Shown in pieces: positions 1-64,000 of a DNA stretch of 64,000 bases. The notes under the pieces were generated by a model. It ran no database searches and was not told the origin of the DNA. It was given only the letters and a program-made list of their open reading frames with translations. The stretch is taken from positions 9,178,001 to 9,242,000 of the forward strand of contig CM119372.1 of assembly GCA_051294905.1 (NCBI GenBank), written 5' to 3'. Made by a program: the position numbers and the translations under genes. Numbering within the stretch: the stretch's first letter is position 1; each line of letters starts with the position of its first letter. The DNA comes from Botryllus schlosseri (lineage: Eukaryota).

Positions 1-2616
1 TAGAAATAAGACTGCCAAAAAATGCATTGCATTGCGCTGCCGGGCATTGTATCGGGATCAATTCAATGAACGGCAAATGCAAAATTTCAGGCGGGTTTTT
101 GAGATTGTACCTCACTTGCAATTCCTATAATGAACACATCATCGGAAAGGGCTTGCAAAGTACTTCAATAAAAACCCATTTTCGTTTTCAACATCGGCCA
201 GGTTAATTAGAAATAACAGTGCCAAAAATGCATCGCATTGCGCTGCCGGGCATTGTATCGGGATCAATTCAATGAACGGCAAATGCCAAATTTCAGGCGG
301 GTTTTTGAGATTGTACCTCACTTGCAATTCCTATAATGAACACATCATCGGAAAGGGCTTGCAACGTACTTCAATAAAAACCCATTTTCGTTTTCAACAT
401 CGGCCAGGTTAATTAGAAATAAGACTGCCAAAAATGCATCGCATTGCGCTGCCGGGCATTGTATCGGGATCAATTCAATGAACGGCAAATGCCAAATTTC
501 AGGCGGGTTTTTGAGATTGTACCTCACTTGCAATTCCTATAATGAACACATCATCGGAAAGGGCTTGCAAAGTACTTCAATAAAAACCCATTTTCGTTTT
601 CAACATCGGCCAGGTTAATTAGAAATAAGACTGCCAAAAATGCATCGCATTGCGCTGCCGGGCATTGTATCGGGATCAATTCAATGAACGGCAAATGCCA
701 AATTTCAGGCGGTTTTTTGAGATTGTACCTCACTTGCAATTCCTATAATGAACACATCATCGGAAAGGGCTTGCAAAGTACTTCAATAAAAACCCATTTT
801 CATTTTCAACATCGGCCAGGTTAATTAGAAATAACAGTGCCAAAAATCCATTGCATTGCGCTGCCGGGCATTGTATTGAGATCAATTCAATGAACGGCAA
901 ATGCCAAATTTCAGGCGGGTTTTTGAGATTGTACCTCACTTGCAATTCCTATAATGAACACATCATCGGAAAGGGCTTGCAAAGTACTTCAATAAAAACC
1001 CATTTTCGTTTTCAACATCGGCCAGGTTAATTAGAAATAAGACTGCCAAAAATGCATCGCATTGCGCTGCCGAGCATTGTATCGGGATCAATTCAATGAA
1101 CGGCAAATGCCAAATTTCAGGCGGGTTTTTGAGATTGTACCTCACTTGCAATTCCTATAATGAACACATCATCGGAAAGGGCTTGCAAAGTACTTCAATA
1201 AAAACCCATTTTCGTTTTCAACATCGGCCAGGTTAATTAGAAATAAGACTGCCAAAAATGCATCGCATTGCGCTGCCGGGCATTGTATCGGGATCAATTC
1301 AATGAACGGCAAATGCCAAATTTCAGGCGGGTTTTTGAGATTGTACCTCACTTGCAATTCCTATAATGAACACATCATCGGAAAGGGCTTGCAAAGTACT
1401 TCAATAAAAACCCATTTTCGTTTTCAACATCGGCCAGGGTAATTAGAAATAAGACTGCCAAAAATGCATCGCATTGCGCTGCCGGGCATTGTATCGGGAT
1501 CAATTCAATGAACGGCAAATGCCAAATTTCAGGCGGGTTTTTGAGATTGCACCTCACTTGCAATTCCTATAATGAACACATCATCGGAAAGGGCTTGCAA
1601 AGTACTTCAATAAAAACCCATTTTCGTTTTCAACATCGGCCAGGTTAATTAGAAATAAGACTGCCAAAAATGCATCGCATTGCGCTGCCGGGCATTGTAT
1701 CGGGATCAATTCAATGAACGGCAAATGCCAAATTTGAGGCGGGTTTTTGAGATTGTACCTCACTTGCAATTCCTATAATGAACACATCATCGGAAAGGGC
1801 TTGCAAAGTACTTCAATAAAAACCCATTTTCATTTTCAACATCGGCCAGGTTAATTAGAAATAACAGTGCCAAAAATCCATTGCATTGCGCTGCCGGGCA
1901 TTGTATTGAGATCAATTCAATGAACGGCAAATGCCAAATTTCAGGCGGGTTTTTGAGATTGTACCTCACTTGCAATTCCTATAATGAACACATCATCGGA
2001 AAGGGCTTGCAAAGTACTTCAATAAAAACCCATTTTCGTTTTCAACATCGGCCAGGTTAATTAGAAATAAGACTGCCAAAAATGCATCGCATTGCGCTGC
2101 CGGGCATTGTATTGAGATCAATTCAATGAACGGCAAATGCCAAATTTCAGGCGGGTTTTTGAGATTGTACCTCACTTGCAATTCCTATAATGAACACATC
2201 ATCGGAAAGGGCTTGCAAAGTACTTCAATAAAAACCCATTTTCGTTTTCAACATCGGCCAGGTTAATTAGAAATAAGACTGCCAAAAATGCATCGCATTG
2301 CGCTGCCGGGCATTGTATCGGGATCAATTCAATGAACGGCAAATGCCAAATTTCAGGCGGGTTTTTGAGATTGTACCTCACTTGCAATTCCTATAATGAA
2401 CACATCATCGGAAAGGGCTTGCAAAGTACTTCAATAAAAACCCATTTTCGTTTTCAACATCGGCCAGGTTAATTAGAAATAAGACTGCCAAAAAATGCAT
2501 TGCATTGCGCTGCCGGGCATTGTATCGAGATCAATTCAATGAACGGCAAATGCCAAATTTCAGGCGGGTTTTTGAGATTGTACCTCACTTGCAATTCCTA
2601 TAATGAACACATCATC
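1..2616 (-). repeat. 206-bp tandem repeat array, left arm of giant inverted repeat (~12.7 units in window, continues beyond left edge)
   Basis: Near-identical units recur with a 206-bp period (ORF-track copies at 139, 345, 551, ...). The array stops at ...catcatcg (2616). Confidence 0.98.
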
Positions 2617-2969
2617 GATTGACCGAACAATACAATCGCCAGTGCTGATATTGCAACATTGGTTCCTTTTCTATTGATATTATGTAGGCCTAGTTATGCT
2701 GTCACTTTACACTAGTGAGTTGCTAATATTTTAAAATACATGCATTTTGCAAGTATTTTCTGCTTCGTAATGTTGTTGGAAATTTGGCATGCAGTCGACA
2801 TAGGATCGTAGCGTTGAGCACGTCATTGTTTCTTCGATTCTCTGCAGCATTTCCAATAGCTCAGCTAGATAGACCAAACCGTGTTTAGTTGGACTATACG
2901 TGTGTTTATGCTTTGCCAGGGGAGTAGCTTTGAGGATTGAAGCGTATCGACTATACCATACCATACCAT

Positions 2970-5900
2970 ACCGCCTGAAATTTTGCATTTGCCGTTCATT
3001 GAATTGATCTCAATACAATGCCCGGCAGCGCAATGCGATGCATTTTTGGCAGTCTTATTTCTAATTAACCTGGCCGATGTTGAAAACGAAAATGGGTTTT
3101 TATTGAAGTACTTTGCAAGCCCTTTCCGATGATGTGTTCATTATAGGAATTGCAAGTGAGGTACAATCTCAAAAACCCGCCTCAAATTTGGCATTTGCCG
3201 TTCATTGAATTGATCCCGATACAATGCCCGGCAGCGCAATGCGATGCATTTTTGGCACTGTTATTTCTAATTAACCTGGCCGATGTTGAAAACGAAAATG
3301 GGTTTTTATTGAAGTACTTTGCAAGCCCTTTCCGATGATGTGTTCATTATAGGAATTGCAAGTGAGGTACAATCTCAAAAACCCGCCTGAAATTTGGCAT
3401 TTGCCGTTCATTGAATTGATCCCGATACAATGCCCGGCAGCGCAATGCGATGCATTTTTGGCAGTCTTATTTCTAATTAACCTGGCCGATGTTGAAAACG
3501 AAAATGGGTTTTTATTGAAGTACTTTGCAAGCCCTTTCTGATGATGTGTTCATTATAGGAATTGCAAGTGAGGTACAATCTCAAAAACCCGCCTGAAATT
3601 TGGCATTTGCCGTTCATTGAATTGATCCCGATACAATGCCCGGCAGCGCAATGCGATGCATTTTTGGCAGTCTTATTTCTAATTAACCTGGCCGATGTTG
3701 AAAACGAAAATGGGTTTTTATTGAAGTACTTTGCAAGCCCTTTCCGATGATGTGTTCATTATAGGAATTGCAAGTGAGGTACAATCTCAAAAACCCGCCT
3801 GAAATTTGGCATTTGCCGTTCATTGAATTGATCCCGATACAATGCCCGGCAGCGCAATGCGATGCATTTTTGGCAGTCTTATTTCTAATTAACCTGGCCG
3901 ATGTTGAAAACGAAAATGGGTTTTTATTGAAGTACTTTGCAAGCCCTTTCTGATGATGTGTTCATTATAGGAATTGCAAGTGAGGTACAATCTCAAAAAC
4001 CCGCCTGAAATTTGGCATTTGCCGTTCATTGAATTGATCCCGATACAATGCCCGGCAGCGCAATGCGATGCATTTTTGGCACTGTTATTTCTAATTAACC
4101 TGGCCGATGTTGAAAACGAAAATGGGTTTTTATTGAAGTACTTTGCAAGCCCTTTCCGATGATGTGTTCATTATAGGAATTGCAAGTGAGGTACAATCTC
4201 AAAAACCCGCCTGAAATTTGGCATTTGCCGTTCATTGAATTGATCCCGATACAATGCCCGGCAGCGCAATGCGATGCATTTTTGGCACTGTTATTTCTAA
4301 TTAACCTGGCCGATGTTGAAAACGAAAATGGGTTTTTATTGAAGTACTTTGCAAGCCCTTTCCGATGATGTGTTCATTATAGGAATTGCAAGTGAGGTAC
4401 AATCTCAAAAACCCGCCTGAAATTTGGCATTTGCCGTTCATTGAATTGATCCCGATACAATGCCCGGCAGCGCAATGCGATGTATTTTTGGCAGTCTTAT
4501 TTCTAATTAACCTGGCCGATGTTGAAAACGAAAATGGGTTTTTATTGAAGTACTTTGCAAGCCCTTTCCGATGATGTGTTCATTATAGGAATTGCAAGTG
4601 AGGTACAATCTCAAAAACCCGCCTGAAATTTGGCATTTGCCGTTCATTGAATTGATCCCGATACAATGCCCGGCAGCGCAATGCGATGCATTTTTGGCAG
4701 TCTTATTTCTAATTAACCTGGCCGATGTTGAAAACGAAAATGGGTTTTTATTGAAGTACTTTGCAAGCCCTTTCCGATGATGTGTTCATTATAGGAATTG
4801 CAAGTGAGGTACAATCTCAAAAACCCGCCTGAAATTTGGCATTTGCCGTTCATTGAATTGATCCCGATACAATGCCCGGCAGCGCAATGCGATGCATTTT
4901 TGGCAGTCTTATTTCTAATTAACCTGGCCGATGTTGAAAACGAAAATGGGTTTTTATTGAAGTACTTTGCAAGCCCTTTCTGATGATGTGTTCATTATAG
5001 GAATTGCAAGTGAGGTACAATCTCAAAAACCCGCCTGAAATTTGGCATTTGCCGTTCATTGAATTGATCTCAATACAATGCCCGGCAGCGCAATGCAATG
5101 GATTTTTGGCACTGTTATTTCTAATTAACCTGGCCGATGTTGAAAACGAAAATGGGTTTTTATTGAAGTACTTTGCAAGCCCTTTCCGATGATGTGTTCA
5201 TTATAGGAATTGCAAGTGAGGTACAATCTCAAAAACCCGCCTGAAATTTGGCATTTGCCGTTCATTGAATTGATCCCGATACAATGCCCGGCAGCGCAAT
5301 GCGATGCATTTTTGGCAGTCTTATTTCTAATTAACCTGGCCGATGTTGAAAACGAAAATGGGTTTTTATTGAAGTACGTTGCAAGCCCTTTCCGATGATG
5401 TGTTCATTATAGGAATTGCAAGTGAGGTACAATCTCAAAAACCCGCCTGAAGTTTGGCATTTGCCGTTCATTGAATTGATCCCGATACAATGCCCGGCAG
5501 CGCAATGCGATGCATTTTTGGCACTGTTATTTCTAATTAACCTGGCCGATGTTGAAAACGAAAATGGGTTTTTATTGAAGTACTTTGCAAGTCCTTTCCG
5601 ATGATATGTTCATTATAGGAATTGCAAGTGAGGTACAATCTCAAAAACCCGCCTGAAATTTTGCATTTGCCGTTCATTGAATTGATCCCGATACAATGCC
5701 CGGCAGCGCAATGCAATGCATTTTTTGGCAGTCTTATTTCTAATTAACCTGGCCGATGTTGAAAACGAAAATGGGTTTTTATTGAAGGACTTTGCAAGCC
5801 CTTTCCAATGATGTGTTCATTATAGGAATTGCAAGTCAGGCACAATCTCAAAAACCTGCCCGGAATTCGGCATTTGCCGTTCGTTGAAACTGATGCCGAC

Positions 5901-6090
5901 GCAATGGTCGACAGCGTAATGAAATGCTTTATTGGTACTCGTAATCGTACTTAACCAGGACGAAGTTGAAAATGAAAATGGATTTTTATTAAAGCACTTT
6001 GCAAGCTCTTTCCGATGATGTGTCCATTGGCGGAATTGTATGTCAGGTACACTCTCAAATCCAGTCTGAAAATAGACATTTGCTGTACAT
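2970..6090 (+). repeat. 206-bp tandem repeat array, right arm (reverse complement of left arm; ~14 units plus a diverged terminal unit at ~5830-6090)
   Basis: Same unit in opposite orientation (copies at 3150, 3356, ... 5416). The last unit is visibly diverged. Confidence 0.97.
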
Positions 6091-6673
6091 CGGCAGTTCG
6101 GTACTCAAACAAGAGCGAAATATAGCGTAAAAGTTGCTAATCGTATTCAAAATTAAGCAGGACGAAAGACAATCCCTAAATACAGCATGCCCGAATGTGT
6201 ATTTAGTGAAAATCGGAATCTTTCGACACAGGATAGATCCGTTTCAATGGAGCAATCGGTGAATCGTCAAGTTGAGGGTTAATATTTCGTCATGTCAAAA
6301 ATCGTGTTTCACATGATCACAAAGATTTCGCCGAAATTTCGCCAGGACGACTTGAGTATCTCGGAATAGCGGACCCGGACTATGGACTTGCGAATCACAA
6401 ACATATTTTTATAATCGATAAGAAATTTGTACAAGATTTTCAGAAGCATGAAAAATTCGAAAAAAATCATTATCGTAAATGATTGGAAATATATGATGCC
6501 GGATAATTTGCTTTTATTTGTCACTGCATTCTGTGAAGCTACCGACCACATCTATATGCCACCACCAACTTTAAATGCCGCGTTGACACGTCAATCAATT
6601 TCAGCCCATCATATGGTGTTGATCGTGAATTCTGCTGCAATCTGCATATAGGTAAAAATAAACAAACACAGGG

Positions 6674-9600
6674 ATGTTTCCCTTTCGTAAGAATACCGAG
6701 TTATTAGAAACTGTGGAGAAGCAAAATGAACAACTTCGAAGATATGAAAGCAGATTGAGAGGTAAGCCTGCACACTGCTATACTGTCGTTACTTTTGTAT
6801 ATTTTACACCACCTTATTTGTTTTTAAAATAGTTTAGTCATACTTTTCGAGGTGAAAAACATGACTCCAGTGAACAATATATCTATTTAGCAAACCTTAA
6901 CCTGAGACCTGAAATTCTTCAGCTCAGCTGGCAACCATACAATTTTTGATTTCAAATTTCGATACGTAGCCAAGCCTATACCAGTGCTACCACTGGCCCT
7001 GCATGGAATCAATATGTTTTATTATTTTTTATTAAATAACTTTACCTTGGAGAATTATCGCTGCTCACCTGTTATATTAGGCAATACGTACCGAGATTCC
7101 AGTAGGGCCACTACCTAACTGATACATATGTTTCCAAGACTCAAACTAAAACACTGTTTTTACACAATGATTACTTTGGATTGTTGATCATATTTGAAGC
7201 ATAAGTCATGCCCATGCTTCCACTCTTCCATAAGAACTTAATGAAGATGAGCTGCTGGATGGATAGAATTTTTTAGGCTGGAGCTGGATGTGATATGATC
7301 ATTGAAATCTGTTTCTTATTCTTTGTACCAAATGCGTTGAGATTATGCCCAAACATGCTGTCGGAGGTGTTATATGTTATTATTCCATTTGCCTCTACCT
7401 ATCTTTGTGGAAATGGATTTTTGGCTCTCGGTCATATCAAAGACACGAATACATATTTCACGATATGGATGGAGCATATTTTCATATATAGTATGATGTT
7501 ATTTTCCGGAAAAGTCTAATTGTTGCTGTTTACCACTAGCCTACTGTTAATTAGACAGATGACGCTTTTTAGCCAAATTTGAAGTAAAATTATTTTGGGG
7601 TCCCCAAGGGCCTGTGGCAGTCCAAAAGGGGTCTGCGAAGACAAAAAGATAGGTAACCTCTGTAGTAATATGGTATGACCTTTGAGTATCGCACCCTATG
7701 TATGATCAGTGATCACTAGGGCGATTCTTTTTTGACCTAAAAAAATGAATATTTTGAGTTGACCCAAAAAATTGAAATTTTGATATTTTTTGACCTTAAA
7801 AAACTTAGGTCAAAATTTGGTCAAAAGTAACGCTACAATTTTGTCAAAATTTTGACTTTTTTTTACATGTCAAATACAATGGCCCTAGTGATCACCTGTT
7901 CGAATCAGGAAAGGGATAAAACAAAAATCTGTTATGCCGGCAGATTAAGACCTCTGTTTTATTACACGGAATCAACATGCCCACTCTTTCCAGACTTGGT
8001 GGCTGCATATAAAAGTCTACAAAATGAAAAGAAAGCCTTAGAAGCAAGCGTAAAGGCACTGAGCGCGGGGCATGTATCAAGCACACAGGCTCCCGGTAAA
8101 GCTAAAGGTCGACCTGTACCATCAACCGCCAAGGTGTATCTGATTATTAAGATTGGTATGTCTTCAGCGAAATTTACTTCGGATTTGTACTTGCAGACTG
8201 AATCATCTCCCAAGCATTCGACAGATGATACGAACTCCGAGTTCAATAAAAATGAAGGAGATATCAAGTCTGACGGTAATACATCTACTTGGCATGCACT
8301 TATTGTTGAATTTGTGACAGATTTTGAGTTTTTCTAAATGCATCGCTATTAAGCGCAGTGCACATTTGCGTAATTCGTACGCGCGTACTGGACGCGTAAA
8401 GTATTTTGGTAGTTTCTTTCCTTTCTCTGCTCTTCTCTCGTTTGCTCGTCGCGAAAAGAGCCTCTTTTCTCTCGTTTTTTACGCGGGCATTACGCAGACC
8501 TTACGCGTAGAGAGCGATTCGTACGCGCGTATTGTTGACTTGCCAAGCTCCCAAATATGGTCCAGAAAAATGCCCGGCATTTTAACACCTACCTTGGCTA
8601 GGTAACGTGTCTAATCGTTTTGAAAAGCTTATTAAATCGGCTGTGCACCGTTGTTATTTCAGCGTTAACACGCATGTGGTGTAGCCTACACGACGAAATC
8701 CTTGTTGCCCAACCCTCGAAAATATGTACTTCCTGCCTTTAATGCAAGCAATGTTGTCTACCAATACAAGTGCCACTGTGATAAGATTGTTTGAGCGTAT
8801 TAAGCAGCATATCCCTTAACTGATTCGGCCAAAAACATGCGCAAATGATCGCACGGAGCTCGCATGTCAGTGCAAATTGACTGCTATGACGATTACCAAG
8901 CATATGCTTCATCAATTGGTCAGCATCTGAGTGAAAACCTCGCCAGTGCACAGCACTATAATGACAATATCTTTACTGTCATTGCGCGTGGCAGATCTTT
9001 GTTTCATTTAAAAGTTTTGGAGTCTAATATTATTCAGTTGGACAAACCTATTTTATGCAGACGAAAAGATTTCGTTGATAACCTACATTTTTCTCATTAG
9101 AGCGTGTAAATCTTTTCGTCTGCATAAAATAGGTTTACTGTTTATTTACAAATTGCGTTGCTATTATAGTACAGTATGTCCGTCCGTATACTTCAAAGTA
9201 TCTTACTGTTGCCATTGGTACAATGCGAATTTCATGGTCTGTGATTTTGATTGTTGCGTTGCTGACACTCGGCGGCGACAACGTGCGGCACAGCGCTAAA
9301 TTTGTTCTCACTTTTCCTTCAGCGATGACGTAACCTCTCGTTTTGGCCAACTTAGTGAGAGAGTGAAAATCGTACGCGCGTACGATTTACGCTAATGTGC
9401 ACTAGGCTTTAGGGTTGTTAAAAAATCAGGATTTGCAATAATATAGGGTTACCATACTCTGAATTGAAATTTTACTGTTGACCCCATAAACTTGTTCAGT
9501 TGTCAACAAAAACGATGCTAAAGAAATTTGAAGCAATTTGAACCCGTAGAAGCGAAGCTATTTGATTTTTTCCAAAATAATTCTGGGATTACCCACAATT

Positions 9601-12600
9601 CAATGCTATTTTTGCAAATCCAAACTTTCAACTGCAATAACTTCGCTTCTACCAGTTGGAAGTGAGCAAAAATTGTTATACATGGTTCTTCTAGGCAACT
9701 TAACAATTCCATGGGGTCGACGATAAAATTTGAAGAAAAAAAATTTTTTTTTTCATAAATTTTTTAAATTTCAATTGACTCTGCCACGGTTTGTGCTGGT
9801 TGGAATTGATCTAAATTTGGTTTGCAGCGTTTTTTAAGCACTTTTGCATCTAAATAGTGAATCCCCGGAATCTCAAAAAAAGGTATTTTCGCCCCCAGAT
9901 GCACCCATGGGTGTTTGTCATAGGGAGCACCACCTAATCCTTGAAGTGAAAGTATCTTGTGCCGCCATAGCGACAACTACAAATATTCTTTTTCGATTTC
10001 TTGAAAAAGGAGGACATTCAAAGAGGTGAAGGATGAGATATATCAACCGTAGCAATAATAGTATTTACGGTGGGTAGGTCTACAATAAACACCATATTTT
10101 TCAAATCCAACTTTGCTTCTACTGGTTGGAATTGAGCCAAATTTGCTGTTCATCACAACTCCACAATTTCGTATGGTTTCCTGTAGAACTTGAAAAAAAA
10201 ATTTTTTTGCGTTCTTGTAACAATTATTAAAAAAATTTCTGACTCTCGATAGCTTTGCTTCAACACGTTGGAAGCAAGCCAAATTTGGTGGTAAGCGTTT
10301 TTTTGCCAACATAACACATAGCCAGTGAAATTTGTGGATAGAAGTTATTATTAAACAACCCCCTAATGGCGATAATGACAGTTTTGTCCATAGAAACGTT
10401 GATCATTATAAGCATGTTGTTATTTAAGGGGAAAATGAGACACAATCTGATGAGGGACACCATGAGTTGACTGAATCAATCGGGACTGATGAAGAGAAGA
10501 CAGAGAATGCGGGATCAGAAGATAACAGTCTCCGTCATCAAATCATGACCTTGACTCTGTCGTTGTCAACTGTGTCCGAAGAAAAATCAAAAATTGTGGC
10601 TACATACCAAGCTGAGAGAAGAAAAATGAAGGTACTAGTTTGCCACCCAACGCCCGATACGTTCCGGAGTCAACATATTTTTGCTTCCTCGCACAGCAAG
10701 AGATGGATTCCCAAGTCGCGGAGTTTAAAGAGGAGTCGGAAGCCTTGCGAAAAAGAAAGTCCGAACTCGAGGAAGACTTATCGCAGGTGCGTCTTTATTT
10801 GTGATCGAGGTCAAGTTGGTCGAATTCAGCAAATTAGCAGCAGTTCTTCCCGATAATTTCAAGTGATCACTTGAATATGTACTTTACCTAGGAGTGGGTC
10901 TGCTACGTTAATGACCAATTCATGAATTCATATTAATTAGGCGAATAAGTTTTTTTTAAGATCATCGTCTTTTAAGGTAAAAGAGAAACTGCGTAGTGAG
11001 CAGGAAGATCGCGAACAGGAGCATTCGACGCATTCTCTCATGTTGCGCGAAATTCAGAAAATGCTGAATGACGAAAGAATCAAAAATGACCAACTCGGAC
11101 AGGATGTAAGATATGTATTACTGTGCTGCTGCCCTATTTGATTTAGTCACCTTTGACACTTCTATCTAGGCCCCGTCTCGTTTTATATGTACCGAGTGTC
11201 ACTAAGTATATATAATATATATATCATGCTATTTAGTCATTGGGGTGTTGATAATTATTATTAGATTGAGATATTTCCATTGTCTTAGTCCATGGTGCTT
11301 TATATTATGTCAACGCAATCAAGTTACCACACAGTAAAAAATAGTAGCCATTTTGCCTTTCGAAACCAGATCAATATACCTTAATATTTATCATTTCCTT
11401 TCTATATTGCTACTAGCTTCAGGACGCGCGGAAAGCCATTCAAAAAACCGAATCCGAAAATAAGAAACACGAAAACAGCGAGAAGCAAATGCAAAAATTA
11501 ACACAAGAGATTGAAGCTTTGAGGTCAAGGCTGAAAGCCGTCAAAGAAGAGGCAAAGAAGCCGCAGCCAATTGTCGAGAAGCTCCAAAGGGAAATCGCCG
11601 AAATAAAGGTGTTTACAGAATTATTTTTGTCAATTTCGACCAACTCATGAGTCAGTATGCCTATTAATCTTTAATTATACGACACATATTTTAATGTCAT
11701 TGGCATTATGTTAGTGCGTATTTCACAAATTATGTATGTTAACTATATTATTACATAATTACCCCTGACAAGTGTCAGTTGACAATATTAGGGTTCATTT
11801 CAATATGAATAGAATATACAATATAGATACTATTCAATTATATATCTGTGCTCTAGAATCTTATTTCGATTGGTGACTGTCTTGTCACAGCAATGCGATA
11901 ACATGGTATATCGAACCGATAAAATTACTGAACGGATAAATGAATGACATACTACAGGCGGCCAACCGAATTCAACTGGAGAGAGAACACTTGCAATATC
12001 TCAACTCAGACGAGAGGCACAAGAAATCCGAGAAGGAGGCCGAAGAAAGGGTTTCCGCCTTGGAGGAACAAATAACTCAATTGTCCAATCAAATGGGGGG
12101 CTACGAAAGCGTTAAAAATCGTGACCAAAAACAGATCAGGTACGGTTGTGCAATAGTGTTGTGTTTTCGCCTGATTTTCAATGTCTTCTCAAATTTCAAG
12201 AACGTTGAAAGAGCGTATATCCCAACTGGAAGTAGAAAACGGAATACTCGCAAAGCAGGCGGCGTCTGGGGGGCGGTTCGATCAAGAAAACACAGACTTG
12301 GACGATATCGAAAGCCTGAAGCAGCAGATCGTTAAATATAAGGGCCTTCTGAAGTCGGCTGTACAGAAATCGAGCATCGTTTTAGATGTGGACGGTAACG
12401 TTGGCTGCGTGCAGGGTAATGAAAGTATTCAAATAACGTTGGTAACTGTGTAGGCTGGATAGTGGATATGAACGGTGGTATGAACGGAGATGAATACCAG
12501 AGAATGTATGTGGACACTAATCAAGAACTCCAGCAACTGAGAGATGAATTTGATAAGTATAAGGTAATGATAAAATACCTCAATTACAAAGTGTGGATAC

Positions 12601-14872
12601 CTAAAATTACATCACTTGAGCGTTTCCAACTTGAAAAGTATTGATTTGGTGTAAAATTACTGTGAAGTTGCAATCGGATATTACATCAAAATTCCTAAAG
12701 TACAGTACATTTTCAGCCACAGAGTGACTCCTGTCTCCCTGGGAGAGATGGCTAATCCGACATTTTCTTAAATATTGCTATGAAATACTTCACAGCTTGA
12801 CGTTTATTGAGACTTGACCGCCAATTATGGTTGTTATCGCCAGACCAGATGAAGTTAACTTGTATATGTGTGTGAAATGGCGCACTGCATCATTGTAACT
12901 GAATGTACATTGCACCTATTTGTTTCGGAATTTCAAATCCGATGAAATCCTGAAGGTACGAGAACCCCTCGACCGAATTTACTTTTTTAAACTATTTGAG
13001 TACTTTATCAGACCTTCCATTTCCTATGTTCACTTGTGGTAGTTTTGAGTTCTTTGAAATCGCTACTTCTATTTGTACTTCAGTAAAAAACACCCGGGTT
13101 GTAACCAAGTCGCAAGTCAAATCTACGTTGACGGTTTTGACTCTGTTGAACTTGCATTCATATTATAGAAATTTTCCTTACTTTACACAGTTCCTGGCCT
13201 TATTTTACAAATACCAGTAGATAGACGAAATACCAATACCGCAATGACTCGAGTGTAAATCGAGACGATACACAAATTGCCTCAAGTCGAGTCAAGTTAT
13301 TTTCCATATGTTAGAAAAATGACTCGAGAGTCAAGTCGAGCCACCAAGAAATCGTGAACCGAGTCATTACAACCCTGCAAAACTCTGACTGCTTTGGCCG
13401 CCTCTCTGGGGCTTGACATCAGCCAACATGATGTATCTCTTCCTCTTCCTAGGTACGGGCTCAGAGCGTCCTCAAAACGAGGAAGGAAAGCATCATGAGC
13501 AAGGAGAACGCGGCAGTGATTGCGACTCAGCAACAATATCAAGAATTGAAAGACGAATTGGAAGAAGTCCGCGAGCGACATTTCCATCTACGATCGCACT
13601 GCGACAGCCTCGAGGAACAACAGACAAAATCGGTTGGAAATTAGCTTTGCTTTCAATTTCCGGCATAGTAATCAAACGTCGTCGCGTGTCAAGATGAAAG
13701 AACACGGCGAGGAACTGATGCGCCGTCATCTCGAGCATCAGACACGGCTGGAAACGCAGAAGGAAGACTTTGCCTCCAAGATAGCGGATCTGGAACAGGA
13801 GATGAGATCTCAGAGAGAGAGGACCGTCGCGCTCTTGGCCGAGAAGGACAAGGAGATTCGGCACCTGCAAGCGTATTCCGATGCGTGTCACAGGTATTTG
13901 TGACCGTCGTGTGGAACGCATTCGTCGACATGACAGTGATTTGCTCGATATTGGAGAGTGCTTTCATAGGTTACATAGTCATAACTACATCCAAGTAATT
14001 CAATAATAATCAAGAATCAGTGGTGCTACTATATACATTGACCAAGTAGTACCAATGCCCGGCAGTACATTGACATTGTTCATGATCTCTTTCATGTTTT
14101 GTCTCTTACAGAGAGTATCAAAACGACTATAACACAAACTCTGCGGACTTGAAGTCATCGACAGACAATGACTTTGTGTTTCACGGCACTGAAACTGCCA
14201 GGGACAATTCCGTCGCCGACATCATATCAAGAGTACGTTTCGACGTACACAAATGTTTGGTGCGCGCGTGTTTACCACCTGAAATTCGATTTAGGGCAGC
14301 CAAGACGGGACGGCTATGATTCATTACGCGGAGCAGATGGCGCGAAAGGACATTTCGATTAACGGTCTTCGTCGCCAAAAGAAGCAGCTCGAGTTGCAAA
14401 TCAGACAGTTGCAAGACGCGATCATGACGAAGTCGGTGTGAATTGTAGCAAAATGCTTGCATGGACCCTAACTCTATGCTTCTTTGTATTTAGAGACGAC
14501 AAGTATTCAAAGGAGATCGCGAGTTTACAGGAGAAAATATCCAGTTTTAATAGGACAAAGTAAGTGACGTATTATATGTTTTGCAGTGATACTATCTTCG
14601 AACATATCTGGGTATTCCAGTTGATTTTGGTCTTGCTATGTGAATTGTTTTGAAACGTCTAATTTTGTTTTGAATTCTAATTTTCAAAAGAGCTTGACCT
14701 TGCATCATTTATCAGATCGAGAGCCAACGCCAATCTCGAATATTTGAAGAATGTCATGTTCCAATACCTGACAACGGATAAAGATCAAACGGCTCGAAGT
14801 CGAATGCTCAGTGCGGTTACCGCAATCTTACAATTTAGTCCCGAAGAAATTAAGAAAGTGGCGAAAAGATAA
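6674..14872 (+). CDS. GCC1: GRIP and coiled-coil domain-containing protein 1 (trans-Golgi golgin GCC88), ~16 exons
   Basis: Spliced N-terminus MFPFRKNTELLETVEKQNEQLRRYESRLRDLVAAYKSLQNEKKALEASVKALS matches the GCC1 N-terminal motif. Long coiled-coil exons follow. The last exon (~14716-14872) encodes a GRIP domain, ANLEYLKNVMFQYLT...AILQFSPEE. Approximate GT-AG exons: 6674-6761, 7994-8133, 8197-8275, 10429-10631, 10697-10786, 10977-11105, 11417-11608, 11957-12139, 12201-12394, 12454-12563, 13452-13632, 13694-13892, then four more to 14872. Confidence 0.93.
7250..7662 (+). mobile_element. hAT (Charlie/Buster-like) element remnant with degenerate transposase C-terminus
   Basis: Peptide VLYVIIPFASTYLCGNGFLAL resembles the hAT C-terminal dimerisation motif (PFxTTYLCExGFS). 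The end ...gaagacaaaaagataggtaacctctg is related to the terminus of the 50321-51134 element. Confidence 0.7.
7717..7887. mobile_element. Small hAT-type MITE
   Basis: Termini TAGGGC...GCCCTA, perfect 8-bp TSD GTGATCAC, internal TTTTGACC subrepeats. Confidence 0.85.
8352..9408. mobile_element. PIF/Harbinger-like non-autonomous element
   Basis: TIRs AGCGCAGTGCACATTTGCGTAATTCGTACGCGCGTAC / GTACGCGCGTACGATTTACGCTAATGTGCACTAGGCT, flanked by TTA on both sides. Confidence 0.7.
8559..9100 (+). pseudogene. Penelope-like retroelement ORF remnant (linker and GIY-YIG region) with stops and frameshifts
   Basis: Translation gives GPEKCP..LPWLGNVSNRFEKLIKSAVHRCYFSV, NVVYQYKCHCD and SSIGQHLSEN...FTVIARGRSLFHLKVLESNIIQLDKPILCRRKDFV, typical of the Penelope C-terminus. 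Confidence 0.8.
13094..13377 (+). mobile_element. hAT-type MITE, family A (CAGGGTTGTAA termini, GACTCGAGTC subrepeats)
   Basis: CCGGGTTGTAA...TTACAACCCTG; degenerate 8-bp TSD; homologous to the 15127, 16373 and 52680 copies. Confidence 0.8.
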
Positions 14873-15126
14873 CACGCATTCTATTTCTTCGCCACGATTG
14901 CTATGTGAACTAGTGCCGAGTTGAATGTTGTTGCCAATTTCGTTCACTTGTTGCAGGAAGGCCGTTGGTTTTATACACACCCGCCACTGGCATGTGCAAT
15001 ACACAATGAAATGCAGCTAGTGCCATACAATTAAATTGATTTGACTCGACTTATCTTCTGACGGCCAAGGTGCTCCATCACTCAATAGCAACAACATATA
15101 TTCTGGTTTATATAGAGCAGATGAAT

Positions 15127-15478
15127 CAGTGTTGTAACCAAGTCACAAGGTTCCTAGTGACTAGTCAATTTCAATTCACGGCCAAGTCAGAGGGTAGAGG
15201 GTCGAGTCTGGGTCATGGTGACCCAAGTCCTTGTGTTTAGTCTTAAGTTCTATCCGGCTTAAACCACTTTTTTCAACTCTGCTCGGGAGATTGCTCGTAT
15301 TCATAATATCGTAATTTTCCTCAGTCCTATCAGTTTCTGGCCCTTTTTTTGAGTACGAAATACCAATAAAGTAGTGACTTTACTATTCTTCGAAGTGGCC
15401 GTCCGAGTCAATACACAAATTTACTCGAGTCGACTAATTTATTCATTTTAAAAAATGACTCCAGCCGTTACAACCCTG
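15127..15478 (+). mobile_element. hAT-type MITE, family A
   Basis: CAGTGTTGTAAC...GTTACAACCCTG; TSD AGATGAAT/AATTGAAT; lies between the convergent GCC1 and C12orf4 genes. Confidence 0.8.
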
Positions 15479-15797
15479 AATTGAATTGTCTCTGGCTGCT
15501 ACGTCGCCTTTGCACTATATTCACAGAGCGCTTGAAATTGTCCCAAGGGGTTTTATCATGACACTGATTACATATCAAGAGCAACAGTTGCTAAGACAAA
15601 TCCAGTGGTATAAAGCTATTTGTGACTCGTCAGGTCATCGGTCTTAACTATGTGCTTTCTGATCACCATTTTAAGCGCGCCTCTGACATCTCGAAGCAAA
15701 GGTGTATGTGCTATCGAAGAATTTATTACAATCATTGCAAAATCGTATGAATTTTATTAATATTGCACAGACTATATGAATGCATTAAATTACGCAG

Positions 15798-18700
15798 TTA
15801 TCGTCTCGCGGGCTTTGGCGAAGCTGTGGCAGCGGATTTGCTTGATTTAGGAGATGTGAGGTTTCTGGCAGTGGTCATGCGAAAGATTTCTGGCAGCATC
15901 GTCGACAGCCGGTAGAACACACGATCGCTTATGCCTGGGGGCAACACAAACTGAATGGTACGCGATATGCCTCCGTCCCAAGTCGCCATTTCCATCATGA
16001 AACCTGGCAGAGATTATTCAGAGTCAGATTAATATATATCCTGCATAGTAATTGTGTTACAATAACTGAGTAAAGTATCACTCGATGTGGGGTATGGATG
16101 ATGTGGAAATCGCAATATGTACTTATACTTGAGTAAACATGTACAACAATGCTTCTAAATTTCTACTTGAGAACCAACAATGACTACTTTGACCATCTCT
16201 GGTATTTGAGTGTCACTCAGTACAACTTCGTGGGAGTGTAGTTGAAGTACAGAGTTCAAAAATGTGCCTTTTATGCGACCACGAAGAAAATAATGACAAT
16301 TCGCTACGCACATTAAGATAGTAGTGCGAGGCTTAGTACTGCTTGTTTATTGTGTTTATGGTTGCCGTGATACAGGGTTGTAACAAAAGTCACAAGTCAA
16401 TCTCTCTTTTATAGTTTTGACTCGAGTCATTTTCAATTCAACATCGCATCGAGTCCACGTCAGCTAGTAGAGGGTCGAGTCCGAGTCATAGTGTTTTGAC
16501 TCGAGTCCAAGACATGTTCAGTTTCAGTTCAATCTGCTTCAACCCACCCTTTTCAACTCTGCTTGAGTGATATAGAATGGCTGGCATTCATAATACAGTA
16601 GTTTTCCTCGGTTTCAACAGTTTCTGGCCCTATTTTTTAAGTATCAGGACTGCTATACGAAATGCCAACAACGTGGCAACTTTACTATTCTTCGAAGTTA
16701 CAATGAAATGTCTGTCTCGCCCGTCCTAGTCTCGAGTCGAGACGTTTTACGCATTCGAAAAAATGACTCGAGTCTTTACCAAAAAATAGCGACTCGGGTC
16801 ATTACAACCCTGCTGTGATACGACGAATCGAGGTTTCAAGGCTTCCACATTTGAAAATAAGTACCGAAACTATTATGTTTGTTAATGACATATAACTCAT
16901 AGTATAATTTCAGTACTCGAAAAAATTGTCTTTCACTACTAGACTCGAATCATGACAATAAATCATTGCTAGTCGGTGGTTTCTCCATTTAAAAATTTTA
17001 GTGTAACTTTCATCCATAAAATAATGTTGCATAGGCAGATACTAAAACCTCATTAGCAAAAGGCACCCACCTTTCATGCATTTCATGACCAGCTCCGCAC
17101 GTTTCACAATCCACGCTTCATCCACCCTTTCGTTGAAATCATGACACAGCAAAATTGGAATCATCAACGTGCTGACATCGTGACTCGACATGATCTAAAA
17201 GTCACATTATGCGGTGTTCTGCCTACAAGTAATTGCGATCTCGGTCTATTACCTTGAGTATGTGCCTCAGCCCGAGTATGGCCGGGTGTCTAGACGATAC
17301 CGTGGTGGAAGACTCTGGCGATTTCAACCGGACGGTGTTTGCTACCAAATGGAACACGACGTGGACGCGAGATAGGTTCGAATGCTTCGTGACATATATG
17401 TCTCCGTCTTTGAAATGGCCATCACCGACAGACCTAAAAAATATCATGAACGCGGACAATAAGTATCTCGGATAATTCCAAATTCTATCTTGAAAATCTA
17501 CTGCACTATTTCCACTCACACTAGAGTATAATTATATAAGATTAATTCTATTAGCAAGTATGTCGGCTAGCTCTGATCATAATTGGATTTAAGTATAGAA
17601 AAACAGTAAGAACTTACTGAAGGCTCATAGAAAGCGACCGCGTAGAGAAGAATACCGAATATAAACCAGTTCTGTGTTAATAGATGTCATGAGTTTTCAG
17701 GCTTTGTGTCATTATCAGCATTTCCCCTCTATTATGACTTCCGATTATGCTTTAGATTTGAGGGAATGAACCGTGTCAAAAGAGGTGATCAATGATGAAG
17801 AAATTCTACTATAGTAGGTCCCGTGGTTGTGACTTTGGACTACCGTAATTTTCCATGTATAATTCGCAAAATTTTACCGATTTTTTGCCCTAAAATAGGG
17901 GGAGCGTATTATACATGGGAATAACAACACTTGGAAAAAATCTCCCTCGATAAAAAAACTTGAAATCACATCTTTCTTCTTGTCTGTTTCCAATCACGCA
18001 TCACTTTTAGCCATCGCGCCCAGTAATTCGTATTATCAGTGTATCGCGCTGCCAATTAGCGAGAAGCGTGTTACCAATTAACGAGCAGCACAGCACGCGG
18101 TCTCCTGCTGAGTTAGTTTGTAAGTGAGCGAAATTAGGTCGCTGAGCACGAGCATTGCTGCACGCGTGCGCGGCAATCCTCGCTAATTCATCGCGTCAAC
18201 GACAGGCTTTAACAATCGCATATACAACAGGCCACGTGCGCAAGATATAATCGCTTGCGTAATTAGTCGCATCTCCAACAGACCTGGTGCGCACGACACA
18301 ACCGTTGGCCTGAGCAATCGCATCTGTGATAGGCTTCGTGCGCAGGATGTCGCTGGCCTAAACTATCGCGATGCCAGCCTCGCAGGCTTTGGTTGCTATC
18401 TACTATCGCTAGGAGACAATGCCATTAATTGTATATTGAACTAGCAATCGCATCTGTAATAGACGTCGTGCTCAAGATGTCGTGTCGCCGGCCTGAACTA
18501 TCGCGTCGCCAGCCTTGCAGGCTTTGGCTGCTATCGTTTAGAGACAATGCTGTTAATTGCATAATGATTAGCGATCCTTATGTCATGATTGTTCAACAGT
18601 GACATCGCAAAACAGAACGACATCGTATACTAAAACACAACTATTCATGTACTGCGGATGCAGGGTGCGTACTGCGTACTATACATGGGTACAGGCTTTT

Positions 18701-21700
18701 TCCCAGAATTTACACGCCATTTTAAGGGTGCGTATTATACATGGGGGCGCAGTATATTCGGAAAATCACTGTACTTCTACTCTCCTCTAGAACACTACAG
18801 TTTTCAGGGCAAGAATACCTACTCAAGTACCTCTACTTGTATTCAAGTAGTGACTACTTTGACCATATCTGCTTGCCACTCACTTTTCACTGGACGAGCT
18901 TCCGACAGACACGTTATCGTCCGATTTCAAAGACGCCTGATCGACTGTATTCTGTGCCCGCTTGCATTTGATGTCAGCAATCTGTTCGTGGTAGGAAGGA
19001 AAATGGAATTCCGTTGATCCTTCGCACACCGAGGAAAATTCTGCAACAAGAAGACATGAAAGGCCAGATCAAGCACGCCACTTCAGTCTCTACCCACCTG
19101 ATTTCAAAGAGCTAATGGAATCGACGTTGTGATCGACCAGCATTACGATCCCGGATAATCCGTTCGAATACAGGGATAATACTGTCTGAAGTCTCTGAGC
19201 TTGCAAGTCCCTGCCGAAATAAAGTGTATGTAGTTACATTAAAAGAAGCATTAGCAGTGGTTAAGACTTAACAGTGAATTGGTCAACACTTCGTGAATTT
19301 GGCATTCGAAATGTAGCTGAGTGGATATTATTATTACTATGATTATGAAAGCAATGTATTAACATTGTGGTGATACATTCGAAAATGAATGCTCCACTTA
19401 ATATGAGCATCGATTGTGATATATTAGGGTTACCATACGTCCTCCTTTAGGAGGATTTGTCCTCTTTTTTTGGATTTTCGAAAATTTCCTCCGAGGACGC
19501 CTAAATGTCCTCTTTTTTGGCAATTCATCCTCCTTTACAGCTTCTACAGCTAAGATAATGGAGAGATTCCCGTGAAAATGGGCATAAACGACGTTAAATA
19601 GAAAATTAGTGGTCCGATTGAAAAGATCTTTTTTTCAGTCAACACCAATAATTTTAAGTAAAAAGTGTGTAAATCGACAGTCGAACAAATGTGATGACTT
19701 TTTTTAGTCAATCCATCAAATTTTACAGCAAAAATAGCGAAATCGGCTGTTTTCAGTTTTGATCAACCAACTTTTCTGATTTGGTAGTGTCCTCTTTCCC
19801 GATTCCAAAATATGGTAACCCTATGATCCATGGCACTTTGTACGTATTAATGTAATCGGGTTGGGTTAGGATTCACCAGGGTGCCGAATCCACCAGTCCG
19901 CATTCACTGGCAACCTTAGCAATACTTCTTACTGGGCTTGACTGTTGTGTCTGCAAAAATGTAAGATGGGCGCGGCGACCAAGCGAATGTTGTGCATAGT
20001 TTTCATTTGCGCGCCGAGGTTGATGGTGAAGCTTTCTTCGAGACGTAGCGTAAAAACATCACGACGTGGTCCCGGCTCGTCTGGTGTTTGGCTGTGATCC
20101 CCGTTCTCGAAGCCGTGATTCTTCTGTCTGAAAGTAGACGCAAATATCAGCGTGACCGATTACCAGGACTGGGCAAAATCAAATACCAAGGTGATTCCAT
20201 TCCGAAGCTTACAGTCAACCATCACACATTAAGGCGTCATAACAGGATGAATTTTGGAAAACATGGACCTTATGCAATCACAAAGAATACAATTATCATC
20301 ACATTATATATAATTTGGTAGTTTTGATAATACTTATTTCGCTGCACTTTGGAATAACACTGTGGGTTGATCACACACTCCCATATATGCCATTTCCCAC
20401 AGTGTATCGTTATAGTATACTACTTATAAAACTACATTTTTCATATGTTGTGATACAACCGCGTTCGACAGTGGAAAAAGTCTCGAAACTATAGCTCACG
20501 TTGATGTAGCCTATGAATTTTTAGTGCTAAGGAGCGTATAAGTTGATTACTCATATTTCACTGTTACTCAGTTCGTATCATCAGAATTAATACTCGATTC
20601 AGATTTGAGAACTCGAATCACTGTGTATAGAATGGATGTATAGAACTGTATATCCCTGACAAAGCTTTCTTGGAATAAGGATGAAATCACATTGTAAAAG
20701 CAGCAGAAATTTACGGCGTTATTTCTACTTTTACTTGAGCACTGATGCTGATAGCGTTTACCACTTCTGTATGCTATATTCCATTCATAAAGGATATACT
20801 GTGACTTAGTCTCGAAGATGATAAAAAAAATCATTGTTTCTTATCGCAGTAGCGAGGAAACTGTTGGCATGGACAGACCGTTACCTTTGCCCTTTCTTGC
20901 CAGGCGACACATTATACGATGACGAACTGTCGTTCAATGTGTTGAGTCGTTTCACCTTCGCTCTTTCCGAAACTTCAACAATCTTTTTCATTTCGATACT
21001 GCGATAGAAAAAGCAACGTGTTCCGAAGATGACGAACTGCACATTTTGCAGCCAACGCAAAAAGTAAGTTACTGTCAGCTAACACACATTGTCGGGTCAT
21101 AATGTAATGAATACCCTCAGAATTGTCCAATAACCACACATGGTATTCATTTTTGAATTCTGAGTCAATACAAAAAAAATTAGAAAATTTTTCAGCGGTT
21201 CAAAAGATGATCTGATTCCAAATTTTCTTGCGATTAGGTGGCGCCGTACGTGGAAAATATTTCAAATCAATATTTTGCGCTTCAGTGACGGTGGAGAACC
21301 AATGAAAATGCCTAATTATTACCAATTAGGGGGTCAAGGAATTCAAAAATATTAACTGTTTCGCTCTACATTTAATTTGAAAAGCTATGGATAATAAATA
21401 GTTTGGGGGACAGACTTAAAAATAAAAATAAAATCCAGTAGGGCCTACTATAGAGCTACTCACGGTAAACACGATTATTACAAATTTTAATGTGAAAATT
21501 GAAGCTATTAGAGTTATAAAGTTGATTCTATTGAAAAATGATATTTTATTTTTTCGAAATTTTTGATTTGTAATACTAGTATTTACAACTGGTAGCTTTA
21601 TATTAAATAAAATAAGAATTGTGAGGTTGCCAGCCAGACATTTTATAAACTGGCTCATTTGTAAGGCACTGAAGTCCAATTTGAAGATGAGAATACGTAC

Positions 21701-23375
21701 AAGGTTTGAGCGTTTTCATCGACCTCCCCGTTATTCAACATCATTTCGGAATATAATCTCGCGACCACGCCTCTATACTCCTTCCTTTGGTTGTGAACAA
21801 GCTTGGAATACTTTGTGTCCCATTCGTCCAGCGATTTCTGCAGAAACAGACCTGTTTAGCAATGCACCACAGGCGTTATCGCCATCTCGTATTAAAAACC
21901 TGTAAAGCAGCAGACTGTTGCAACGCGAGATTGTTGACGTCGTCCTCAGTATATATTGAACCGCTACTGATATGTTCGCACGTCCTTTGCATCTCCAGTT
22001 CCTGTTTTTCGCGCAGTTTCGTCATGGAACTTTGTTTATCTTTAAGGATCTGGCGGCACATGAATCAAAACAAGAGATAGTGTTGAGTACTCATTTCTTC
22101 CCTGCTTTGACGGGTTTAAATATAATTAAAACATTTGTATGTAGGGTGAGAGGCAAAATTACGCTGCAACGATACCAAGGGAATCAATGATTGTATCGAA
22201 AGTTATCTGGGCTCGCCATAACCGCGCAATTGATAATAGGAAAGGGTTTCGAAGGTGCAGTGTTCCAGATTGAAATTCTTATTCAAATTTGCAAAAATTT
22301 TCAATTCCTATGTTGGGCCTAGATGAATCTGGTCATGAGCTTCCCATCTCCATTTTTTAAATTCTAAATCAAAACGCAGGTTCATCTGGGCTGCGCAAAA
22401 ACAAGGTATCACAGTACTAACATAACTCTCATGGCACACAAATCACAAGATATTAAAACATCAACACCCAAGGACTATATAGCGTCCAATAGAATAGAAT
22501 GTTGCGATTGCATCAAGGGTATTTACTATGTTCCAAGTGTATTCACCAGTTACCATTAGCTTATCGGAATGCCATTCAAGATTATACCGTTATACGACGA
22601 CAACAAATGTATGTAACATAAAATTAAAACTATGATTATAATCATCACAACAAACTTGAATTATTTAGCACGAAGGTACCCAAGTTCCAACGACTAAATT
22701 TAATTGTGTATAACAAAACTTTAAACATACATTCATAAATATTGACTTAGACAACATATACCTGAACAAACAACTCACCTTTTGCACGGAATGATAATAA
22801 TGTTCTTCCAGGGATAGTAGTAATGTCATGGCTTTGGAATGGATTAATTTGTGATACATTGTAGAGAATTGTTCATTTTCTTCCACCGCATCAGTCTTCA
22901 AGAACCGAGCCCAACTCTATATCAAAAACTACGTATTAGAGGTATTGAGGGAAAAAAGGACATGTTTTGAACACTAACCTTTTTATACTTGGCGGATACA
23001 GACTTTGCGATTTTTGTAAAATTGTCTGGTTTCTGCTTAAAGTCCGCCAACAATTTAGTGGCCTGCTCGTCGTAAAGCAGAATTCGTTCCTTTTCAATAA
23101 AATTTTGAAGGGCCTCTCTTAATTCTAAAGATTGAATTTGTTTTAATTGAATCCAAGCCATTCAAACTGCACAACCACCGACCTTCTTCGACAAAACAAG
23201 GGATATTGTGGTGGCCCGCAACTCGGGACGTTAATTCCATACAATTCTGTGCTTCGGAGATATCCACTTGAAGTTTAAGGGTTCTTTCCTGTTTATTTCC
23301 ATTGTTATAGGTGAAAGTAAATGTCCTTTCATATTCCCCTGCTGAGCTGGTGTCAACCACATCGCCATCATCCAT
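15798..23375 (-). CDS. C12orf4: C12orf4 / FERRY complex subunit Fy-3 homolog, ~12 exons
   Basis: The last exon [41 protein letters not shown] and internal exons ([41 protein letters not shown]) match C12orf4. First exons are approximately 23375-23183, 23124-22979, 22916-22779, 22049-21900 and 21837-21701. Confidence 0.93.
16373..16812 (+). mobile_element. hAT-type MITE, family A, nested in a family C remnant
   Basis: CAGGGTTGTAAC...ATTACAACCCTG; TSD CCGTGATA/CTGTGATA. Both flanks match the 38978-39489 element. Confidence 0.85.
17843..18771. mobile_element. Tc1/mariner-superfamily (Tc2/pogo-like) non-autonomous element
   Basis: TA|CCGTAATTTTCC...GGAAAATCACTG|TA with repeated GCGTATTATACATGGG subterminal motifs. 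Confidence 0.65.
19425..19823 (+). mobile_element. hAT-type MITE, family E (TAGGGTTACCATA termini)
   Basis: TAGGGTTACCATA...TATGGTAACCCTA, GTCCTC subrepeats, TSD TGATATAT/TGATCCAT. Confidence 0.85.
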
Positions 23376-24221
23376 AGCGAAGAGCTTTAATCCAAGATTA
23401 TTACAAGTAGACTATAATATATGCAATCACCACAGCAATGAAATAATATAATAAATCATGAAAAAAATCAACTTTGAAGCATACCGTGTTGCGAAAGAAA
23501 TCACGAAAAATTCACAAAAATGGTACGTTCTATTACAAAAATAATTACCAATTATTGATCATTGGGAATTCAAAATCTTACACAGAGTATTTGAATTATG
23601 TTTATACCAGCACAACAGACACAGTAGGTATGTAAATTGATATGCATGAATCTTGTTGCCAAATTGATCGAACAAAAAGGTATATACAGCAGCTCCTGTG
23701 ACGAGTGATACCGCGCTCCGATTAGGGAATTCATGCAGCAATTAAAATATGATCATAACCCCAAGAGAGAAACCGTGATGCAACACAAACCACTACAACT
23801 CGTCATTGACGGTTACAATGACGCAATAATTAATAATCGTAGCATTCAAAACGTAGGAAATAACACTCTGCCACTGGGGATATCTTTCCTTGGTCGATCT
23901 GAGCTGTGACGTACGTCGTACATGCAACTAAAATACAATACATGCAAACGATATTTTTCGCAAGTTCACCAAGCTGAGTACGTTAAATATGACATCAAGC
24001 ACAAGAGACAAACGAGTCACCGTTGAAATCGAAACACATTCTACTTTGTGTAATAGCAACCAGAGATGATATTTATTAGAGTAGGTCAACACAAGCACCA
24101 CAACCCAACTGCATAAAACAAGATGACTAATTGAGAAATTCGTAAAATTGTAGAAAGGCAATCTTTAGCACCGCCATTTCTCTATCACCACATTAAAAAT
24201 CACAGCATAATCGCAAGGCCG

Positions 24222-26876
24222 CTATTTTTTTAGAGCGTTGCCTCTCTTGTTCGACTGCCAAATCGAATTCTTAATAGTCACCGCATCGATGCTAACGGAC
24301 AATGTTTTGGAAGGCAGCGACGCGAAAGACTTGCGCCCGGAATTATACTTGAACAGCCGGTCGATCATGTTCGGTAAGATACAACTGGGGCCGCTGCCGT
24401 ACAGCTTCAGCAACTTCTCCGTTTCCGGGTCGTAAGTGTACAGAGCGCGAAACTGACATTTGGTGTCGCGGAACAAGATCATGAAATGTCTCTCCTCCGA
24501 TAGCTCAAACGCTTGAAGTGCGTGGGAACGAGCTATCTCGTTCACTTTACCCGGCAGACAGCAGTGGCAAATAGCGTTGTGTATGATATGCTTGTTCGAT
24601 TTCGAACTCGGCTCCTTGTATAATTTCGGACCGTTATAATCCGCCGATACGGCAGACGAAGTCGCAGACTCTGTCTCCCACTCGAGCCGTCCGCCAGTAG
24701 AAAGTCTTTTCGCCCGCAAACTTCTCAAACTAGGTGCGTGGCTGCCTGCTTCGCTGTGAACCGCCGTCCCTACTTCGCTGACATTCGACACTGATCCGGC
24801 TAGCGATGAAGAGTACGGGTGTCCCTTTTTATCTTGCGGTTTCGCATGCTTTTTCGTCGTCGCGATTATATCGCCGGTGTCACGCATTCTCTGGCTCTCT
24901 TCCTGTTCCATTTTTCGTTTTTTATGCTCATCTAAAATATGCTGACGCTTTATCTTATCCTCCTCACGTTTCGCGTTTGCCTCTTCTTGCTTAATCCTGG
25001 TTTCTTCCTTCTTCCGTTCCTCCTCTCTTTCTCTCTCAGCCTTTTTCCTCTTCAATTCCTCCTCCTTCTTCAGTTGCTTTAGGAGAAACAACTCCTTCTT
25101 TTTTGCCATTAACGTATTGGGGGTCGCGTCGTCTATAAGTTCGAATCCCTCGCCGCCTTTTCGATTGCGATCGGCAGTTCTCAGCAGCGAGCCAGGCGAG
25201 TCATTGCTATCGGCTTTTTCAGGATTTGGTTCAATTATATTGACTTGCCGCGTCGGTGACTGGTGAGGCGTTGATTTGTTTGCGTCTTTTTCAGAGATGA
25301 CTTCGGAAAATGAGTTGTAAGTGAACAGCAAATTACTTCTGACCGAGCCTTGATTCGGATCCAAATTTTCTTGTTGAAAAAGTCTATCGGAGTCACCAGC
25401 GGGTAGAGATTTGCCACCATGCCACGTTGAGACACCGGATACGTTTGGCACAGTCTTTCTGCCTAAATCTCCCAATATTTCGGAGCCAACGATTTCCCCA
25501 GACGTCGCAACGTTTGGCGCATCACCGTCAGATTTTTTGGGTGTAAATCCGTCCCGAGTACGATTTGACGATGGTGAAGATACACGAGGCAATGAGTGAT
25601 CCAACGTTGACGGTGTGTCGTATGAATTATATGCATTCGGTGTGAGTAGATCGTATGATTTTATTGATGCCTGTTGATGTGTCTCGTGCATTGTCGGCGG
25701 CAACGGTATTGAACTTGTATGCTGGCTCGAGACTCCATGACGTTGATGAAATGATTGGGTTGAACTAACTTCATGAAAGCTTGGTTCGCCAACCTCATAA
25801 TGAGGTGCGGGAATACTTTCATTTCCGTTTAAAATAGGACGGAAATATTCAGTGTTAACATCTCCTTGCAATTTTGAATCACTCAGATATACTTCGCCGT
25901 GTTCAAGATTATCAGAAAACAAGATCCTCCTCGATTCCTTTGAACGTCTGTTCGAAATAACCTGTTTTCCGGGTGACATATTCGATTCCGACGGGGTGAA
26001 GACGCTTTGTTGCATTGAATTAGGCGAGATTGTTTCGGCAAGGTAAGTAGAGTCCAGATCCACGCTGCCTGTGCCTTGTCCTTTGTTATTATTATTATTT
26101 ACTGATATCAGAGACATGTTGACGAAATTGTGAGAACGGGGAGACGATTCATTGGCGAACCCGCATGTTTTCGGGCTTGGAGAATTATCGGGAACATCAT
26201 CGGTGGATAGAGCAGCATCAAGTTCACGTTGTAAACTAAGCAGATCGTTGGACCAAAGATCTTCCCTCAAACGTTTTTCGTTCTCGATTAAATCGCGACG
26301 ATCTGACTTTTTCATCCTTCCCTTTTCAATCATTGTTTTTCTCTCCTCCATTTTCTTCAAAGTTTTTGTAAAATTTTTGTCGGCGGCCATATTACTGTGA
26401 CGTCTTTGAGCGTTTGGAGTGAATTTAACAGGCGGTCTTTCCATCCAGCTCATAGTCTTCACACTCCTGGGAGACGATTTCGGAAGTCTATTGGGATTGC
26501 GCAGTTTAACAGTTGCGCCGCCAATATTAATGTGGCTGCGGAATGCAGATACACCTGGCGATCGGGATGTTGGAATTGATGGGTCTCCCGCACCATCAAA
26601 CCCGTTCGTATCCGAATGTGTTCGCTCCCCATCAAAAGTTCTACGTGGCGTAGGAACAGGCGGACGATCGGCAGGTCTCATATGTAGGGTCTGACCGATT
26701 TTACTACGAATAAAATTGGTAGGATCTTGATAATCGCCGATTTGAAAAGATCCGCGCGATCGATCTCGACAGTCTACCAGCATGTTCTTTTGCAAATCGA
26801 AGATTGACACTTCTCCCGACACTGAATCTCCGTAAAATCCAGGCTTGACGGGGGACGAGTTGTCTACAGTACCCAT
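24222..26876 (-). CDS. CAMSAP: CAMSAP/Patronin-family microtubule minus-end protein; single coding exon (~884 aa) with no CH domain visible
   Basis: C-terminal CKK domain GPKLYKEPSSKSNKHIIHNAICHCCLPGKVNE...FMILFRDTKCQFRALY...LFKYNSGRKSF...SIDAVTI, preceded by the coiled coil MAKKKELFLLKQ...RQHILDEHKKRK. The ATG sits in a gccATGg context after an in-frame TGA. Confidence 0.9.
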   Translation of the reverse strand: MGTVDNSSPVKPGFYGDSVSGEVSIFDLQKNMLVDCRDRSRGSFQIGDYQDPTNFIRSKIGQTLHMRPADRPPVPTPRRTFDGERTHSDTNGFDGAGDPSIPTSRSPGVSAFRSHINIGGATVKLRNPNRLPKSSPRSVKTMSWMERPPVKFTPNAQRRHSNMAADKNFTKTLKKMEERKTMIEKGRMKKSDRRDLIENEKRLREDLWSNDLLSLQRELDAALSTDDVPDNSPSPKTCGFANESSPRSHNFVNMSLISVNNNNNKGQGTGSVDLDSTYLAETISPNSMQQSVFTPSESNMSPGKQVISNRRSKESRRILFSDNLEHGEVYLSDSKLQGDVNTEYFRPILNGNESIPAPHYEVGEPSFHEVSSTQSFHQRHGVSSQHTSSIPLPPTMHETHQQASIKSYDLLTPNAYNSYDTPSTLDHSLPRVSSPSSNRTRDGFTPKKSDGDAPNVATSGEIVGSEILGDLGRKTVPNVSGVSTWHGGKSLPAGDSDRLFQQENLDPNQGSVRSNLLFTYNSFSEVISEKDANKSTPHQSPTRQVNIIEPNPEKADSNDSPGSLLRTADRNRKGGEGFELIDDATPNTLMAKKKELFLLKQLKKEEELKRKKAEREREEERKKEETRIKQEEANAKREEDKIKRQHILDEHKKRKMEQEESQRMRDTGDIIATTKKHAKPQDKKGHPYSSSLAGSVSNVSEVGTAVHSEAGSHAPSLRSLRAKRLSTGGRLEWETESATSSAVSADYNGPKLYKEPSSKSNKHIIHNAICHCCLPGKVNEIARSHALQAFELSEERHFMILFRDTKCQFRALYTYDPETEKLLKLYGSGPSCILPNMIDRLFKYNSGRKSFASLPSKTLSVSIDAVTIKNSIWQSNKRGNALKK

Positions 26877-27438
26877 GGCAGTCAACCCGATTCAAGTTGC
26901 AATGCAGAAAATATGATGTGTAAACATTCTTAATGACATGAAGACAAAGAAAGCTGAACAAAGATTCAAAAGTTGATTCATAATGATCTGAAGTTTCACT
27001 AATAACGGCATGTTCCTAATCTTAAACATGTAAGCTATTTGTGCAAGTGCAACCAACACAATTTGTGTGAAATTAAGTCCGAGGTGATACAGAGAGGCGG
27101 TCAAAGTTGTCATGGTTGGTACTGAGTATCAGTATAAGTATTGTCTTAAATTTCTACTCAAGTACAAGTAGAAATAGCAAATTCCAATTAAGTAATCAAG
27201 TAAGTATTCTAAGTCTAGTCTTGCAAAAATACTCAATACTGGTAAGTAGCCTAGATAGACATAGAATTAGTTATAAAATCATACAGTAACCACTCGAATA
27301 ATTATTATAGTGCAAGTATACAAAGTAGCCTATACAAAATCGACTTGGGAGTACTTCAAAAAGTTCAAGTACTTCGCTACTGACCATCTCTGGTGATACA
27401 GAGGAGGTTGATTGAAACCAAAAGGCTATAGAAAAAGC

Positions 27439-28087
27439 GGCACTTCTTCGATAGTAGGTAGACATCGAAAAGTGTTCACCATGATCACCAATAAATGTTT
27501 TCCATGAACAGAACACGAACAAAAATGTATAAACGTTGAAATAATTTTTTTTGTGCCTTTGGAGAGACGGATATTAGGGTTGGGGTGGGCAGTATTAGGG
27601 TTGGGGAAAGGGGGATATTAGGGTTGGGGAGGGAGATGTTAGGCTTGGGGGAAATTAGGGTTATGGGAGGGGGATATTAGGGTTGGGGAAAGAGGGATAT
27701 AAAGGTTGGGGGAAATGGAGATTGGAGGTGGGTTAGGGTCAAAGTGGGGGTTAGGGTATCCCAAGATTACGGTAAGCGGTAAGGGGAGATATTAGGGTTG
27801 GGGTGAGGGACATGATATCCAACCCACTGTGACCCTAATCCACCTGCAATCCTCCTTTCCCCCAACCTTTATATCCCCCTTTCCCCAACCCTAATTTCCC
27901 TCAAGCCTAACATCCCCCTCCCCAACCCTATTATCCCCCGTTCCCCGGCCTTAATATCCGTCTCTCCAGAGGCACAAAAAAACAATTTATTCTGACGTTT
28001 ATAAATTTTTGTTCGTGTTCATGGGAAACATTCATCGGTGATCCTGGTGAACACTTTTCGATGTCTACCTACTATCGAAGAAGTGCC
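27439..28087. mobile_element. Palindromic (foldback) MITE, Merlin-like, with G-rich telomere-like internal repeats
   Basis: GGCACTTCTTCGATAG...CTATCGAAGAAGTGCC; arms are complementary over most of the length; perfect 8-bp TSD GAAAAAGC; internal GATATTAGGGTTGGGG units. Confidence 0.85.
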
Positions 28088-29030
28088 GAAAAAGCATCTC
28101 TTGGCCTATATGGAATCTCTGTCCATTTTTTGAAATAAATCCTGCGTGATGAGAGCTTTTCTATATAGAATAATTAAGGAATTAAACAGAAAATCCTGCG
28201 TGACGTTGCCACCAATTCCACTCCGGTCTCTTGGTGAGACATAGGGAGAAACCTGTTGAAATTTCAAAGTCAAAGCTTGCAATTTGAAAACAATATGATT
28301 TGGTTGTTTTCCTGCAGACAATAGACGTGCGCTAGTAGACTTGACACCAATGGACTTGGCATTACAATCAAATATAGGTGATTTTAATTTTCAATTGAGT
28401 TTGAGATACGGTATGTCTAAATATTCTGGATTTCCATTATATATCAATTTCTGAAACATACTAATGATATAAGAGAGTCAAGTTTCGCTTGCCCTTCCCA
28501 GCAATGATTCTTCTGGCTTAGGTACGCTATGATACTCTAATATAACTAACATAGCCCTGGCCCCTATGAATTTCATTTTCTCAGGTCTGCCTCTTCTAAC
28601 AATCACCCAAATACAAATTCTCTCAACTTGAATTATACATATACTAATATAGGCTGTATGCTTTCGAAGCATGGGATGGGTCCGATTCCGTGCGATAATA
28701 GCATATTTTAATCAACGAAACATCTTTAGTAGTATGTAGAGAAAAGCTAGCAGCGGTGAAATTCTCGTATAGTCGTATAACGGTCAGTAAATGATAAACA
28801 GTGCAGTTTCTAATCACAGATCGGTCATGCGAAACGAAAATGCACAATGACGTCATTAGTGAGCTTCAAGCTGAAATTGGGAATGTACGGATGATCGGGT
28901 TATAGAATTGAAAAAAAACGTGTTTAATCGTCCTCTGTCAAGGAAATGAAAGCAATGCTACATAGATGACATCAAAATTCGGCGCCACTGGCCTGTTAAA
29001 CCGGTGCCACCCTTTCGACGGGGTGAAGGC

Positions 29031-30561
29031 CAAGGGCGTAGCCAGAAAAAATATTTGGGGGGGGGGCGAAAAATTCGATGACGTAAAAGCCCCCCCTTGA
29101 AGATAAGACAAAAGTAGGTGAAAAACGATGGTCTTGGGCCCCTATTGGATGATTACCACAACATCCGGGGCGATCGTTATGCATATTCCACTCACAGATA
29201 TAAAGTGATGTTATAATAACATGATTGTGGAAAACTTTCGCGCGATGCGCGCAGATTTTTCACGGTTAATGAATGAAATTGGTTCATTATATTGTTACTT
29301 ACATATTGCAAATACGTTTTCATTATTAGATTTACCGGTAAGGCTGATAGAAGTGGTGTCATCGAATATTCAGGGGCGCTCAATTTGCAACTGGAACTGT
29401 ATGTTCATTGTTCATGTTCATACAGGGCCGTAACTGCACTTCGTCAGCCACCCCCCCCCCCCCGAAAACGTTGGTCTTGGGCCTCCATATGACGATAAGC
29501 CGAACTTCTGGGGGGCTCCACCCCCCTCAGGATATCCGCTGTTTACCGCAACTTGTCATTCAGATTGGGGGCCGTTCACTTAGGCAGCTTTTCTCGCCTA
29601 GTCGCGCTCAGCGCGAAAAATTTCTATAATTCTTGATTGAATCGGTCAATATGATCGGAAATTGCATATATATTGCTATCAATTTTTATCCTCTCTCTGC
29701 TCACGTAATCAGATTTACAGGTAGAACTGAGTGAGGTGTCTTGGAAACTGTAGGGCCCGTTGGTATGACTCCGTAACATGATGTTATTTTGTGACCTCCT
29801 GTCTGCTATATCAGAAAATATGGAATCGCCCAAACGTAGGCTACTAAACTAAAAGACGGACACGATTTCAAATTGGTTTTTCTTCTCTGCATATAATTTT
29901 TCCCTGCGCGATGGTATTTGTCTTGTGTGGTTCTGATTGCCAAGGCAGGAACATTCGGCGCCAGTCATTTAGGCGCCTGTGAACAATAAACCTATATGTA
30001 TTTTGTATATAAAACGTAGTTTTCGGTCAGCATAGGGCAGTACTTTTCGGCCAAGGTTTTCTCGCTGCCGATCGTTCTGGTACACTTCCCGAGTCGCATG
30101 TTACATGGCCTAAAACTTTATATGTCTTGCCAAATCGTGGCGCGGTTATGGCCAATGCCGACATGCCCATTTCTATAAATGTTGCGTATTTTTTCTTGGG
30201 GGAAAAGTACCCAAAAATCAAGATATTTGGCAACTGGAAATCGCGTATAGCGCGAAAATTTTTTGAAAAAGTTGCATAAATTTCCAAAAAAATACTCTAT
30301 AATATATGTTAATTTACGAAAAATTGAAAATGCATCTAAACTGAATTATGATTATTTTCGGATTTTTTTTTTCAGTAAACCGATAAAATCAAGACATCTA
30401 TGGACTCTAAATCGCGCGAAGCGCTAAGAAAATTTTTAGGTTGCATTCATCTGCCCCAAAGTACTGTAATATTTATTGATTTTAAGAAAATTTTCCAAAA
30501 TTTTTTTTTCTTTTTTTGGGGGGGCGATCGCTCCTTTCGCCCCTCCCTGACTACGCCACTG
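29031..30561. mobile_element. hAT-type non-autonomous element
   Basis: CAAGGGCGTAGCCAG...CTGACTACGCCACTG with perfect 8-bp TSD GTGAAGGC. Confidence 0.88.
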
Positions 30562-30720
30562 GTGAAGGCTACTTGTGGTGCTCAGTCTGTATTCAGTTCT
30601 CAGCACTCATTTCATTATTCTTCTGCTGGGTCATCCTTGCCTAGACCTGACCCAAATACGATAAGCCAGCGATTTCAAATACGACTCGTACTGCTCTCCC
30701 TCTCCAGTTGATGCTTGAAG

Positions 30721-31700
30721 CAGTGTTGGGATCAAGTCACTACCTTCGAGTCCCGAGTCATTTCGAGTCATTGCACATTTTGACTCGAGTCAAGTCAAGT
30801 CAATCGATTTTCGAAGGTGACTCGAGTCAAGTCAATAAGTCACTCGATTTTTGGAGGTGACTCGAGTCAAGTAGAGTTAAGTCAAGTCAAGTCACGAGTC
30901 AAGTCACAATTCAAGTCAAGTTGCCCTTTCAATGTATGAGGCATGATTACGTCATTGCATTTTACTAGCTGTCTGAAATACAGATTGAGTGGTCATTGAT
31001 TCTGAACCGATGAACGGATATAGAGGTAAATATACACACAAGAAGGCACTGTATCGCTCACAAATGCGTAGAGCTGTAAAACTACGTAACTAATTGCATA
31101 GCCTCAGTTTATAGTTCCCAGCCAAAATAGAGAGTTGAGAACGAATTGATAAGATGCAATACACTACCCATTTAGGAATTGATATGATACAATTCGAGCC
31201 CGCGCCAACGGTTGAGGACTATATAAACTATATTCGAATTCAATTTCAAATCAATAAAACATGAGGTTTGGTTAAGGTAAGGGGACAGAAATAGACATTC
31301 TGCTATTAAATTACTTTACTAGGCTACTAGTTTACGACAACCTAAGCTGTAAGCTTCGTTCACTTCGTTTGCGGTCAATTTATTTGTGAGAGAACAATTG
31401 AGGCTCGGTAAAACGCACGATCATTGAATGATTGGTCGCTCTCACGGGCTACACCAGCGTTTTGCGAACAATCTGACCATATGCAAAAGAGAGAGATTTT
31501 TATCGACACCGATTAGTTGATGACTTGAAATTGACTCGTTCATTTTGCTCCGAGTCACGAGTCAATCCACATTTCTGATACGCCGAGTCAAGTCAAGTCA
31601 AGTCATTTTAGCTAAGTGACTCGAGTCAAGTCAAGTCATACGAAAAAGGTGACTCGAGTCTGACTCGAGTCAAGTCATGACTCGAGTCATCCCAACACTG
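30721..31700 (+). mobile_element. hAT-type MITE, family D (CAGTGTTGGGAT termini, GACTCGAGTC/AGTCA subrepeats)
   Basis: CAGTGTTGGGAT...ATCCCAACACTG; perfect TSD GCTTGAAG; second copy at 47031. Confidence 0.92.
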
Positions 31701-31748
31701 GCTTGAAGTAGTGACCAACTGCTATTATAGCTATAGGACTACTTCAGA

Positions 31749-31975
31749 GAGCGAGATAGTGTAATGGTTATGCGTCCGGCTTCTCGAGCGGTAGGTCGTG
31801 GGTTCGATCCCCGGCCGGGTCATACCAAAGACTCGGCGCTCAGCAATCACGAATAGCATGGAGGAGAAAAAAACGGGGGCGGAGACTAGGTGACCTCATG
31901 GGGCCGTATCGCAACTCCGTCGTCAAAGCATCTCGATGGTGCAGGCGAAAAAGAATATATCATATCTCTCTCTCT
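31749..31975 (+). mobile_element. tRNA-derived SINE
   Basis: A-box TAGTGTAATGG and B-box GGTTCGATCCC, followed by GGGTCATACCAAAGACT and a non-tRNA body ending in (CT)n. The acceptor stem does not pair. Confidence 0.75.
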
Positions 31976-32074
31976 TAATCTGATGCAAATTTTATCTGAT
32001 CGCTGGTGATTTACTAAACAAGGCCATTTTCCGGGGTGGTAGATGCTCAGAAAACCGGTTTTCACGTCTACTTA

Positions 32075-32560
32075 CTTGGTTCGGTTCGGTTTATTTGCAA
32101 TTTTTATCAGTTCATTACACCACGAAAATGCGATACAATGACAATAAGATAGGAAGGTTTCGAAACGACTTGGAGTAGTCTTTGGAATCAGACACCCACC
32201 TTGGCCTCGAGGCGATGTAAAGAGGAGGCATGCACACAGAATGAAAAGTAAAAGAAGATAGTATAAAAGAAAGCAGGCGACAAAAAAAGGGATGACATGT
32301 CACGGGAGGCGAGATCGATAGGTCAGGTCATGGTCAGGTAATCTTGAGGGCGGACTAGTATTCATTTAGTAGAAATTGCTTGCATTTCGATTTGAATGTG
32401 CGGACATGCTCGTCGTCTGTCGGATGGCCTGCGGGATACTGTTCCACATGTCAGGTCCGGCATATTTGATAGAGCGATGATCTTTTCAGTCGATCATATG
32501 ATATTTGGACGACGTCGACGTGCGCGTGTTGTACTTATGCGCTTTGATTCTGTTGAGTTG
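32075..32560 (-). mobile_element. 5'-truncated CR1/L2-group (Crack-like) LINE 3' end
   Basis: Shares its 3' UTR with copies at 33835, 34262, 36495 and 61675. On the minus strand it ends in AATAAA plus (CCGAA)n. Confidence 0.7.
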
Positions 32561-32812
32561 ACCTTATTTTTCGCGTCACATGCAGAACACTCTGCCTTCA
32601 CGTGCATTTTTGACCGTGTTAATTAAATATATCTCACTGCATGTTCTAACATTTTCGCACCCTGTCGCCCCCAAGTTGCCCCCTTCGGCATCTTCACCCA
32701 TTGTTTCTCAAAATCGCCCACTGGGGGGCGATATCGCCTCGCCCACGTTGAGGTTGAGTTGTGAACCACTGGCTATAGGCCAAAGAATGGAGAAGCGAAT
32801 AATTCTAGATTT

Positions 32813-33400
32813 TTGGCCTAGGCGATGTAAAGAGGAGGCATGCACGCTGAAAGCAAAAAGGACGAGCAACAAAATGAGCTGGTAGGCTATATGTGACGAC
32901 AGGCGAGATCGGTATGTCAGGTCGTGGTCCCGTGAAGTAGAGGGTCGACTAGTATTCATTCAGTAAAACTTGCATGATTGTATATCGACTTGAATGCTCG
33001 GCAACTGGCGGATAGCAGGCGAGATACTGTTCCACATTAAGTCCGGCATATTTGATGGAGCGGTGATCTTTCGCGTGGATCATATGATAGCCTACCTGAA
33101 CGACGAGAACGCGCGTGTGTTGTGTTGTGCTTATGCACTTTTGGTACCCAGGTAAAGAAGGCAATTTCTAGTTTCCGCATATCTTTTATGTTTAGGACAC
33201 GGAATCTTTTGAACAGTGATTTGTTTGACGCACAACCTGGCTCCATGCATTGATGCCCTGGCTATGATGTCTAGGATCTGATGTTGAAGTTTTTGCAGTG
33301 GCTTGAGTGCGCTAACACTTGTCTGGTAGCTCCCCAGCAGAAGATACCATACTATGATTTCGATTGGAATAAAGAGTATTAGAAGGAACCAGCGCGGCAT
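32813..33400 (-). mobile_element. Crack-like LINE fragment with ORF2 C-terminal remnant
   Basis: Peptides ALKPLQKLQHQILDII, SLFKRFRVLNIKDMRKLEIAFF and RSIKYAG resemble the post-RT region of Crack/Daphne ORF2, followed by the shared 3' UTR. Confidence 0.75.
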
Positions 33401-33423
33401 GAAGTGTCCAAGTTACAACAGGC

Positions 33424-34745
33424 CAGAGGTGGTCGGTAACGGAGTACTTCTACCTTTTCGAAGTACTCAAGTAGTTTCCGCTACTTGCACTACTTACTCA
33501 AGTATATCTAATCCTCCGCTACTTCTACTTCACAATATTTTGTGATCTACTTACTTACTTACTTCAGTTTGTCAAGTAGTAGTAGCTTAATCCTCCAATC
33601 AGAAATATAGCCTGAGGAATTTCGGGTCTGTTTTCACCAGAGATATCTAAAAAACGTTTTAGATATCCCTGGTTTTCACGGAGTACCAACATTTAACTTT
33701 CATGAAGCCCAGAATTTTCGTCGTGCTTCGCGCACAGTAGATATCGAGTGACAAATATGTTTTCACGAAAGTATCGGTGAATATCATTTAGGTGGCGGGT
33801 GGCGTGGTTCCGTTCACACCGCAGTATCAGTATTAATATTTTAATCATTCCAAAACACAACAAAATTGCGATACAATGAAAAGATAGGAAGGTGCCGAAA
33901 CGACTTGGAGTAGTCTTTGAGATCAGACACCCACCTTGGCCTAGGCGAAGTAGAGAAGATGGCACGCACACTGAATGAAAAGTAAAGCAGAGAATATAAA
34001 AGGCAAGCGACCAAATGATGTGGCATGTGGCGGAAGGCGCGATCGATGTTAGGTCGTGGTTCGGTAATCTTGAAGGCTGACTAGTATTTATTTAGAAGAA
34101 GTTGCTTGTATTTCGGATAACAGGCGAGATGCTGTTCCACAGTTGGGGTCTGGCATACTTGATAGAGCAATGCATTTTCTTGTATTCCGTCCTGATCATA
34201 TGGCAATTGTTGATCTTCGTTGACGTGCGTGTGCAGTAGGCTACTTGTGCGCATTGTCGCCCATATCAAATATTTCATCCCGCCGTCCATCCGACAGTCG
34301 ACGAGCATGTCCACATTCAAGTCGAAATACAAGCAATTACTACTAAATAAATACAGTCCATCCTCAAGATTACCGGACCACGACTGACCTATCGATCTCG
34401 CTTCCCATGACATGCCGCCCTATTTCTTGTCGCATTCTTTTTCTATACTATCTTCTTTACTTTCATTCAGTGTGCATGCCTCCTCTTTACATCGCCTAGG
34501 CCAAGGTGGGTGTCAGATTCCATAGACTACTCCTTGTCGCTTCGACATCTTCCTGTCTTTTCATTGTATCGCATTTTTGTGGTGTATTGAACTGATAAAA
34601 TTGCTAATAAACCAATGATGATGATGATGATAAATACGGCTCAGCATAACGTTTGAAACTACTACAATCCAGCAATTTCCTATCATGTCGTAATCCAACA
34701 GCCCATGGCATCTCCTAATCTGGAAAAGTGGACTCTTGACTTTTT
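33424..34745 (-). mobile_element. Family B element (CAGAGGTGGTC termini, AGTAGA/TACTTC-rich), partial, interrupted by LINE tails
   Basis: Reverse complement of the right part of 34865-36087; homology resumes after the 33830-34630 insertion. Confidence 0.7.
33835..34635. mobile_element. Two back-to-back Crack-like LINE 3' ends (minus 33835-34260, plus 34262-34635)
   Basis: The same 3' UTR occurs in opposite orientations; the plus copy ends in AATAAA..(ATG)n. Confidence 0.7.
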
Positions 34746-34864
34746 TGAGCGTTAGACCGTTTTAGTATACGACTGTTGAAACTTTCTGGACAACAATATT
34801 AAATAGCCTATATTTTCTGCTTTGTTCGTGTTAATCAAGGGTTAGTATCGCATTTCCATATCAA

Positions 34865-36087
34865 CAAAGGTGGTCAAAGTAGCCAAGAAAGCTACTCAAG
34901 TAGAAGTAGAAGTAGCGACGAAAAAATCTACTCAAGTACGAGTAGAAGTAATTGTTCAATAAGCCACCTGAAACTACTTGAAGTTGAAGTAGAATTGACT
35001 GACTTTAAATCTACTCAAGTAAGTAGTTTTGAAAACAGTCTCAATTCGTTCGCATGGACTGTTAAAATCTGCAAATTGACCTATGGGAAGGTGCATGCAG
35101 AAAGCTTGATTCGTATTGATGCATCCCAAGAGGAATCCATTTTCAACATAATAGGCATTCTTAAATACGATACTAACCCTTTGTTACTAGAGAACTCCGT
35201 TTTAGAGAACATCATGGCATGGCACCCTAACCCATATTATAAGGCCCCAAGTTTGGGCGAAGAGCAATACGGAGAAGTTGTATCGGATACGGTTTCAACA
35301 CTCTGCGCGATTAGTATACGGTAATAACAAATATTGTGGATCGTAAAATTTTTAGTGTAACTTTATTTTCGGAAAATAGGGGCATTACTACACTTGCTTT
35401 TATGCTTCAACATGTATGTCCTGCAGAAAAAAGGAACTGAAAGTAATTGGAACTCAAAGCATGATACTCGGAATTGAAAGTGAAATACAAATATCACCTC
35501 TAAAAAGCGGAAAATATATCTCATGTCTTTTGTCCATAAAGCTTCAAAGGTGACGTTAAAAAAGCCAGATTTTCCAGATTAGCAGGACACGTCATTGGCT
35601 GCTAGATTACGATATGATAGGTGATTGCTAGACTGCAAAACGGTATCGTTTCAAACGTTATGGTGGGCCATATTTACTGTGATGAAATATTTTATATGGG
35701 CGACAATGCGGTGTGAGCGGAACCAAGCAATCCGGTACCTAAATTATATTCACTGATACTTTCGTGAAAACATAGTTGTCACTCCATAACTACTGTGCGC
35801 GAAGCGAAACAAAATTTCTGGGCTTTACTTGACTTTTATGAATATTATATGTTGGTACTCCGTGAAAACAGCCCCGAAATTCCTCAGGCTATCTTTCGTA
35901 TTGGGAGTTAAACTACTTCTACTTGACAAACTGAAAATAGCGAAAAGTAAGTAAGTAGATCACAAAATATTACGAAGTAGAAGTAGAAGTAGAGAAAGTC
36001 AGATATACTTGAGTAAGTACCAGAAGTAGAGGGAAACTACTTGAGTACTTCTAAAAAGTAGAAGTACTTCGTTACTGACCACCTCTG
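34865..36087 (+). mobile_element. Family B non-autonomous element (probably hAT), near full length
   Basis: CAAAGGTGGTCAAAGTAG...GTTACTGACCACCTCTG with AGTAGAAGTA subrepeats; related pieces at ~27110-27391, 36120-36436, 49914-51208 and in TBCC intron 2. Confidence 0.7.
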
Positions 36088-36740
36088 CATATCAATACTA
36101 TCATTTGCATCCAGTGATGCGGACGAATGCTTAGACTATTCTGTTGAAGATTGATACCTCCTGGGATACATGTATAAATCAAGCTCTCTACACCTTCGGC
36201 ATAGCTCAATTTGCAGCTTTTGACAGTCCATGCGAACGAACTACGATCGTTTTCAGTTCACAACTACATATTTGAGTAGATTCGATTTGAAGTCAGTCAG
36301 TTCTACTTCTTCCTCAAGTAGTTTTTGGTTGCTTTTAAATGTAGCTTATTACTTCTATTGGTACTGGAGTAGATTTTTTCGTCGCTACTTCTACTTCTAT
36401 CTTGAGTAGCTTTCTTGTCTACTTTGTCCACCTCTGGAACAGACCATAGCTCCGTGACAATTTTTGTTTTTAGCGACTGGATGTGACTCTTCTTGGCCTA
36501 CAGCATGTAAATAAGGGGCATGCCCAAGAGATTTAAGAAAGGAAGGAAGCTACAAAATGAATGCTGCATGTGTGGGCAGGCGAGGTCGCTAAAAGTCGAA
36601 TTATGGCCCGGTAATCTTGAGGTCTTCAGTAGAAATTGCTCGTATTTCGATTTGAATGATGTGAAGATGCTCGACGACTGTCGGATATCCGGCGAGATGA
36701 TGTACCACACTACAGGTCCGGCATATAGGCTACTCTACTT

Positions 36741-37220
36741 CAGGGGTCACCAACCTTTTTGAAACTAGGAGCTACTTCGTAGGTGCTGATTGATGCGACG
36801 GGCTACCGTACCGCAGTCCATCCGTTTATCCGTGCTTAGTTGGATTTCTTCTCTTAGACATTCAGAGCTCTAGGCAGGGTTTTCGTCCGATACCATTAAC
36901 AGAAAACTCACTTACCGACCGTGACTCACACCAGTGTCTCCTGGCTCGCAGTTTCGTTGCCGCACTGCGCCCCAATCTCCGCGTCGAGACTCGTCGAATA
37001 TATTAACTATAGATTCCCGTTAAGTCTCAGGGTGGGCGAAGACGTGCAAGGTCCGGTCGAAAACTGCGTTTGTATGCTCAACTGCTGCTCTTATGAAAAC
37101 CTTTTCCGCTTCGAATTTCAAATCACTCAGTTCAATATTTGCTGCTGCGACCGCGGGCGAATCATTTGGTTCTCGCGGGCTATTGCGGTGGCTCGCAGGC
37201 ACCGCGTTGGTGACCCCTTG
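36741..37220. mobile_element. hAT (Charlie-like) MITE
   Basis: CAGGGGTCACCAAC...GTTGGTGACCCCT; flanks CTCTACTT/GACTACTT. Confidence 0.8.
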
Positions 37221-37414
37221 ACTACTTAATCTTAACTTTTACGTGCCAACGCGCTTTGTCAAAACTAATATATAGCAGGTAAAGTCACTCAAGTTTGAGT
37301 ACCAACCCGAAGACAAATCCAGAGATGGCCATAACGAAGTAGCCTACTTCTATTTTTCCGAAGTACCTAAGTAGTTCTGTATTTCCTTCAGTATATCAAT
37401 AATGTTTTCACAGT

Positions 37415-37784
37415 ATCATTATTATTATCATTATGATTCACAACAGTGGGGCTTATAGCCTGTTTAAGGCTTTGTGCTCCACGGCATTACAATTTGTACA
37501 GTACAAGGAATGCATTACTCCGTGTCTTCAATGTTCTTGCACTCTCTCAGGCACTCTCTTCAGGCAGTCTCTCTCTATCACGCGCGCTTCATCATTGTCT
37601 CTTTTGCTGCCGACTTGTAGTTCGGCCGACTGTGACTGGGCTATTTATAGGTCACTGCGACTGCAGTGAGGTCAGTGATGAGGAGCCCATATAACCTCCG
37701 ACACGTAGAAGTTAGTCCGAACCGGGATTCGAATCACTGCCGTCGTGACGCTGGCGCTTAACCAACTGCGCCACTCGCTTCCCC
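37415..37784 (-). mobile_element. tRNA-derived SINE (second family)
   Basis: Minus strand GGGGAAGCGAGTGGCGCAGTTGG (A-box) ... GATTCGAATCC (B-box), ~300-bp body, (ATA/ATG)n tail. Confidence 0.7.
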
Positions 37785-38503
37785 AATTTTTTCGCATGAC
37801 TAGGCTACACCTCAAGATGCGAAACAATGAAAATATAGGAATGTGTCTTTTAAATCAGACCCAACCAGGGCCTCTATAGGCGATGTAAAGTACTTGGAGT
37901 AGCTAGGCCATTTACACGAATAAATATATTGAGTAACTTAGGGTAGGCTACTTTTCGCTGTTTACAGTTTGTCAAGTAGAAGTATTATTATGTAAGAGAG
38001 AGAGAGACCAAGACGGAGAAATCAATATAGTCTAATTTCGAGGGGAGTCCAGAATTTTCGTCACGCCTTGCGCGAAATATATTATGGGAGAGACCAATTT
38101 TCACGAAAGTCTCGGTTAATAATATAATTTATGTAGCGGTTCCGTGCTGGTTGAAACCGTAGTCGCTCATATGACAATAAGTTTCATCACAGTAAATAGA
38201 GCTCAGCAAAACGTTTGTAATTGTACGATTTACGATATTTTCAATCGCCTTCTAATCGCGCAAAGCGTTATAGTGCAGTACCCGAAACAATCTATCCGTA
38301 TCGCCCATCATCTGATCAAGTATGGCTCTTATAATACGAAGGAGTGCGCCATGTACAATTGCAGGCTACATACCGTCACATATTCTGAAAGGGGCACTGG
38401 AGTGAAAAAATGGTGTAAAGGACCACTGTTCTATAGCATAGCTATCGCGTTTGCATATCACATGATGCGGTCGAATCCTTATGCTTTTGAAAATGGCATA
38501 GGG

Positions 38504-38953
38504 TAGGCTTACCATACGTCCTCTTTTAAGAGGATTTGTCCTCTTTTTTGACTTTTTTGAAAGTGTCCTCGGAGGACGCCCTTTTGTCCTCTTTTTTGAG
38601 ATTTTGTCCTCTTTTTTGAAAATTTAGGTCAGATTTAGAGAAAATTGCTAGTGATATGCCGCAAATTAGCGCAGAAGTGAAGCTCCGGCGGGTATTTCGG
38701 AGGGAAAAGCGGTGATTTCAGCTCTGAGCGAAAAGAAGACCTTTTTTTTAGTCATCCACCTGGCAATGTGGAGTGAAAAACGTGATTTTGAGCTCTGAGC
38801 GGAAGTGATGACCTTTTTTTTTTTTTTTTTTAGTCAACCGATCATGAAGTGGGAAAAAATTTACCGGTTTTTGAGAATTCTTCTCCAGTTTTGCATGTCT
38901 GAAATTTCTGAAAAAGTGTCCTCTTTTTTCATTTCCGAAATATGGTAAGCCTA
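38504..38953 (+). mobile_element. hAT-type MITE, family E
   Basis: TAGGCTTACCATA...TATGGTAAGCCTA; perfect TSD GCATAGGG. Confidence 0.92.
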
Positions 38954-38977
38954 GCATAGGGTGTATATATACTATTG

Positions 38978-39489
38978 TAGGGCTGGGCAAAATCGAGTAC
39001 CTGAGTGATTCGATTCTGAATCACGTGATATGCTTCGAGTCGAGTCGAGTAATCGAGTATCACTCATTATGACGTCATAACTGAATGGAATACGTCAAAG
39101 TTCAAATATGTGCCTTTTATGCGACCACAAAGAATATAATGCATGTTATCCGTCACATTAAATATATTTTAATAGTTTTCTGACCATACTGATTTCATTG
39201 CACTTGATGACAATGTTGCGGGATGATAATGACTTCGAAAATATGCTATTTCCAGTAACGTTCGTAGCTTTGTACTATATGTTTCGTATGCTACGCTACG
39301 GCCAATCAAGGTTGCAAGGCTTCGACAGTGAAAATTAGAATCGAAACTATAATTCTCGTTGATATATTAATTTCCAGTGGCGAGGAGCGTATAATTTCAG
39401 TCCTCGGAAAAATCGTCTTTTACTACTCGACTCATCAAAATTTCTACTCGATTCAGATTCGAGTACTCGAATCATTGTGCCCAGCCCTA
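38978..39489 (+). mobile_element. MITE, family C (TAGGGCTGGGCA termini)
   Basis: TAGGGCTGGGCA...TGCCCAGCCCTA; inverted second copy 66 bp downstream. Confidence 0.85.
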
Positions 39490-39555
39490 GAGTACAGGAA
39501 CACAAACCCAGCTCTCTGCACCGTTCGCAGATGCCAATTTCGAGCTTATGATGAT

Positions 39556-40433
39556 TAGGGCTGGGCACAATGATTCGAGTAATAATTTTAATGATTTGAG
39601 TCGAATAGTAAAAGACGATTTTTTCGAGTACCGAAATTGAACAGCTTCTTTGAGGTACAGAACTTCAATATACAATTGAATAGTATATTCATATTGAAAT
39701 GAACCCGAATATTTTCGGCTGACACTCGTCAGGGGTAATCGTCCGCAACTAGTAGAGAATTCGAAAGAACAGCGTATATCAACAATCGTAACACAAAATA
39801 TGACGTCACCAGCACGAAATGTCGAATACGAGAGCGTTCAATGTACTATTTTTAGATGATACACGAAATCTTTTCGTTGACACAGCCTTGGCTGGTGTAT
39901 TTTGATAAAAGTCGACTCCAAGGCACACAAATGAAAGTGTGAGCGACCCTTTCCGAGTATGCGAAATCTGTCGTCTCGATAATTTTTCGCACAGGCGGGA
40001 TTATCCAACCAGTGTTTGCCAATTGCAGAATTTATGGCCTTTGATTGTTCCGATTGTACCGAAATTGTACACTACTCGCCAGTGAAAGTTAATTTATCAA
40101 CGAGAATCATAGTTTCGATACTAATCTTCACTGAGGCCTTGATTGGCGGTATCATAGCATACGAAACATAACGTACAAAGCACTGGACGTAGCACATTTC
40201 CGAAGTCATGATTATCCCATAGCATATTCACTAAAATCGATATGGTCGAAAAAATACCTAAGTATCATTTATGAGATGGATAACAGGCATTATATTCTTT
40301 GTGGTCGCATAAACCTCACATATTTGAACTTTGACGTATAACATTCTGCTATGACATCATAATGAGTGATACCCGAAGCATATTACGTGATTCAGAATCG
40401 AATCACTCAGGTACTCGATTTTGCCCAGCCCTA
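39556..40433 (-). mobile_element. MITE, family C, longer inverted copy
   Basis: TAGGGCTGGGCACAATG...TTTTGCCCAGCCCTA; reverse complement of 38978-39489 with extra internal sequence. Confidence 0.85.
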
Positions 40434-41239
40434 ATGATCCCTGAGAGCGAATTTATGGCTGCGTTTTAAAACTACTTAATCGAGTAGTTTTGAAAGACAG
40501 CACATTCGACTTTTACCACCTCTGCACAAATCTCTGTAAAGCTGTTACACATCCTGCCTACATACATACATACATGTACAAATATACATACATATACACA
40601 GCATTGATTTTTCTCAACTCAACCTCCCTTAGTTGGTACGCTTACTTCTTGACGTGTTGTGTTGATTGCAAATTAGTACTATAGGCTTTTCATTAAAAAG
40701 GTACCCAAGTACCATGCTCCATATACGAAACAGAGGAGAGGTAAATCATATATTCGTACAACTGGTACAAGCATGAAAATGGTACCGGAACATGAATGTC
40801 TGAATACCTTCATATCAAGGGATACTGCAATACTTAAGCTCAGGAGAGAGGATAATAACACCGGGTTTCCTCACATTGAATCTGAGATACCATTCACATT
40901 CACATTTTCTGAGACCAAAAGACCAAATTTTGCAGTAAAGAGAACCATGTGGATCAATCCACTGGGTACGCTATCTAAGGCCAAAAGATTACGCTAATGA
41001 GGAAATGAATGTTTTTCTCATGCACCATAAGGAATGAACAATGAACACACACATACTAGTCAGAGTTGCCGCACATTTAGTAATATACTAGAGAAGAAGG
41101 GTATCTCAAAATAAAGTTTGCATCGGTGAGGCAATAAAGAGAAGCGGGTTTGAACCCACAAATAAATATAATATATTTCAAACAGCATTAAACTTAGTGT
41201 GAATATGAAATGATAGTCTAGGCTACGCTACAAGCGCCG

Positions 41240-43957
41240 TTAAATAGCAGTGTACGGTCCGATGTAATGCATACAAAAACCGCTCGGTCTTGAAGACGTC
41301 GGAGAAGGAGGCTCTGCGGGCTTCTGCATCTGGTGCAACAAATTCAAAATCTGCTGCGCTGCGAGGTTGTCCGCTTCATTTTGAATGTGCTTTGGATGGT
41401 GAACTTGAGTTACAGTGGACTGACTCGAATCGCCGGACTCAGTCTTTGGAACCAAACCCGGTTGTGGTAAAGTGACATCGGGGTCACTAATTAGAGATTC
41501 TTTGCTCGAACCGAGTTCATCGTCGCCATTTTGCAGTTTCGAAGGAGTTGATAAGCCGGATTTAAGGACTGTGCCAACTAAGGTTTGCAATTGTTCCACT
41601 TTACCTCTCATTTCTTCCCTTTCTTGTATAATAGACGATATATACGCGTCCTTTTCATGGTGTCTCTGCTTCAGTAGTTGCCTTTGATTGTGATACAAAG
41701 TGATGTATTCTCCGATAGTGTCGCATTCGTTTTGAAGTTGCGTATTCGCATGTTCCAACATTTCGACGCGGTTCATCAAGTCAGCACGCTCTTGCATGAC
41801 TGACGTAAACTTTTGCTGCAACATCTCCATCATTTTTGGATCGGCTGAAACAGGCTCGGAGGCTTTACTATCAGAGATCGGTTCTGGATATGAAATCATT
41901 CCGTTGTCTGTGTTTGATTCATTAACATTGTCTACAATGATCGGATCATCAATCTCATTTTGAATAACAGTTTCAGGTCCTGGAATTCCAATCATCTCGT
42001 TTTCAGAACCAACACTTTTACCAATTTCAGGCACGTTAGATTCGACATCTACAAGATTGACGACACTCCAATCTGGTGAAGGCACTTCATTTTCATCATC
42101 CTGATATTTTGCATCTTTTAGTACATCCGACTCATTTTCCATTACGTTTGTGGGAGCAACATGAGGAATGGTGACATTTTCCGTCTGGTGAAGCGCATAG
42201 GGTCCATTAGTTTGAGTTTGCGTCATATGAATATGGCGTTCACTATCTTCTAATACAGATAATTTATTCTTATCGTTTGCAAGTTCAAGTTTTGTAACAT
42301 GTAGCGTGTCTGTTAATTCTTTCAAACGATGACTCAAATTCCTATTCACAGCTTCAAGAGTACTAAGTTGTGTGGCCAAGTCCATTTTATCATTGCTTAT
42401 AGTAATAAACATGTTTTGTATTTCTTCGAGCTGCTCTTTCAATTGCTTGTTTTGAGACAGCGCTCGGGAAATCGTGACTTTATCGTTACGTGAAGTGTCC
42501 AGAAGACTTTCATGATCTTGAATCACAGATTTAGATTCATGCAATTCATTTTCCAATCGGTGAATCTGCATTTCTCTTTCTTGCAGCATCTGTGATAACT
42601 GTCTGTTATTGTTAGTAAGTGCCAATACAGCTTCGTCAAAAATATCATCAGTTTGACATGAGCTATCGGTAGTGGTGATTGTTGCTTCAGGCTGCGGTAC
42701 ATCCTCGGGCTGTACGATTTCCGGATTATTAGATTCCTCCCCTGGTTCAGGAACCTGTATACATTTTTCTAAAGCTTCTTGCAAAGTCAGAATTTGCGAT
42801 TGTAAATCCTGTATGTGGTTTTCCCAATCCCTTTTCGAATCGGTGTGTTGTTTGATTATATGGTCTCTCTCATCTGCCAACTTTTCCAGCGCAAGATGCA
42901 GGTTTTGCAGATCATGAGACAAATGCCTGTTTTCCGCTTCCAGCCGTGCCGTGTCGGACATTTCATCTTTCCTCGTGGAATACTGCTGAAGAAGCACTTC
43001 GGCCATGTTCAGTTTCTCTTGCAAGTCACTGTGTGACACAACTACTTGATTTAACTCAGACTCGCGCATATTCAATTTCATACTTAATTCAGACGTTTGA
43101 AGTTTTTCTCTTTCGAGCAACTGCGCTAGTTTCATGGATTCTTCTCGGTAACTCTCGTGTTCAGTCTTTAATGGTTCGATGGTTGATTGCAAAGTTGTTA
43201 TCAAGTGTTTTTGTTGGCCGATTTCTGCTACACATGCATCAATCTGCTTCTTATAGCTTTGAAGCGTCTCTTGCAATACCATTTGTTCGGCATTTTCTGA
43301 CTGAGCCTTCATTTGTACATCGTTGAGACGGCGCTGCAAATCCTGCTTTTCCGAGACTAGTATTTCAATGGTTTGTTTCTGTGCTTCAAGTTGGGAATGC
43401 GCTGTATCTGATTCTGCGTTTTTCTGTGACAACGTCGACACATATTCTGATAATTGCTGATATTGCGCTCTCAATTGCTTCCGTTCAACTTCAACAGCAC
43501 CAAGTCTTTCCATCAATTCAACATTTCTGCTTTGTAAATCCTTTATAGTATCATCTCTTCTTTGTAAATCCTTCATCGTATCATCAAGAAGCGCAGGGAT
43601 GTTTTCCGATGAGTTGGATTGTTCCGATAGGGTTTTAGTTGCGCCACTGAAGTACAAACCAGTACCGTTTTCTGTCAAGCTTTCAACTTCAGCAATCAGT
43701 CCATTCAAAGTGGACGAAACTTGCATTATGGATTCTGCACTACTACCAGTGCTACCAGAACGTGGTGCTTGCAAATTGTCATTTGCAGCTGAAGTAGCAA
43801 TGATGCCATGACCATTGCTTGTGAGTTCAGTACTTTGTTGATGATTGGTTACCATTTGAACTTCGTTTTCTTTAGCAGGTGGTGCTTTCACCTCCCGTTT
43901 CCGTCTGAAGTTTTCCAGCTTCTTACGAGCTGATGAGATTCTCGCTTTTTTATCCAT
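41240..43957 (-). CDS. GOLGA2: Golgin subfamily A member 2 (GM130), single coding exon, 905 aa
   Basis: Basic N-terminus (ISSARKKLENFRRK); coiled coils with TIEILVSEK and ISRALSQNKQLKEQLEE; conserved C-terminal block TIGEYITLYHNQRQLLKQRHHEKDAYI; hydrophobic C-terminus YTAI. Confidence 0.93.
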   Translation of the reverse strand: MDKKARISSARKKLENFRRKREVKAPPAKENEVQMVTNHQQSTELTSNGHGIIATSAANDNLQAPRSGSTGSSAESIMQVSSTLNGLIAEVESLTENGTGLYFSGATKTLSEQSNSSENIPALLDDTMKDLQRRDDTIKDLQSRNVELMERLGAVEVERKQLRAQYQQLSEYVSTLSQKNAESDTAHSQLEAQKQTIEILVSEKQDLQRRLNDVQMKAQSENAEQMVLQETLQSYKKQIDACVAEIGQQKHLITTLQSTIEPLKTEHESYREESMKLAQLLEREKLQTSELSMKLNMRESELNQVVVSHSDLQEKLNMAEVLLQQYSTRKDEMSDTARLEAENRHLSHDLQNLHLALEKLADERDHIIKQHTDSKRDWENHIQDLQSQILTLQEALEKCIQVPEPGEESNNPEIVQPEDVPQPEATITTTDSSCQTDDIFDEAVLALTNNNRQLSQMLQEREMQIHRLENELHESKSVIQDHESLLDTSRNDKVTISRALSQNKQLKEQLEEIQNMFITISNDKMDLATQLSTLEAVNRNLSHRLKELTDTLHVTKLELANDKNKLSVLEDSERHIHMTQTQTNGPYALHQTENVTIPHVAPTNVMENESDVLKDAKYQDDENEVPSPDWSVVNLVDVESNVPEIGKSVGSENEMIGIPGPETVIQNEIDDPIIVDNVNESNTDNGMISYPEPISDSKASEPVSADPKMMEMLQQKFTSVMQERADLMNRVEMLEHANTQLQNECDTIGEYITLYHNQRQLLKQRHHEKDAYISSIIQEREEMRGKVEQLQTLVGTVLKSGLSTPSKLQNGDDELGSSKESLISDPDVTLPQPGLVPKTESGDSSQSTVTQVHHPKHIQNEADNLAAQQILNLLHQMQKPAEPPSPTSSRPSGFCMHYIGPYTAI

Positions 43958-44651
43958 CGCGCCACATCAAAGAAAATATACCGCGGATAAAGGTTCGGTG
44001 TGGAGAGGGATTGAGATCCGCGCTGCTATGAGTTAGCTTTCAAATTTTGTTTTTCAAATCAAATTGAGTACATTTGGCACCGTGAAAACGAATTAAATCG
44101 CCAAGTTGATCGTCTAGTTTTGTATTGACGGCTCTTCAACGCGTCACCTTCTACTTCCGGATTCTCGTTCATGCGTGGCAAATGATCAACTAACTAAGAT
44201 AAAATGATCTTATCGTCAGTATCAGTCAAATAATCATGTCGGATAACCTCATATCGCTCAAGGGATTCGACCCGAACTGTTATCATTTTGTAGTATTCAA
44301 ATATTCAAGTTATCTCATGCTCGAAGAACATTAAATGATTGTGTGCAAGTAAAGTCGTAGCCTTTATAAACCATTTCTTACAAGTAATGAAACGTCCTTT
44401 TACAAAGGTGACAGTTAGCGTTTCGAGACTCTTAGTAGCATTATTTGGGCTTGTTCCTATACATAATGGAGTTGTTGATCGTAATAAGATAGATTTCCCA
44501 ATCAAAAGAATTCTATTATAGCCAATTTGTATATAAAGTTGAATTAGAAATATATCCGCTGTGCTACTCGACGAGGTGATATATACACCTGGTGCGCTAC
44601 CAGTTAGTAGGGTCTATCTGTTTTGAAATCAATTTTATAAATACATACAAC

Positions 44652-45503
44652 GGTTGCCAGTAAACTCGCCCCAAAGTAAATTCGGCCCGTCGAATTCGGC
44701 CCTCGGTCACTTTGGCCGTCGGTGAATTCGGCCCTCGGTAAATTCGGCCAGGGTAACAACAACAGTTACAATACCATTATCTAACCTGAACCCTAACCCT
44801 AATCCTAACCTAACCCTAATCTAACCCTAATCCTAACCCTAATCCTAACCTAACCTAACCTAACCCTAATTCTAACCTAACCCTAATCCTAACCTAACCC
44901 TAATCCTAACCTAACCCTAATCCTCACCTAACCCTAATCCTAACCTAACCCTAATCCTAACCCTGAACCTAACCCCTAACCTCCAAATCACTTGATAATA
45001 TTATAATTTTGTAATATAATACACATTATTAGTTCGTAATACAATTTCACACAATGTTCTGCGAGGGCCGAATATACCGATTGAATTCGGCTGTCGGTAA
45101 ATTCGGCCCCGTAAACATCGGCATATATATATAGTATACATATATATATTTATACGCATACCCTGTTTTCCAAATCACTTGATAATAATATAATTATGAA
45201 ATTAATTCACGTTAATAGTTGGTAATACATTTTTATAAAAAATTCTCCGAGGGCAGAATTGACCGGTGAATTCGGCCGTCGGTAAATTCGGTCCCCGTGA
45301 ATATCCGCGCTATCTCCCGTGATTACGCGATCTACGCATACCCTGACATCCAAATCACTTAATAATAGTATAATTATGTAATTAATTCATGTTAACGGTT
45401 GGTAATACATTATAATACAATATTCTCGGTGGGCCGAATTTACTGATGTAATGGCCGAATTTGCCTGGGCCGAATTTACTTTGGGGCGAGTTTACTGGCA
45501 ACC
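44652..45503. mobile_element. GG-terminated TIR element carrying a telomere-like (CCTAA/CCCTAA) tract
   Basis: GGTTGCCAGTAAACTCGCCCCAAAGTAAATTCGGCCC...GGGCCGAATTTACTTTGGGGCGAGTTTACTGGCAACC; perfect 8-bp TSD CATACAAC; three internal CCAAATCACTT subrepeats. Confidence 0.9.
44780..44981 (+). repeat. Interstitial telomere-like repeat (mix of CCTAA, CCCTAA, TCCTAA)
   Basis: Directly visible ~200-bp tract. Confidence 0.95.
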
Positions 45504-45717
45504 CATACAACAGTGAAGCATGCGAGTAATCTTATGCCTTTGCTGGCAATTTTGCATTATTGATTTAACGAAATGAGTATTCCACTTGGCTATTCGCTAG
45601 AGCCCTTGTACTTATACTGACTGTGTTAGGTTTTACAATAACTACCAGTTTTTGACATTTCCTTTTCCAATATTCTTGCAGCTATCAGCTTTATATTCAA
45701 GAATATTTTTCAGCAAC

Positions 45718-48524
45718 ATGGAGTTGCAGGGTATTGAATTGAGCTCGCCACTGCTAGTGAGTTTGATCATTGGAGCATTTTCGATTATATACATGGCCAT
45801 TTCCTACTTGAGCAATAGCTCTAGTGATGATAAGGAAGAGAATGAACAGCAAACAAGTAAGTAATATATGAGTGACAGACCTAAAACCTCTCTTTTCTTT
45901 CAAGCAGTGCTGGTGTTGCGTTTTAGACGCGTTCATAAAGAGTATAAAATATTAATGCAATTCACAGACCCTGCAGAAATTGACAAGAAAAACAATGGCA
46001 AGTCAAAAAAAATTGCTCACGGAAATTTCAAAGCTTCTAAAAAGGTTTTCACTCACGATCGCCTGCTTACAACATTGAAGGTAGCGTTGATTAACAAGTT
46101 TGGATATGATATTAACAGTTAATTTCCTGTCTGTTTTTTTTTCTAGGGTCATGGAGGAAATGTGCTAGGCCTGAATTTCAGTATCAACGGCAAATACTTG
46201 GTCAGCACATCTGACGATCGGACTCTGCGCTTTTGGAGCGTGAAGGAATTTGGGTCCGGGAATAAATGTGTGAGGGTGAACGTGGAGCTGGATCATGCAA
46301 AACATGTCCAGTTTAGCCCTGATTCCAGGCAAGTCATATAACATCACTGAACAGATCAAGTCCTGTGAATGGAATCACTGCTAATGATCTTTGTTTGTCC
46401 AACTAAGTTGTTTATTTTGTATCAAAATTATTTGAAGGCCAATTCATATATCAATTGTGTGCAGGGCTATTATCGCGGGCTTGGCACGAGCGAATACAAT
46501 CCGGGTCTTCAAACTGTCAAAAAGCGAAGGGGTGTTTGCATGCACACCGTTAGAGAAAGATTTTAAAGGAAATCACAAGTAACTAAAATTAGTAAACATT
46601 ACCAAAATTAAATTAGTATACTAACGTTATGCTGTCAGGCAAGAACTCCTCAGCATTGGCATCGGGACCACCGCCGAGGGAGGATCTTTTATTATGACGT
46701 CATACAAAGACACGTCAATCACTGTGTATGATTTGAGAGGTGAAGTGCTCAACAATATCAACACCAATTTAGGACAAAATTACTTTGCTGCTGTATCCCC
46801 TTGCGGGCGGTAAGTTATATATTTAGTGTTGAAAACTATTTTTTAAATTACTTATGTTTTCGTCCAGATTTATTGCTGCTTCCGGTTGGGCACCTGATGT
46901 GAAGGTTTGGGAGGTGGCATTTACCAGGACTGGCGACTTCAAACAAGTGAATCGTGCTTTTGATCTCAAAGGCCACAATGCATCCGTATGGTCTTTTGCT
47001 TTCAACAATGACTCTTCAAGGTATACATTACAGTGTTGGGATCAACTCACTACCTTCGAGTCATGAGTCATCTCGAGTCATTGCACAACATTTTGACTCG
47101 AGTCTAGTCAATCGATTTTCAAAGGTGACCCGAGTCAAGTAACAATTCCAGTCAAATTGAATTTTCGAACTATCAGTGACGATTCAGAGTCATTACATTT
47201 TGCTAGCTGTGTGAAAGACGGAATAATTGGCCATATATCTTGAATCAAATAGAAAGGTAAAAAAGGCGTATCGCTCACGCACACGTAGAACTGCAAAAAG
47301 AATATGTGAGTAACTGCATAGCTACACGCTACAGTCTGTTATTATCAGCCAAAAGGATCGAATACGAAGCCTCGAGAAGTTGTAACAAATTGATATGTTA
47401 CAATACACTACCCATCTACACATCCGTGAGAAAATGAACGCATAAACTATATTTGCTCGATTTAAGTCATACAAGAGGGTCGGTAAAGATGATCACTGCT
47501 CAATGTAAGCACTGGGCTGTCTAAGAAACGGAGAAAAGTTGCTATGAGATTAATCTGCTACTACGACAACGTAAGCTGTGATAATTTCGTCATGGTCAAT
47601 TTATTTTTTGAAGTAACAATGGAGGATCACTGAATGACTGGTTACTCTCACAAGTGACATAGGCGTATCGCGAACATATACAAAATACAGTGACTTCATA
47701 GATACCGTTTACTTGATGACTTGAAAATTTTGCTCCGAGTCATGAGTCAATCCGCATTTTTGAAGCGCAAAGTCAAGTCATCTTTGCAAAGTGACTCGAG
47801 TCAAGTCAAGTTATACAAAAATTTGACTTGAGCCATCCCAACACTGATACATCAACACTTGACACCATTCTACACACATCAATTCTTTTATCATCTCTTT
47901 GTGTAGGATGCTCACCGTTTCAAAAGATGGAATGTGGAGGTATTTTGACACTCGAGTAGAGTACCAGAAAGGACAAGAGCCATGTCTAGAGAATTCCGGA
48001 GAGCTGGAAGTGGCCGGTCGTCCATTTTCTGACGATTTTTGCCACTGTGCCTTGTCGCCAGACGGGAAGGTCGGGGCTGTTGCAATGTTCAATAACATAA
48101 TGTTATTTTCAACTCGGACGGGTAATGTATATAGGTTAGCTTCACAGTTTCCAGATTCACTTCTATTGACGTCTCTCAGGTGAAAAAAGCGATGAATTCG
48201 AGGGCGTACATACCGAGTATGTGTCTGCCCTGATGTTTGATATCAGCGGCCGATACCTATCGTCATCAGGAGACAGGTGACGCAGGCAATTAGCCAATTT
48301 GATTAACTCTTCTAAACTACGTTTGTGAAAAAATATTCAGGCACATCCAGGTATTCCACAACACTCTGGGTTACACGGAAACCATCACTGAACTTGAAGC
48401 GAAAATCAAGGTGCTGCCTCAATCGGTCAATAAGGAACGCTTGAAAGCTCGTTCTAAAGAGTTGAAAGCCAGCCTAGAGAAAATAGAAGCTGGCAAAGCG
48501 GATAAGGACAAGAAGACCGAATAA
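45718..48524 (+). CDS. TBL2: Transducin beta-like protein 2 (ER membrane WD40 protein), 9 exons
   Basis: N-terminal TM (LLVSLIIGAFSIIYMAISYL) and WD40 repeats LKGHGGNV...SINGKYLVSTSDDRTLRFW, NVELDHA, FIAASGWAPDVKVWEV, RAFDLKGH. Approximate exons: 45718-45856, 45968-46080, 46147-46328, 46465-46578, 46639-46809, 46869-47020, 47908-48121, 48180-48276, 48341-48524. Confidence 0.92.
47031..47846 (+). mobile_element. hAT-type MITE, family D, in TBL2 intron 6
   Basis: CAGTGTTGGGAT...ATCCCAACACTG; TSD ATACATTA/ATACATCA. Confidence 0.9.
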
Positions 48525-49240
48525 AACATATCACTGCTATTTTAGGGAAGCTTCACTTTTATTTATTTTGGATACTTTGCAATAAACGTATGAAGCAATT
48601 AACCGTTTAGTCAGGATGCATGGGTACCCACTGAGTACCTATTTGAGAAAAAATCGATTCTTCACATTACATTTTATGGTGAGTTATTGCAATTTGATCA
48701 GTCAGAAGTACCAACGTCACAGATTTGTCAGGAAAGTATCATTTGGATAGGTACACACACAGTCACTTCACTGTTTCAAACATTGCAGCAATATTTATCG
48801 CCATTAGTCACTAGTTACGAAGACGCATCTCACAAGTATAAAACTGTCACTAGCAGAGCAGCTAAGAAATGTCTACCAACGGCTCATCCCAAACTACTTA
48901 TTTCAGCACCTCTCAGATCCTTCACAATATTGTGTATTGGAGTAATATCATTGATCCAGTGCGCGAATACAAACATGCGTATTTATTAGCTCGAGAGGAT
49001 CCTTAAATTATAAAACACTGCATATGGAGCGACCCCTCTTCCCATAGATCGATCTCCCCATTACATCATACGGAATGCCTTCGGAACAACATCATCGATA
49101 CGCTATCGATCAGCTAAAAGTTGATAACGACAAACACACAGATAGTCGACTGGCATCTAGCCAATCTGATTTACGGAAATCTGAAATCGATCAAAAGACC
49201 GGCAGTAATCTCTTTGCCATCCCTATCACCCGCTATACTT

Positions 49241-52200
49241 TCATGATGCGCTTTCCGAAAGATTGGCATCTGTTTCTTTGCTTGTAACACATTCTTTGTG
49301 GTCGTCACACTTGTTATCAAGCGAATCTTGTTCGTCTTCATGATCACTACCCTCGTTAGTCGACTTCGATTCTACTTTTGGCACATCCAACTCTTTAGCA
49401 ACAACATCTTTTTCATTCCCTTTCACGTCCGACGTGGAGTCTGCGTTACTGTCATCTTGGTTCGCTGACGGATAGTCATCATCGTTTCGAGTTATTTCGC
49501 CGCGCACAATGGCAGCCGCCAGCTCTTGCTCCTTCTTCAGCCGTCTCAATCTCTTCCTCTCTTTCTTTTCGGCTTTCCTCTCCAGTTTCCGTAGCGACTT
49601 TTCTATCTCTCTCTCCCGCTCTTCTCTTAATAGTCTCTCCTTTTCGCGGGCCTCCTCCATCTCCTTTTTCGTTCTGCGCTTTCGTTTCGGTTTCGGCGTG
49701 CCGTCCGGGTTTAGTGTGGGCGCGCGGGGAAGTTGACGCTTCCTCGGGCCCGGCCTGCGTCCGGCGCCTTTCTTGGCGAAGTCCGGGTCGGACCGCGTGC
49801 ATTGCGGACACATCCATAAACCTGGTTGTGGAAATTCGAAAATAAAAACACAAAACAAGACCGTCATAACTCATAATAATCAGTCAAAATCAGATTGATA
49901 AAGATGATATAGATCCGGAGGTAGTCAAACTAAAGCTGCTACTCTTTAAAGTAATTAGCGCTGCTACTCAAGTAGAAGTAGCAATTTCAAGGACATCATG
50001 TGGGAGTAGAAAATGAAAGGTTATAAAATGTAATCAAGTTGGTAGTTTCAAAAAGTATATTTGGCCGCGGTTTCACGTACATTTCGCAGTTGATCGATGG
50101 TGGTGGATACTTTGGAAATTGTGCAATGCACCTGGGCAACTAATGGAAGGAGTAATGAAGCTACAAACAAGTAAGATCTCATAAATCTGTGCAGCAGTTA
50201 CTGCGATGGCTATTTCAAGTGATGATTTCACGCATTGAAGAGATGCAGCCTTATTCCAAACCTACTTTCCACTTCTGTCAAGTAGAAGTGGAAGTAGTAT
50301 GAAAATATAACCACTTAGATCACTGGTTCTCAACCTTTTTGTCTTCGCGGACCCCTTTCGGACCGTCACGGACCCTCACTGAGTTTTAGTTCAAATTTAA
50401 TTCAATCATCGTGCAATCGTCATCTGTCTTGTGAAAATGATAACTGTAGGCCTGGTCATAAACAGCAGCAAAACGGCTTGTCTTGTAAATACGACCATAC
50501 AATTCATGTTGGAATTGGGTTGACTTCTATTATTTTAAAGTAAATTCAGCAACTGCATTTCTTGAAATATGTGATCGTGTCTTGAAAATCTGTGCCTTCC
50601 ATTCGATATGAACGATACCAAAATCCATTTCCACAAATATAGGTGGTGGCGAGTGTACTAATGAAGGATAACGCTTACGACGACATATTTGGGTATGATC
50701 GCAACAAATATGGCACCAAAATTGACAAGCAAATTTTTTAATGGACATATGACATCAAGCCTGGACATTTCTATCTAGCAGCTTATCTTGAAGTTATTGT
50801 GGAAAAAAGGGTTATGTATATCACAGGAGAAAATGCATTTTGTAACAATTTCGAAATCATCACGATTGACCTCACTCATCCAACTTTTTTTTCCACAATC
50901 CCCAACAAAACATCTCTATTCAGCAAAATGATTGTGTTTCGGCTATTGGCAAATTAGCAATAAAATGAGTCTGCGCAGTACGATATTATCTCAGGCGGCC
51001 ATTCTGTTGATGTGAGCTCCGGAGTTTTACTAGTAATGAAGCGAAACAGCCTCGTGATTTTCCGAATTTAGGAAAATGCAATTTTGATGTTAAACTATTT
51101 TGAGGCGGCGCGGACCCCCGGTTGAGAACCACTGACTCAGATGTTGCAAGTACGCAGACCTACACGAATCTTTCGAAAAAGTGGTACGCGGTTGCTGACC
51201 ACCTCTGTCAATATCCAATCGTCAACAACCTCGAAAAGTAAAATATAATTCAATTACAGTTAAACAAAGTTGACACAAAACTTGGGCTCGCGGTTATTTT
51301 TCTTGCAAGAGAAGGAACAAAATAATTAAAGTGTCTTCACTCATGTATTTTCCTCGCCTCCTATAGGCTCGTCACTAGACTCCTTGACTTGGATCACAAA
51401 ACACAAAAAAATGAGGCTGCTTCGGAAACTCAAAACAGCGTTTAAAAACGCAAATAAGTAGTACCTGACGGTAAGTTGCGCAGGCCGACGCAAAACGTGT
51501 GATACCCCCGATCGCATCTGTCGCAGAACATCATCTTGTCCTCGTGGTGCGGCTTGTTGCAATAAGTGCAGGTCTTACATTCGAGGCACTGCCAGTTGTA
51601 GGTCACAATCACCGACACCAGCTCTTTGCTCATGTCCAAGCAAGACGGATGACCTGAAAAAATGTGACTTAGCGCAACGAATCCCGCAAATATGAAAAGG
51701 TTGCGGAAAACGTATTGTAATCGCACTGCTACTACTCTGAAGATGCCACTGTGATGCAGGGCTTCTCAATTGTACCGATAACAGTCCACTAACCGACTAG
51801 TAGTGGCTTAGCCGAGGAAATGTGACCTACTCAGATTTACGGATCAAATCTCACCAGTTATCAAGCAAGAAATACTGCACTTGGTTTCGTTGCAAAGCTA
51901 CCATGACTACGATATTGATACCACAATAGTGGGCATTTATCGAGTTTTAGTCAACTCAGTTAAGTCACGGTTGACTAATAACACAAAACCACAGAAAAAA
52001 TCCGCTAAATCTTGACTGCTGAGTATTACTATTGACTCTACTCAATTAAGTGACTCTTCAGATATGTAGACTATAGGTACAGTATCTGTCTACGGGTTTT
52101 CGCTACACCAACACAAACGACACAAAAACCCATCTTACCGTAATTATCACACTGCGAGCAGCTGATTAGATCCTCCGGCTCTCCCTTCTTATTTGACGTT

Positions 52201-55200
52201 TCATCGTGAAGACAAATCCCACACATTGGTTTATCAGGATCCTATTGTAATAAAAACAGGATCTACAGTCGATTGAGAATAGGGAAATGACAAAAATAGT
52301 AATCATTTATCAATAGAATTGACCGTAGAGCGGAAAGGAATGATATACGATAATTGTTGCAATAGCGAATGTTCGCACCTCGATGTAGTTTTGCATCAGT
52401 TCTTCTTTAGTAGGAGCAGAGTTGCTGGCCTGTTCCGAACCTGCCACACTCTGATCTTTGTTGGAAATAGTATCAGTGGAATTTGAGCTTTCTTCGTTGA
52501 TTTCCGATTCTTCGATTTTGGATGGACTCGAGCTTCGAGTCACTTCCTCGTGGCTTTCTGAACCAAAGGATTGAATGTAATGACGCCTGGGCAATGCTAA
52601 TTGGGTATGCACACTCTTAGAACAGTCTCAATACGAGAATTCAAAGACCATCAAGCTACAAGACTACAAGCGTGCAAGCCAAGGTTGTAATGACTCGACT
52701 TGAGTCACGATTTTCTGATGACTTGACTTGACTCGAGTCATTTTCCCAAAATACGGAAATGATTAGAGTTAATCTATGTTCTGTGTATCGACTCGACTTG
52801 GACTCGAGTCATTGCGCACGACTCGAGTTTCAGACGGCCATGTTGACATTTCATTGTTATTTCGAAGAATAGTAAAGTAACCACGTTGTTGGTATTTCGG
52901 CTATTGGTACTGGTACTTGAAAATGGGACCATAACCGGTTGAAAGTGATGAAAGTTGGTATATTCTAAATGCGAACCATTTGATATCACCAAATGGAGTT
53001 ATAAAAAGTGGTTTCAACAATACTTCAACTCGAAACTGACTTGGAATCGGACTAGAGTCATAATACCACAACTCGGACTCGACCCTCTGCTCGCTGACTT
53101 GGACTCGTACTCGACTCGGTGGCGAATTACAAATGAATGGACTTGTCTCGAGTCAACACTATAGAGGTTAGATTGACTTGAGACTTGGTTACAACCCTGG
53201 AACAAGCCTACATCAAAATGCTCAGCTATGTGCGATAATTCTGCAACAATTACGTAATGGCTCGTAATCCGCAATTTCCGAATCAAACCTAGATTTTGGA
53301 AAACAAATTTTGCATAAGTTACCTTTCTCCGTACTCTCTTCACGGTCCTGCTCATTTACAGGGTATCGCTCTGATTTGCTTGCAATTGCGTCAGTCTCCA
53401 TCACCTCCTCTTCTTCCTAAATACAATCATGACTTGAATTTTTAATGTCACATGACGTTTGTAAAGTAATTGAATAGACGTAGAAGGAAATGCCATGAAC
53501 ACAGAAAATATTTGTTCAATTTCAATTGTAAATGAAGTCATATGAATGCATTGCATACCGATTCACTTTCAGAGCCGGAATATTGCATCAATTCACTGAT
53601 TTCGTCGGGAGTTGGCGCAGGCGGGCCGTGAATCGCTGTATTGAGAGGGAAATACCCCAGTTCATCCGAAGTATACCTGTACGACAGTAATTAAGGCATT
53701 GAAAATAACAAAATACTGGTGAGAGTAGCATTTTTGAAGTACCACACACTGCACTCACACATTGTATTCAGCTGGTAACACATTTCAACAGAAAATGGTT
53801 TCCTACACCAACCAACTCACTTTTGGCAGTACTCCTGAAATTGACCAGGTATGAGAGAGCATGGATAGAGACTTGGTCTTGTGAGGTCCGGGTGGAGCTT
53901 TTTACGTCTGATTTTAGGCAGTTGAAGAACCTGGAAGAACCGTTGAATCGAGGAATAGCGTTCCTACAATCATCATTGTCTGTTACATTTTGAAACCTAC
54001 GTTGGTCTGCATATCGTAATAAACGGCGTATTCCTCTTTCCGACGTCGGTTGAGTCTGGCGTTGAAATCGGAAACCTGCTTCATAGCCTTCTTCATGTAG
54101 TTTGGCAATTGCGATTTTTCGACCGATGGCTAGATTGTTAAGTATGCACCGTGTTAAATGACATTCACCAAATTGAAAGCCGGGCTCCAAAGCCTTGTGA
54201 TGCCAAATTATTGGTCTAGATTAGATATCCCTGGCATTGCTCGACAAATGAAAGTGAAATAGCTTAGAAATTCCTATATTTTCAAAATCAGGGACATGCT
54301 AGGAAAACAAATTTCATAGTCACACACAAATCTAAAGATAGTGAAATGCCCAGCATTTGGGGTTTAGGTCCCTATAATAGTGGAATAGCAAAATGTATCC
54401 AGGCGTTGGTCAATAGAATTACCGTGATCAACATTAAATGATTTGATAGATGAAGAGTTTCCTGGAGGTACAGAACATCAATCTCTAATTGGATGATATA
54501 TTCGTATTGAAATAAACCTGAATATTTTGATTGATATAGTAAAAATATCGACAGGTTAGAAGCTGCGTACTCACTGCAGTATATTGCTGATGTCTCCCTC
54601 TAATATTCTCTTTCTTTTTTTCATCTTGTGCAGCAAGGTATTCGTTGAATTTTTCCGGATACTCTCTCATCATCAAATCCCAAACATCTCGGCTTTTAAC
54701 AGCTGTCAAACCTAATAAAAACATTGCGCGAAATACATTATTACTTTCACACAGCACAAAGGGATATTCAAATTAAAATATTAGGTATTGAAAACAAATC
54801 TCAGGTATAATACAATCTACGTATAATTATATCTTCTAACAAAAACAACGACCACTGACCAGCCTACTTACCGAGAGTTACTTGTACTTCACTGACAAGC
54901 ATTTTCAACATCAGATGATTGAGTTCTTGTGGTCCAAGTTTATGACGATCGATATCTATCATTGCAGAATAGGTGCATGTCAATAAGAATCACATCATTC
55001 CCAGCATAAAATAGCTTGTGTCGCTGACCCAGAGTGGAATTGGTAGCAATGTCACGCCAAATTTTCGGTTTAATTACCTAAATAATTCTAAGCAAGAAAC
55101 CCCTATGGAATCTCGGTTCATTTTCAGAAATAAATCCTGTGTGACGAGAGCGTTTCTGCATAGAATAATCAGGTTATTAAACAGAGAGTTCTGTTTTACG

Positions 55201-57054
55201 TTGCCCCCAAATCCACTCTGTCACGCGCAACTAATTGCTGACAACGGTTGCCAGTGAACTCGGCCCTCGGTTACTTCGGCCTCACACACTCGGCCCTCGG
55301 TGAATTCGGCCCTCGGGAAATTTTGTATTAAAGCGTATTAACAACTATTAATATGAATTATTAGGCTAAACTAATTATATTATTATCAAGTGATTTGTCA
55401 ATATTGTACGGAGGTCAGGGCATGCGTAGATCACGCAGTCACGGCGTGATAAGATCACGTGATCACGGATTGCGTAAGCGCGGGAGAGAACGCGACGCTC
55501 ACATATTAACCACGCGTGGTCTGCTCGTTATTGCAACTGTAGGTTGGGGTGAGGTATTAGGGTTGGTGGTGGGTTAGGGTCAAAGTTTGGGTCAAGGTAT
55601 CCCAAGATTAGGGTTAGGGGAGGAGGGACATAAGGGTTGGGGGAGGGGGATATTAGGGTTGGAGGAGGGGGATATTAGGGTTGGTGGTGGGTTAGGGTCC
55701 AAGTTAGGGTTATGGTATCCCAAGATTAGGGTGCCCTGACATGAATATCCCCCAACCATAATATCTAGGGTTACCATATTTTGGAAGTCAGAAAAGAGGA
55801 CCATATTTTCATTTATATTTTCGGAATCAGTGCGACAGTAGCTTTTGATCAAGACCAGATTCAGTAAATTCTGACCTCTGGAAGATAACTTTTGAATTGC
55901 CAGAAATTCTAGTCGCTGCCGCAAAATTATTCCGAATACAGCCTCAGCGAAGCGGAACGAAGCTGCAAAATCGGTCATTGACTTTCCATGTTTTTTACAT
56001 TCGATTTATTCCAGTAACCAATCATGGTGAACCAGTAGTGTGCGTGGTGCAGTCTTCGATATCAGGCTCTCGCACTGCGAGATCTACCACAGCACGTAAT
56101 TCTCCCCTATCTGAGATTGACCAATCACTTGATAATAATAATATTAGTAGTTTAATAATTCATATTAATAGTTGTTAATACACTTTATTACAAAATTTCC
56201 CGATGGCCGAGTTTGTGAGGCCGAATTCACCAAGGGTAGAGTTCACTGGTAATCCTGACAACAACTACTGTTTCGAGTCTGGTCGTTGGCAATGTAGTAG
56301 ACAAAAACAACAATAAAGGGTGCATACTAATGTACGAGTATGTGCCGCAGTATCTCTATCGTATACTACACTGTAACATGATGACTTGGAAGGGCCGAGC
56401 TAGGGGTGCACGTCAAAGCAAACAGCATATCTCACAATAATCACTGAAAATTTGAATAAATTTGTACCTGGATATTTCCTCTTAAATGAGGTGACACCAA
56501 GGAAACTACTGATCTGCTCTTGTATCATGTAATATTCCGAAGAAGTGCTTTCAATTGGCCATTGATATTCAATGAGATTGGATGCTGATATTGAAGAAAA
56601 CCTGCAAGGTAAAGGTAAAAATTAAAATATCTTTCTCATAAAGACTGTCTTGAAAACACTAGAATACTTACAAGCTGCCTTGTTTTAGAATTGGGTCTAT
56701 GCTCCTTGATGATGTTACACTCTGTATAGACGACCGAGAGTCTTCATTTGCTTGCAATATATCACTATTGGAAATTGACTTAAATTCGGCTCTTGCTACC
56801 GCGTTATCATCGGCCGATTTGGAATCGGACTCTTTTTTCAGATCTGGAGTTGCTTCCTCCTGCTCCTGATGTGTATCGTCTTCTGTTATCGGCATAGTGT
56901 CCATCTCTACCGGTGCGTCATTGCAATTATCATTATCACCAGATGCTTCTGGAATAGTAGCTTCAGCATGATCTTGTACAAGCGATGGCGGGTCTTCTGT
57001 CAATTTATCCTCAGACACATTGTTTTCGGTAGTACCTTCATCAACTTCCGACAT
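49241..57054 (-). CDS. PHF10: PHD finger protein 10 (BAF45A, PBAF subunit), ~12 exons
   Basis: SAY-domain peptides ([65 protein letters not shown]) and tandem PHD fingers (CGICL...[19 protein letters not shown]...WQCLECKTC...[18 protein letters not shown]...WMCPQC). Confidence 0.93.
50321..51134. mobile_element. hAT (Charlie-like) element nested in a family B element in the last PHF10 intron
   Basis: CACTGGTTCTCAACC...GGTTGAGAACCACTG; TSD ACTTAGAT/ACTCAGAT; minus-strand remnant [10 protein letters not shown] of hAT transposase. Confidence 0.88.
52680..53199 (-). mobile_element. hAT-type MITE, family A (reverse orientation)
   Basis: CAAGGTTGTAA...TTACAACCCTG; TSD GTGCAAGC/GAACAAGC. Confidence 0.85.
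55030..55220. mobile_element. Short MITE (CAGAGTGGA termini), related to sequence at 28105-28225
   Basis: CAGAGTGGAATTGG...CCAAATCCACTCTG; internal sequence repeated at 28105-28225. Confidence 0.6.
55246..56254. mobile_element. Second GGTTGCCAG-family element with a G-rich TTAGGG-like tract, in PHF10 intron 2
   Basis: GGTTGCCAGTGAACTC...GAGTTCACTGGTAATC; perfect TSD CTGACAAC; TTAGGGTT-rich tract at ~55540-55735; family E terminus inside at ~55766. Confidence 0.85.
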
Positions 57055-57830
57055 TGTACGGAGTGCAAGAGCCAAAATTAAACGTAAACAAACCACAAAA
57101 ATACAACAAAACCAGTTCGCACAAAGCCTATGGTGACTGCAGCAAAAATGCAAATCGTTGATATCCGCGCTTCGGCATTATCTATAAAAGACACACCCGG
57201 ATAGGTGAGAATTTACTGACGGTTTTTGTTGATATTGACCTGCTTTTCCGGAAAAGGTGGCCGTAGATCCGTTTTTCGCCTAATATTATACATATTTAAG
57301 AATGAAAATATAGCTATAACTCACATTATATTCCCAATCTTGTTATAGGCCCGAGTAGAGTCCGGGTCTGCTGTATTCCATTTCCTCTAGTAGTGTTGCA
57401 ACAACTCACATGAAACGGTCGTATCGATCCTGAAGATGTGGTACCCTTGGTGATTGCTAATATAAGTTTGACATCAATTGCCGGTGTTAGTTTGAAATAT
57501 TAATACGTATAATATCACATTTGCTTGATGTTTTACAGTAGGAATCTGTCAATGGTATGTATCATTGGAATCAGCTGATCAAAATTAGCTACGCACTTCA
57601 TAGTGTTTCTGTTTACCTCCCTAGCTCAGTGAAGTGGAAATTTTTTACACTGTTCGCTACCGGTAACGATATTTAATGCAGCTATGAACAACGCAATGGA
57701 TGTGTGAGGATGCATTGAGATATTTACTACTTTCAAACACTTACTTGATCTCTAGCAGCATAATTTGATCACTCAGAACTCGATAAAAGGAGATTTTGCG
57801 AAAAGCATATATATCAAGCGAGTCACCGAT

Positions 57831-60406
57831 ATGAACCAGCCTGTCGATGAGCAAGAGAGGAAGGCACGGTCCATCACCGCTCAGTTGGAAAAGCGTAAAG
57901 AAGAACGTGCGGTTCTGAACGCAAAGAAAAATGAAGATGTAGAGAGGGCTTCAAAACTGGAAACGTATGAGTACTTCATTCAAAATTTCAAGGAAGGGTG
58001 TGATTCACTTCGAAAAATGTTGGACGACGACCAATTCTCGTCAAATCCTGACAGAGCTCTGGTTTCGGACTACCTGGAAAAACTGTCAGTAAATTACGAG
58101 AAATTGCGTAAATTTTTAAACGACTCCACTGTGTTTCTTCGGTCGTATCAACTTGGACGAGCGCAAAAGACTTTAATCGAGTTAGAGGTTGATATCTTGT
58201 CGAAGAAAGAAACTTTACAACCGAGGAAGAAGTTTGCTTTCAAATCAAAAAAGAAAGTGGCAGAGGTTGCGAAAGGTGAGATATTTTGGAATTGTGTTAA
58301 ATCACTCTAGAATACATTACACTTTTCTCATAGTAGTTTTGTTTTATTGCATTATTTTTCTGGAACGGATGAAACTCACATCACACCCTATTAATTTGAT
58401 TCTCCATTGTATTCCATCCTACACAAATATTAGTATAGGCATATCGTCTTACATGTTTCAAGCCTAGAGCTCTAGTTGAATTTGTTTTACAACTGACAAG
58501 GCCTAGTTGATTAGTGAGTGATGAATCACGTTTAGACTATTCGAAATATAGTATTATTGGCAGATTTCTTATCCTTTGGATTGAAATTTCAGATGCGCCC
58601 GCTCCTGTCGTAAAAAATGAAGCAGCAACTCATGTTAACAAGCTTTTAAGTCAATGTCAAGTTTCTTCAAAGAATGAAGAAACCATTTGCATTGCTAAGA
58701 AAGAACTTGATGGCAATGACGTATCACTATCTAAATTACAGAACTGTGTTGTGATGCTGCAAGGTCATCCCGGCACAGTTCACATCAGCGATATCCAAAA
58801 TTGCACGGTACTTTGTGGACCGGTGTCCGGGTCTGTATTTGTAGAAAAGTGAGTATCTGCAAAAGCGCTGTTGGTGATGTTGTTGAGATTTGCATCGCAG
58901 CTCTGGTCCTACCGAGTTTCTAATGTCACAGCGAGAACTTGGCGTCATATATCCTTGAAAATTACCCCTACATGTTTTAGGTCTAAACTACTTGATGGCG
59001 GTGTTTTTTTTTGCTACTTGCAGTTCAACAGGTACTTTTTGAATTTTGTCAAGTAGAATGTAACATCACTGATTTCAGTGACGCTTGACATCATTTTGGG
59101 TCTCCCATAGTTATTCTACATTAGTCCCGGAAAATCTTACAAATTTGGAAGTTGTCTGCGTTCAACCGATAAGTATTCGTCCAGATCATCTTATCAAAAG
59201 TATTGAAGTAACCTTTCAAACCAATATTATTCTACTTCTACTTGAAACAACTTCGAAATATTCTGCAAATTTCTGTATACGCTACTCGATACTGGCATCA
59301 CTTGACACAGAGTTTTTTGAAACAATACCACTTCTTATACTGAAAAAACTAATGTAGAAAATAGTTTTGCGTATGTATGGATCACCTTTGTGAGCTGAAT
59401 TGTCATCACAAGGAGGCGAAATCGTCACTGTGATTGAATTTATTTTCGAAAATTGCACTTATTAGTAGGGTTATTGCGTTAGCCGCGAAGATGCACTGTG
59501 TAATTTAAGAAGTTTTCACCTCATTAGTAGGGCAAGTTTTTGCAACTTTTTTTTACAGCTTCCGGCAGCTTCCTAAATACTCGTAAGATATGTAGAATGC
59601 TGTTTTAAGCTGTTTGAAGGAATCTTATAGTGCAACTTTTGTCAACATTTTTCATGCAACTTTTTCGATTTTTCATGAAAGTATTTTCGATTTTGGTGAA
59701 ATACACGGCCAAATTCGACTGAAACACCGTAAATCAGCGCCGAAGTAACGCTTTTACGGGTATTTCGGGAGCTGTGCCGGAAAATTGACCTTTTTATTTA
59801 GTCAACCGAGCAAAATGTGGTCAAAATGCAACTTCAGCAACTTTTTTCGAAAATAAATGAATAAATGCAACTTTCCACGGATTCAACTGCAACAAAAACT
59901 TGCCCTACTCATTAGACAATATCTACTTTTTAAACTACTTATATGATTAGTTTTCGCACCACCATTTTATGTGAAGTAGTTTTGATGAGCCGTAGGAATC
60001 TCTACTTCTACTTGTACTGGAGAATAAATTTATGACGTCACCTATACTTGTGTACCATCGCTGACTACTTTGACCTGATTGGCTTCTATTCAGATGCAAA
60101 TCATCGCGCATAGTCAACGGCTGTCAGCAGCTTCGTATTCACGAAACCAACGACACCGACTTCTACTTGCACGTCACCAGCAGAGCGATTATCGAAGACA
60201 GCGAAGGTCTGCGTTTCGCGCCATATAATTGGACCTACGCAAGTTACGAAGCGGATTTGATCTCTTCCGGACTGCGGAACGGGATAAATAACTGGGACAA
60301 GGTCGACGATTTCAATTGGCTCTCCAACGAGCCTTCTCCGAACTGGAGTGTTTTGCCGGAACCCGAAAGGCGAACCTCTTGGGCCGACTTTGAGAAAAAG
60401 TGTTGA
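57831..60406 (+). CDS. TBCC: Tubulin-specific chaperone C, 3 exons
   Basis: N-terminal helical domain ending LQPRKKFAFKSKKK; beta-helix C-CAP/cofactor C domain (LCGPVSGSVFVE, GCQQLRIH, LHVTSRAIIEDS..FAPYNWTY, NNWDKVDDFNWL..EPSPNW). Exons 57831-58275, 58593-58848, 60094-60406. Confidence 0.94.
59528..59907. mobile_element. hAT-type MITE in TBCC intron 2
   Basis: TAGGGCAAGTTTTTG...CAAAAACTTGCCCTA; perfect TSD CTCATTAG; GCAACTTT subrepeats. Confidence 0.9.
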
Positions 60407-61051
60407 TTCCATATATGGAAGTATTTCCTCTCTGTGATTAATGTTGTTGCTGCTACAATTGCGTCTCCTAATTTTTCAATTAAAGATACACGTCAATATT
60501 ATCAATGTGTTTTGTAACGTTGTCCATTGTCTGGCTTGCCTCCCCGGCGTGCGAAGAAAAGGTGTCTCATTGTTGGAGGAATTTTTGAAATCCGTGCAGG
60601 CGTGGTGAAAAATCTGTGGAATTCACGTTGGCGTATTATTGCGATGTATAGTAGGTAGCGGTTTGAAGTATACAGAATCATCGATGTATTCCTTGTAGAT
60701 TTTCACCTAATCGCTGAATAGGGGTGTGTATCATAAGTCTATTCATACTTTCAGAGTTCGAAAACAATGGAGGGATTTCCGAGTGTGGAAGCGTATCAAT
60801 TGTTTGCGACGAATGCCAGAGGTTCCGGTTACTACGCGTCATCTTTTACTAATGTAGCGCTGTTGTTATGTCTCAAAAATTTGATTTTGCGGTGATTAGA
60901 TTAGATGAGACGGCTGTTCGGCGTTACGTTCGGAAATAGTCACGTTTTGGATATAAAGCGATTGCAGGATTCGTTGTCTTAATCTTCTGCCATCGAAGTC
61001 GTTATAGAAGAGGCAATGCAGGATTAGCGCCGGGAAAAGGAATTGTGAGTG

Positions 61052-64000
61052 ATGACTGAGATGGGAATACAAATGGAGTTGAAAAGGGGAAATTCTGGGA
61101 CGATGCACCGCGCGATCACGAGGAAGCCCAGAGTGGATAGTAACTCGAAGCCTGCAAGACTGTCGAGCAGAAGCAGTGACGCAAGTGATGGTAGGTGACG
61201 GACAGGTCTCGTTGACAGATGCTTAGAAGTTATTCTCCTGTCACAAAAGTTGATTTTTGGCATGTAGGCTACGTCTGTCAAGCAAAGCATTTTGTATAAT
61301 GTATCATCTATTTATTGTAAGGGTATGTGTCTTGAGCGAATAATTAGTGGTTGCAACCTGCCAAGCAAGTAGGCCTAGTGTTGCATTTAAAACACGTGGT
61401 TGTTTAAAACATTGTGTTATTGTACAAAAAATTGTGTTATTTTCTAAGTTGTATAATTAGGCCATAATTGTGTAATTACGTTCCAAAAATATGTCGTATG
61501 GACCTACGGACGACGATTACCTACCACCCGATATAGCGGACGTATACGATATGATGGTTGGAACTCTCGGAATAGTCGGTTCAACAGCTATAGTAGGCTA
61601 CGTACATATAGATCATTCGTAAGAAATGAATGTTCTGATGGTGATGACCGCCGACAGTAAAAATGCTGCAGTATCAGTTTATTAATATTTTCATCAATTC
61701 AAAACACCACACGAACTGCGATACAATGAAAAGATAGGAAGATGCCGAAACGACTTGGAGTAGGCTAGTTTTTGAGATCAAGCAGACACCCAACGTGGCC
61801 TAGGCGAAGTAGAGAAGAGGCATGCACAATGAGTGAAAAATAAATCAGAGAATATAAAAGGCAAGCGACAAAATAACGTGGCATGTGGCGGGAGGCGAGA
61901 TCGATATGTTAGGTCGAGGTCCGGAGATCCTGAAGGCTGACTAGTATTCAAGACGATGTAGTCCCCTGGGTCCTGGTTAAAGATAATTTTGGTCCGAATA
62001 TGACAGGGGTTGGAAGCCTATTTCGTCAAAGGAGCTATATTTACCCTCTGTTTTCAATTGTGAATATCAATCCCATATGACGTCACAGTTGAATATGCGT
62101 GACGTCATGGCATAGAAAAAACATTAAATAACGTGTTTTAAACAAGGGCCTTGTTTTAAGGAAGTGTGTTTTATTTTTGGTTTAAATAAAACCCAACAAG
62201 CAAGGGGAATTTACACTGCCGCGCCACTTATAAATTCTGTGAGTCTCGCAAAATCGACTCGTTCAATTTATTTTCAATTTATTGTGATACGTGGAAGCGG
62301 GACCTACGAAATTTTTAGGCCCTGGTGGGAGCAATTTCATTATTATCATTGATCCATAAAACCAAGCACAAAATGAATTCAAGAATTGACTTTAGAATTG
62401 GCTTTGCAACTGCAATCCGGAAAACGATTTGTCTTTCAAAACAATAAATTGGTACTGAGCAACGATCGAGCCACAAATTGTGCTTATTGTCATACGTCGT
62501 TCTGACATTTGGAAGAAGAATAAAATCTCATCGAAGGTGAATTTTTTTCTTTCTTCCAAATATTTTGCGAAGCGAAATATTACGTAAAAATGTCCTCGAG
62601 GGCCACAGAAAAGTCGTTTGCAGTAGCTTGCCCAGCCCTGATCTACCTCACTGAACTCATCGATCACCAACCAAGCAAGTGTATTATACAGCCCTTGAGC
62701 TATATACACATAAGCTACATTGGTTGGACGCTTACTAATTTGACGCAAGATATATTATAATTTTGGCAGATCGCATTGAACAAACAGGAGGCTATTCACA
62801 CGGATCAGCATTTTATTTCCTTTTCACCACAAACATGCGTGCCAGCTAGTTACCACCTTTGCAATTACATTTCATTCATTCGTTACCATACCGTATTAGG
62901 CTTACTTCTTCCACCCTTTCTCATGGGAGTTATTGTTGCTTTCAGGTTCCGATCATGAAGATCGCGCATCGTATGAATACGATAACTTCAACATCGACCT
63001 GACCTTTTCGATCGAAAATACCACGAATCAACCAGACAAAGGCAATGGTCGGTCGATACGAAGGCAGTCCAGCAAAAAGAAAGAAATATCGGACAACCAA
63101 CTCGAACCTGATGAGATGATGACTAAAACAAAGTCAATAAAAGTTCAGCAGATCGCTATCCAGTCTCACCAGACTCAACCCGCGCAGGCACCGCAAGACG
63201 CTAAACAGACGTCCATCAAAAGTAAATTACGACTTACGCGCACATTATCGTTTGATAACGTTATCCATCAATCACGTTCATCGAGACACCCATCATTCTT
63301 GTTGAAGCACGACACACCAAGCGGGAAAGAAAAACACGCAAGTTACGACGCGGGAAGTCAGATCATGGAAAATTACACCGATCAACTTCAATATAGCGCC
63401 GGAACGCCGAGACCAACTAAAGGAAAACGTGTGAGGTCGTTTTTTCGTCGGCTCGCCGGCTCCCTTGAAAGTTTGCTCGGAATCAGAAGAAAATCAGGGT
63501 ACAGCCACGACTCACAAGAGATAATGACACCTAGTCCGCCGGGGCCAGATCGGCCCGGGAAAACAAGTCACAATTCGTATGATACATCGCACAACGAACA
63601 AAGCTCCGAGAAAGTAGCGTCCACAGAAGCCACTGTGTCAAGTCAAGGATACGACATCTTGAACGCTACTGTACCGCCGTCAGGAAGCCGACAAAATCCC
63701 ACAGCCAATTCACCCGACGATATTATATCATTCTATCGCGGAAAGCGACTATATACGCCTCGCGATCCTTCGACGTTATCAATCACTTCTCTTGTCACCC
63801 CGACTCCACCTCGAAAACCCACTAACAAACGCCACAGAGGGCTGCGACAAGCTGGGGGCAGGCGGCGTCGCCACATTCGGCGTGGAAGCCATCCCGAGTT
63901 CACGGACGCATCCAATGACTGGGAGACGAGAAGCGACACTGATTCAGAAGGATATGCGTTTCAAAGTAACCGGCTGAAATCGCGGAACGACTCTTCCCCG
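61052..64000 (+). CDS. Unidentified protein-coding gene, 3'-incomplete (Ser/Thr/Pro/Arg-rich, likely disordered N-terminal region)
   Basis: A stop-free frame of ~350 codons runs from the acceptor ttcag|gt at 62946 to the window end. A phase-compatible upstream exon at 61052-61190 (MTEMGIQMELKRG...SDASDG|gtagg) could supply the start. Confidence 0.7.
61675..61950 (-). mobile_element. Crack-like LINE 3' UTR fragment
   Basis: Matches 33835-34090 (GCGATACAATGAAAAGATAGGAAG...CGACTTGGAGTAG...GGCCTAGGCGAAGTAGAGAAG). Confidence 0.75.

Follow-up and report, generated by a model that had tools for sequence, protein, structure and literature searches.

In a 64,000-nucleotide stretch of Botryllus schlosseri DNA (the window), we find that the first positions lie inside what we take, with a probability of about 0.85, to be a member of a small and homogeneous family of cut-and-paste DNA transposons of the foldback type, a non-autonomous element of ~6.97 kb that moved to this site recently. 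The characters of foldback elements that we observe are long inverted arms with tandem repeats of variable number, an outer non-repetitive flanking domain at the right end, a middle segment without coding capacity in Pfam, phmmer and Rfam searches (with the longest frame, 79 aa, as the query of the protein searches), and an end segment at 7-14 times single-copy depth in four of four runs together with an apparent empty site, dispersal being read from depth. A sequence-only reading of the same DNA had proposed a single ~7-kb foldback element with modular terminal inverted repeats in place of an ordinary satellite inversion, and this proposal is supported by the sharply bounded, multi-copy right end, by the apparent empty site and by an abundance of units that corresponds to the size of the arms.

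Two inverted arrays of a 206-bp unit

Our analysis recovered the two opposite 206-bp arrays around a 353-bp spacer that had been described for this region, the right-hand array being followed by two diverged units (Table 1). The left array (1-2617) amounts to 12.7 x 206 bp, and the array on the opposite strand, when taken from 2971 to 6059, to 15.0 copies of the unit. Identity to the unit consensus grows inward from the end, from 71% to 86% and then to 97-100%, and within the inner of the two diverged units (R0), which is unchanged in multi-copy contigs, the outer quarter is 67% and the inner quarter 98% identical to the consensus. Both arrays break in the middle of a unit at the spacer borders, after unit position ~144 on the left and ~92 on the right. 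The spacer itself terminates in a short 5-base microsatellite.

Table 1. Coordinates of the element and its right flank in the window
Feature	Position	Strand	Remarks
Left arm, L1-L13	1..2617	+	12 full 206-bp units and one partial; crosses window start
Outer left units L1, L2, L3, (L4 extra), L5	1..1031	+	variants mirror R1-R4
Middle segment (spacer)	2618..2970	.	353 bp, 39% G+C
Right arm, R1-R14	2971..5742	-	13 full units and one partial
Outer right units R4, R3, R2, R1	4918..5742	-	partners of L5, L3, L2, L1
Diverged unit R0	5743..5948	-	86% to unit consensus
More diverged unit R-1	5949..6150	-	71% to unit consensus; multi-copy
Terminal (flanking) domain of right inverted repeat	6151..6357	-	~200 bp; multi-copy
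Single-copy right flank	6358..6700	+	another sample's contigs begin matching here

No recognisable gene was found in the spacer, the longest open frame of which has no Pfam match at the cut-off and one match below it. A phmmer match of this frame to a prokaryotic repeat protein (E 5e-4) was dismissed as chance, since it sums weak repeated matches, and no transposase was found in this copy. The reading frames of the unit were not taken as coding because 206 is not a multiple of 3. Rfam gave no match at E<=1 over positions 2200-6600 and the RNA fold of the unit is unremarkable (z -1.7, with 9 of 200 shuffles as good), so that nothing suggests a satellite ribozyme.

Right end and apparent empty site

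An extent to 6090 had been given for the element, which is too short: public contigs carry it to about 6352-6357, where the multi-copy signal halts, and binned depth drops to single-copy past the bin 6349-6409 in runs X1, X2 and X9. The range 6352-6357, within which the exact terminal base lies, includes a position, 6354, at which the element would have a CA start. Such a start is typical of P-like ends; target duplications measure 7-8 bp in the P superfamily, as in hAT elements, and 9 bp in FB elements. Two other ends were considered. One at 6362 was not favoured, since the empty-site match begins at 6358 and a rough depth model gives 6353-6355, and we discarded a piggyBac-like end at the TTAA site 6279-6282 because multi-copy contigs cross this site and reach 6332-6352. 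The overall similarity of the terminal domain to the unit is not above that of shuffles. A 9-base motif, CC(A/T)GG(A/C)CGA, is located at 6342-6350 next to the end and again at 5955 and 6157; it occurs once per unit and only three times in the 57,600 other bases. From symmetry, the two diverged units and the left terminus are expected upstream of the window, with the left end predicted 610-615 bp upstream, within the "about 650 bp" of the sequence-only reading.

Two contigs of run X9, at haplotype depth (48.5 and 43.4), match only from 6358 onward and have 222 and 249 other letters ahead of that position. These contigs join 6358 to other DNA and form an apparent empty site, found in one of three samples; the observation comes from X9 because X1 and X2 are one sample, which may be the source of the window. 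The element therefore appears to be absent at this locus in another individual. What may be the first coding exon of a GRIP-domain golgin gene starts at 6674, and the element lies ~320 bp upstream of this candidate start.

Mirror order of the outer units

All units were cut at one common anchor before their variants were compared. Position 1 pairs with 5742, as proposed, and the extra unit that had been claimed for the left arm is L4. L1 (1-207) and R1 (5742-5536) have three variants in common, as do L2 and R2, whereas L3 and R3 are both identical to the consensus and L5 (826-1031) and R4 (5123-4918) have six variants in common. These four mirrored pairs differ by 2, 1, 0 and 1, versus a mean of 3.6 for all 156 left-right pairs, i.e., at 4 positions in total over about 825 bp. 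Using statistics that were picked after inspection of the data, we observe that the outer-anchored alignment score is matched by none of 20000 shuffles of unit order (p<1e-4), the best collinear chain anywhere by 40 of 10000 (unanchored p 0.004) and cruder index-matched counts by 2527 and 3958 of 100000, and that the spacer-anchored score is at chance level (p 0.88). This analysis bears out both the mirror order of the outer units and the lack of it among the inner units. The four diagnostic markers on which mirror order had been read fared less evenly: the "YVASPF" unit is indeed unique, with one unit per arm, but the other three are not unique on both arms. For example, the "FLALL" pair is present in three left and five right units, the "ISIQ..CNG" haplotype in two left units (L5 and L10), and the innermost partial units, L13 and R14, repeat parts of the signature of the first unit.

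Variants private to one arm are also present, with 143G>A in three right and no left units and 183G>A in two left and no right units. Arm-specific variants have spread inside one arm only, as expected under the internal expansion and contraction suggested earlier, and L4-L5 are similar to L9-L10. No paper on unit variants in mirror order turned up in our literature search, the coverage of which did not extend to the original descriptions of Drosophila FB and sea-urchin TU elements.

Mirror order could also arise if the two ends had different origins, i.e., in a chimeric or head-to-head pair formed by recombination between two family copies, or through an insertion followed by a local inversion, in which case it would be the family-wide order of the outer units. 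The mid-unit breaks of both arrays at a filler segment fit this explanation, all multi-copy contigs have the same diverged outer units, so that any two ends would mirror each other, and Galileo is described as having chimeric two-end copies that lack matching target duplications (PMC3573991). We nevertheless consider different origins improbable, because the mirrored pairs differ so little and because the empty-site contigs join the right flank straight to other single-copy DNA, as for one insertion.

Contig depth of the ends and units

In all four runs compared, contigs of the end segment have depths of 137, 1080, 1307 and 17.8 versus single-copy depths of 15.7, 91, 92 and ~2.5, i.e., 8.7, 11.9, 14.2 and 7.0 times single-copy, with 1-3 differences, these ratios being approximate since contig depth is a rough proxy. 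Contigs of the diverged units show nearly equal multiples (8.3, 11.0, 12.8 and 6.9), with 0-2 differences. About 4-7 copies with two ends would be expected in each haploid genome. Runs X6-X8 were left out because of their small word shares. Summed unit depth, which is not a copy number, is 8-19 per end in the four runs, near the 13-15 units of an arm. Given this fit to the size of the arms, nothing points to a large satellite apart from the element, and an independent satellite DNA was rejected, as units far in excess of ends were not found. Within the window we found no other significant copy of the spacer or of 6090-7225. In contig collections without animal genomes, the unit motif had no loci among viral, prokaryote-genome and metagenome contigs, and the end motif none among metagenome and prokaryote-genome contigs. 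Run X5, labelled another organism, has a near-identical end; the difference in its flank is about the same as that between haplotypes within organism A, and the run is without cover at 6410-6775, and we therefore draw no conclusion on horizontal transfer.

Had an ordinary satellite array been inverted or reverse-duplicated, by inverted segmental duplication or breakage-fusion-bridge and with no transposon involved, it would likewise have diverged edge units, which are usual in tandem arrays, and inverted duplication of an array edge also gives mirror order. This explanation is very unlikely, since the non-repetitive ~200-bp segment past the last unit is multi-copy and sharply bounded against a single-copy flank, and since there are an apparent empty site and so few units per end. 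An assembly or chimeric-read artefact, with a read folded back on itself, is scarcely credible: long palindromes are known to cause such errors, and this one is seen in assembled sequence, but a fold-back read makes identical arms, whereas the arms here differ in unit number, private variants and inner order and are separated by a unique 353-bp segment.

Comparison with known foldback elements

The layout is already known from Tetris, Galileo and Rehavkus, and the element is a new example and not a new kind; our literature search found no description of foldback elements in ascidians. Tetris of Drosophila virilis is described as an end domain, ~220-bp repeats and a non-coding middle, with 37 bp of the repeat shared with the end domain (PMC4079207). 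Judged by this described layout, the B. schlosseri element is like Tetris in its outer flanking domain, variable-number tandem repeats, non-coding middle and non-autonomous state, in the short stretch common to repeat and flanking domain, and in changes of repeat number by internal duplication (PMC4079207). Complete Tetris copies are reported to have few repeats in arms that reach 1,735 bp at most and may retain an inner domain, and target duplications of 8-10 bp (PMC4079207), whereas here each arm measures ~3.2-3.4 kb, contains 13-14 homogeneous units and lacks an inner domain. Tetris is also reported to have seeded separate long arrays (PMC4079207), whereas here the arms alone account for the abundance of units.

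Galileo, of the P superfamily, has in its F subfamily ~210-bp tandem repeats that lie a few hundred bases from the terminus of the long inverted repeats, and the arms of one copy differ in repeat number, with the longest arms in copies that lack a transposase; these Drosophila elements have only 0-3 repeats per arm in the description given, and a 7-bp flanking duplication (PMC3573991), versus 13-14 units per arm here. Galileo-like elements of this superfamily are characterised by a THAP-domain transposase and the 7-bp duplication (PMC4079207, PMC3573991). Rehavkus, which is MULE-related, has long inverted termini with satellite-like repeats, numbering 2-12, 6-8 or, in Tribolium, up to 50, and its defining characters are a PHD-finger transposase together with a target duplication of 9 bp (PMC6446971, bioRxiv 10.1101/2024.12.02.626372); the likeness seen here is one of arm layout. 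Membership of the MULEs is defined by a MULE-type DDE transposase (with a PHD finger in Rehavkus) and a target-site duplication of 8-10 bp (9 bp in Rehavkus). In Muta1, a foldback MULE of Aedes aegypti, subterminal repeats bind the transposase and raise excision, and non-autonomous copies keep their ends around heterogeneous filler (PMC5225508, PMC5499845), with more subterminal repeats giving more binding and excision (PMC5499845). In Muta1 the repeats measure 12 bp and the end that holds them 145 bp (PMC5225508, PMC5499845), versus 206 bp in a 3-kb arm here.

Proposed history of the element

Each terminal inverted repeat would be modular, composed of a ~200-bp end domain, two old diverged units and 13-14 near-identical 206-bp units. 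The unit was probably born by duplication of a subterminal segment with a copy of the near-terminal motif, and each unit may thus add a likely transposase-binding site, a role assigned by analogy. A transposase from elsewhere in the genome would recognise both ends and have moved the element here, and we infer that this move was recent, since another sample has an apparent empty site and the ends are homogeneous. Mirror order would result from the descent of both arms from the same end sequence, with the units adjoining the unique end domain shielded from unequal exchange and retaining inherited variants, and with the inner units duplicating and being deleted separately in each arm. The middle may have been lost or replaced, leaving the 353-bp filler between two mid-unit breaks.

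A further proposal, which we regard as rather unlikely, is that mirror order is specific to this copy and not family-wide. The two arms of each copy would then be made alike again, starting at the ends and working inward, through arm-to-arm conversion or through copy-back repair at transposition, while the inner units drift. If true, the point where mirroring stops would show how long ago the last jump took place, and mobility would have been retained by a 7-kb element that is palindromic over nearly its whole length and has 13-14 units with the motif in each arm.

The element looks polymorphic near the candidate start of a golgin gene, and an effect on expression could be tested. It offers a clean, young case in which a satellite-like repeat is still restricted to transposon arms, and it matches the early part of the path from transposon to satellite that has been described for Tetris and Rehavkus. 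Since the family has only a handful of copies, nearly identical to one another, and unit variants that can be read, it would allow a direct test of repeat turnover in inverted arms, in which outer units are frozen and inner units shuffled.

Structure of the arms and spacer

Our analysis describes a palindromic element in which two opposite arrays of 206-bp units flank a short spacer. When both arms were cut at a common anchor, the left arm comprised 12 full units plus a partial one, and the right arm, up to position 5742, comprised 13 full units plus a partial one. At the spacer borders both arrays break off mid-unit, at positions in the unit that differ between left and right. The spacer showed no Rfam match, its longest open frame (79 aa) had no Pfam match at cut-off, the single phmmer match of this frame was attributed to chance, and a second significant copy of the spacer was not found within the window. 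As far as these Rfam, Pfam, phmmer and copy tests reach, this copy of the element is non-autonomous.

Coordinates of the element and of genes in the window
Feature	Position	Strand	Details
Left 206-bp array	1-2617		12.7 copies, 97% matches (Tandem Repeats Finder)
Spacer between arrays	2618-2970		353 bp
Right 206-bp array	2971-6059	opposite to left array	15.0 copies, 96% (Tandem Repeats Finder)
Multi-exon coiled-coil gene with terminal GRIP domain	6674-14869	+	GRIP: Pfam E 1e-16
CAMSAP	24222-26891	-	889 aa, single uninterrupted open frame
Golgin A2-like	41240-43966	-	908 aa, single uninterrupted open frame

Outer units occur in mirror order

Units were numbered from the outer ends inward (L1 to L13 on the left arm, R1 to R14 on the right). 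L1 and R1 have a common inserted A and two substitutions; L2 and R2 have three substitutions in common, including the only outer-unit variant that occurs exactly once per arm; L3 and R3 are both consensus; L4 lacks a partner on the right arm; and L5 and R4 have six substitutions in common. The mirror order proposed by the sequence-only reading is confirmed. Within these four pairs the units differ at 2, 1, 0 and 1 positions, whereas the mean over all 156 pairings of a left with a right unit is 3.6. With statistics chosen post hoc on data already seen, none of 20000 shuffles reached the outer-anchored alignment score, 40 of 10000 equalled the best collinear chain anywhere in the unit order, simple index-matched counts of mirrored units gave p values of 0.025 and 0.040, and alignment anchored at the spacer gave p = 0.88. 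The markers that this reading had treated as diagnostic proved weaker than claimed, one pair recurring in three left and five right units, and the six-variant haplotype is present twice on the left.

Some variants are confined to one arm (three right units and no left; two left units and no right), and L4-L5 resemble L9-L10, which is consistent with independent internal duplication. That the palindrome is a fold-back read artefact is unlikely, since the two arms differ from each other.

Right end, contig depth and apparent empty site

R1 is followed outward by two diverged units, whose identity to consensus declines from 86% to 71%, and in the next ~200 bp unit-likeness is not above that of shuffles. 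Each unit contains the 9-base motif CC(A/T)GG(A/C)CGA once; further copies lie at 5955, 6157 and 6342, and the other 57,600 bases of the window contain three. A candidate piggyBac-like end at 6279-6282 failed when checked against public contigs.

Contigs from four public runs (of 12 listed; three samples) were placed on 5800-7600, and two runs, X1 and X2, are from one sample, possibly the source of the window sequence. Using contig depth as a rough proxy, over the contig pieces displayed, end-segment contigs (1-3 differences) had 8.7, 11.9, 14.2 and 7.0 times the depth of single-copy flank contigs in the four runs, and diverged-unit contigs (0-2 differences) 8.3, 11.0, 12.8 and 6.9 times. Summed depth on the unit was 8-19 times that of the end, approximately one arm's worth of units. 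The diverged outer units remain constant from one multi-copy contig to another, and the mirrored order may therefore be no more than the unit arrangement standard in the family, for which no special mechanism is needed.

The end contig terminates at 6352 in two runs, two haplotype-depth contigs of a further run, X9, match only from 6358, preceded by 222 and 249 other bases, and a rough model of binned contig depths puts the end at 6353-6355; together these place the right end at 6352-6357. The two X9 contigs are read as an apparent empty site, present on each haplotype. Symmetry predicts a left end 610-615 bp upstream of the window, for a total of 6.96-6.97 kb.

At 5810-6013, a single-copy-depth contig in X1 and X2 steps back 204 bases, and a diverged outer unit was apparently duplicated in another copy of the family. 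The two haplotypes of the flank at 6384-6512 have 10 differences in 128 positions, which shows high heterozygosity in the species.

Genomic surroundings

The window contains animal genes for CAMSAP, golgin A2 and TBCC, the closest named relative of the golgin being from the ascidian Styela clava (36%), which makes an ascidian the probable host. The golgin A2-like and CAMSAP frames are uninterrupted, whereas neighbouring genes have many introns. The candidate start codon (6674) of the GRIP-domain gene, which we presume to be GCC1-like and whose exons we infer, lies ~320 bp downstream of the element's right end. Several further elements, 0.1-2.5 kb in size and palindromic or inverted-repeat in structure, lie at 7709-7895, 9044-9136, 27438-28088, 32088-34613, 38978-40433 and 44647-45503, the last including ~200 bp of telomere-like 6-base repeat (44781-44982) adjoining a 180-bp tandem repeat. 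Short repeats at ~7022-7107 and ~7376-7520 reach a binned depth ~1000 times single-copy, with many loose ends at fixed positions, and are therefore very abundant small elements. Foldback or MITE-like repeats are abundant in the Botryllus schlosseri genome.

Relation to known foldback elements

The proposal of a foldback element with modular terminal inverted repeats is supported and sharpened by the modular inverted arms, homogeneous multi-copy end and apparent empty site; the element carries no gene. On the points that could be tested it is a foldback element by structural definition, and assigning it to a superfamily (MULE/Rehavkus or P) would take a target-site duplication and a transposase. 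Tetris has a flanking domain, ~220-bp repeats and a non-coding middle (PMC4079207), matching the end domain, 206-bp units and gene-less middle found here; Galileo F has ~210-bp repeats (PMC3573991), their number likewise unequal between arms; the layout of Tribolium Rehavkus elements also matches (10.1101/2024.12.02.626372); and Tm1 (PMC3169594) and Muta1 (PMC5225508) are further Mutator/Foldback examples.

The element most likely works like these, with a transposase encoded by another copy binding the ends and mobilising it. The repeated motif would supply additional transposase-binding sites, as has been shown for the 12-bp repeats of Muta1 (PMC5499845) and suggested for Tetris (PMC4079207) and Galileo (PMC3573991). 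The outer units would retain inherited variants because unique DNA adjoins them, and inner units would turn over independently in either arm. Foldback architecture is already known from Tetris, Galileo and Rehavkus, and the element is a further member of this known kind.
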